Shown here: positions 1-64,000 of the stretch, piece by piece | How positions within the stretch are numbered: position 1 is the first letter of the stretch | Layout: every line of letters begins with the position of its first letter | Source of the DNA: Lama glama | Taxonomy: Eukaryota | Direction of reading: 5' to 3' | NCBI GenBank assembly: GCA_028534125.1 | Contig: CM052816.1 | Coordinates: 51,090,001-51,154,000 of the forward strand | DNA length: 64,000 nt | The notes under the pieces: generated by a model | The model's input: the letters and a program-made list of their open reading frames with translations, nothing else | Databases searched by the model: none | Told to the model about the DNA's origin: nothing | Position numbers and translations under genes: made by a program

Positions 1-540
1 ACAACCTAAGAAAACGGAAACACAGTCCATCAAAGTAGAAATAACCCTTACTCCACACTATATTCAAAAATTATCTCCAAATGGATCACAGGCCTAAATG
101 TAACAACTAAAACTATAAGATACATATAAGAAACATAAAAGAACATTTCTGAAATCTTGGGGTATGCAACAGTTTCTTGAAAAAATATAAAACCATGAAC
201 TATAAAAGAAAAAAACTGATAAATTGGACTTTATTAAATTCAAAAACGTTTGCTCTTCAAAAGATACTGTTAAGAAAAAAAAGCAAACCACAGAATGTGA
301 GAAAATATTCACAACACACATACACAAAGAACTTGTATCTGAAATACAGCAAATAACACTAACAGCTCAATTATAAGGAGACAATCCAGCTTCAAAATGC
401 TCAAAAGACAATGCACTTCACAAAGGAAGATATACAAATATCTAATAAGTACATGAAGAGATGTCAACATCATTAGTCATTGGGAAAATATAAAATAAAA
501 CCACAATACAATACCATGGTAATCAGAATGTTTTAACAAC
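1..540 (+). mobile_element. Old L1 (L1M-type) ORF2 3' fragment
   Basis: Typical L1 ORF2 tail text (aaatggatcacaggcctaaatgtaa, aaattggactttattaaatt, cattagtcattgggaaaat); degenerate, no long ORF. Boundaries approximate. Confidence 0.8.
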
Positions 541-639
541 TTTTTAAAAAACTACTCTTAAGCCTTTAACATCTACATTTATTCACATTTTTCTAAATGT
601 TAACACAAGATTTCCTAGAGCAGAGACAGATCATTACTA

Positions 640-1140
640 ACCCAGAACAATAACCATATTGGTTCTCTTTTTAGCCTGCTTCTTCCTCCTGGGCAATATG
701 ATGAGAGCCAGATGTCATCCTGTACATACAGGGATTTATAGCATAGGTGAAGAACACTAAAATTGTGAATGTAGGAGTTTATACAGAAGAGAGGCAGGGG
801 TCCTCCTTAACCTCCTAAGAGAGGGAGATAAACATTTGCTTTCTTAGTGTCAAACATTTTCTTTGGGAAATAAAAGTATATGACTTTTATTAACCTTTGG
901 ATGGGAGCAAACAGCTCACCATGAAGGAGACAAATGGCTGCATGTCTAACACCCATGTATGTAAATAAATGTCTCCAAAGGGGAGATAAAAAGCCTCTCT
1001 GGGTTCTAAGCCCTGGAATATCTCGATGGTCCTGAGCTTCATTATTCCCTGGCACATAACCACATTCCTCTGAGGAGGTATATCTCTTACTAACTCCAAG
1101 ACTTATCTTTTAACCGAGATCCTGAAGAAATTTGTTCAGA
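640..1140. mobile_element. Probable ERV LTR fragment interrupting the L1
   Basis: Non-L1 block of higher GC between two collinear L1 pieces, with LTR-like text; family not securely identified. Confidence 0.35.
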
Positions 1141-1184
1141 AATTACTAGCCATACAAAAACATAAAAATACTTTCTCTATAATC

Positions 1185-1875
1185 CCATACTGACCATACC
1201 AATTGTTGGAAAGGATGTGAAGCAGCTGGAACTCTCATACAATGCTGGTGGATAAATGCTACAATGATTAAAAAAACCAGCTTGGCAGTTTCTTAAAAAG
1301 CTAAACCTACACATATCATATGATCCAGCCATTCCACTTCTAGGTATTTAAGAGAAAAGAAAATATATGTTCCTACAAAGACTTGTACATGAATGGTTAT
1401 AGCAACTTTATTTAGAAAGTTACTAAAAACTGAGGGAAAAACAAATGTCCACCAAGAGGTGGATGGATAAATAAGTTATGGTATATCTATACAAAGGAGT
1501 ACTTACTACCGAACAATAAAAAGGAAAATATCTTTGATACATGCAATAATGTAGAAAAATATCAAAATCATTACGTTAAGTGAAAGAAGCCAGACTAAAA
1601 AGAGTGTACACTATACGATTAGTTACATAAAATTCTAGAAAATTCTAGAAAACAAACTAATCTATAATGATAGAAGTGAACAGTGGTTACCTGGAGAAGT
1701 GGGAATGGCAGAGAGACAGATTACAAAGGAGCACAAGGAAACTTCTGAGTATGATGAAAATATTTGCTGTCTTGATTGTGGTGATGGTTTCAAACATATG
1801 TCAAAACTGACCAAAACTGTACACTTTAAATATGTGCAGTTTAGCATATTCCATTTAAATTTCAATAGGTTGAAA
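1185..1875 (+). mobile_element. L1 3' end (continuation of the element at 1-540)
   Basis: aaggatgtgaagcagctggaactctcatac, atgatccagccattccacttctaggtattta, aactgtacactttaaatatgtgcagttt are L1M 3' motifs. Confidence 0.8.
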
Positions 1876-4800
1876 ATAAGAATTATAAAAAGCTAAATAA
1901 ACAACTAAAATGGGAATATGTGAGAAATTTAAATATACAAAGGATGGCACTGATGTGACATTATAATGTCTAGAAATTATAACACCTCAATATACATTAT
2001 AAAACTAAAAAAAGCAGAAGTAGATGGTTATAAAACATCCAATTACACACTTGAAAAAAAAATCACACAAATATAATCTCATTAATTAATAATAACACTT
2101 ATCCAAAAATAGAAATGTCAGTGACTGAGCTGAAGTTTATCTTCATACTACATATAGAGAAAAGGGAAGGGGTATTTATAAAACACCATATTAATAAGAT
2201 TGCTAAAAGAAATATCTTTATTTCTTAACATCATAAGCTTAGACACATTAGAAGCACTCATTTACAAACACTTAATAAGCTAATTTACTCAGTAAAGCAG
2301 TCTTCAAGAGGATTTTTCTCTAACAATATTCTGATAATCTGTCACAAATTACTGAAAATACTTTAAAGAAATGAAATGCATTTCTTGGATTGTACTTTAT
2401 AAATTTGACTAGCCACTTATTCTAACAGAAATTTCTCCAGTTCTCCCAAGGAATCAGAATAGTATAGTTATCCACAAACTGGCTCTCCAGCTAACGAAGT
2501 AAAGTTCAAAGCAAAGCCATGCTGAGCCCACCAGAATCTCTGATGGAGCAGCTCAACAGCCTCTATGCTTCTGATGCCCCCAGAGATTTCTCCAGCAGCC
2601 CTGGTTTCAGTGAAAGCTGTTAACGTGCTCTGTTGCAGAGCAAAGAACATGAGGTCCGATTTCAACAAAGCAAATTCAGCAATCACTCAGTGAAAATCTT
2701 CTATGCCAAGCACTGCACCATAACCTGGGAACGTGAAAGAGAAATACAACCTAGGGAGTCCTTCAAAAAAAAAGCTCCTTTTACTCTTCCAAGGGCCCTA
2801 CCCTCCCATGTTTAAAACAGATTCTCAATTCGTCAGACTGTAATTGTCTAAATTCAAAATACACACAGATGCTGGGATTATGCTCTATTTGTAGGGCTTT
2901 CACTATTTAAAAAGACTTTCATAGCAAATCTGTCTGCCAACAATTTGCCTTTCCCTGAACATTTTGTTTCTAAGCACTAAAATATGGTCATCTTCTTTTT
3001 AATCTGTGTTTTTGACCTTACATGGTTATGTCTTTGCTTGGGTTTGTTCTTTCCACAACTCCCTTTCTGGTTCTTGAATATAAGATTTCCTTGCCGCCCA
3101 GCAAAGGCATCACACTAATCTATGCAACTCACAAGAATCAGGAACAGTCTCAGTAGCTGGTCCCTGAGGGCCTTACATCCTGGGAAGCCTCCCACCCATG
3201 CCCTTGCGTGGGTTCTCCAGGAGGCCTGCACACTCGCCTGAGCAGGACTCCAAAAGGTGGATGATGCACACTTGGGACTCGCCCACTAAAATTCATGGGC
3301 AGTGAAAGAAAAACAGTCAGTTCCCACCCAATCATTAATTTGTGTGTTGTGAAAACAAAGGTTCCCTAGGCCTCTCCAACAAGTAACCAGACACTATTTT
3401 ATCCTAATTATTACTAGTATCTTAGGAAGATAATACTAGTACTTTGAGTAGTACTTGACAAAGTTCTCACGCATACATTTCCTCATTTGTTTTCACACCC
3501 CTATGAGACAGGGCCGAGAGAGAGGAGGTAAGATGGCATTGTTAAAGACGTTTTAGACCCCAGCTCTACTACCACACAAGCTATATGATCTTAGATCTTC
3601 CTAACCTGTGAGCTTTGATTTTCTCACCTGAAACACAGATGACAACTGTTAACTCTGACTCAAGGACTTGTTTGCAATAGCATTGTGAGGAATAACAGAT
3701 AACTACCTGTGAAGTCCTCACAAGGTGCCTGGCCGATACCAAGTGCTCAAGCCCTGTTGGTCGCAAGTGACAGTTGCCATCACCTCCGTCTCACAGATGG
3801 TGGTCCTACAGCGGCTCCTGTTTGTCAATTCACAGAGCTCATTGGGAGAACTGGGCCTATAAGCTAAGTTTTCATCTTTTCTGTCTCTAGGTTCCCAGAG
3901 ATAATTAAGGTTTCTAAAGCCCAGCAAAAAGCTGTGGTGCCCTGATCTTCCCCACAAATACCCTGGAGTCAGGATAAATGGAATCAAGGAAGGCCAGTCA
4001 GCCATGGACAGGCAAGATGATCTCCAGGTAATCTCTCTCCCTGCAGCTGACCACATATAAAGAGCCCTGTAGGGAATTAATTAGAGCCTGAGGAAAAAGT
4101 CCTGAGCTCTCAGCAGTGCTGGAGTCTTTTTGACAGCCGTGCTGTAACAGAAAAAACAAATCCGGGAGGACTCTAATGCTTAGGCTTACAATTTCCTAGT
4201 TCCCTAATAAGAGATAGTCATTCTAAATAGCAAGATACTTACTAAGACTTGTAATATAACTTGTAAGTGTATATTAATACAATCTATTTTTATCCATCAT
4301 CAAGAATTTTTAAATGAGAAGTTCAGGAATAAAAATGTGTTTCCACCAAAGGATATAAGAAGAATACAGAGAAACACACACACAAGTATGTTATGGTTTA
4401 TGCAAAGCATTCTGCCCATCTAAACCAGGCCAAAACAAATGCAGAGAATTTTTCCAAAAGCCTCCATTATACCAACAAATGTTTAAAGCAATGAGGTTTA
4501 TAGACAGCAAGGGGGATGTGCCAGGCTTCCTCCCCCTGGACCAAAACAAATACAAGCAAAAAATATTTGCCTAGATGACTGAAAAGCAGAGAAAGGCACT
4601 GCAAACTGACTTCCTCTTCAAAAGGGATATTTATTTAATCTGCTATCTCAAATTTAATTATTCTAATCATTTTTAAATACCCTAAAGAATTCTCTGAATT
4701 CTGGCCAAAGGTACCCTTGCACATTTGCAAACAGGCAATGTTCCACAACTTTAGAACACTTCCTATAATCAAACATCTGACCTGGCTAGAGTCAGTTTTC

Positions 4801-5216
4801 TCAGTTTCACCTACTAGAATATTTATGACTCTGATCATTGACATATAATTTTCTCCTTGCTGTGACAAATGTAGTTGGATACTTCACATTTGGAGTTGAG
4901 ATCAAGCCTGGAATCCTTTCTCTTTTTCAGAATGAGTTTGGGAACCCTCATTTTCAGAACTATGATTTTCCAGAAGGTATTACAACAATTAGCTAAAGTG
5001 TTCAGAAGAAAATTGCTGGGAAAACTAAGAAATTAAAAAAAATTAATTTCTGACTTATTCTTTCATTTTAGACATTAGATATTTCCTCGGAAATGCACGT
5101 CAGGGTCCTGTACAAAGAAGCCTACTTCTATTTTCTGAAATGACAGAAGACTGGACCACCCAGTTAACAGGCTACACTCACCCTAAAGGCTTGCTCCAGT
5201 AAAGGGGTCAACTTAC

Positions 5217-5452
5217 ATGGCACTTTCTTCACTGCAATTTGAATTGCCAGCATCTACTGTTGCCTTCTGGCCAAAAGCTTCCTCTGTAAGGTCCAGCCAG
5301 GTCTGATTCTTAAATTTAATTGTTATTCTTTTGGCCCAGAAGAGAATGCAGGGAATTCCATCCATGGAGATATTAACCGGGTTATAATAACTGAATGCAT
5401 TCCAAGGTTCTTTTTCTAAATGTCTTTGTCTGCTCAGACTGTAGTTGAGAGC
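5217..5452 (-). CDS. ATP6AP1L: V-ATPase accessory subunit S1-like protein, internal coding exon (236 nt, phase 0 to 2)
   Basis: Minus strand ttggtttaattag|GCTCTC...GCCAT|gtaagt translates to ALNYSLSRQRHLEKEPWNAFSYYNPVNISMDGIPCILFWAKRITIKFKNQTWLDLTEEAFGQKATVDAGNSNCSEESA. The ILFWA...W.DLT...FG pattern matches the Ac45/ATP6AP1 luminal domain, and the head-to-head position with RPS23 fits ATP6AP1L. Confidence 0.92.
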
Positions 5453-5759
5453 CTAATTAAACCAAATAAACAAAATTTAAGATACAGATTTGTTTCCATG
5501 GTACAAAAGGTTTCTTGGAAGGAAAAGAGCCAATTCAAATCCTGTTGGAACTCTGTTAGCTTTAGAGTCTGTGCTCTTGTGGGGAAAAGGAGATGGGTGG
5601 ACCTGATCCTAAAAAGCCTAAAAATGATAGGTACACTAACCCCATTCCACAAAGCACGAGAAATGGAAATGATGAAATTATAAAAACAAACAAAAAACCA
5701 GCTTTGAAAGTAGTAACATTAGCAATAATGACTTTAAAAAGTCATCAGTCAACATGCAG

Positions 5760-6085
5760 GGGGAGGAAAAGGGAATAAATAGGTGGAGGGCAGTAGATTT
5801 TTAGCTATGAAACTATTATTCTATGTGATACTGTAATAGTAGATAGGTATCATTATACATTTGTTAAAACCCATACAGCGCAAAGAGTGAATCCTAATAC
5901 AAACCATGGACTTAGTTAATAATATATCAATAGTGGATCATCAGTTTTAACAAATGTACCACACTAATGCAAAATTTTAAGTATAGGGGAAATTGGGTGG
6001 GTGGGTAGACTGAGAAGGTATATGGGAACCTTTTGTACTTTTATTCAATTTTTTCTGTAAACCTAAAACTACTAAAAAAAAGTCT
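5760..6085 (+). mobile_element. L1 3' end fragment (L1MB/L1MC-like)
   Basis: aacaaatgtaccacactaatgcaa...tatatgggaacc...ttttctgtaaacctaaaact. Confidence 0.7.
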
Positions 6086-6269
6086 ATTTTTTTAAAATTC
6101 ACCATGCCATGAAACTAATGGCAGTAATCTTTTCAAAAAACAATATCATAGGAACCCAAATAACTCAAAACTTTAAGTTAAGAAATTAACATGTTGAAGA
6201 AAACAAGAGGTTTCTAGAAATCAAGCATAATTCTCCAGACCATTAATGTCTAATAGGACATTCTGGGGC

Positions 6270-6405
6270 ATTGACTATTATGCACTGGAAATGTAGCCAG
6301 GACAACTGAGGAGCTTAATTTTTAATTTTACTTAACATTATTCAGTTTGAATTTAAATTTAAATAGCTGCATGTGGCTAGAGTCTACTGTCTTGGACAGA
6401 GCAAC
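6270..6405. mobile_element. hAT-Charlie MITE fragment (MER3-like)
   Basis: cactggaaatgtagccag...aaatagctgcatgtggctag...actgtcttggacag. Confidence 0.55.
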
Positions 6406-6917
6406 TCCAGACCACTTAATATACATAAACTAGCAAGGTATTCTAACCTTGTTATACATCTTATGAAACTTTTGTAGATTACCAGGAAGCCCAAGACAGT
6501 GCACCTCAGTACATCAGTCTGGAGTCACAAAAGCAGGTCTCCATCTGAAAGATCTACTTACCTAGATCAACTATTTCACACCAATTACTGTAGTCTAAGT
6601 ACAGATAAAAGAGAAATTAAACAGGCAGCAGCAACCCAAGTTCACCAGTAACCAGAGATAAACAGTTACTATTCTGATCCAGTCTGGAAAGTAACAAAAG
6701 TAAAACTGAATATTGTAATGAAATATGAGAGCAAATGAAACTTCAATCTTTCTCAACTATAACATTACCATAATACATTTCCCCACCCAAAGTTCAAGTA
6801 AAAATGTTGGTTATTAATAGAATTATTATTTATATTTTCATAGTGGCTCTGATCTGATTGAAATGTGTTTACATTTTTTTTTTAAAGATACAATCTAGTT
6901 TCCTAACATGTCCATAC

Positions 6918-6976
6918 CTGTGTGACTGGTATTGTGAAATTCTGCATTGGCTTTGTATCTCCATTATTCTGCTGAT
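6918..6976 (-). CDS. ATP6AP1L: ATP6AP1L coding exon (59 nt, phase 1 to 0)
   Basis: cattttatttgacag|ATCAGCAG...ACACAG|gtatgg encodes (D)QQNNGDTKPMQNFTIPVTQ; its phases exactly bridge the neighbouring exons. Confidence 0.75.
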
Positions 6977-7226
6977 CTGTCAAATAAAATGATATGAGTA
7001 CAAAGGGTAAATGTCATTGATTTATTAAAGTAATTGAGTGACAAGAATATGCTAAAGACTGTGAAATGTACCAGGTTTGAGTCTCTTTTGGTTCATAATT
7101 TAGAATACACTAGTTTAAGAGATTTTTCACATGAGAGACTCCTGATGCAAGTACCGGCGTTCAGGGAAGTCCATCACAGACAAAACCCTTCCTCAACACC
7201 CCCATAAGGACAATTACAGGTCTTAC

Positions 7227-7273
7227 CGCTCTTTATAACCACTTCTTTATTTGAAGATGTTCGAGAGCTGAAA
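7227..7273 (-). CDS. ATP6AP1L: ATP6AP1L coding exon (47 nt, phase 2 to 1)
   Basis: tttgttttttctag|TTTCAGCTC...AAGAGCG|gtaaga encodes (S)FSSRTSSNKEVVIKS. An in-frame alternative acceptor 6 nt inside (exon start 7267) is also possible. Confidence 0.7.
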
Positions 7274-8799
7274 CTAGAAAAAACAAAAATTAGATGCTAA
7301 ACAAATATCTACATTTTAGATATTACATGAAATTTTAAGGAGAATATTCTGGTTTATTACATCTCAGAATAGAGGAGCAGAATCTTAGCCTGTCAAAACT
7401 GTACACTTTTGAGCATGAATTTCTGATTTAAAAAGTAATATTATATCTGTTCTTCAAAGAAAACAAGGAAAAGACTGAACACTTTAAAGAAGAACAAAAT
7501 TTTAAGTATCGACCCTAATCTTTATTCACTGAATAGTCTACTATGTTCCAAGCAGTGTGCTAGACGCTGAGGTTTAACAAAAAATAAATAATAACCAAAT
7601 GAATCAAATAACCAAATAATAAAACATAATAAAATATTTTACAGTGTAATTTTATACATTACATTGTTAGCACATTAAAGTGAAAATATCCAATGCTTTT
7701 TATTAAAAAAAACTATTCAAAAAGATATTTCTGAAAATTATGAGGATATAAATCATAATATATGTCCTTTCAGCATTTCACCACATATTCATACACACCC
7801 TACACATATATAATTTATATTTTATATTATTTAAAAACAGATTTTTGTAAACATCCTGTTTTAAAGCCTGCAATTTTTTCACTTAAAAATATATCACACA
7901 TATTTTCCCATCTTATTACATATTTTTCTGTATTTTTAATTCCATGTGGTATTACATCATACAAATTTATTTAACCAAATACCTATTAAGTATTTAAGTT
8001 ATTTCCAATTAATAAACAGTACTACATTGAACACTGTCATGGATTATTTATTCATACCCCTGAGCAGTTCCTTAAGATAAATTTCTAGAAGTGAAATTGC
8101 TAAGTTAGAACATAGATACATCTTCTTATCATGGAATATTACAAACACACAAATTTAAACAGAAAAGCATAAGACCCTTCCCCCTCCTTCAAGCACCTGT
8201 ACCCATCATCCAGCTTCAGTAATTATCAAGCCATAACTAATCTTGTGTTACCTGCTTATCCACCCACTTCCCATCTCTGGTATTACTTTGACGAAAATAT
8301 CAGAAATTGTATCATTTAAGTATGTATTTCTAAAGAACAAAGACTTTTTAAAATAACAGCCCAATTACATTTGGAAAATATAATTCTCTAACATTACATA
8401 TCATGTCAGTCTAAATCTTCAATTGTGTCATGTCATAAAAATGTTTAGTTTGTTGCATATTTTAAATTTCTCTTAGGTTGTACCTGTAATATATGACTCC
8501 TATCCAAGACCTATATGTATGACTATTATATAAACTCTTAACATTTTTGTAATTAGAGAAATATATGTATTACATATCATTATACACAAAACATGATTTT
8601 AGCTACAGAGTTATTAAATATATATTACAGTGAATTGCTTTAGAATTAATTATATGGAACCATTACAAATTAAATGCACGATTTTCTTCATAATACATTC
8701 TCTAATATCTAATGAGAATTTCTGAAGATGATAAATTGATAACTATAATGTCTAGTAGATGCTATTAATAAATTCCAATATACCTGCAATTATTTTTTC

Positions 8800-9520
8800 A
8801 CTTTATCAGCTCTATTGAGGTGTAAGTTAAGTACAATAAGCTGCATGAATTCATTCAATGTATACAATATGATGGGTTTGGGCATATGCATATATCCATG
8901 ACACACTGCCACAATAAAGATGCAGAATATTTACATTCCACAGAAGTTTCCCCATGCACTTCTGCAGTGGAGAGATGTTTCCCCTACCTCAGCCACAGGC
9001 AAGTACAGACTAACTTTCTGTCACTTTAGATTAGTTTGCATTTTCTTGAGTTATAAATAGAATCATGTAACATATATTCTTTAGTACTTGGCTTCTTTCA
9101 GTTTTATGACTGACACTTACTGATGTTGTTACATGTATCAATATTTTATTGCATTTTATTACTGAGAAATATTTCATTGTATGGATATATCACATTTTGT
9201 TTATGCACTCACTGATGGACTTTTATGATGTTTCTAGTTTGGGGCAGCTACAAATAAACATACAAAAACATTCATGCACAGGGTTTTTGGTGGAATATGT
9301 ATTTTCACTTTCTTAATGGTGACTTTAAAAAAGCAAAAGCTTTAATTTTCAAAAGTCTAATGAAATTTTTTCTTTTATTGTCTATTTTTTGTATCTAAAA
9401 GAAATATTTCCTAACTTAAGGTCATGAAGAGTTTCTCTTGTGTTTATCTAGAAGCTTGAAAATTTTAACTTTTACATTTAGCACTTTGATGATCCATTCT
9501 GAGTTGATATTTGTGAGATA
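8800..9520 (-). mobile_element. Old L1 fragment, antisense
   Basis: ttcattgtatggatatatcacattttgttt, ctaactttctgtcactttagattagtttgcattttct are reverse-strand L1M 3' motifs. Confidence 0.75.
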
Positions 9521-9544
9521 AGGTATTTGTAGCATTTTGAAGCC

Positions 9545-9900
9545 TGGGATAAAGAAAATGTCCTAAAAACTTCCAGAAATTAAAAAAACAAGACTCACGC
9601 AAGGATTCAAAAAATGTCTCTCTCACATCCTTTCCAAAGCTAATGGAGGATATGTTCCAGCCAAGTAAGGGAGAAAATCAAGAAAGAGGAAAGCATGGGC
9701 ATCAAAACAACAACAACAACAACAACAAAAAAAAACAGTGGATCAAATTCAGAAGAGTGACAAAGAGAAACCTAAGGATGACTATTGCACATCACACCTA
9801 GAGAGAATTAACCCAGACTGGAGCAAGAGGACAAAAGGGCTCTAAAGAAGGGAGACACAGAGGGAGATCCCCAGGTGAAAGGACGACTTGAGAGACTATG
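9545..9900 (+). mobile_element. HAL1-like fragment
   Basis: ctaatggaggatatgttccagccaagtaagggagaaaatcaagaaagaggaaagcatgg resembles the HAL1 consensus as I recall it. Confidence 0.5.
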
Positions 9901-9988
9901 CTATGTATTAAATACTTCGTTGATAATAACAGGAAGCTGTTACACAGTCTAAAATGTATAAATTGAGAAATCGTCTAGCATATTATTT

Positions 9989-10447
9989 AAACGCCATTTG
10001 CAGCAACATGGATGTCCCTGGATAATGTCATTCTAAGTGAAGTAAGTCAAAAAAAGAAAGAAAAATGCCATATGAGATCGCTCATATGTGGAATCTAAAA
10101 AAAAGAAAGAAAGAAAGAAAAAGGCAAATGAACATAAATACAAAACAGAAACAGACTCACAGACATAGACTACAAACTTGTGGTTGCCAAGGGGGAAAGG
10201 GGTGGGAAGGAAAAGACTGTGAGTTCGGAATTTGTAGATACTGACAGGCATATGTAGAACAGATAAACAAGATTACACGTATAGCACAGGGAAATATATA
10301 CAAGATCTTGTGGTAGCTCACAGACAAAAAGAATGCAACAATGAATATATGTATGTTCATGTATAACTGAAAAATTGTGCCCTACACTGGAAATTGACAC
10401 AACATTGTAAACTGACTATAACTCAATAAAAAAAAATGAAAAAAAAA
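9989..10447 (+). mobile_element. Relatively young 5'-truncated L1 3' end with poly(A) tail
   Basis: gccatttgcagcaacatggatg...acaacattgtaaactgactataactcaataaaaaaaaatgaaaaaaaaa; well preserved 3'UTR and A-tail. Confidence 0.85.
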
Positions 10448-11349
10448 TATTGTGACAGTGGTGGATTGTATGATTGTTCCCTGCCTTTGGCCATGTTCCT
10501 TGCAGTATCTTCCTGTAAGTGGAGAACATTTCCTGCCCCAGAAGAGTTTCAAGCTTTCTAATAATATCACTATACACAAATCAATTTTTTAATTTCTTTC
10601 ATTTGAACTTCATCTTTCCAAAAATCATAATTCATGATACAGGGTTAAATATTCAATTTTAATAAGTCTTAATGAACAAAAACAAAATTATGAGATATAT
10701 TTTACCTAAATAGGATAAAAATATATCAAGTCATTTGGAAATATCTTGTTAGCAGAGGAATTTAATATACGTTTATTGAATAAAAGCACATGAATAAATG
10801 AATGAGTTTTCATATTGTTAACATGCTTGGCTTGAGATTCTGCTCTACTAATTAAAATTTTTCATGTGTTCATCAATGAAAAGCTTTTGGACAACAACAT
10901 AGGCTTATTTTCATTTCAGTGAATGTATGGACTTATGATAATGCTGCTATACTTTTTAAAATAAACTGTAATTTAAATAGGTCTTGCCCCCACCCATAAG
11001 TCTGAACTAATGAGGTTTTAAGGGAAGCCATAATCTCAAAGACAAAACACTATACATACTGACTTTCACATCACTATATAACCTCTGAACTGAAATAAAG
11101 CTAAAGAATGATCTGCTTAAAATTATCTTGCAAATAAACTAAGAAATAGTAATTTTTAATTAAAAAAAAAGTAAACCTACACTAGCAGTAGAATATTCAG
11201 ACCCTTTTCCAATGAAAGGAAAACATGAAAAATAATCAGGAGCCACAGGCTTGCAGTGGCTGGTACCATATTTTTGATGTACCAAGTAGTCCATCATGAG
11301 TCTCATAAGTACTCCTTTATGAAGATAAAGGTAAAGTAACTGCTTCATG

Positions 11350-11900
11350 GTTCTGCTCAGGACAAAGACCACATTTTCACCATGGCCTACAAGGTGCTGA
11401 AGGACCTTGACCTGATAGCTGTGCTCAACTCATTTCACCTCCTCCCCTCTGCTCCAGCTAAACTAGCGTTCTTTAGTTCCGTTCCCTGAATGCTTCATGT
11501 TCCCCTCCTCCCTCAGAAGAATTTTAGCACCTGCTGTTCTCTCCACCTGGAATGTTCCTTCTTACCCTTCCCCCCACCTCCCTGTCATGTCCTCCATACC
11601 CTCCAGATCACAGTTCAAATACCACTTCCTCGGAACACTGTCCCTAACTTTTCAGACTAGTTCAGATCCCCCTATTCTATGTGTTCATAGTCTCCCATAC
11701 TTTTCTTTCAAAGCACATTTCACAGTTTATTTGTAATAAGATCATTCATTTGATTTACAAGCACTTCCACTCTAGACTTAAAGGTTCATGAGGGCAGAGA
11801 CTATATTTGCTTTGCTCACCACTGTATACCCAACACCTAGCACAGTGCCTATTTAAAAGTATCAAGTATTAAAAACATATGTGTTATACGCATAAATGAA
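11350..11900. mobile_element. L2 3' fragment
   Basis: ctgttctctccacctggaatgtt, tcatgagggcagagactat, cctagcacagtgcct, aatgaa terminal repeats. Confidence 0.75.
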
Positions 11901-13286
11901 CTAACAATTTAATGAACAAACTCTGAAAGGGCAGCGGGAAATAGGAGCTCACAGGGGATGCTATGAGAGAGGGAAAAGATTTCTTTTTTGTCTAAGTATA
12001 AACCCAATTTGAGGAAGGAACATGTAAAGGAAGAGTGATGACCAAAACTTGGTCTAAGCTTAGGATACACGTATTAGGCTTAAAATACAATCATCCTTCC
12101 TAAAGACTTAAGAGCTTTGAATTGCTCATAGAGCTAAAAGATATTTTAAATTTCAGATCCATGATTTGAAAGAGCATTTACAAAATGGCAACAGTTGTTT
12201 CCTCCATAATGAATTAATATGCCATATTATTAGATCCAAATGGTCATTGATTTACATGATTTCTAGGGTCCCTTCTGAAGCTAAAATTATTTAAACCCAT
12301 TAATCTTGCCTCAGAAACAGAAATGGGATTTTTTAGTTCTTGGTGTACATTTTACCAATGAAATACACAAATCAGTCATTTCTGTATAAACCAGGTGAGG
12401 AAACATTACTAAGCTTTAACTACCTTAAGGAGTATAGGTCACCTATTACTTGAAAGTGAACGTGCAAGAAAGCACCAACTGATATAGAAACAATGGGAGA
12501 AAACAAATGAAAAATAACTCATGTACTTGCTGTTTTTATCAGCTGGTGACTTCAGAATTCCTTAACACAAGTTTTGGCAGGTTGTCCTGCTTGCCACCAT
12601 CCTTTGTGTTCACACTAAATCCCCTGACGGATTTGTTGGGATGGTACATCTGAGTAACTGCAAGATGTAACATAAGTTGACTGATATTCAGATTTTGAAT
12701 ATTCTTCCTCATAGAGAAATCTTTGTATGTTCCTTTATATAGTATGGAAAAAAGCCAAAAGTACAAAGGAAATAGAAGTAGAAATTTTGCTTGTTAGCTT
12801 TAAATAGCATATACTCCACACAATTACCATCTCCTACCAGTTAAAATAATTTAACATCTTTTCTTTGGGGGACAGGTTATATATTTTTGAGGCTTTTAAA
12901 TTTTTCCTTTACTCTCCTCTCACGTACTAATGGCAGGAGAAACAGAAATTAATGCTTACCTATAAGTATAAAAGAAACATGAATGCTGATTTGAGTCATT
13001 TTCTCATAGAGATATACTTTGATACAAAATACAAATGTTTCTTGGATAGTTTGAAGAAATAAATAGCTCTTCCCTCTTATAACAGAGATTGTATTTTTAT
13101 CTCTTATTTACAAACCCTAGTTGAATGATTTTAGTAGCTACCAAATGATCTAACCTAGTAAATTCATTTTGAACTGTTAACAAATGTAGCTGTGAAAACA
13201 ATATAAAGAAATTACAGAGCCACCTAATTTCACACTTACACTGAAATTCACAGATGCATTGCATTAAAAGATGTGCAGTTACTCAC

Positions 13287-13381
13287 CTTACATTTTTCCT
13301 GGCAAGTATCTGATCCAAAGTTAGTGAAAATACCATACAGAAAGAAATTAGTGAAAAACTAAGCACGATTTTTCTTCCCAT
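13287..13381 (-). CDS. ATP6AP1L: ATP6AP1L putative first coding exon (signal peptide), 95 nt, ends in phase 2
   Basis: ATG at 13381 gives MGRKIVLSFSLISFCMVFSLTLDQILARKNV: basic N-region plus hydrophobic core, as expected for a type I membrane Ac45-family protein. Strong donor AG|gtgagt; phase matches the 7273 exon. Confidence 0.75.
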
Positions 13382-13889
13382 CAAGAAATAATCAGTTTCT
13401 TCAAACCAGGCACATCTGTTAATTCATAAATGCGAAAAGACAGAGGCAGTTCTTTTTATGCCTTGTGATTGACAATACATTCAACCAATAAAAAGAGAGC
13501 TTTCCCAGGACGTATTATGTGGGGAGGAGGATGCAAGGAGGGGTCTGATACTGCTTACTTTAGAATATAGAGTGAAGCCAATGGGTCTCTTTAGGTTGTC
13601 TGATTATTCATCTCAATGAAAGATTATTAGGGAGCAGGTTTTTACGAGAAAAATCTGTCAATTAAGCTCTTTTTGGAAATTGGCATTGTTTTGGTACTCT
13701 CTGAAGAATCTCATTGTGCTTTTTTAGGAAACTATTAAATTCTCCTAAAAAATCTATGAAGTATAAATCATTATATGCATATTTTTCAGGGGAATAAATA
13801 AGTAAAAATCTCTGAGACTTACCTAATTTTACACATGTGTCCTAATTCACAGTTTCCTACTGAATTCATGACTCTCCATTTGCTGAGGT

Positions 13890-14052
13890 GTGGAACGCAA
13901 TGGTAGAGGATACTGGCTTTGGAGACAGGGAGGATGTGTATTCCCAGCTCTAGCCCTTAATTGCTATCTGGTATTAGGCAAATTACTTTTCCTCATTTAC
14001 AGAGTGGGGACAAAAGTACTTAACTCAAAGAACTGTTGTGAAGATTAAATGA
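13890..14052 (+). mobile_element. MIR SINE
   Basis: ctggctttggagacag...ggcaaattacttttcctcatttac...gttgtgaagattaaatgaga. Confidence 0.7.
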
Positions 14053-14056
14053 GACC

Positions 14057-15705
14057 CTGAATAGCCAAATCCATCTTGAAAAAGAAGAACAAACCTGTAG
14101 GCATTACACTTCCTTATTTCAAAATACATTACAAAGATACAGTAATTAAAACAGTACAGTACTGGCACAAAGACAGACATATAGACCAAGAGGACAGAAT
14201 AGAGAGCCTAGAAATAAATCCATGTATATACTGTTAACTGATCAACAAGGGTACCAAGAACACATAATGGTGCTGGGAAAACTCAATGTCCACATGCAAA
14301 AGAATGAAACTGGACACTTGTCTCATACCATACACAAAAATCAACTCAAAATGGATTAAGACTTAAAACCTAAAAGAAAGCATAGGGAGACACCTTTGTG
14401 ACATTGGTCTCAGGGGAAATGAATTCATGAGTATGCTACCAGAGCACAGGCAATAAAGGCAAAAATGGATGTGGGACTATATCAAACTAAAAAGTTTCTG
14501 CACAGCAAAGGAAACAATCAAGAGTGAAAAGGCAACTTAAAGAATGAAGAGAGAATATCTGCAAAACATGTATCTGATACAGGGTGCAATTTCCAGATTA
14601 TATAAGGAACTTTTTGCAAATAATCCAATTTAAAAATGGGCTAATGACTTGAATAGACATTTCTCCAAAGAAGCCACAGAAATGGTCAACATGTATATGA
14701 AAAGGTTCTCAATGCAACTAATCATCAGGGAAATGCAAATCAAAACCACAAAGAGATATTACCTCACATCTGTCAGGATGGCTATTATCAAAAAAACAAG
14801 ACAAGTTTGGGAGTCCCTGGCACCTTACCTCCGCACTGTGGAATCTGGGTCACATCTCACAAGTTTTCCCTCCTCCACAGACTGACAGCTCCTGCCAACT
14901 AGGTGCCCCACACGGCTTTCTGGTCCTGTGGGGCCTCACTGCTCCCCTAGCCCTGAGACCTTGGGACCCTTCCTGCCTTTCCTCTGTGATGCTTTGACCC
15001 AGGGGACTTTCTGTTAAAAAAAAAAAAAGACAAGTATTGGCAAGAATGTGGAGAAATTGGAACACCTGTACACTGTCAGTGGGAATACAAAATGGTGCAG
15101 CTGCTATGGAAAACAACATGCAGATAGCTCAAAAAATTACAAATAGAACTACCATATAATCCACCAATCACATTTATGAATAATTATCTAAAAGAATTGA
15201 AATCAGGATCTCAAAGAGATATTAGCACTCTAATGTTCACTGCAGCACTATTCACTATAGCCAAGATATAGAAACAACCAAAGTGTCTGTGGATGGATGA
15301 GTGGGTAAAGAATATGTGACATACAACGAAATACTATTCAGCCTTAAAAAAAGTGAATTCTGCAATATGTGACAACATGGATGAAATCTGTGGACACTAT
15401 GCTAAGTGAAAGAAGTCAGTCATAAATACTACATGATTCCATTTACATGAGGTATGTAAAATAGGCAAATTCATAGAATCAGAGAGTGGAAAGGTGGTTG
15501 CCAGCGGCTGAGGGAGGAGAAAATGGGAGTTGCTAATCAAGTGGCATAAAGTTTCAGTTAAGCAAGATTAATAAATTCCAGAGATCTGCTGTACATGATT
15601 GTATCTATATTTAACAATACTGTAGCATACACTGAAAAATTAGTTAGAGTGGATCTCATGTTAACTGTTTTTACCACCATAAAATAAAAGTTTAAATAAA
15701 TAAAT
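14057..15705 (+). mobile_element. L1 (L1MA-like) ORF2 3' part and 3'UTR, interrupted at 14807-15035
   Basis: Continuous L1 text from atagccaaatccatcttgaaaaagaagaac to ttaccaccataaaataaaa; ORF track fragment MNRHFSKE...REMQIKTT is L1 ORF2p C-terminus. Confidence 0.9.
14807..15028 (+). other. Retroposed insertion of unidentified origin with poly(A) tail and target-site duplication
   Basis: GC-richer block ending in A13 (15016-15028), flanked by aagacaagt at 14798-14806 and 15027-15035; excising it restores contiguous L1 sequence. Confidence 0.75.
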
Positions 15706-16364
15706 AACATAGATGAAAGTCTTTCTTACTTCAATGCCTAGCTAAATAAAGAATATCTATTGTTATTCCTTCTTTGCCAGACTCTACTCCGACCCCTACA
15801 CCTGAAGAGCATTAAAAAAAAATTCCTAAAAGTTGTTTTATATAAAAACATACAATTAAAATGCTATAATAAAGAAAATCCTCCAAAATGAAAGTGTTAG
15901 TATTTTTCAAGAACCTCAATCTCTTCAATGGCAAAGTACCAGTAGCTGAAAGGGACTATTTGTAAGTGGCATTTCAGAGATGATGGATTGTAGGAAGCCT
16001 GGGGACTTGACCTTGATGAAACACTTCCCCTTCCTCACTGTGTACCTTGCACACATACCATCTTCTAACATGGTTCTAGGGAACCCTGTAGAAAATGAGA
16101 AAATAAAAGCACAATGACTGGGAGAAATAGGAGAAAACAAACATAAGGAAGAAAGTTACTAATAAAAATTGTTAAAAAAAAAAGTCTGTCCATTCCCATT
16201 CTTAACTCCTACTTTCCAGCATATTACCCTTTCCTCTCTGTTCTTTCATTTTACCCAACTTCCACCCCTCATCTCTACCTTTCTGTCCTCTTCCTGATTC
16301 TGCAGAATTTCAAGCAGCAAGACAAGAGGTCTTCAGGTCTGGACAAGAGGAGTTCAGTCTTGGG

Positions 16365-16555
16365 CAGCATTGCCAAATAGAATTCAGGACATTCAGTTAA
16401 ATGTGAACTTCAGATAAACAACAAATAATTTTATTAATAAGTATGTCCAACGCAGTATTTGGGACATACTATGCTAAAAAATCATTTGTTGTTTATCTGA
16501 AAACTATATTCCACTGGATATCTTGTATTTTTATTTAATAAATCTGGCAATCCTA
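16365..16555. mobile_element. MER53-like palindromic hAT MITE
   Basis: Long inverted arms ttcagataaacaacaaataattt...agtatgtcc / ggacatact...aaatcatttgttgtttatctgaa; ends ttgcca/tggcaa; 8-bp TSD gtcttggg (16357-16364) / gtcttagg (16556-16563). Confidence 0.85.
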
Positions 16556-16569
16556 GTCTTAGGGATTCT

Positions 16570-16732
16570 CTGCTACTCAAATTTTAACCTGTATACAAAT
16601 CACATGAGATTTTCTTAAAATGTAAATTCTGATTCAGTAGGTCTGGGTGGGGAATGGGCTTCTTTGTTTCTAACAAGCTTCCAGATGATGCTGACGCTGC
16701 TTGCCTGAGTACTCCCTGTGAGTAGTAAGGAT
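16570..16732. mobile_element. MER5-like hAT-Charlie MITE
   Basis: attctgattcagtaggtctgggtgggg...tttctaacaagcttccagatgatgctga. Confidence 0.75.
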
Positions 16733-16737
16733 CTAGA

Positions 16738-17050
16738 ACAGCACTGTTCAACAGAAATAACATAACAGCTAAATATGTAATTGTAAATTGTCTAGTAGCC
16801 ACATTAAAAGAACTGAAAATAAACAGGTGAAATTAGTTTTAATAATCTATTTTATTTAACCTAATATATCTAAAATATTATTTCAAACATAAGTATTTTT
16901 TTAATTATTAATATTTTACCTTCCTTTTCTGCCCTAAGTCTGAAACCTGATGTATAATTTACACTTATACATATCTCAATTCAGACTAACCAAAATTTCA
17001 AGTGCTCAGTAACCACATGTGGCTAGGGGCCACTGTACTGAACAGTGCAA
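16738..17050. mobile_element. MER33-like hAT-Charlie element
   Basis: Inverted ends gcactgttca / tgaacagtgc; internal tctagtagccacatt and ccacatgtggctag. Confidence 0.7.
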
Positions 17051-17544
17051 ATAAAGAATATCTCCTCCAGCTGCTCACAGTCTCCTATGCTAGCAGAAGT
17101 AGTATCTGATCACCCTGCTCCTCACACTCCTGATCAGGAGGAGGTGAGAGCTCAAGCCCATGATGATCTTGGACTGTAATCAAAATGGTTCTGTGAACAC
17201 TCTGAAACTATATTAATCCCTTAGTGTTTATCACATAAAACTCTTTTTTGGAGGTATGCTTCAGTTATATTTTCAGGCACACACACATATACAAAATTTT
17301 TTATTTAAATCAAGTATCATTTCAATATATTTTATGACTTGATGGTCTTAAATTTTTAATATAGTATTCCTTCTGCTGTTGAAATTTTCTCTCACTTGAA
17401 TAAGAATATTTAAGGCAGAATAATTAGTAGCTAGTAGGTTTCACACATGTATTTTAGAATAGAAGTCACACTTAAAATGTGATTGTCTGAGAACAGCTCA
17501 TCTTGTGACTTCGGAGGAGAAAAGCAATGACAAAAAATGCTAAT

Positions 17545-18010
17545 ATGATAGCTTGCAGGCTGCAAAGCACAGGGTATCACCTGCCTGGAATTGTACTTGC
17601 CTGCTCAGATGGCTGAAGGGTCTGTGTCCAAAACCATGAAGGTCTAAGATTTTAACCAACTTGTAAGCTAACGAGTTAGCCTGCCATGGTTTCATGGATG
17701 CTTCCAGAAGACAATACTCATGGACTGGAGACAAAGGACTTAGTTTATTATTCACCACATAGCAAGCACTACGAGCATCAGTCCACTTGTGTCACCTCCC
17801 CTAAAGCAATATGGGTGGGCCCAGATGGATGCTTGCACACACAGTGGATTTCATTTCAGGAGAGGGACCCTGAGTTTCCAAGACTATAAACAAACTTTCC
17901 CTTTGCTAAAGAGGAGGGCACTATTTCTACCTTTCTAGGCTATTGGCTATAGAAACATCCTAAAGATATTCCAGAACAAAGAGCAGTTAGTGACTTACAA
18001 GATAAACAGA
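17545..18010. mobile_element. ERV LTR-like fragment
   Basis: gagacaaaggacttagtttattattcac and ccagatggatgcttgcacac resemble old LTR text; family uncertain. Confidence 0.45.
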
Positions 18011-18369
18011 AAATGTAGAAGAGCATGAAAAATACCCTCTTAAAATTTTCCATGAGAGAACAGGAAGTTGTACATCCATGCCACCTTCTTTTCAACTGAA
18101 AATATTTTGGATTTGCTTCATCTTCTGATTTACTATACATTACTAAATGAAATGCTACCTGAAAATTTGAATATCAAAAATCTATCTTCCCATAATCATA
18201 TATGGCCATATGGAATTGAGTTCTTATGGGAAAAAAATGGATCTACATTAATTCTAATATTTACCTTAAGAAGCATCTGGCACATGTCAGATCACAGTCT
18301 CTATTCATCCAAGTGCTCTCAGACTGAAAATGACATTAGTCAAATATTCAAATTAATTACAGCAGTCTT

Positions 18370-18810
18370 TGCACACTGATTCAAATTCCAAATCCATGCA
18401 CCTCTTACAAAGCCTGCATGACCTGGCCCTTGCTGGTCTCTCTCAACTCATTTATGGCCGCCCTTCCCCACACCATGCTCCAGCACACTGGCTTGCACCC
18501 AGCTTCTCAACACCCTCCACTGCCAAGCTTTTTTGCACCTCAGTGACTCTGCACATGTTGTTCCCTCTGTGGGGATCACCTCATACCCCTTTGGCTCTCC
18601 CTGCCTTCTGTTCACTCTCATTATAACACACACCACAGTTTGTACTGAGGTATTTACTTTCTTGTTACTTATTTATGGTGCATTTCCTCACCAGAAGGTC
18701 TGCTCCATGAGGGCAGGGACAGTGTCTAATTAACTCAAGTACACCTAGAGCCCAAGATGCTGCTGGTCAAAGTCAGTGCTAAATAAAATGTACAGAATAA
18801 TGAATAAACT
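18370..18810. mobile_element. L2 3' fragment
   Basis: ctgcatgacctggccct...ctccatgagggcagggac...gtgctaaataaaatg. Confidence 0.65.
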
Positions 18811-19029
18811 TTTCAAAAAAGTCACATAATTAATTCCCACTTCATGTCACATGGTTGTGACTCCCAGGGCCTGAATATTTAGGCAACTGTAACCAGAAAA
18901 TCAACTAATTCAAGTATTTCATTGAATTCAGTAGCTTGAAAATGCAAATGGCCAAAAACCCGTTCTATCAGTTTACTAGCAAATTATCATAATATGTATG
19001 CACTTCTTGCTCCTTGTGGAGGAGTATGA

Positions 19030-19552
19030 CACAATCTGACTGGGCTATGAGGAGCCCAGATATTTGGATAAACATTATTCTGGGTATGTCTCTCAGGCAG
19101 TTTCTGAATGAGATGAACATCTGAATCGGTAGACTGAGTAAATCAGATTGCCCTTTCCAATGTTAGTGGTCCTCATCCAAACCACTGAAATTCCAAATAG
19201 AACAAAAAGGTGGAATGTGGGAGAGTAACAGCTCAGTGGTAGAGCACATGCTTAGCATGCACGAGGTCCTGGGTTTAATCCCCAGTACCTTCACTGACCA
19301 AAAAAAAAGGCAGAGTAAGGGAGATTTCACTTTCTCTACCTGTCTTGGAGCAAGGATATCAGTCTTCCTGCCTTCAGACTCTATAACTGAAACTATTACA
19401 CCCTCTCTTCTGGGTCTCCAGCTTGCTGACTGCAGATTTTGGAACTTCTCAGCCTCTATAACTGCATGAGCCAATTTCTTAATAAATCATATATTCATAT
19501 GCATATGAACCATATTCATATTGGTTTTCTCTGGAATATCCAGACTAATACA
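19030..19552 (+). mobile_element. MLT2-type ERVL LTR (contains a SINE insertion)
   Basis: cccagatatttggataaacattattctgggt...tagactgagtaaatcagattgccct...ccagcttgctgactgcagat...gactaataca. Confidence 0.8.
19217..19308 (+). mobile_element. tRNA(Ala)-derived SINE, camelid Vic-1-like, short form
   Basis: A box agctcagtggtagagc, anticodon-arm-like ttagcat, B-box-like gggtttaatccc, A-tail; sits inside MLT2. Confidence 0.8.
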
Positions 19553-22299
19553 GACTCTTTATCAAGTTCAGAGCCTAATTGCTCCCATGATTTCTACCAA
19601 TTTTCATCAAATTAACTTCTCAGTTGATTAGAATCAGGTTAGTAAATGAAATACTTTTAAATGCTTTGGATTTAAATGTTAATGTTTCTCACTTTAGATT
19701 CTCCATTGACTTTTTGGAACATGGATAAAATGTCAAATTAGTGGCACATGTTTTACATTCTCATTTTTCAAGCTAAACTGAAACAGGAGGCTTGCTCTTA
19801 CATAAGTCTGTCTATTAGACAAACATTGATTGTCATGTGCTAGATGCCAGGAATACACGGTAAAAAGATCTAGTTCTCGCCCCCAAGAAGCTCCCAGCCC
19901 AGCGACATGCAGAAATGTGAACACGTAATTGCTGGGGTAAACAATTTTGGGGGATGTTTCAATTAGCAAACCAGAGACCTTCTCTGAGATCAGCCCCACC
20001 TTCACTATAAGCAATGGCTGATTAGATGAGGCATAGAGAGAGGCTGCTATATAACAGAAAAGGAGACAAGAGATGAGTCATAACTCACTCTTGAAGAGTT
20101 GAAGCAGATTTCCAAGGGAAGAAAAGGCCTCCACTACTCAAAAATGCTTTCACCAGGCACCTGCAGAGTCCCCACCTCAACAGAGAAAGGAATCAGAGTT
20201 TTAATTCAGTAAAATAAAACTCATATTGAGGACATGTGCCATTTGATGTTGCCCTATAGTTTAGGCCACCATTTTTATAAGAGCAAAGTCGATTCTCTGA
20301 ATAAAAATTTAATGTTTTCGATCAGAGAAAAAATTACCTCTGTCCTTCATGAAGCTATATAAACCTAGAACCCTTCACTTCTTTTCTTCCTCCCTTCCTT
20401 TTTCTCATTCCTTCTTTTTCTCTCTTGTTCTTTTTTCTTTCAATTTATGGGAAAAAATACTGTTTTACTTTACAGTCTTTTAAGCAATAAAGCCTTAGTA
20501 ATATAAAATGCTCAAAATACTGCACATTTACTTTTATAGGAGTTTTATATTTATATATTGTAATAATTTACATATTATTACATTTAAACAATCTAGAAAT
20601 AATCCTGGTGAATCTTCATTTTACTGTGGAAAGCAAAGGCTGAGAGTGACACTGGCCATTCCCCATTACTAAGATTAACTAGTCCCCACTGAACTCAGAC
20701 AGCACAGATCTGACCCCACTACCAGATTCTTAAACCTCTCCAGGGAATGAGATTCTAAAGCTTAATGCTTCATTGAGTAACGAAAAATTTTTTTTCCTAG
20801 TAAGAAGAATTATCTTTCATTTCTTATAATTCAAAGATCCCTGTTGAAATAGAGACCAATTTTCTTTTGTTTGGTTCTCGGCCAAGTTAAAGAACACCTG
20901 GAGAATAACTTTTAATACGCAATTAACATAACTCCCTCCCAGGAACTTCACAAAGGGAATCAAAGAACATGTTAATTCCCCCTCGAACCTACGCAGAGGT
21001 TTAATTAAATAACACGATTTTAAAGATCAGGACTGTATATTAGTAAGATTATAGAGCAATACACATATTTCTTTAGTTCCACAGGATAGATATGAGAAGA
21101 AATAATCACTACACCAAAAAGTAGCTAGAATGAAAGGAGAAGAAATATCATTCATTTTGGATAAAGCAAAAGTTGTGTTTAATAATTTAATCAGGTAAAT
21201 GAAGCACTCAGCATTCATCACTAGTAATTATACAAAGCATGTAAGCATTGATTTTACTGCTTCTTCTTTCCCATTTAAACCTATTATTTTAACTTGTCAC
21301 ATTTCCATAGCAACTAATACCTCAATTTTTATAGGTAAAGCACTAGGAATAACTTCTAACCATTCTAAATGCTCCAGTATCAACTATCAACATTGTTAAA
21401 ATCCTTGGCCATTCTTCCCCAAAGTTAACTTCTCTCCCATACAGTACAAAGAATCAGCATCACCCTTGACCTAAATCTCCTTATCAACTGATCTAATTCA
21501 TGAAGATCAATTTTTCTTCTTAGTTGGGGGATGAGGGGGTGTCTCCAAGAGAAGTCAAGTAATAATACCCTTCTGCCCCACCTGAATGCTAAATCAACTG
21601 AGAAATAACCACAAGGGGTAAGACAAGCAGAGGCCCAAATACCACTTTTATGCCTATGAAAGGCCAGGGTGGAGGACAGAATTCAGTGCAGGAGCAAAAT
21701 GGATTGTAAGCGAGCCCCTCTCCTCAGAAGACAGGCATGGCAGCCTGTCACAGCAGCACTGGGCTCTCCAAGAGAAGAGGGGCCTGCCCAGAAGAAACCT
21801 GAGAAAACATGTGCCCCACGGGCAGGCTGGACTCCAAAAAGGAAAAAAGGAAGAGATGAACATGCCTAGACTATTTTTCCAATATTTACCACAGACGCCA
21901 CCTTTACTTGCCTGTCATGGAATGAATAAATTGGCAGAGAAATAAGGAGTTACACTAATGTAACTCCTTCTACTTGGAAGGAAATACTAGGAAAGAGAAA
22001 AATGTGTTCTCCTTCCTCCCCCTACTCCCCTGTCTGGTATTTCAACAACTACCAAATGGTATTCTTTAGTGACAGTCTATCAGGTTTCATATACCTCTAG
22101 GAACCATGGATATCAACTTATAAGAATACTTTCATCTTAACAACTACGCTCCTTAGTTTGGTGTTTTACTGGCTAGAAAATCATTGCCCAACAATTTTAT
22201 GCCTTATTTACTTAATATTTATTTACAAATTTTTTTAAACTCCTTAAAAATCAAAATTCTGATAACAAATCTGGAAACTAACAAACATGTTCTGGTTAA

Positions 22300-22440
22300 G
22301 CAATTTAACTTCTTCAAGTCTCAACTTACTCTTTGTGAAATGGGGATAATAACAGCACCTGCCACATAGGAGTTGTTCTGAGGGTTAAAAGAAATCATGC
22401 ATATGAAGTCCTAAGCCTGGCACCTAAATAGCACTCCATA
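22300..22440 (+). mobile_element. MIR SINE
   Basis: tgtgaaatggggataataacagcacctgccacataggagttgttctgagggttaaa. Confidence 0.7.
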
Positions 22441-23199
22441 CCTGATAGAGATGGTGGCGGTGTGATGATGATAATTATGATGTCACTGATTTTGCTCTTT
22501 CCAACATGACCTAACTCCAAATTATACCCTGAATCTTAAATCTCTCCATCTCCAATGCTACTACCTATGATCTCTCAATTGTTCTAATTTAACAGCCCTC
22601 TCCTTGGATAACCTAGGTCCTCTCCTGCCCCTCTATGATGCCCTTCTATAGCAGACATAGTGATATTTTTAAAATGTAAATCAGATCTTGTCACTCTTTC
22701 ACTTGAAGCCCTCCAATGGCTTCTCATCACACTCAAAATAAACCCAAATTCCTTATTCTGGCCTACAGGTTGGACATGAGCTGGTCCTGCCCATCCCTCC
22801 AACTTCACCGACCTCTATTTTCCCACTGGCTCACTATCTTTCAACCATGGAAGCTTTCTTTCTTTTCCTCTAATTCCTCAAGCTCATTTTTCTTTGGGGA
22901 CCCTTTTAGAAAGCTTAGGGCCTAGTGTTACAGGAAATTCTGTCTCCTTTCAGGCTCCAAATTAAGTAATAAGTTCTTTATCAGGAAGTAAAAATTTCAA
23001 AGCTCCAAAAACAAAAATTAAATCCTTAAAAAATTTTTTTCATAGCTATAGTAATCAAAACCCTTAGTTCATAACACACTCTGTCCATCAGTTCATGCTT
23101 TGTTTGTTTTTAATGATATAATAATTAAACCCAAAGTAAACCATAACCCAACATCCAACTATGATCCCCACTCTCTCCACATACTGTCACTATTATCCT

Positions 23200-24375
23200 G
23201 AATACAGGATACAGAAGACCTGACAGCACTATCAACCACCTTGGGCTAATTAACATTTATAATGCATTTTTCCCAACAACAGCAAAATATACTTTCTTTT
23301 TAAGTGTACATGAAGAATTCACCAAGAATGACTATATTCTGGGCCAAAAAGCAAACCTCAACACATTTTTAAAATACTGAAATCAAAAAAAGGATGTTCT
23401 TAGACCATAATGGAATTAAACTAGAAATGAATCATATAGCTATTTGGAAAAAAATCTCCAAATATTTGAATATTAAGTAACACAATTCTAAATAATCCAT
23501 GATTCAAAAAGGAAAAAAAATGGAAATTAGCAAATGTTTTGAATTGAATTAAAACTAAAATACAACATACCAAAACTCATGGTATACAGCTCTTAGAGGG
23601 ACAGTCGTACCATTAAATATATTAGGAAAGAACAAAGGTCTCAAATCAATGACCTAAGCTTCCACTTTAAGAAACTAATAAAAGAAGAACAAATTTAAAT
23701 CCAAAACAAACAGAAGAAAGTGAATAATAAAGATAATACCAGAAATCAATGAAATTGAAAACAGAAAAACAATAGAGAAAATCAGTGAAACCCAAAGCTG
23801 GTTCTTTGAAGAGATCAGTAAGATTAACAAACTTTTGGCTGACCAAGAAAAAAAGAGAAGACACAACTTATCAATATCAGGAACAAAAGATGAGACATCA
23901 CTCTATAGATATTAAGAAGATTAAAAAGGAATATTACAAACAACTTTATGCCCATAAATTTGACAACTTAGATAAAATGAAAAACTTCCTTGAAAGGCAC
24001 ACATTACCAAAGCTCACCCAAGAAGAAATAAATAACCTATATACTACTATATTTACAAAGAAATTGAATTCACAGTTAAAAACCTTCCAACAACAAATAT
24101 ATACAAACATATATGCAAAACAGAATGTCATAACAGCTTCACAAAACAATTTTGAAAAGTTAGATGGAATACACAAACTCAAAAAAATGACTTACCAGAT
24201 CTGGCTCAAGAAGAAATCGCAGTTCTCTGAAAGGTTCTGTAACTAATTAAAGAGATTTAGGCTGGGATTAATAATCTTCCCACAAAACAAACAAACAAAA
24301 ACACCAGCAGGCTCAGATGGTTTTATAGGATGTTTTACTAAGCTTTCAAGGAATAAATCATTCCAACTTTACGAC
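23200..24375 (+). mobile_element. L1 ORF2 fragment (endonuclease to linker region), degenerate
   Basis: ORF 23785-24246 includes KEYYKQLYAHKFDNLDKMKNFLERHTLPKLTQEEINNL, a hallmark ORF2p segment; multiple frameshifts. Confidence 0.9.
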
Positions 24376-25149
24376 CACTTCCTATGAATATCCACTTAGT
24401 TTCTAACTTGTCCTTTTGCTTTCTTTCAGGCATTTTTGTTGAACAGAAGTTCTTAATCTGGTCAAATTTATCATTCTTTTTCTTTAGAAATATCTTCCTT
24501 TCCCAAGTTCAAGAAGATATTCACCTTTGTTTTCTATTAAGAATTTAAAATTTTAATTGGTGACATTCAGGCTCTCAATATGTCTGGAGTTGATTTTTAT
24601 TTTCAGCCTGAGATGGTCATCCAATTTAATTTGGATAACCACTTTTTGTGCAGCTCCATGTGTTCAACAATCCTTCCTTTACACATTGATCTGACATCTA
24701 ATTCTGTCATTTAAATATTCTATACTCATATGAGTCTTTTGCTGAACTCTCTATGCATTAGTCAATTTATCTACTTCTGTACTAATGCTGCATTATCTTA
24801 CTTAGCTTCACAGAAATTTCTCCTGTCTGGTATGGTCAGGCCTTCAGAAGTGTTTTGCCTACCCCTGGCTCCTTATTTCTCCAGCTTCAGTCTCATGGTT
24901 CACTGTAATCCTTTCCTTGTAACTACTCTCAATTCTCTTGTCTTTCCTCTTTCACATTCACCTGACTAGATTCCACCTCCAGCCCTGTTAAAATCCAATT
25001 CTCTACCTATTCAGTCACTACACTGAATGAGTCTAAAGAAAATACACAAAATCATGCTAACTGATGTAACTGGATAACTAATTTCAAATGGGCCCTCAGA
25101 ACTGGTCAACAATCCTACATTCTCTTGTCAATCTTCCCACACTGCTAAA

Positions 25150-25545
25150 TTAGGAGACAAAACTCTTAATCCCCAATGTGATGGCATTAGTAGTAGAAGG
25201 GGAGACTTTGGGAGGTGATTAGATTGAGGGTGGTGCCCTCACGAATGAGATTAGTACTCTTAAAAAGAGATCTCAATACGTCAATTACATTTCAATAAAA
25301 CTGGAAAAAGACATATAAAAACAATTAAAAAAAAAAAAAGCAACCCCAAACCTCCTTGGTCCTTCTGCCATATGAGGTTATAGCAAAGTCTTTGAACCAG
25401 GAAGTGGGTTCTCACCAGACAACAAACCTGGCAGCACCTTGATTTTAAACTTTTCAGTTTCTAGAACTGTGAGAAATAAATTTGTTTTTTTTTATAAGCC
25501 ACCCATCTATGGTATTTTGTTATAGCAGCCTAAATGGACTAAGAC
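25150..25545 (+). mobile_element. MaLR LTR (MLT1-type) with a short A-tailed L1 3' tip inserted at about 25275-25340
   Basis: atccccaatgtgatggcattag...ctagaactgtgagaaataaattt...ttgttatagcagcctaaatggactaagac. Confidence 0.8.
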
Positions 25546-25679
25546 CCTATTCCTCAGTAAAGCAGAGATAATAAACGTATTTATCTTTTAGTGTTATGAG
25601 AATTAAGGCAGTTAATAAACGTAAGGCACTTAAAATAGTACGTGGCACATAGTAAGATTTAATGCTAACACTGCTATCA

Positions 25680-27430
25680 CATCCTACCCTCTCTACTCAA
25701 ACCTCTTTTCCCTACTTTCTCTTCACTGATGCCCCTGTTTATTTCATTGAGTGAAGAGCAGTCAAAAGGGGTTCCACACTTTCCTATCAACAAATCTTCG
25801 AATATACTTGGAGTTGTACCCCTATATTCTGCCTTCTCTATTACTATAGATAAATTGTTACTATTCCTAAGGTCAATTCCTCCACTTGAGCACCCCTCTA
25901 GTCTACTCGAGGATTTGCTCATGTAATTATTCCTTTTCTCTATGAATTATCTATTTTTTCTTCTCTACTGAAACAATTCCATCAGCAATATAAAAATGCC
26001 ATAAAACATACCATCTTAAACAAACGCATCCTGACACAACCTCCTTTAGATTTGGTCCCTTTTCTCTAAACTTTATACGAAAACTCCTTGCAAAAAATGG
26101 TCTATAATTGCTGTCTCCACTTCCTTCTCTCCTATATTCTGTTGACTCCAGCCCAATCAGGCTTACATCTTCACCACTCCATGGGATCCCCTCTTGACAA
26201 AGTTACCAGTAACCTCCACATGGCCAAACCTAAAAGGTAATTTTCAGTCCTCATCTACTCCTTTTTTCACACTTGCTCACTTCCACTGTCTTCACTTCGC
26301 TTTGGTTAGAACATAGCACTGGCCATTCCTTTTCAGTCTATTTTACTTCACCTGCTGCTCTTTCAGTGTGCCCAGGCCTTAGGCCTCCAACCTTTCTGTG
26401 TTCTAGCTACAGTCATCCCCTAAATGATCTCACTCAGAGCCGTGGCTTTCAGTGTTATCTATTCACTGATGACTCTCTTGAACTCCATACCCACATATCT
26501 AACTACCCACCCCACATCCCTACCTGTATGTCTAACAAGCATCTCAAACTTAACACATCACTAACAGAACTCTAATTTCCCCTTCTAAATTTCTCCCCTC
26601 CCAGTATTTTCCACTCAGTAAATAAAACCACAAACTACCCAATTGCTCAGGTCAAAAATCATAATTAACTCCTCTTACACCCTACAGTCCTGAGCAAATC
26701 CTGTTGGCTCTACCATCAAACTGTGTATCTGATACAACCACTTTTTATCACCTAGACTGAGATTCTAAGCCATAATTATTTCCCAATTGAGCTATCACAA
26801 CATCCTCCCAACTGGCCTCAAGGATTCACCTTAGCTTTCTCCTCACAACAGCCAGAGTGAACATATGAAAATATAAATCCTATCTGTTGTTCCCCTGTTC
26901 AAAACTTTCCAAAGATTCAACCACAGGAAGAGGAAACAAAGCCTTTACCATGGCGGACAGGCTCTACATGTCCCTGTGTACCTCCCAGACCTCATCTAGT
27001 GCCACACTACTCCTCAAGCACTCAGCAGCCCCTCCCCTGACCCTTCAGCTCTTGGAAAGCGCCAGCCCATTCTACTTGTTCAGAATCCCTCTTCTTGGAA
27101 GGCTTTACCTGCACACTTATCTGAATGGCTCCCTCTGTTTAGGACCTCAGCTCAAATGTAATCTCCACAGAGATATCTTCTAACACAACCCTGTCCAGAC
27201 TAGCCACCCTCACCCCAAGTCACTATCACCTAATCAACTATTAAGTGTTCTCTATAGCACTTACCAGTAAGTAAAATCACCTTTTTTATTTTTAAATGCA
27301 CCTTTATTTCCTACCTTCTCACAACTAGAATATAAACTTAAGAGCAGAAAACTTCACGCTTAACTGTTGTATCTCCAATGCCTAAAGCCGTGCCCAGCAC
27401 AGGTAAGACATTTCTTTTAAAGTTTATGAA
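25680..27430. mobile_element. Long L2 remnant
   Basis: aagttaccagtaacctccac, tctaacaagcatctcaaacttaaca, caaatcctgttggctctacc, gtgcccagcacag. Confidence 0.75.
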
Positions 27431-28067
27431 TAAACCAATATCCCAGAAAACTTTCATATCTATTTCATTCTTCAGAGGTTTAAAGAGTTAATTAAATTAA
27501 TCACCCAAGGTCCCCTAACCAAAACAGCAACTTTAGGGTTTAAGGCCGGGTCTCTCACAAATGCTCAGGTTTTAAAATACTACTTCACCTTGCTTCACTA
27601 AATGGTTTTCAATTTACTATGCTTCTTGTGTGTAAGAGTTAACGCTTCGAAGTCTTATTTTCCAAACTATAACTGCAGGCCCACCTTCCATGACGCAGAC
27701 GCCGAGGGCCGATCCGCCCGCCCTCCGGCACCACGAAGCCCTCCCTCCGACTCCACGAAGCCCGCCCGGCGGGTCTGCCCAGAGCGCCTGCGCCGGGAGC
27801 GGATCTCGTGCAAAGGCTTCCGGGATTGGTAGTCCCGGTTCCTTCCATCAGCAGCATTCACACAAAAAGAAATAAACCATACTACAAATTAGATAGCTCT
27901 GGATTTCACACAAATTCATTAAGACGCAGATTCTGGAAAGTGGTGCAGCCTTGTCGCTTCCTACCGAGAGGCGCCGGCCGGACCAGGCGCTGCGCAGACA
28001 GCCGCACGGGTCCTCGGCTGGGCGGGGCTTGCTCGCGCGCGGTGGCTTGTGGCTCCTTCCTGGGCGA

Positions 28068-28080
28068 CTTCTCTCTTTCG
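28068..28080 (+). promoter_or_regulatory. RPS23: TCT initiator / 5'TOP pyrimidine tract
   Basis: cttctctctttcg about 30 nt upstream of the ATG, typical of ribosomal protein gene start sites. Confidence 0.85.
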
Positions 28081-28103
28081 CTCAGGCTCGTGGCGCCGGC
28101 AGG

Positions 28104-28107
28104 ATGG
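28104..28107 (+). CDS. RPS23: 40S ribosomal protein S23 (uS12), exon 1 coding part
   Basis: ggcaggATGG|gtgagc. Confidence 0.95.
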
Positions 28108-28570
28108 GTGAGCTGGCCCTGGCCGGGCTGAGGGGGCTGGGGTGGAACTGCGGGGTTTCGGGGACTGGCGGACAGATAGGAGCAGAGCCGTGAGGGAGAG
28201 CCGTACGGGAGAGCCGTACCGGGGACTGACGAGAGGGCCAGGGAGCGCCACTGCCGCAGGCACATGGCCCGGCGGGAAGGGGCCCATGCGGCGCAGAGGC
28301 CGTGGAGCCGGAGTTACTGAGGGACCGGGAGGGTAGGTGCGGGGGCGACGCTTCTCCTGAGCGTTGGCGCGGGGCTTCGTTCCGTTGGGAAGACACAGCT
28401 GTCCGGGCGCTTGTGTCCACGTCTTAGTTTGTTCAAGGGGAACTTGGAGGTTCGGACCCTGGGCCGAGATGTGATGCCAGAGCCTACTGGCCTATAGTCC
28501 AGGTGAGACTAGTGTCTGAGATGTTAGAATACGGTTGGGTGTTTTCACTGGGGAACTAAGGTGATTTTGA

Positions 28571-28738
<168 letters not shown>

Positions 28739-29396
28739 TGAGTTATAAGTCCTCTGCTGCTTCCTTCAGTGTTTTAGTGGTTAACTCGAGATAAATGCGC
28801 TTGAAGAGGTTTAATGTAAATTCTAGGTCTTTGTGTAGCCACGTTTGTTGGAAAATTGGTAACCATGAGGGCTAGGGTTAGATAAGCCCCAATGGTTTTT
28901 CAATTTTTCGCATTAGTTTGGAAGGGATTGGGATGGCGTTGGAGGGGAGAAAGTAACAATAATGAAATAAGGAACATTATGAGACCTTAATATGTGTGGA
29001 AACTGTTCTGAGCAGTTTGTACCCATCAAATACTTCATATTTGCAGTCAGATCTTTCCACTTGAGAAAACTAACATAAAGAAGTTTCTTCAGTGATGTTA
29101 TCCAGCAAAGATTGAGCCACGTGAACTTGGCAGTACTCAACTCTTTTTAAGATTTTCAAAATGATAATTTCATGTGTCCCCGTCCAATTTAGTGGCAGTC
29201 AGGATTTGAATCCAGGTTTTCTAGCTTTAGTTCTTGGTTCATATTTTACAACTATAAGGAGGCCAGGAGTTTCCCCTATTGTCCTAATTAGTTTCATTAG
29301 TTTCATTCTGCGGAAGAACTTGGTTGAAGTTTAGCAATTTAGGAATGGGTTGAAAAGGTAGGAATACTACTATTTAATAAGTTTTATGCTTAATGA

Positions 29397-29594
<198 letters not shown>

Positions 29595-29708
29595 TAGCTT
29601 CTGTTTCTGGAGTGGTGTGTCTCCCCCCCCCCCCCAATTTATAGGATGAGTGGGTATTTTTAGTGATTGCCACTTACACCAGAAGTAAACTGTTGGTTTT
29701 TATTCCAG

Positions 29709-29855
29709 GAAAATGATGAAGTTCTGGTTGCTGGATTTGGTCGTAAAGGTCATGCTGTTGGTGACATTCCTGGAGTCCGCTTTAAGGTGGTCAAAGTAGC
29801 CAATGTCTCTCTTTTGGCTTTATACAAAGGCAAGAAGGAAAGACCAAGATCATAA
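29709..29855 (+). CDS. RPS23: RPS23 exon 4 coding part (147 nt including stop)
   Basis: attccag|GAAAATGAT...AGATCATAA encodes [48 protein letters not shown]. Total CDS 4+160+121+147 = 432 nt = 143 aa plus stop. Confidence 0.98.
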
Positions 29856-29880
29856 GTTTTGATGGTGAAAGCACAATAGT

Positions 29881-29886
29881 AATAAA
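29881..29886 (+). terminator. RPS23: RPS23 polyadenylation signal
   Basis: AATAAA 25 nt after the stop, followed by a GT/T-rich downstream element (tctgtgtcttatttttgtt). Confidence 0.9.
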
Positions 29887-31609
29887 TTTTCATATGCCAA
29901 AAATACATTCTGTGTCTTATTTTTGTTACCATGGAGATGCACTGTATGCTTTACCAATTTTAGGAGATTGGGAAAACAGTTCAGAATTTTCTAAAGTGGG
30001 ATTGGTAAGTTTTTTCCCTTCTCCATGGAGTAAACAAAACTATGGGTAAAATATGGAATAGCTAAATGTATAGTATTCCTGTGTAGAGGGTCTCAAACTC
30101 AGCTTCTAGTGGGTATCATCTTGGGAACGCTGGGCAATGTACATTCTTGGATCCATTTAGGGACCCAGTATGATACATAGGGTGCTCAAGTTGCTCCCTG
30201 CTCTGGTGGTTTTCAGTTAGCTCAAGGTCAGGGCCCATGTTTTAAGTATGTATATGATAGCAAAACTTAAGCATTACACAATTGAGTTAATGGACATGTA
30301 TGCCTGGCAAATTAAGGCAAGAGGAGTAAGGGAGATGAGTTATGGAAAGTTAATCTAGGTGCAAATCTTTGTCCAGAGCTTATCAGTAACCTAGATTTTG
30401 ACCTTGAGGTTTACTTCAAGGCACACAAAGTAATGGAAGTGACTAGGTAGAAATGGTCCAGATAGTTTGAATAGTTCTGATGATTGAAGCTGGGTGTTGG
30501 TTGGGTACACAGGGGCCCCGTGCCACAAATAGTTGTTTCAAAATTTCCTTAGGGAAAAATGGTAAAAATCAATCTAAAATCTTAAGTTAGTGAGGAACTG
30601 CTTTTGGCAGCATTAATAGGTATGAGTTAATTTGCTCTGATCAGTCTAACGTTGTGTCATGTTAGAATCTTTGGAAGATAGAACTTTTTGGCTTCCCATC
30701 TTCTAGAAGATAAAGACCAGAATTTGATCTTGACATAGGAGACCTTGTGTGTTGTGTGTTCCCTGGCTGCTCCTAAAAGCTGGCCTCACTTGCTCAAACC
30801 TGCATTCCCCATCCAGCTTCAGGTCCCCCCCTGGCATGTCACCTGCTGTCCTACCTTAAACCAGTGATCCCACATTCACACTTGTGCTTATACTTGTCAC
30901 AAAAAAGGTAGAGACAGATTGGCTCTTTTTTTTTAATTGAAATATATTTGACATTAAGATACACATGTTAACTAGGTACATTTGTATGTGGTAATTAGAC
31001 ATAGTTTGTCTTTCCATCCCAACGCTTCCTGGTGCTTGTAGTTGGAGTTACTGATTAAGCCGTTTCCAAAGGCTGACCAGATGCTTCCAGATGGTCATAA
31101 CTGACCCTCCACATGACCCACCAGAAGAGGCTGCATGGGGATACGTGGTTTCACCCCAGGCTCAGACATGGGGAGGGCAGCGGCCTGAGGATTAAAAGCA
31201 GGGACAGGAAACTGCCAGTGGGTGGGGTGGACCTACAGGGTGTGCACGAGGGAGGAGGGCCAGAGACCACATCCATTCTGGGCATGTCTAACTCCTGCTG
31301 CAAAGGATGAATTTTCCTGTAAGGAGTTAAGGCATCCTGCGATGAAGGCTGGCTTGCACTTGTCTCCTTGGTACACCCAGGATGCCCCCGTCCTGTGACA
31401 ACTGACTGACCCATAAATCTACCACAGACGCCTCAGACCCAAAAGTGTTCAAGCCTGATTTAAGTTCCCTCAGCCTTCCCACCATCCCAACCCCTACTCC
31501 CTCACACTTTGTGACCAGAGCCCCTTCATTTTTGGATCCATCTCAAAGTTCTGCCTGGCGCTGCTATAGAGGAAGAAAAAATGAGGCACTCACCATGGCT
31601 GCAAAATTT

Positions 31610-33220
31610 AAGCAAATTCCCAGCAGCTCTTTTTGGTAGAAGTAGAAAAGTTAATTCTAAAATTACGGAAAGGCAAAAGGACTAGAATAGCCAGTACAAT
31701 ACTGAAAATGAAGAATAAAGGTAGAGGAATCACAAACTGGTTGTAAGATAATTTGTAGCTACAGTAAACAAAATGGTGTATTGGAGGGACAGACACAGAT
31801 CAATAAAATAGGAAAATAGACTCCATAAATATACAGGTATGGCCAACTGACTTGACATACAAAAGCAGTTCAACGGAAGACAGTTTTTTCAATAAATTGT
31901 GTGGACTTCCATTTGCAAAAAAATGGACTTCAATCTAAATTTCACACATTATACAAAAACTAACTCAATGGATAATATATCTGAATATAAAAAGTAAAGC
32001 TGTAAAAACTAGAAGAAAACAACAGCTTCATGGCAGGGTCAGGTGAAGAATTCTAAGACATCACACTTAAAAGCACATTCCACACACACACAAAGGATAA
32101 AGTGGACTTAAAATAAAAATCTTTTGCTCTGTGAGATATCTTGTCAAGAAGATGAAAAAACAGACTACAGACTGGGAGAAAATATTTGCAAATTATATAT
32201 CCAATAAAAGACTTGTATCCAAAATATATGAAGAACTCCCTAATCTCAAAACTAAGAAAACAATCCTATTACAAAATGGGCGAATGAATAAATACTTCAC
32301 TGAAGAGATGACAAGCACATGAAAAGATGATTAACATCATTAGCCATTAGAAAAATGTAAGTTAAAATCATAAGGAGATGATACCAGTATACACCTACCT
32401 AACGACTAAAATTTAAAATACTGACAATACCAAGCACTGGTGAGACTGGAGCAACTAGATTGTTGGTGGGACTAAGAAATGGTACAGTCACTCTGGCAAA
32501 GTTTGACAGTTCCTTAGAGAGTTAACATACACTTAAGATCCAGCAATTGCACTCCTGGGTAGTTATCATACCAAAATGAAATGTCTGCCCACACAAAATC
32601 CTGTACACACGTGTTCATGGCAACTTTATTTATGATAGTCAAGAACTAGAAGCAACCTAAATGTCTTTCAGTGGGCAAACAGGTAAACTGTGGTTACATC
32701 CGTAAGTGAAATGCTACTCAGTCATAAAAGACACTTGTTGCAAGCAACAACTTTGATGTTTCTTAGTGGTATGCTAAGCACAAAAAGACAAACTGAAAAG
32801 GTTACATAGGTCCTGTAACATTTTATTTATATAAAATTCTTGAAAAAAATTACAGCAACGGAGAAGAGATGGGTAGTTGCTATGGACGAAGGATGGTAGT
32901 CGAACTACAAAAGGGTAGCACCAGGGGGTGTCTTTGTGGTGTTGAGCAGTTCTGTCCTGATTGTGGTAACGTTTACACAAATCAATACTTGTGATGGAAT
33001 TTCAAAGTGCTGTATACCAAAAAGAGCATAAAAATTGAAATACAAGTAAATCTGTAGTTTAGTTAATAGTGTTATAAATGTCAATTGACTGGTTTTGAGA
33101 ATATACTCTGGTTATCAAATATGTTATCATTAAGGCAAGGTTGGGTGAAGTATACAAATGATAGTTTTTGCAATTTCTTGTGAGTCTTAAATTACTTGTT
33201 GATTAAAAGGTTTAAAAAAT
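31610..33220 (+). mobile_element. Old L1 ORF2 3' part and 3'UTR
   Basis: ORF fragment KKQTTDWEKIFANYISNKRLVSKIY is ORF2p; gatccagcaattgcactcctgggt. Confidence 0.85.
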
Positions 33221-33986
33221 TGTGAATGAGTAATTAATTTGTGTTACATCTTGTATTTGCCTAGCAAACCCCAAACAGATCAGAAATTGTTAGTGCAGAA
33301 AGAATCTGGAGATCATTTAGTCCTGTGGTTCCCAAATCGAGAACATCAGAATCCCTAAGGCATTTGTTAGATTATACAAGTACTCCTGATCTTCTGGGAA
33401 GCCATCTTTGTGGTATTTCTGGGAGAAATCTGTCTTTTCAATGAGCTCTAAGGCAGTCTTTATGTAGCCATCCCATTGATGGGGATACTCCTGCTCTTTT
33501 CCAGCCACCTCATTTTATAAACCAGAAGCCCAAAAAAGGTAGCTCTTCAGTATTTTTCAAATAATTTCCCCAAGTAATCAACACAGCTGAAACCAGAAGG
33601 AGTCCATCCTCTAAATTAAACCGTTCCTGTAGGAGACCCACCTCAGAGCAACATAGCAAACACTGCCTTACAGGCAGCTACTTAGCCTGATATGGTGTAA
33701 ATTTATGCTGGGTATTTAATAAGTTTTTGTTTTGCACTTTTTGAAGGGAAGGTATAACATGATTAGTAAATTTTCTGTATGTTTATATGGAAATGTTGAA
33801 ACATACAAGTTAGTGATGTTCTGCAAAAAACTTTAAACTATATTAGGAAAATACACAATGCCTCAAATATATGGTTTTTTTCCCTTTTATTTTTTGATAC
33901 AGCTGAGAGACATGGTTCTAATTTGACAGCTATGCAAATTTGAATGTGTATCTTTGTATATATGTATTTTCTATGTTTCATTCCAG

Positions 33987-34125
33987 GTAAATGTCTGGTG
34001 GCAGGATTTGGTTATAATGATCATGCTGTAGATAACATTCCTGGAGTCTGTTTCAAGGTCGACAGAGTAGCTAACATTTCTTTATTGGTTTTACACAAAG
34101 TTGAGAAAGGAGACCAAGATCATAA
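33987..34125 (+). pseudogene. Degenerate tandem duplicate of RPS23 exon 4
   Basis: [35 protein letters not shown] aligns with [35 protein letters not shown]. Retains the attccag acceptor and the agaccaagatcataa end; has a 7-nt and a 1-nt deletion. Confidence 0.92.
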
Positions 34126-35515
34126 ATTACCGTATTACACCACAATTTTCACTAATAGCTACTTGTATAATCTTTATTTTAACCTATAAAATCTGTTTAA
34201 ATGGATCATCCAAGTATTAACTTACATTTCTTACGATATTGTAGTTGGGAGATTGCCTTCATAGGTTGTACTAAGCATTTCTAATTTCTAGCACAATTTC
34301 TATCTGTATTATTTGGAAAAGTTATGGCATGTTTATTAGTGTGTGAGGAAAAGAAGTGGATTTTTAAAGCTTATTGTCATGGTAATGTCACCACAGGAGT
34401 TTTAGAGCAAAGTATTAAAACATTCAACAACTGAATGTTTTTAAGTGTAAGTTGTCTCATGGGGAAAATCATTTTTAGAGTGACACATTTGAAGGGACCT
34501 AAGAGTGACAACCCATATTTCCAAATATGCACACACACACACAGTCGCCACCGCATTCAGACTTTAGTATGTGGTGTGTATCTTCAAAATGATGGAGCTA
34601 CTCACATACAGCACTTAGAACTCGAGCCAGATGTGATGAACGTCATCATTGCTTCCCAGAGGACCTGAAGCTTTCAAATGGCAACTCTGATGCTAAGGAG
34701 TTTCTCCTGTAGGAGGGAGAAGAGGAAATCATGACCCCAGATCACCTCTTCAGACTTTCCAGTCTGAGAAGTGTCAGCTTCCTCCGCAGGTCCTTACTTG
34801 TGGTAATAAGTTATTGACATAAATTATCTAATCTATTCATAGTGTAGGAGTTTTTGTTTGTGTTTGAAGTCTAGCTTTCTAAATCTCATTCACTGTAGTT
34901 AATTAGAAGTAGAACAAGGGGTCATGTTACTTGGTTGGGTTAAAAGGGAAGGGCATGCTGAGCATACCCACATTTTCAAATAAGTCTAGATGTGGATAAA
35001 TATATTATACTGCTTTCTTACCTCTTACAACCAGCAAATGTTTAAATCTGAACAATAGTGGGCAGAGTGAGCCACATTTTAAATAACTTTTTATGTCAAT
35101 CACAGCTGAGAACAGTGGAGGGAAATGTTACTTGTTGAAACAGGTTTTGTCTATTAATACCTGTTTTGGAAACAATGACAAGAAATAGATTGTTTTGTCA
35201 TATCTTTTCCCCCAACAGCTTTGAGCATTTATTTATCTGGTTTATGAGAAGACATATATATTTTTTCTATGTAGCTTGACAGCTTCAGGTATTCTGTTTT
35301 TGCGTGTGTTTGCAGATAAGTTGGACCACTTTGCCCCTCCTTCAGTTCTTGATATATTCCAAGTATTTTCTTCAAATTTCAGTGCTAGTATATGCAATAG
35401 TTGACTTCCGTTCACTCTGTATTTTACACATTTTCTTATGTTTATAATTAGGTAGTTTTTCCCTGTCACCATATCCCTCTTTCTCCTGCCCATGACATAA
35501 CATAGCGGGATAGCG

Positions 35516-35517
<2 letters not shown>

Positions 35518-35559
<42 letters not shown>
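35518..35559. repeat. (GT)n microsatellite, about 21 units
   Basis: Pure gtgtgt run. Confidence 0.95.
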
Positions 35560-35562
<3 letters not shown>

Positions 35563-37759
35563 CTCCTGAAACTATGTAGAATTTTCTGATTTTTCTGTAA
35601 GCATACACACACATACACACATATTTTTCTGAAAAGGGGGTCTATACATTTTTCAGATTTTTGAAGGAGTTTCTGCCTAAGAAACCAGCTACTGTTTAAA
35701 TTTGTACAACAGTGAGCGGATTTAGTCACATATTACATAATTACTCAATTTAATCACACCTGAGAATGGTCGTGAGACGCTGCCTGTGGTTTGACAGCAT
35801 CTATGAAATGTCCTCAGCGTGGTGAGGATCTGTGGATGGGTAATCCAGGCTACAGAACCTGCAACTAGCACATTTCACATTCTGCTTTGATGGCACCAGC
35901 TGACCCAATAACAGAACAGGGGGCCATTTTAGAGAGAAGTTCCCCAATATCACTGGTAAATGCAGAATCAGAAAGACGTTACAAACCCCACCCTCAGAAG
36001 TAAAAGCAGAGGGCAAATCCCAAAGATACTTTAACACCTAAGTTTGGAGTAAAACTTAACAGAAAAGATCAAATAAAAAATGTTCAGCGTGCACCTGTAA
36101 AAACAAATGACATAATGTCTGTGTTTAAAAAAAAAACTAAGCAAATATAAAGTAAAAAACAAGGGTTAAATGAAGCAAATGTGGCAAAAATCCTGGTAGT
36201 TGCTGATTCCGACTTACAGGTATGTGAAGGTTCATTGTACAATCTTCTTTACTTGTGAGTCTGTATGAAATTTCCCATAATAATTTTTTTAAATTCATAC
36301 AAATCCTTATTGTTTAACTGCCATACTCTCTGGCTGTACAAACCAGTACATAGACAGTCAGCTCGCATGGGGCAAAGTGAAGATGTGGGGTAATCAAGTG
36401 TACAATAGAGAGGCTACAAACTAACCCTGGTCACACTGAGAAATATATACCACATTGGGAAGAAACAAAAATGAGAAGCCATGCAAATTGTAGCAAGACC
36501 AGTGGAGAAAATGATCAATAATAAAAGCACAGTAAAATAAAATTATTTTCAAAGATTTTAGGAAATGGTAGAACACAGACTGCTTTGGGGAATGCAAACT
36601 GGGATAGCCTTACTGGTGAACAATTGAGCAGCATGAATCAAAAATCTCAAGACATTCCATATCCTTTGACCTGTTTATTCCCTTAGTGAGGGTGTAACCC
36701 AAAGAAACAGGATGTAACTATTTCTGCACACATATCTTACTGTATTACATTTGGAAAGTTCTCTGAGGGAAGGGCTTTGTCTGTCCTACTGAACAGTATA
36801 TCCTCAGCACAGGTCTTGAACATTCAGGAAGTTAAGTGTCCAATGAATGCATGTTAAATAAACAGTGAAGAATTAGAAACAACCTAAAAGCCCTAAAACT
36901 ATTTGGTACGTTTTGATATAAAAGAAATAATAGCCATGCTCAGCCCTGAAGATCTGGCGTACATACGTAAATACCAACACACCAAAGGCTGTAGATTTAT
37001 TGAACTATGATTTCTTGTTAGCCTATCACAGCATACTTTGTTTAACTTCTGCCTAACAGTGATTTCTAGTTATTTGAAAAACTTCAAGGTAATCCAAGAA
37101 ATCACCACCTAGCCAGAGGCTTTATTTATTCTAATGTGAACTTCATCTGAACGTTGGAATACATTGCGTTTCGAGTTCATTTTTAATAATTTACCAAATG
37201 GGACTTGGTGACCTCTAAGATCACTTTAAGTTCTTACAGTCTAGAATTCAGAGTATTTGTAATAGGGCTCTTTTACCACTAGGTGTCGATATTGACAACA
37301 CAAAAAAAATTAAAGCAAGGGCTTGACATTACAGAACTGCTTTAAAGAACATTATCAAATTTAAGAATAAAATGTGAAATCACTTTTACAGACAAGCCCT
37401 ACAGAAATCCAGAGGGAGAGCTGTGAGAACCTATGTGCATATCGAAGTAGCCCAGTGCCATGGGCACAATAATAGTTAAGTACTTCCTATACCTTCTAGA
37501 ACAACCTTTAACAACTTACTGGTCAGCAGCATGAGAAGAGAATCAGAGATTCTTAGAATTGCAAGGGAGCTTATTTGTCCATTAGTTTTTAAATCTCTGA
37601 CTGCTCCCTGGAGCTAGAAATACACTTACATCACAACCTAGCACATGCGCACATACACACATCATAATACAGATTTTCTACGCATGTACTTGAAATTAAA
37701 GTTTCACAAAACAGTAATACCTTCACTATGTGCATTGCACTCCTTTCTATGTATCTCTG

Positions 37760-38630
37760 AAATAACAGAAAACATATATTGGTCTCTGCCCCAGGTTCCT
37801 GGCACAGAACTCCTAAAACCCTTGAAATTTCCTTAGTGATGAGATTATAAGGAGTATCTTTTGTTCCAATATTTGGTCTTTGACCCCAGTTCCTAACAGA
37901 ATTTCCTGGGTGATAGTAGTAGCTTTTGTTCTAATGAGGTGACTCTGGGCGGGCTCCTGAATAGCTTCAGGATGGGGGCTGGTCACCAGAAAGACCAAGC
38001 TCTGGATCAAAAGCTTGGAACTTTCAGCCCCATCCCTCATCATTGGGGAAGGGGAGCAGGGCTAGAATTGGAGCTAATGATTGATCATTTCTACATGATG
38101 AAGCCTCCATAAAAATTCCAAAAGTATGTGGTTCAGAGAGCTTCCAGATTGGTGAACACGTCTGCATTCCAGGAAGGTGGTGTACCCCACTTCCTTGGGG
38201 ACAGAAGTTCTTGCACTTGGGACCCTCCTGGACCCTGCCCTATGTAGCTCTTTATCCGTATCCTTGATCATATCCTTTATTATATAACAAACTGGTAAGC
38301 ATAAGTAAGTGTTTCCCTGAGTACTATGAACCATTCTAGCAAATTACTGAACCCAAGGTGGGGTTCATGGGAACCCCAATTTATGGCTGGTCAGTTAAAA
38401 ATACAGGTGACAACCTTGGACTTGCAACTGGTATCTTAAATGGGGCAGTCTTATGGATCTGATGCTAAAACTCCAAGTAGATAGTGTGAGAACTGAACTT
38501 AATTGTTGAACACCCAGCAGGTGTTGCAGACTTGTCTGATATATGGAAAACCCACAACACTTAGTGTCAGGCGTGTGGTGAGTATGACAGTATTGTGAGA
38601 GTAAAGGAGAAACAAATGGGATTTTTCCCC
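37760..38630 (+). mobile_element. MER21-like LTR
   Basis: ttggtctctgccccaggttcctggcacagaactcctaaaaccctt...atagcttcaggatgggggctggtcaccagaaagacc...gagagcttccagattggtgaacac. Confidence 0.8.
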
Positions 38631-41600
38631 AAACACATTCTATTTCATTAAAAAAGATAAATACTGGTCATAAACCAATAAATTGATTTTACTTGAATTA
38701 ATATCCCTTCTTCCACTTAATATATAGGAAACAGAGGCTCACAGAGGTGCAGTGACTCGCCCCAGGTAACACAGTAAACTGGGACTCAGGCTTTTCAGAC
38801 ACTGGCAGGTTTTGCTTTGGAAGGCCCTAGGCAAGAATAAAAAATTGTCCTTGGCCTACTCCCAGCCCTTTCTGCACTCCTGTACCTTCTAAAGCATGTG
38901 GGCCAGTATGTGTTGGTGAAAAAACCAAGAAAGTGTCTGTGATTAGTCACTTTAAAGATACAAGTTCTTTCTAAAATGCAAATGTGATCACTCTAACTGC
39001 TCTACTTGAATTCCCTCAGCGGCTCTTTGTGGTTTTCAGGCCAAATACTAATCCTCAGTGTAGCAATAAAGGCTCCCCAGACCTGGCTCTGGTCCTGATA
39101 GCCAGCCTCACTCTTTACCACTTCCGCATACACACCTTCAAGGTATCTGCTCCATTCCTGACCTGGCTAAATCCTAAGAGTTTCACTCCCTTCACATTCC
39201 TCTTCCGTGAACTTCCCCTGCTGCTTGCCTTCCGAACCTCTGCCACAGCACACATCCCACCGTCCCTGCATCTTCTTGTCCGTCTTCTCCACTGGACCTG
39301 GGCATCCTTATGAACCAGAGTCAGGGCTCTCTGTTCACTGCCACTGCCACTGCCACCAAGCCTAGAGCTCAGAAAAAGGGGGCACTCAGTAAGTATCCAC
39401 TGAAGTGCATATGTGCATATCCTTATTTTCAAGTTTTAATCCTAAAAAAAATCCAACTCACTGCAATATCAGCGCTCTGAGCTCTGTAAGAGCTGCTATT
39501 GGCAACACAGATGCCATTGCCTAATATCTTGAGAACATGAATAAAAACTGTATTTCGGGAGAAATGGATGCAAAAACCCACGACTGACTTTTTTTTCTAT
39601 TTCATTTTTTTTGGAGGGGGAGAGTAGCTTCATTTTTTAACCTCCAGCTTGTAAGCTAGCCTCTGGCCTTTCTAGTCACTCAGCGAACTGGCTCACACAC
39701 CCACTCCGGTCCCCAGACCAAGAAGCTTCCATGGATGACTTACAAGGGGCAGACAGCGACTCTTCCACGCATGCCACCTTATAACATACCCTCCAAAAAG
39801 TGGGTCAGTAATTTATTTACTCTCCATCAAATCCAGAGTGAAAAGGAGACAATTAAATGCTACTCTGCCTAAGTAAAGTGAGTATGAAGGAAGAGGTTCA
39901 CCAGGAGGGGCTGTGGGAGTCAGAGATGGCTTTGTAAAAGAGTGAGTCATGTAGACCAGGTTGAACCTTGGGGAGAGAGATGAGGAAGGAAGCATTTCCA
40001 GGTGGAAACCAGCCTGAGCAACAGTCAGATGGTCAGAGGAGGCTGTGGGCAGAAAAGACCTCGGGCCCACTCGCCTGGGGTGGAATTGGGCCTGAACTGA
40101 GGTGGGAGGGAGCAGGTACGCTCTGTCACAGGAGCAGGGCCGATTGTCCACTCTCCCCCAACTCCACACAGCACTGTTAGTTATGAAGTGCATTCAGACT
40201 CACATACCATTTTGATGTCTATGCCTTTGTAGGGTGAGTGGGGTTGATATTAGGAACTTTTAAAAACAGAAGTGATAACATACTAAAAGACATAAAGAAA
40301 ATCAGACAAAGATAGAGGCAAACCAGCCTCATACTCTAGCTCTCTAGACTTCTCCCTATTTCCCAGACCCAAGAATCGGGGTGGGCCTCATGAGTCGCGC
40401 GGCTGAACCTCCTCACTGTGCAGGCATGGAAACAGAGAACCAAAGAGGCGAAGCTGTTTTTCCAAAGTCACACGAGAGCAGAGTTTAGAAGACTGGCTGG
40501 TAGCAGCTTTAACCAGCTTTGTTTCTGACCGAAGGGGCTTCGCATTGTATTAGCAGGAGAGGAAACCCTGAGGAAAGATCCTCACGTTATAGAGAAAGAA
40601 CTGTTACTTTGACAAAACAAAATATTTTCTAATGTCTTATGACTGTTGGGAAAACAGTCTGTTATATAACTGCAGTCTTAAAAAATGGAAATTTTTATCA
40701 ACCAAAAATTAATTTTTTTAAGTGAAAAAATTCTCAAAAGGAATAGAGCTGTTTGAGGAGAGAGATCTATCTGGGGAGGGAGCTCTTCAGAACTTTTTTC
40801 TGCCACTGATGAATTTTTAGGTCTTTAGCAATCAGAAAAAAACCTTTTTCTTAACTTAAAAAAAAAAAGTTCTATCATTTTGGGCCACTACACACTGGCC
40901 CCAAAATGACAGGATTCTATCATTTCAAAATCTGTAAGCGAAGGATAACTAATATTTCCAGACGAGTACATCATCCAGATAATACATTATTACATTTTTT
41001 TTTATCCCGGAAATGACATGGCTTGAGAAATGACTTGCTGAGAAATCTGTGTTTACATTAGAGGAGTGGGGGGAAAAATCCCTTGCAGAAGTTGAAAAGA
41101 TGTTAAGTGGTAAATACCAAAATGCCCAGCAAGCATGTAGGCAGTCTCTCATCCCAGCATGAATACGTGCAGCTCAGCATTTTAAAATTTACTTTTAGCT
41201 TTTCTAGCAGTTTGAATTAACCCTTTCTCTACTTCTGCTCTCTGTGTGAGAGTTTAGCCCTTAACCCAGACACTGGCAGGGCTGTCACAGATGTCTGCAA
41301 TTTGCCCGCAGATAATCCTCTCATCCCCACTGCTTCCCCCAAGTGGGCCGCCTCGTGAGCAAACACCTCTTAGACTTTCTTACTATTCAGAGTCTTGGGG
41401 CGATGCCCAGACAACGTTAGGAAGTTAGGTCCAGCTTGCCGGAGCTGTGCACAGAACTGGAAAAGGCCTGTTGGGAGACCAAAACAATACACATAAATGC
41501 AGCTCGAAGGGTTTATCCAGACCAGAGCTTCTGTGAGAACATATGCATCAGAATCACCCCAGAGAAGCTGTTTCGGCCAGTGGCCCCAGTGTCTGAATTG

Positions 41601-42579
41601 TAAGAGTCTCAGGGGACTCTAGGGTACATCCCTCACTGACAGACACTAATCCAGATGCTCTAAAGAGGCAACTACATTTTTCTCTTAGTTTCAGACCCTA
41701 GCAAGTTAAAATGAAAAGCAAGCAACTCTAAACTGAAAATTCTTCCTATTAGAGTCACCTTAATACCTTACTGGCTGTTAAACTTACTGGCTACTGACAG
41801 AATGAGCAACTAAAAATCAAATACAAGAAAGTGAGCATTTAATGAATATTTGTATAATACTTTACGATATTTTCTCTCTCACTAAGCATCTCATGTGCTT
41901 CTCACAGCAACACTATGAGATAGCTTCTTATTCTCTTATTAAAGATGAAAAGCATGAGTCTCAGAGGCATGAAAGAATGACCTGGAGATGCCCTGATGAC
42001 GTCAGTATTTCTATGACCCAGTTAAATTCATTTTTGCTATTTATAGTGATTTGTGTCTTTCCAGTGTTTCTTCTAAACATGCAGCGTATCAGCTGCTGCA
42101 GACATTTGCTTCCAAGGGCAAACATCCATGTCAAAACGTCGGTGAGCTGAAATCTCGCACAATATTGGTCCTGTTAAAACCAGGGCTGGCCACGTAAACT
42201 TCCAGCATTCTTCTAAGCTCTTTGGCTCAAAAAAAGAATCAGAAGAACAAGAATAAACCAAAAGCCAAGAGAATAAAAGAAGGTTAACTGAGCAGTAAAG
42301 ACTTGTTTCAAGAACATCAATTCTAAAATAAAACCGCCCAGGCCTGTAGTTGGGTGAGGATTATTGTAGCAAAATCAAATGTTTCCTAAATAATTAGGAG
42401 CTGGTTGGTTGGAAAACTAAACAAAGAAGTCAGTGTCCAGCCAGCTAAAGATGAAAGCAGACTTAATACATGGCGGGGCCAGCAGGGATGACACCTCTAA
42501 GTGCAGCAGAGACACCTGGATCTTTGTGACAGCAACACATGCAGCACAGGCTTCTCTTTTCACCTTGTCCACTGACATT

Positions 42580-42679
42580 TCATTCATCCTGAGAGGCTGC
42601 TCCGGCATAACTAAGAGGCACATTCAGCCCAACAGCTGGCCCTACGATGCTCAGCCATGATGTGATGTAGTTGACGTTC
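42580..42679 (-). CDS. ATG10: ATG10 (E2-like ATG12-conjugating enzyme), last coding exon
   Basis: ttgtttcccag|GAACGTC encodes (R)NVNYITSWLSIVGPAVGLNVPLSYAGAASQDE*. The exon probably extends to a donor after 42564 (CAAG|gtgaaa). Confidence 0.95.
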
Positions 42680-42949
42680 CTGGGAAACAAATGAACACAG
42701 TTTCGGTTGTAGTTGGAGGAGAGTAGAAAGTCAGTTACTAGCAATCGTAGAAATGAGGCTTTCTTCCAAGATGTGTGCCCACCACCTGGGATCCCACCAT
42801 TTCCGAATGCCAGCCCACTGCTTGATGGGGACTCGAGGACCAAAGCGACTGACAATCCTTCACTAAAGTTGTTGAAGGGAAGGTCCAGGCTCTGGGCTCC
42901 TGAATTCCATTGATGATTTTAATGTGACACAACTTACAGCATTTGCTAA

Positions 42950-43215
42950 GGTAGTAGAGTGCAGTGGTTAAGCATACGGCTCTGAGGCAAAATGGCCTGG
43001 GTTCAAATCCTAGTTCTACCGCTTAACTAGCTGTGTGACCTTGGCCAAGTCATTTAAACCCTCTGTGCTTTAGCATCCTTTTCTGTATATCAGGTAAAAT
43101 AATGGTACTTAGCTCACAGGGGTATTATAAAAATCCAGTGCATTAATATAGCCGAAATACTTAGACCAGTGCCTAGCACACCATACAAAATCAATATGTG
43201 TTAGCTATTATTATT
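42950..43215 (+). mobile_element. MIR SINE, near full length, in ATG10 intron
   Basis: gcagtggttaagcatacggctctg...ctgggttcaaatcc...ctgtgtgaccttggccaagt...tgttagctattattatt. Confidence 0.85.
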
Positions 43216-43321
43216 ATTACAAAGAATATTTCTTTTTTAGCTTAGCTTTTAGAATCACATAAAAAGATTTACACTTTTAAAATAAGAGTGAAAGCCAATA
43301 TATCTTGATGGTGTTTCTTAC

Positions 43322-43419
43322 CTATTGATTTTTCGAGAATTCTTTACCACAGGAGTCATGAATTCATTTGTCTTGCAAGGATGAAGTACAAAAAAGGGTT
43401 GTCCAAGTATCGGATGCTC
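43322..43419 (-). CDS. ATG10: ATG10 penultimate coding exon with catalytic HPC motif (98 nt)
   Basis: gttacag|GAGCATCCG...ATCAATAG|gtaaga encodes [32 protein letters not shown](R). Confidence 0.97.
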
Positions 43420-43977
43420 CTGTAACGATCAGAGTTGGCCCAGGATTGCCAGCATGAGTTTACTTTGAAAAAATTAAAATACTTAATATGTTTTTACTCC
43501 TTTAAAATAAAGGTCTGTTTTCAATTTTAAGGTATTAAATTAAGATACAGCTAGATTCCTATTTTGGAATAAAATTAATAACCCAAACATGAGAAGTTGG
43601 TGAGAAGAAACTATTTATTGATAAAGTAGTGCAGTCAGGTGTAGTACGGCGCTCAATACACACTGCAGATACATCTGATCAGTCCCTTGAACGCTTCTTT
43701 AGCTAGTACTTCCTTTGGCCTATAATTATTCTTGTTTTTCCTCCAGGATGTCTATGAAATTTAGGAGCCTGACCATCTGAACAAAGTATCCCACTCTCCT
43801 CTTTGTCAATGGCAAGGGGACCAAAATCACTCACATACCTTTTTAACATAAATTTTGCCAACATGTTGATTGTTTCAGGCCTGTGTCCAGGGCCAATGGG
43901 CACATGTCCAGTGAGTGGATGGGGTAGAGGGTGGGGTGGGAAAGGGGCATGGCTGGCACTATTTAAATTGTACTGCT

Positions 43978-44008
<31 letters not shown>

Positions 44009-44319
44009 TTCACTTAGTTTCTCTGTTTCTCTGTTTGTCTCCTGTCTCTTCCAAGCTTATGGAGCTGCTTTCACAATTTAAAAGCCCATAAAATGGAACT
44101 CCACTGCCTTTATAAGAGAATGACTGGATGTAAGATACAGGTCAGACTGCTGCCTGGTTAAGGATGAGGACATCACTTGGCAAGCAATGGGGAGAAGGCT
44201 TCTATGCAGTGAGTGATCTATGCACAAATCCTACCAACAGGAAAACAATTACTGTTGATAAGTTTTTCAGTTGCTTACATTGTGCATTACCCATTATGCA
44301 AAAGACTGCAAACTCAAAT

Positions 44320-44680
44320 ACTGCTATAATCTGAACATTTGTGTCACCCATCCAAGTTCATATGTCGAAGTCCTAATGCCCGGTGTGATCGTATTAGGAG
44401 GTAGGGCCTTTGGGGAGTGCTTAGGTCATGAGGGTGGAGCCCTCATGATGAGATTAATGCCCTTATAAAAGAGGCTCCAGAGGGCCTGCTCACCCCTTTC
44501 TGCCAGGTGAGGACACAGTGAGAAGTCGGCAACCTGGAAGAGGGGCCTCATAAGAGAGGGCCTGAGACCTCCACATGGTCTCAGACTTCCATCCTCCAGA
44601 ACTGTGAGAGATAGACTTCTGTTGTATATCAGCTACCCAATCTGTGGAATTTTGTTATAGCAACCCAAACAGACTAAGGC
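44320..44680 (+). mobile_element. MaLR LTR (MLT1-type)
   Basis: ttaggtcatgagggtggagccctcatga...cctccagaactgtgaga...ttgttatagcaacccaaacagactaagg. Confidence 0.85.
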
Positions 44681-45209
44681 AATTATCTATGAAGAGCAGG
44701 CAGGTGACCTGAAGAGGTGAGGCCAGTTAAATGCACCAGCAGGTGTCAGAGACGGTGGGGACCTGGTGAGTGTGCCCAGCCGAGGCTGTGCTTGCTACTC
44801 TGTTCCAGCCAATTGTACCATGTGGGAATGCAGGTTCAGCATGCCAGGTCTTTCCGTTTGTCAAAATAACCTAGAAATCCAGATTTTTTAATGTAAAACC
44901 TCCTAAATTTAAATGTTGGCACAATTTTTTAAAAACATGGTGTGGGCCAAATAAAACAAGCCCATAGGCTGGATTTGGACTAGGGACTGCCTCGCTTCTT
45001 CTGCTAGCTTCTTCTTTTCTCAGCCTGTCCAAGGAAAAGCTGAACTCAGAGCTGTCTGGGGGAAGAATTATGAGTGGCTGTCCCTGTTGCCTCTACCACC
45101 CAACGCCAAAATATTCATGTCTGTACCCAAGTGCACACACCACCCACACGAAACGGGAGGGACAGTTCCACTTGTAGGAGTGACAATGGGTGTGGAGATG
45201 GATGGATGG

Positions 45210-45233
45210 ATGTGTGTGTGTGTGTGTGTGTGT
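45210..45233. repeat. (TG)n microsatellite preceded by (GGAT)n
   Basis: gatggatggatggatgtgtgtgtgtgtgtgtgtgtgtgg. Confidence 0.9.
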
Positions 45234-45464
45234 GGCAAGAGCTAAGTTACCCGCTGGGTGCAGGCTAGTGTGTGGCTCCCTGAGTGCCACAACCTGGTGT
45301 CCTGATTCTCATACACAGAGCCTGAGCTCCCTTTTCTCCAGCTCTCCCCACCCCTCATTCCTGTTACTCACCAGACCCTGGGTGCTAACACAGACCAGAT
45401 GTGTTATTGCCTATTGGAAATCCTCCTGTACAACTTGATTCTGGCTTCCCTTCCCTTCCTTTAA

Positions 45465-45830
45465 GTAGTATTTATTCAGCACATATCTACTGATCATCTC
45501 TTATGTGTCTACCAGGAACAGTTCCGGATATAGTTAGGAGATCTCTATCTCTAAGAAAAACCAAGTCCCTGATTCCACGGAACTTATTTCCCAGTGCAGG
45601 AAACAGCCAATAAATACACAGAACAAATAAGTAAACAGGATAATCCAGATAATAATAAGTGCTGTGCATAAAACAAAACAGGGTAATGTGATTTTGGAGG
45701 GATTGTGGTAATAATTAAGATTTGGTGAAAGGGAAAGCCTTGGTAGAGAGGTGGTCTTTAAGCAGAGATCAGAATGGCAAGAGAAATCCAAGTGTGCAGA
45801 GAACATGTTGAGGCAGAACACCCTAAAGGG
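45465..45830. mobile_element. L2 fragment
   Basis: tttattcagcacatatctactga...gataataataagtgctgtg...tttaagcagagat. Confidence 0.65.
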
Positions 45831-45936
45831 AAATGAGCATGGAAAATGTGCACAGGAAATGCAAAAGAATTTTAGAATTATCCTGGACTAAAATAATTAC
45901 TGTTTAGAGGGTTGGAATTTAAAAGGCTAAATTTAG

Positions 45937-46093
45937 CAGGGAAGGTATAGCTCAGTGGTAGAGCACAGGCTTAGCATGCACAAGGTCCTGGAGTCAATCC
46001 CTAGTACCTCCATTAAAATAAATAAATTAAATAAAAACCTAATTACCCCCCCAAAAAAGATTGATTAAAAAATAAATTTTTAAATAAATCAAT
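45937..46093 (+). mobile_element. tRNA(Ala)-derived SINE, camelid Vic-1-like, with TSD
   Basis: ggtatagctcagtggtagagcac...cttagcatgcacaaggtcctgg...cctaattaccccccc plus AT-rich tail; TSD aaaaggctaaatttag (45921-45936) / aaaaagctaaatttag (46094-46109). Confidence 0.88.
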
Positions 46094-46949
46094 AAAAAGC
46101 TAAATTTAGTCTAAATTCTTCTTGGATTACTTACATAATAACCAAGGAGTGAAGAGCAGTAACCAAATCTATGAAGACATGTTACCTTCTTTAATAACAT
46201 GAAACCTAGACTTTAAGGATGGCATTACATGGAACACTCATAAAGGGTAGAGTCAGTTCAGCCATGCAGCCTCCATCCCTCTCCAAGAGTCACTCTCCCC
46301 TTGGTGGGCCTTGAAGATTACCATGGCCACTTTTATACTCAGGGTGAAACTCCGACAACTTCAAACACTTGAGCCTGAGCTTCCTGTAGCTGAGGTAGAA
46401 TGGATTACTCAAACAAGATGCTGCTGAAAGCCTGGAAACACTGAAAGTGGAACAAACACACAGAGCAACAGCGCTCTTAAAGACTCAGATTGTTACAATA
46501 CTGGAGCTCCCAGACCCATTTGAGTCATGTGGGACACTAGGAAGAGATCCTGGCTAGGCCTTCCCTTTCTGGTCCTGCATGGTGGATGGAAGCACTCCAC
46601 AACCACTACCCAACAGTGTTCTCCAAGACTCCTAACCCCTGGTAGTTCAGTAACTTGAGGAGTTGGTAACTCTCATGAGGAATGGCTTCATCCTACAGAC
46701 AAGACCTCTTCCTTACAGGTCTATGGCCTAACCTTTACAAAGCCTCAGAAGGATAACCATATCAGAGTATAACATATATCTGAGCGATACAGGCACACTT
46801 AAAGTTCAGGGGCCCATTTTCTAAACAGATGTGTTGCTTCATATCACAATGCAACTCTGCTCATTTGATGCTGCTTGGTAAAGACTTGGACTTCATTCCT
46901 ACAAGTCATCTTTTGCTCGTTCCATTTAGCCAGTAGATAAGAGCAGGCT

Positions 46950-47150
46950 TGGGATCTGCAGTTAAGATTTGAGTCAAGGTTTGCTCTACTACTTTGTAGC
47001 TGTGAGCTTTGTTGGCAAACCACTTAACCATTTCATGTCTGTTTCCTCATCTGATAACTGAGACTAATGATCGCATCTGCCTCAGATTGACTGTGATTCT
47101 TCAATGAAAAAACTGATCAAAACAGTGTCTGACATATAATATGCACTTAG
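46950..47150 (+). mobile_element. MIR SINE
   Basis: ggcaaaccacttaacc...ctgtttcctcatctg...aacagtgtctgacatataat. Confidence 0.65.
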
Positions 47151-47989
47151 TTGGCTAATACTATACAAACCCACTGATATCTAAACAGACAGGATAATAG
47201 CACCTGGACATCCAAAATGTGGTCTTATAATACCCTATAACAAAGCCCAATTTAAATATCTAAAAACAAGAAGCTCCTATAGAGTTTACAGCATGGTAAA
47301 AATATCACTGACTAGTGTCTAAATATTTAGGAACATCTGACAACTGATTATAACCAAGGGCAAGAAAAGTCTGAAAGAGTAAAAAGTCTATGTATATACA
47401 GCAATTAGAACTACCAATATATTGGTTTTCAAGACAAATTAAAGGAAAATAATTTAAATAAATGTAAATTAAAATAAAAGCTCAAGCACTTCAAAAATAC
47501 TTCGGTAATCTACATCATTTTAATATTCATTTTTCCTCAAACAAAATAAAAACACTTACATTAACATTTAAAGTTATATTCTAATAAAATAAAATGCATA
47601 ATGCTTGTGTGAAACACCTTTTTAAATAATCAAGACTTCCAATGTCTTAGCTTTTAGAACAGCTTGGACAGTTCCTGAATACAGGTCTGGCCACCTGAAA
47701 AAAAATTTGTCCTCTACTAAGAAATCATGTTTATATAATTAGACTGAACATACTTAAATGATTGACTGTCTTTAAAAATCAAAAGTTCAAATTGTATTTT
47801 AAAAATAAAAATTATGTTGTTTCTGTAAGATGCTTTGGTTTAAAAAAGCCAAGCTATGAAATGCTGATCTTCCTAAAATTATAATAAGGGATATTTGTGT
47901 AATCTTTTAAGAAAAGTTTTATAAATAAATAACAACAGCAGTGGGCTTCTAGCTATAGCAGGGCTTCTAGCTGTTTGCTGTAGAGGTCA

Positions 47990-50070
47990 GCAAATCTCCT
48001 TGAAAAACAAGTATAAAACTGAACAAAGTTGTCAAAAAAAAAATTCTGGGATGTAGAAATCAACCAAAGGCAAACAAAAATTTTGATAAATATTTAATTC
48101 ATGAAGAGCTGCTAGAACTTAAAGTTAGACACACAGAGAGTTTGCAATCTTCTTACCTAGAAATACTCCCATATCACACTCCCACCAATCTCCACCTGGC
48201 TCCATCAACAGGAAAGTTTTACAAGAGTGAGTTGGCCAGAAGAAGCAGTAGTTGTGCTGCCAGGAGGACTGACTTGATTTCTAACAGACAGAGGTAACTA
48301 CTGCCCAGTGGCATTACCAATAAAAATATCAAAATAGGTACTAAATGGAAAGGAAAACCTGCAACTATGGTAGCCTGATGGTGCAGTCCCAGGTGAGGCA
48401 AGCAGCAGAGCAGACAGAAATCTAACGGGCAGATCCTGGATGTGAGACAGCTATACAAGAACCAGCTAAGTTCTCCAGGCATCCTGGGCTGATGGAGAGC
48501 TAAGCACATGTTCAGGGGAGACACAAGAAGCCCTGAGGAAAAGTAAAAGCTGATGCCAACTTAAACATTAACTGAAATTTGAATGTGCTCCCAATCCACA
48601 CACATAACCATCAGCAAAGGAAGGAAGCCTTATAGGCTTGAGGTATTTGAGCACAACCTCTGTCCAATCATTGGCTAACCAGGAACATATGTAGACATAG
48701 CTGGAAGCCAGGCAAAAACATAAAAATAAGAATGAAAGACAAAATAGCAGAGACATCAACGGCCACAGAGGAGGTAAATTCTGTAGCTAAAGGCTAGGCA
48801 AGTTACTAAAATAAGCAGACAAGAACAATAGCAACAAAAACAAAAAAAGACAACCATCAGGGAAAAATACTGGAATCCAGAATTGCTTCAATATTATCTA
48901 AAATGTCTCATTTTCAAATAAATTTGAGAGGAAGAAACAGAAAAGATGCACACTAAAGGGAAAAACCCATTAATAAAAATTGACTCTGAGTGGGCCTGGA
49001 TATCAGATTTACAAAGAATTCAAAGCAGCTATTATGAACATGAAATATGAAGAATTAAAGAAAATTGTGTTTAAAGAGTTAAAAGAGAAAAGTTATGACA
49101 GTATCTTTGCAAGTTGGTAATCTCAGTCAAGGAATACTAATTATAAAAAGAACCAAACAAATATTTGTCTTTGGAAAGTATAATACAGAAATTAAAAATT
49201 CACTACATGAATTCAACAGTGTGTATGAGATGGCAGTAAAAAGAGTTAATGAATTTGAATATTTATTAATAGAAGTTATTCAATCTAAAGAAAAAAATGG
49301 AAGAAAAATGAACAAAGCTTCAGAAAATATCAAGCATACCAGCATACACATAGTAGGAGTACAAGAAGGAGAGGAGAGAGAAAGGGGCAGACAAAATATT
49401 TGAAGAAATATTGGCTGAAAACTTCTAAACCTTGATTTGAACCATTTAATCTATAGATACAAGCAGCTCAACAAACCCTAAGTAGAGATCCACACCTAGA
49501 CACATCATAGCCAAATGGTTGATAGCCAAAGAAATCTTAAAAGGAGCAAGAGAGCAAGAATGCATCATATAAAGAGGAATAAGAATACAACAATGGCTGG
49601 CTCCTCATCAGTCCAGACAGCAGCAGAAAGACATAGCCAAAGTTCTGGGAAAGAACCTTGTAACTGTCAATCAAGAGTTCTATATCCAGCAAAACTATCC
49701 TTCAAAAATGAAGGCTATATATATATATACATTCCCAAAGAAACAGACAGAGAATTCCTTGCCACTAGAGTCACCTTATAAGATATACTAAAGGAAGTCC
49801 TTCAGGTAATAAAACGAGAGGGTAATGCGAATCCACAGGAAAAAATAAAAAGCATCATAAATGATAAACACAAAAGATGAGCTAAGTATTTTTTCTTCTC
49901 TTAATTACGTTAATAGACATAGGGTTTTATAAACACAAATTATAATACTGTACTGTTGGGTTTAAAACATACATAGATGTAATATACATGACAATAATAA
50001 CACAAAGGAAGAGGGGTAATAAAACTGTATTGAATAAAGTTACTGTATTTTAGCCAAATTAAGTCAGTAT
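47990..50070 (+). mobile_element. Old L1 5' region and ORF1 remnant
   Basis: ORF fragments IHIVGVQEGEERERG and RVLYPAKLSFKNEG match ORF1p; aaaatatttgaagaaatattggctgaaaactt. Confidence 0.8.
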
Positions 50071-53000
50071 TAACTGTATTCCTATTGTTAGAATGCTAGT
50101 AAGGGTATTCTTGTAGAGAGCATTTAGAACCCAAAGAGTCCTTCTTGTTGTTAAATAAATCCTTTAAGTGTATTATTAATCATGACCACTCTTCTAGCAA
50201 TATGCTAAAAGTCCATAATTAATTACACAGTTAAACTATATGTAGTCAACATCCAGTGCTTTCTCAAATGTATCAGCTTCTCTTAGTTGTGAGAAATTAA
50301 CCAAATCATTAATTACTTTTCAGATACAGATGGAAAATTATTATTAAAATACTCAAAATAAATCCTTATTTCTAAATACATAATGAATATAAGGCCCTTG
50401 AGTTATTAAGAAAGTAATAATGATTACATAATGTAGAAAAATATGGTTTCCCTGATGTGATTAGAATTCATATATTCCCTCATTCATTTACTTAGCAAAC
50501 ATTAAGTCTTCTTGTAGGACAATTTTATAACAATTTAACCCTAACTAAAGGCAAAAGATCTGTAATTCAAGAACATGGTTAATCCTCTGGATATTCTAAT
50601 GCTGCAGAAGTGGCAATTCAAGGAGCCTTGCTACTTGAGCCAATTCTATTTTTTCAGTTTATTCAATCAGCTGATCCTGCAAGCCAAGCAATTTGTATTC
50701 AGACAAAGTAAGGTAGAGAGTTTACAAATAATTTGAGTCATCTGATCAGTGTAAACAATCTGGATAATATTCTCCAAGAGCCTTTTTTCTGCAATGGAAA
50801 TTTTTTAACGCTTATCCTATCAGGAAAGATTATCTGTATTTTCTACTTTCTCTATCAGACAGCAGAATCAGAGATGAAAGCATCTTTAGTTGGTTTAGGA
50901 ATTATGTGCTGGAGTTCAAAAAAATCTAAAATCCTACACCTTATTTGTTTAACATACCATTTTCAGAAATGGAAGAACATCAAAACTGTCAGGATCTTTT
51001 TAGTGACATGTCTTAGATCAATTCAGAAGGTAAATTTGTGTGAAAGTGCTACCATCTGCTGTCAGTACTAATGAACTGATGCAAATCTGCGCTGAGAAAA
51101 ATGTCAGTGTGGAAATGCATGCAGCCAATGAACTGTGTTAGGCGTACAACTCAATAAACACTTCTACTGGAACAAAGTTCTGCTAAATGGTTTTCCGTGA
51201 AAATAGAAATGATGGGTCAGATTTCTATCTCTGTAACTCCAGAGGAGTTATAGTGGCACATTCTCTTATGAAATTTAATTTAGCAATGGTTAAATGTCTC
51301 ATAAAATAAGTCTGACATGAATACTGTGAATTGGTTCCAAAACTATTAGATATGACTATCACAAGGAAATGATAATACTGCACCTTCATTCTTATATCTA
51401 ATAAATATGATGAGTTACTGGGTTCATTTCTTAATTTTCTTGGCTCTCTAGGAGGGCACAAACATAATTTCACATGCTAAGCTTTCATCCAGTTTCATAT
51501 TCCAGACTGATGAAATCTGCCTTCCATTCTGGGCACATTCCTTAGAATGAAGAAGGGTAACTTATCCTGCCCCCTTAGGCTGGAAAAGGAAAATGGCCAT
51601 TGAGCATGTGCAGTTATCAGGCACTGTACTAAGAGCTTTGCAGGGGTCACCTTTCCCAATAGCTCTTCAAGGAAGGCTGTATTATGGACACTTTGGAGAA
51701 CAAGTTCCAAGAGATTATGCTTACAGTCGTCTGTGTAGTGAGGGGCAAAACATAGAAAGCGCACGCTCATACTCTGCACCCACTCATCCCACTGACCAGA
51801 GCTGGTGTCAAGGATCATCCCTGGTTTTGATCCTCTCTAGTCTGCCTCTTAAAAAATCTATTTTTAAAAATTTCAAGTGAATGCATTTTCATAAAAATTA
51901 TAAAAGCAATACATAGAGAGTTCAGAAAATACAGAAAAGAACAAAGAAGAAAGGCAGAATAATCTAAAACTGCCCCACTCAGATTTATTCCCTGTTTGGT
52001 GAATTCCCTTTCGGATCTTTTTATACACACATTGTAATTTTCTGTTGCTTTTTATTCACTGAACAGCTAGTTATCGAGTGCCTGCCATGAGCCAGTCCCT
52101 GTCATGTGTGTCTTTTGTCAATCTTCTCTAAGAATCTTCGCCTCCTGCTTTACTAATTTCTGTGCTTGCTTTATTTCCCTTCTATAATTTGTTCGATTTT
52201 CTTATTCATTTCTATTAGCTCTTCAGTTTTTTTTATGGGATATTGATTCTTTTCATTCATTCAACTATCATTGTGAGCCATGCACTGGGTCAAATGTTAG
52301 TACTACAGTGGTACATAAACTGATAACCTCTGCTCTCATGGAAGTTGCTGAAATATTCAAAATATTTTTTATTTCCAAATTGTTATTTATCTTCAAATTT
52401 TGTTCATGATGATTTAGATAGGAAACAATATTAAGCCAATCAATCAATCATTTTTCTCCTTTGTTATTTCTTTTATCATTCTTATGTTTAAAAAATCCTA
52501 TTCAGGATTAGAAAACCAGATATTCACCTATATTTTTATATAGTTTATCATGAAACTACTTGCTGCTCCCCAAACATACTGCTTTTTCTTACCTCCAGGC
52601 CTCTGTACATGTGGATCTCTCTTCCTGGAACACCCTCCTGAACTCCCTCACCTACTAATGGCCATTTCTTCCCTACACATCCCAGCTTTCTTTACCCCAA
52701 CCCTGTATCATGTGCCCTCCCCTGTGTTCCCTCTTCACCCATGCTTAAGCCTACTGCTTAATTCCACACTGTCCTGCATAGGAAATTGATTGTTTACAGG
52801 AGTCTTCCTATCTATTCTGATTATCGTTTTAATCTCAGCATCCAGGACGGTGCCTTTCATCTAGTAGGCACTCAATAAATCTTCATGGAACTACTACATA
52901 GACAAAGAAATCCTACTGTGACAAAGTAAATTGTTTCTGGCACATGCAGCCTATTTCATAAAAAGGAGTATTTGTGCAGGAAACATGAATGGCCCCCACA

Positions 53001-56000
53001 CCACTGCGGGGAAATGGAGGAGACAGCAACATTCTCTCTCCTTGGCACAAGGCCAAGGACAGCACCTCCTGTACATTTATGGAGTCCCCAGATAAGAGAA
53101 AGCTTCAATATCTGTTTTCTGAAATATTTCCTCCAAAGTGTATCTAAGAAGAAAAAGAGGGTTTGAGGGCATGGTTGGGAATAACTCTCTACATTAAAAA
53201 CTTATGTCAACTTTGCAATATATTCTAAAATCTACTGGTTTCTACATAAAAATAATATCCTTTATCACCATTTAAAAGAACTGATGCAAGATGCATATTT
53301 TAATTGCATGAGCTAGTATACCCTCTGCAATATCACCATATCCCCCTGAGATATGTTACTCAGACTCAAAAGCAGATCAAATACTACTAAAATATATAAT
53401 AAGCTCATGCCTTTCTACTTAACTCACTCCTTTATTACTTCATGTGTTTTTTTACTCATGCATTCAATAAACATCACTGAATACCTATCGTGGGTAAGAC
53501 TCCATGCTAAACCTCCATCCATCTAATCATCTGTCCACCCCACTCACTGACTCAACAAATATTTATGGAGCCTGTTCTATGTACCAGGTACTGTTCTAGG
53601 CACTAGAAATACAAGCACACTCAAGACAGAAGCAAAATCTGCTCTCACATAGTTGACATTAAGTTTTAGGTACTAGAAAGAAAAACACAAATCCCATTTT
53701 CTCAACTCTTCGTATTTACAGTCAGTTGCACAGTCAGTATTAAAAGTCCCAGATTGCACGACTAGAGGAGAAAGTTCCAAAGGTAAAATAAATTTGTCGC
53801 TACTCACTTCCCTTCCCTTAGGATTTCTAAAGGGAATGGAAAAGAATCCATCCAGATCCCTAGAGAGAACAGCAGTTTCACCTGGTCTGATTATGGGGGA
53901 TGAATAATAGGACCTGTGACCAGAAACAAGAAAAACTGTCAAGACAGATGCCCTCTGTGGGAGGGATTTTTTTTCATCATTTGGAGAGGAGACGTGGAGA
54001 GGCTTCACACTCTAGAGAGGACTGTATAGGCGATCACAGTGGCACTAACATAGAATGAGATGCTCCCCACTATAGGATGAAGGGTGTCCTGAGGTCAGAG
54101 AGGAGCTCACTAGTAAACTAAACCATGATGCGGAGGTGGCCAGGCCTAAGCCCCCACACATGGAAAGACCACTTGTTCCCTGGAATGATACTCGTGGTAT
54201 TCAGGTATCAAGAGACATGATGCCCAAACTCAACTGCTGTTTCCACCCTGCAGATCTATTGCTTGTTGCAGTTGTGCAATTTCTGTAATGCTGTGGTGAG
54301 TGCCCTGCAACTGAAAACATCAGACTGTATACAGGGTGTATATTTTCATGAGCTGAGAGGGACCTTGAGTCGACTGAAATAGGGCCATCTTCTCTCCTCA
54401 TCTCTCCCCATGCTCTGTTATGACACTCGCAATTCAAAGATTACAGAAATCACTTTAATACATGACAGATTATGTACCACTTAAAAGGTACAAACCCAGG
54501 AATACGAAAATTCGGAGAAAGGAAAGGTCACTTCTGACTATAGGAGGAGGGAGCAGGAAAGACTACCTGAAGATGTGGTATTTAATCTGGTCCAGACCTT
54601 AAAGAATGGGCGGGACTTTGAGCAAGGGAAGAGAAGAAAGAATGTGGCAGTAGAACTGAAGACAGAAAGAGGCTATGACAAGTTTAATGGGAAGGGAGTT
54701 AGGTGAGAGGCACACTTTCTTCTTTTGAGTAAGACTAACAAGTTGAGTGCATTTGGAGGAGAACAAAAAAATGCCCACTTATTTTGTTGGTGGTGGTAGT
54801 GGTGATGGTGGGTTATTAAATGACTGAGGCAATCCCTGTTAAGTTCCAAAGCATTACAGGATGTAATCAACATCTATGCAAGACAAAGAAGCAAGATTTG
54901 ACAAACAAGCAATCCTCTCTTATTTTTGAAAAAAGTTTTGGAAAAACACAGGAAAAAAAGATGGAAAGAAGATATACCCTAGCATATATTTCTAACCTTA
55001 GTAAATGTGTGAGGATATAGTTAGAAAAACAGTGAGAAAATACTTAAGAAAAAAAATATGTGGAAAGTAATGAAAGTCTTGGTCAAGCACCCAGAAAGGT
55101 CAGCAAGCTATGATTTGCTCTAGCTGCACCTGCTGACATTCTGTGGCCAGTTAGCTAATTAGAAATAAAATTCTAATGGTGGTTGGAAAAAGGTAGATTA
55201 AAAAAAAAAGACAGTTCTTCAAATTCATATGCTGCACAGAAGCCACAAGGCTTCCTAGAATTTTTATTAAAAATTACAGACATCAGAGCAACAGTTCTCA
55301 GATACCACCTCCTCTGCTAACAAAAACTTTCCTTTCATGACTCCAGAGGGAGTCCAGAAACTAATTCTCCCACCCCTGCATAAATCTACAAAGGGCTCCC
55401 TCCCTGGGCTGCTGACAGTCCCAACCCCAACTCCTAGATTAGAGAGCAGAGTTTGAATATATTTATAGAGTCTATATGGGTTGTTGCTTTAAGCAACACC
55501 ATTAATATGCCAGAATTCTGAGTTCTCAAACTTATTCAGTTATCAATTTGTTGTACATAATTTAATCTCTCTGTATTTTGATATGCAAAATGGAAATAGC
55601 ATTGCTGATACTTCACAGGGTGAAAGGAGATAACCAACAAGACCATTATAAAGCTTGCTGGGGGAAAAGAAGAGCTTATGTAAATGTCTATTAATTAAAC
55701 AGGAATGGCTGCACAACTAGGTCAGGCATGATGATAAGACCGAACAGCCCACCCCAGCCACCAGCATCAAAAAGAAGAAATGAACATTTAATCCTAATAG
55801 CACTTGTTGGTTGCATTTTATAAACAGCATCAAATTGTAATATTCTGTAACATAACACAGCGTAGCATATTTCAGACCATGCTCAAAGAATTCTTTGATA
55901 AAACATAAACTTATTAGAGACAACAGACAAAAACAAAAACAGAAACACAAGCCAATTACTAATGAAGAACTTGTAAAAAAGCTAATCAAAGCTCTCATCC

Positions 56001-59000
56001 AGAGAAAATGAGAAAATCTGAGGCTCAGAATGATTTTGTATATTGATGAGATCTTATATAGCATCACAGAAAGAAAAATAAAACAGATTTAAATGAAGAC
56101 AAAAAGGACTTTTAGTCTCTGTTTAAAAGCCTTGTTATGTTCCATATCAATGTTTCTATTAAAATGTTCTGTTCGGGTGGAAACATTCATTTTTTAAAAA
56201 TACCAGATGGGTGGTGCTGTCAAGTGGAGGACACTCTAGGTTTCCTGTCTCTCTAGTCAAATCCTTGAGTGTTGAGAGGGCCAGAGAGAAGACCCTTCAC
56301 TCAGCCTCTACACATTTTGTAGAAATTTGCTCAGAGAGGTGGCTTATCCACCCTCTGGCACTCAGAAGGAGCCATGAGCGCATGTCCAGTTTCAAGGATA
56401 GAAATTAATCTTTCCGTACTAACGCCAAGCCTGCTAAAAACTAAATGCAGCGCTTCAGCATGAAACAACTTGCAGGCATTACATTTATTCTCTTTGTCTT
56501 AAAGGAAAACAATTGGGATCTTGTGCTTTCCAAGCATTAATTCTCCCCCCCCTCTTCCACTGCATTACATAATGGTGACAATTTTGGGCTTAGTAAAGTC
56601 TATTTCCAGGACACTCACTAAAACAGTGACACCACTTTAAAGAATGTTGGAGTATAACAGAGCGGTGAATCAGCAATCAGAAAAGTCAAGGATTTTCAAG
56701 AACAAACTTACAAAACAGCCTAATTTATTGGTAACTAGATATTAATGTCTGGCAACTATCACAGAGGAAGATATTTTATAAGCAACACAAAATAAAATAG
56801 CAAGTCTGTTAGTATAATTACTTTTTTAGGATGGTGCCAAATAGAATTTTAAAGCAACAGAAAAACATACAGATTAATCTTTAAGATGATTTTTTAAAAC
56901 ACCACAATGCTTCCCTTTAGATAAATATCAATATAAATTTCTTACAAAATCACCTCAGTTTACAGCCAACAGTTAGGTATTTCCTTCCTGCTTCTTACCA
57001 TATTTTTATAATAAAAATATTCTTTTTATCCATAGAAGCAGATTCCCAGTGATTTCTTTAAGTTAAAATCAGTTTTTCTCTTTAGAAGCACTCTGGAAAG
57101 AGACTCCATGAAGAAAACTCCTAAGGATGTGATAAATCCATTACAAAGTCTATTATTACTCGTCTAATAATGAAAAATGTTAGGTAGAGATCAGACCTAT
57201 AAAAATTCAGCTACAATGAGATACTGCTCCCACTTTTTAGTGGACTAATCATTTGAAACTAGGTAACAAAAACAATGTTACTAATAAGCTATCGTATTAA
57301 GAAATCATACTTTTCTATATAAAAATATAATCACAGATTTTTTTCAGGCAATAATTGTATCCTGGTATTTTGCAAACAAGTGTTAGAGGAATAAACTGAT
57401 ACATGTGTGCAAGAATGGTAGTTTCTTATCTTTAAAAATATTTTATTAAAAATGTAAGCAACTTAATAATGTCAGGATAAAAAAATGTACACTCTATCCC
57501 ATTTCTTGACCAAATATTTCTCCACGGTAACTTCTGTTGGAATCTTAAGCACTGATTTTTACAGTTTGGATCTAGTTCAGTATTTTCTAGACAAGAAAGT
57601 CTAGAACCCCCAAAACAGTCTAAAACCGAAAAAGAAGACCAGTGCCAGGAAACACACAGGCTTCGCACATGGACTCAGGAGATGAACCCTGATTTAAAGG
57701 CTGAGCTCTGAGCTCACCATTATTTTCTCCCCATGGCCCTTCAGACCAGTAAAGTCAATAAATCTCATGATTGTTTCAGACTAGGTCATCCTTGAGTTCT
57801 TTTTTCTTTCCTCTTAAAAGTTGATTTCTTGCCAATTTTATTGATATCTACCTACCCACCTATCTATCTTTCATAGTTATGTACACAGTAAATAAATAAT
57901 TTTATGACTCACTTTCCTTTTAGCTCTTAACATTATTTCATATATACTTTCCTATATTTTGCATAATCCTCACAACTTTTTATCTACATAGTATTCCATC
58001 TGGCTAATATAATAGATATTCCACTATTAGACATTTAAATTATTTTCCAGTTTTATACTATTATATATGTATAACAGTATAAAATATATAGTGTGTGTGT
58101 ATATAACAAAATTTCAGTAATGAGTAAAAACAGCCAGTGGGGATATTTACTTGGCTGTTGATCTATATTATCACATTTTCCTCCAAAATAATTAAATTAA
58201 TTGATATCACTACCAATACAAACTACTCGACTACTCCCTCACTGTTTCAAGTAGCACTGTTTTAATGTTACGATTAAAGCATCCTTTGAAATAGTTCACA
58301 GACACATCACACAGACTCCATAAAGACCCTAAGCAGCTTGCTTGGGCTTTATGCCACTTTTGACTTGGCCATAGGATGTAACCCTTGGTAATTACTGACT
58401 TGATTCAGGAGAACATATGGAGAAGGCTTAGGGCTCAGGGTGGGGTTGGGTGACTCTCCTGAAAGTTTGTAAACACATCATGTCCCTGGATGCTGCTTTT
58501 CTAGGATGGTTGAGGTAGGTCAGCAACTTCTGAGAAATGGTATGCCAAGGCCTGAGCTCTCAGAGCAGACCTGCGTTATCTGAACCAAGTTTCCAACAAG
58601 CTGGTACTGGGTCTCCGAGGGTCATGAAAATAGGCCAGAACAAATCACATTAACTAAAGCTTATGCTCTCCTCGGATTCTGTGCCAGTTGGTATAAATAT
58701 GGCTACAGTATTATCATATCACTCTTCTAAGAAGCTCTACTTTCCTTGGCAAGGGTCTGGAAAATACTGTTAAGTGAGAAAACCAGCACACAAAATTGTA
58801 TATTCATTATGGTTACAACTATGAATATGCTGACATGAAACTTGCCCAGGAAGAAAACGGCATCTAAACTTTCACTTTGAGACATGGCATGAAATAAGAA
58901 AGAAAACTAAAACTGTGCACGTCAAACTAATATAAATACAATTAGCAGTAAACACACCTGAGGGCACACACATTTTCTTCAATACTTACTTTTTTACATA

Positions 59001-60149
59001 GAAAATAGCCCATTTCTAGCACGTTCCTCAAAAGGGGCTCATTCATTCTTTCTTGTCCTAACTGGTGCTCCTCCAGTAGTAAGTTGTAAAGGTGCCTTTT
59101 ACAGCATGAAGTAAAACTCTCAGAGCCTCCATCCCAAAGTAGAGCCTCCCCATTTCTGCCGCAGGGTAGGACCCACTCTGAGAGGGCACCTTCTGCAAAC
59201 AGATCAAGGGATGAATCCAGCTCTCCCTTCAAAGACAAGGGCTCTCTCCCAGGCATTACTAATCAATTTGGGAGCACACGTGCAGTCTACACTCAGACCT
59301 GCTCTGTAAAGCACCAGAGATATCTGGCCAAATTAGTCCACACAGAATCAAACCGACTTTCTGCCAGAGGAGCCTCAAAATTCTAGAATTTTGCTTAGTT
59401 TCCAAACTTGATATTGAAGATATTATTTTTAATACCTATATTCTTAATATCTAGTACTTAGAAAACATAAATTATCCAGGTAATTTTATACATCTACTTT
59501 CACTTACACCTTTACTCCTATAAATCAGTGTTTTATTCCAATGTCTCTGAATGTTTTTGCCTGCACACACCCATATTTAAAAATTTGTATCTACATACCC
59601 CAAGGCACATAAGATGACTTTTAAAATTTTTCATTAAATAGTTACAAAACATGTAATTTCCAGTGTATTGCAAATATGGACAGTTTTAAAAACATACTGT
59701 TTTACATAAACATACAATTTTAAATAATACTATTGTCACTCTCTTAAACACAGTCAAAAATAAATGCATATTGCTACCCACTATCACTCATTTTAAAAAT
59801 ATATGAACAATTGGATATTTTATATTCTTCTCCTTTAAATCATCTCCATTCTGCTTCTCTCAAAGAACTTTATCCTAATGTATATTTTATGCTTAAAAGC
59901 TTCTTATTGATCTTATTCTTGCAAATTAAAAAAATACAGAGAGAAAGGAGTTTACTTTTCAAGATTTCCTGTGACCATATTGCTCCAAGTGTTAACTAAG
60001 ACATTGATTGAGTTGTCATTATAATTATAATAGTACTCAATTGAGCAAAACAAAATATAAAATTTGATAAACAAATATACAAAGTGAAATATTTTTGGAA
60101 ATCATGAGTGACCAGCATCATTTAGTATGTATTACAAATCATACTTTTT

Positions 60150-60312
60150 TCACATGTGTATGAATCCACTTAATCCTCACAATACCCTACTATTATTAGC
60201 CCCATTTTATAGATGCAGAAACTAAGGTTGAGAAAGCTTAGACTCCTCAAGTTCTCAGAGCCTGGATCCACACACAGTCTCTGGCTCCAGAGCCCAGGCA
60301 CTTAGCCACAAT
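60150..60312 (-). mobile_element. MIR SINE
   Basis: ttaatcctcacaataccctac...ccccattttatagatgcagaaactaaggt...tctggctccagagccc. Confidence 0.75.
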
Positions 60313-63300
60313 CCTATACTTCCTGACTCTTAAAAATATGGACTGGGGCCTGGGGAGTGGAGCAATATACCATGGTAAGGGATGGGAGGAGTGCGATGTG
60401 TGTCTTTGTTTTGCACAGTCAGAGAAAGGCAAAAGGGAGAGGTAGAGAAGAAAAATCTCGACCATCAGGGACTTTCAGGCAGATGGATTTTATGAGAGGG
60501 TACATATGGAAAGAGAAGATCTGGAAATTAATTCCTTTAAACCTCTCCATACCCACGTACCCTTTGGGATGTCTTCACATCCACTCCAGGGTGTATATAC
60601 TACAGTTTGAATGCTATTGGTCCACTCAATCTCTGATACACCAAAAATTAGAGAAGGTTTTGTGAAACATTTTGAATGCTCTAAAAACAATATTTAATTA
60701 AAATTTAAATTATTTTAACCCTTGAATTCTATTTTAAAATGGCAGTTAATTTTGATAATTTGGAAGGACACAAATGCTAAAATGTTACAGGAGAGTAATA
60801 AGCATAACTATAATCTACATGGTAGGTTTATAATGATTAGATGTAATGCATGAAAAGATAGCAGGTCAGTAATAGAGCCATGCATCAAATGCTTCTCTCA
60901 AAATCTTTATTTGCATTTCTATTACTGAAATCATTTCCTAATAATGAAGTTGCCATGAGAGAAGCTCCATTACTAAGGAATCACTGTTACAGAAACAACA
61001 TTATTAAAGCATTGCTATGTACAGGAACTTTTATTAGGATCATACAAGTTATATATCATTGTAATAAAGCTTCCATTATAATCCTAATTGCATAAAGCTG
61101 TGTTTGAATATAGCCATGCTAGAGCTGTAGGACTTTTAATAAAGTATCAAAATAATGCCTTGGTAATAGGATTGTTTAGGATACTAATACTTCAGGGAAG
61201 GCTGAACTGACTAATGGATGACGTTTATGTCACTGTTTATACACGCTCCCCCAAGAATTAAAAAGAAAAGTGAAAAGAACCCTCATGTACCCAGTGGCAT
61301 GCAGTGTGGAAATGCCTGTGTTGAGGCATGCACACCAGCTCTCTTTGATATAACAGCTCAGCACGACCAATTCACTTACTGATACAAGACAGCAAGTTGC
61401 CAAACTGGACATTTGTAACTGTGACAATTATGAGGTTTAATGTTCATATCTTATGAAGATCTGGTAATCAAAAAGTTAACCACACAATTATATACACCCA
61501 CAGACATGCACACAGACACAGACACAATTCTTAGGAATTGCCCTTTAGAAGAACCACTGGAGAAAATGTGAGTTTTGGGAGAGAGAGAGAGAATATTTAA
61601 ATACTGTAAGGATAACTCACTGTAAGTTGCTACTCTATATGTCAAGAATATAGTGATCCTTCTGAGTTATAGATAGAAGTTAGAATCAGACTTAAGTTCA
61701 CACCAGAGAATTTCAGCAGATTCGTTCAAATGTTTGTTTTTGCACTTGCTCAAATGGAGACAAATATTCGGCTGTTCCTTCTAGAAGCATATCTAATGAT
61801 TACCACCAGAGACCGCCAAAGAGCCATCCAATCACCAGGCAGGCACGGAGATGCTCCTTATACCTGCTGCGTGGAAACCGGCAAGGCAGGCACCAGACCA
61901 TTGGAAAATGGCTCCAGCACAGGCTCAGGCAGCGGAGGCCCTGATGGGTGGCTCTGCCGCAGCCACGGCCGTGGTCAGGTAACGGGACCAGGGCTATTTT
62001 GATTCTGAGACCACTTGTGGCAGCTGGGCTGACTTGACATCTGTTTGGAAAGCAAAGTGCTTTAACCCTTGAAGACAGTGTTTCCTTTCCACAGTTTCCT
62101 CTTGACCTCTGCCTCCCAAGGGTGCTGAACTGCAAACAGTTGGGTGGGATTAACTTAGAGCCAGAAGGTTCGTTTTCCTTACTGACCTGGGCAATCAAAA
62201 GTAAATGTCAACATTCCTCTAATGTGATGGTCCCCAAATCTTTCTATTACTTCAGGGGAAGGTACAAGATGTTTTTATTTTTGTTTTTGTTTTGTACTTT
62301 ATAGTCAGCAGGAATATGTTATTTTTCAGGATTCTAATGTTCTCTCATTAAATATGATCAACCCAAACTAATCTGTACTGAGACAATGAGAGACTCTTAT
62401 TTCTGAAACACTACAACATTTGAAATCTGTTGACTTGGAAGTGTGACAATGAGCGAGTGTAAGGCTTAGTTATCCAATGGGTCAACCAAAGGGGCACCCG
62501 AAATATCTGAAGACACTTCAGCTTCCATGAATTTAATCAGAAATTTGAAATCAGATAATTCTGAAAGAAACTACTGGAATTTTGGCATTCATAGGAGTTG
62601 GCAGTTTACAATTCACTAATGTCCTTATTTTTAATACATCTCTCAATCAGGACTTCCAAGGAAAGTCTAAGTTCTCACTGTGACAGGAATAGAGTTCTTA
62701 CATGAAAGCTTTACATCAAAGTGGTGAAGACTCAAGAGGCTTTAATAAATAAATGTTGATTGACTGATTTCTTTGGAAACTGATTTGAACTTCATTGCCA
62801 CTCATTTTCCCATCTTCTCCACAAACATTTTGTCAGAATTCCCCAAAGCATAGCTCTCCTTTAAAACACCTCCTTTTCCCTCTGCCTTGTTGAAGACACT
62901 CAGTCTCACACATAGGGCTGCCACAGCCATCTCTCTCCCTCCCGCCTGCCACAGCCTCCCACCTGGTGTCCTCTGCTCCAGTCTCTCCAGTCTGTCCTTC
63001 ACCCTGCACAGATACCTGAGTCATCAGCCCAATTACCAATTTTATGTCACTCTCTTGCTCAGAATGATTCCTTACTATCCATTACTTATTAAGCAAAGCT
63101 TCATTTTGGGGAGGGGCATGGATGTCTTTCAATACCCAATAAGAACTATGGATCTTAGAATAATGCAAAATGCACACATGTTCTTTGCCTATGACTCAAA
63201 GGGTTCAAATATACCTGAAGCCTGTGGATGTGTGACTCTTAAGTTTAAAAATCCAAACCTATATAGTAAAGTTTGAACTGCATGGCCATGTCTATATTTA

Positions 63301-63677
63301 GTTTCCCTGCAGACTGGCATCAAACTACTTTCTAGGCTTATCTTCTATCAGGGTATCCCTAATCAAAGACAAAACTGAAAGCTTCGTCCAGCACCCACCA
63401 CATGCCAGGGACTATTCTAAGCCCTAAATGCACAGCGGCAAGCAAGAGAACAAACGTTCTTTTGCTGTTCATATCCTAGTGACCCATAGTTATCCTGTGT
63501 CTTGTCACACCCTAGCCTGCTACTGCATATCCTCAAAGGTATGCATTCCTAGTTTTAGTAACCTGACTCTTCATGTAGTTTATACTCTTATTGATTGCGT
63601 TTGCTCCCAGTATAACTTGTGTTTCCTCATGTCTGTGCTGGTCCTCTATACCTAGAATAATACTTTGTATCTTCGCA

Positions 63678-63762
63678 TCTCTCTCTTCTCTCTCTCTCTC
63701 TCAACTGTCTCTGTCTGTCTCCCCCTCTCCCTTCCCCTCTCCCTCTCCATCTTTCTCTCTTC
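63678..63762. repeat. CT-rich polypyrimidine low-complexity tract
   Basis: ctctctcttctctctctctctctc...ccccctctcccttcccctctccctctcc. Confidence 0.8.
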
Positions 63763-64000
63763 AAGAAGTCTTTTCTGAACCACTTCAGCTCACAATAAAC
63801 ATTCTTCTTATATGTCTAGCAGTGATCTGGCACTTGTTCACATACTGCCTGTAACAATTCTTTAGAGTTGTCTTACTATGTAACTTATTATTATTGATTA
63901 ATTCTGCTATGTAATCTGTGCATTATCGCCCCGTCTTTGGAAAAGGAGACCATGCTGTAGATTGCTGTTTCCTGAACAATGCTGTCTATCACAGTGCCTT

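Follow-up and report, generated by a model that had tools for sequence, protein, structure and literature searches.

The ribosomal protein gene RPS23 in the analysed window (the whole stretch of 64,000 nucleotides of Lama glama DNA) is followed on the same strand by a second sequence resembling its last exon, which raises the question of what this sequence is, how it came to lie there and whether RPS23 transcripts make any use of it. A preliminary description had proposed a duplicate arisen at the DNA level, with an intact splice acceptor, which read-through transcripts could employ as an alternative or poison last exon, neutral decay being named as another account. The features involved are collected in Table 1.

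Table 1. Features of the RPS23 locus and its surroundings, by position in the window
Feature	Position	Strand	Basis or remark
RPS23 exon 1, coding part (ATG and 1 nt)	28104–28107	+	the four exons join into an intact protein
RPS23 exon 2	28578–28737	+	four-exon join
RPS23 exon 3	29456–29576	+	phase-0 donor, the one that would join the copy
RPS23 intron 3 (132 nt)	29577–29708	+	last 11–14 nt common to the copy; A of the branch-point motif at –33
RPS23 exon 4, coding part to stop (parent of the copy)	29709–29855	+	BLAST, join and alignment
AATAAA of RPS23	29881–29886	+	sequence
Stretch between gene and copy	31590–33210	+	six AATAAA and one ATTAAA; borders approximate
81-codon ATG-to-stop frame through acceptor and copy	33944–34189	+	weak S12/S23 match (E 3.3e-4), below the family cut-off
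Copied acceptor	33973–33986	+	10 of 11 nt as in intron 3; 14 of 17 pyrimidines; 55 nt without another AG
Decayed copy of RPS23 exon 4	33987–34125	+	BLAST and alignment; old stop 34123–34125, shifted-frame stop ends at 34031
Probable 3′ UTR remnant	34126–34151	+	old poly(A) signal likely at about 34139–34144, from orthologue codons; pairwise alignment not significant
Variant poly(A) hexamers after the copy (TATAAA 34185, ATTAAA 34414)	34185–34419	+	sequence
Two exons of convergent neighbour, ATG10-type	42583–43428	–	Autophagy_act_C domain; human synteny

RPS23 and the copy of its last exon

RPS23 itself is an intact four-exon gene, the coding exons of which join into a protein of 143 amino acids. 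Its convergent neighbour has exons at 43321–43428 and 42583–42708, matching Autophagy_act_C with E-values of 6.4e-10 and 0.034, and was named ATG10 on account of this domain and of the match to the human locus, given as ATG10-RPS23-ATP6AP1L in PMC11438911. In a human association study (PMC10897204), RPS23 is also one of the genes linked to polyadenylation, a report unrelated to the copy. Several poly(A) hexamers were observed on the reverse strand between the ATG10-type exons and the copy, and RNA from the ATG10 strand could cover the copy in antisense orientation. The stretch between gene and copy resembles an old sense-strand L1 3′ fragment, with approximate borders; a Pfam search in 13 frames returned no L1-related family to confirm this.

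Other repeats were also recorded around the gene. Three tRNA-like matches were found in the window with Rfam (19221–19293, 42950–43021 and 45941–46012), none of them near the copy; they are probably SINE heads, and the last is taken by us to resemble the camelid vic-1 SINE, a family of this kind being described from camels. G+C-rich short tandem repeats with periods of 22 and 13 were seen upstream of RPS23 (27716–27767) and in intron 1 (28184–28219), respectively, and a poly-C run in intron 3 (29623–29636) and, further along than the copy, a (GT)21 repeat (35518–35559) are possible length markers.

When the region 26501–31500 was compared with the window by BLAST, a single non-self match was returned, linking 29698–29858 to 33976–34128 (E 2.9e-26), which bears out the placing of a same-strand exon 4 copy about 4.3 kb downstream; the exact offset is 4278 nt. 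With gaps placed optimally, 110 of the 139 aligned nucleotides are identical. The 29 substitutions (20 transitions and 9 transversions) amount to 12 synonymous and 17 non-synonymous differences over 44 codons, close to the counts of about 28, 13 and 15 made earlier by hand, and yield a dN of 0.19 (95% interval 0.11–0.32) and a dS of 0.52 (0.25–1.05).

The reading frame of the copy is broken in two places. The 7-nt deletion after the seventh exon base had been recognized, together with its consequence: in a conceptual join to 33987, exon 3 would contribute to a product of 95 amino acids plus a 14-residue tail, 109 in all, so that a last coding exon made of the copy is out of frame with exon 3 after the seventh nucleotide. 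A 1-nt deletion near 34110–34112, which shifts the frame a second time, had been overlooked. The copy is real and old, a partial duplicate of RPS23 exon 4 with two frameshifts.

Acceptor, borders and origin of the copy

The origin of the copy can be read from the bases that precede it. Of these 11 nt, 10 agree with the end of intron 3 and 6 with the end of exon 3, and the likelihood ratio for an intron-3 over an exon-3 origin is about 570–20,000 for divergences from 0.38 down to 0.2, the corresponding ratio over background being about 3,000–21,000. Only 6 of the 127,978 11-mers on both strands, both copies included, match as well. The acceptor had thus been rightly described as kept, and the GTAAAT reported directly after it is present. 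It was also observed that the end of exon 3 (29566–29576) resembles the end of intron 3 (29698–29708), maybe by chance, a likeness that weakens arguments made by eye about the acceptor of the copy.

Ribosomal protein retrocopies are common, and the sequence could in principle be an ordinary 5′-truncated processed retrocopy with a coincidental acceptor match, in line with the 6 of 11 upstream bases that the end of exon 3 itself provides. The likelihood ratios in favour of intron 3 and the rarity of equally good 11-mers stand against this, as does the position beside the parent gene. No A-tail follows the copy, each of the 11 bins of 25 nt in 34126–34400 holding 6–10 A, and no exon 3 homology was detected upstream of it (p 0.76; simulated power 0.8–1.0). 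No direct repeat tightly flanks the copy either, the best pairs (8–15 nt) being distant, and a target-site duplication was for this reason not accepted, although age could have erased one. Because of the intron-type bases upstream and the lack of both an A-tail and a tight direct repeat, an ordinary retrocopy is extremely improbable, and this explanation is already largely refuted. The earlier assignment to a genomic duplicate is supported.

A larger tandem duplication was likewise rejected. Beyond the copy, homology was at chance level in the interior of intron 3, in exon 3 and in 100, 300 and 1000 nt downstream (five of five tests, p 0.25–0.93), with a simulated power, under a simple model, of 0.8–1.0 up to 0.6 substitutions per site. 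Given this power, the copied unit thus measured about 150–190 nt, or its flanks were lost later.

The right border of this unit depends on the region after the old stop. The preliminary description had proposed that a 10-nt deletion removed the AATAAA there, a claim now doubtful: alignments anchored after the stop were no better than random local DNA at all three lengths (p 0.20–0.36). The deletion was rejected as a candidate, decay in place fitting the codons of the orthologues described below better. At 34139–34147, these orthologues read T-K-I, D-K-F and H-N-I (codons ACN AAR ATH, GAY AAR TTY and CAY AAY ATH), against T-T-I in the window (ACC ACA ATT), which suggests that the 'cacaat' used to anchor the alignment may in part be a recent change, and that a NAYAAR-type hexamer at about 34139–34144 may have been lost to substitutions, the spacer behind the stop being shorter; the back-translation on which this reading depends is ambiguous. 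The statement that no poly(A) signal accompanies the copy went too far as well, in view of the variant hexamers downstream (Table 1).

A right border apparently near the poly(A) signal, as in RNA-derived copies, invites a further account, in which an RPS23 RNA that retained intron 3 served as template of the insertion, truncated 11–14 nt into the intron and with its other end close to the poly(A) site. The presence of an acceptor but of no more of the intron would also be accounted for in this way. However, an A-tail is lacking in the window and also in the orthologue residues at that place, no tight direct repeat is present, and dispersed retroposition would be very unlikely to place a copy on the strand of its parent and 4.3 kb away from it. 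We regard an RNA template as improbable.

Orthologues, age and rate of change

The history of the copy was followed in related sequences, with the 81-codon frame at 33944–34189 as bait, which finds only copies with a long surviving frame and is biased towards shared deletions and high identity. Of 136 residues, 11 in P0001 and 10 in P0002, two Logan proteins, differ from the window frame; in simulation this corresponds to a DNA divergence of about 3%. A phmmer search with P0001 gave 32 matches, of which 11 were examined and three (P0003, P0004 and P0006, with identities of 62, 71 and 53%) were kept as orthologues for matching the flanks as well as the exon part; P0035, a cluster mate that also matches the flanks, was added. 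The other matches examined were seven RPS23 or RPS23-like pieces without the flanks and one unrelated repeat protein. Overall, the orthologue-like copies have 53–91% amino acid identity, the same flanks and the same deletions, and likely come from mammalian assemblies; their frames all read unspliced through the acceptor region. A profile search for orthologues, with 45 candidates, returned only its own three inputs, the exon 4 acceptor pattern had no match in metagenome contigs, and a metagenome alignment scan gave 173 pattern matches, none of them confirmed.

In three other database proteins (P0008, P0011 and P0012), intron-like sequence continues into RPS23 exon 4, with decay in two of the three; these proteins may represent additional exon 4 copies made at the DNA level, or gene fragments, of other animals.

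Both deletions are found in the orthologues. The 7-nt deletion is present in all five scorable sequences (P0001, P0002, P0003, P0006 and P0035), P0004 having a 6-residue gap at that place, and the 1-nt deletion in all four (P0001–P0004), with P0006 and P0035 shifting frame or ending earlier. The gap in P0004, facing 33987–34004 beside the acceptor, fits an 18-nt deletion between two AG-G repeats.

The substitutions tell of a similar history. Compared with RPS23, 13–16 of 37–38 residues have changed in each of four copies, about 0.2 substitutions per site, which is not what purifying selection on a coding exon would leave; all four differ from RPS23 at eight positions, at four of them with the same residue, and P0003 and P0004 are about 0.15–0.19 from the window copy. 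About half of the decay and both frameshifts would, on these translated comparisons, be older than the splits from those lineages. The shared decay and shared deletions indicate that the copy is old and was broken before these lineages separated. Its age may be put at many tens of millions of years, perhaps near the placental radiation, the conversion into years using general substitution rates.

The ancestral frame of the copy contains no stop and forms part of the 81-codon frame, which raises the matter of a small encoded protein. The frame does run from ATG to stop, and similar frames are open in P0001–P0004. The bait, however, selects open frames, the probability of an open frame at that divergence is 0.25–0.36, and the starts differ, P0006 is frameshifted and the residues change at the rate of the flanks. 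Under neutral decay, moreover, a stop-free ancestral frame over 38 codons has a probability of 0.57–0.67. The frame is likely not a gene, and a protein encoded by it has next to no probability.

Constraint was also assessed by setting the exon-derived part of the orthologues against its flanks. Identical residues numbered 42 of 47 in the exon-derived part and 32 of 34 in the flanks for P0001, 31 of 47 and 20 of 34 for P0003, and 30 of 43 and 19 of 26 for P0004 (Fisher p 0.64–1.0), and over the longer frame 5 of 47 exon-derived residues differed against 6 of 89 in the flanks (p 0.51). Conservation of the exon-derived codons above the flanks was not found in the three comparisons of translations, which are small tests, blind to constraint at the nucleotide level; the A of the acceptor AG falls at a wobble position of the frame, making conservation of the AG unreadable from proteins. 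Neutral decay, named earlier as the alternative account, is supported by this equal pace of change in the orthologues.

The explanation that we hold to be quite probable, judging from the sequences compared, is that of a decayed same-strand copy of the intron 3 acceptor and exon 4, which would stem from a small, local duplication of DNA in the early history of mammals, have evolved neutrally since and have had no selected role in the regulation of RPS23. A segment of about 150–190 nt, comprising the last 11–14 nt of intron 3 and reaching roughly to the poly(A) signal, would have been copied a few kb downstream; template switching and templated break repair are possible mechanisms. Both deletions, of 7 nt and 1 nt, would have been fixed before the lineages of P0003, P0004 and P0006 split off, and later substitutions would have accumulated no faster or slower than in the flanks. 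Almost every RPS23 transcript would lose the 132-nt intron 3 and have its end at 29881, and for this reason the distal acceptor would be used at noise level at most.

One property does not follow from a random small duplication: the limits of the homology coincide almost perfectly with the functional borders of the exon. The copy may be dead today and still have been a working exon 4 once, either as an alternative last exon selected for a time or as the original distal exon 4, displaced by a copy 132 nt behind exon 3. The confinement of homology to the acceptor, the coding exon and probably the poly(A) signal, despite high simulated power, speaks for it, together with the 55-nt AG-free, T-rich approach to the acceptor and a dS interval that reaches 1.05. 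Against it, the flanks were maybe never copied, or deleted later, and the AG-free zone was remarked on only in hindsight and has a chance rate of 3–5%, AG being missing from the 41 nt that lie past the shared acceptor bases, as at only 3–5% of nearby positions. Moreover, the dN and dS fit one neutral copy and silent change in the gene: a dS of 0.52 is close to twice the dN of 0.19 plus noise, so that no additional period of purifying selection is needed. A formerly working exon is rather unlikely. This alternative and the RNA-templated insertion concern the origin of the copy, a separate question from neutral or regulated status, and our estimates for the two questions are not to be added together.

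Possible use in splicing and comparison with known systems

The proposal of an autoregulatory last exon starts from an acceptor with an intact YAG and many pyrimidines (Table 1). Among the YAG sites of 29900–42000, 21, that of the copy included, have at least 13 pyrimidines in 17 positions. A yTnAy branch-point motif is absent between –18 and –44 of the copied acceptor; introns 1–3 each have one, at –31, –26 and –33. Downstream of the copy, seven GTRAG motifs occur up to 36200. Between the AATAAA of RPS23 and the copy, the sense strand holds six AATAAA and three ATTAAA, and a transcript using the copy would have to bypass an exon located 132 nt from the donor and run past these nine hexamers as well as the gene's own AATAAA. 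The six AATAAA of 31590–33210 could provide possible ends for read-through RPS23 RNA.

Expression data were consulted through sequence words. Among the 24 runs listed for 33600–34800, 20 hold words of this stretch. The 14 contig sets labelled as RNA (five on record as such, from two studies, and nine guessed) hold 0.45–0.49 of the words, a share of about 0.46 that fits a relative diverged by about 2.5% with the whole unspliced stretch or half of the stretch in the same species; six unlabelled sets of genome size hold 0.92–0.96. Such a share does not separate RPS23 RNA from DNA carry-over or ATG10-strand RNA, nor does it reveal junctions.

In the regulated reading, exon 4 would be left out of read-through RPS23 transcripts and exon 3 joined to the copy instead, the unproductive 109-residue product serving as a feedback valve. 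The acceptor, the variant poly(A) hexamers downstream, the long persistence of the copy and the precedents in RPS9, RPL3, RPL7A, RPL10A, RPL12 and RPS26 treated below favour it. However, the copy is not conserved above its flanks, unlike the highly conserved unproductive exons of RPS9; a canonical branch point is lacking, and nine further sense hexamers would have to be passed. No junction follows a stop in a last exon, and such a stop is not a classical trigger of NMD; nor would the stop ending at 34031 be one if the copy were the last exon. The shifted-frame tail occurs in no database protein of 37–119 amino acids, a weak negative of low power. These points turn the preliminary proposal of a poison exon into a highly improbable one, and its combination with an earlier working life, in which the copy would be what is left of a formerly functional last exon (maybe the exon 4 that the gene first had) and its acceptor would have been kept as a regulated escape for read-through transcripts, is barely credible to us.

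What the copy means depends on which reading holds. As a neutral fossil it is of little importance: it adds one to the decayed exon duplicates, could serve as a dated marker common to mammalian lineages and is a small trap for annotation or read mapping through 'RPS23-like' frames. Regulated splicing to it, if true, would add a gene absent from the feedback-splicing list in the main text of the autoregulation review; among the cases in the consulted parts of that review, none involves an exon whose duplicate lies past the poly(A) site. If outgroups showed an exon swap, an essential gene would have replaced its last exon with a nearer copy, which would matter. Our literature search, covering listings and abstracts, mostly outside subscription journals, and texts without supplements, found no paper describing an RPS23 exon 4 duplicate; the orthologues with shared flanks and deletions are new here.

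Three known systems offer themselves for comparison. Processed ribosomal protein pseudogenes have in common with the copy a decayed RPS23 coding sequence with frameshifts, but the copy differs in the intron-type bases upstream, the lack of an A-tail, its single exon and its place beside the parent.

Feedback splicing has been described for RPS9/uS4, RPL3, RPL7A, RPL10A, RPL12 and RPS26, and the unproductive exons of RPS9 coincide with conserved, structured sequence, as far as the consulted parts of PMC8047918 and PMC3315480 report; the main text of the review does not name RPS23/uS12. The likeness lies in a ribosomal protein gene with a potential alternative splice that brings an early stop. 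The known events, as presented there, involve intronic cassette exons or alternative sites, those of RPS9 feeding NMD, whereas the copy is located past the poly(A) site, is no better conserved than its flanks and would form a last exon.

The third comparison is with tandem and partial exon duplicates. Unannotated tandem exon duplicates are described as abundant, UTRs and terminal exons included, and some of them as expressed, in the main text of PMC9013439, in which RPS23 does not occur, and partial gene duplicates are presented as common and often dead ends in PMC3449122, which names RPS23 twice. Like the duplicates covered by these sources, the copy is a same-strand homologue within or just beyond its parent gene, with 76–79% identity and the acceptor kept; it differs from them in the 4.1 kb of unrelated DNA that lie between, in a frame broken twice and in being seen at the sequence level only.
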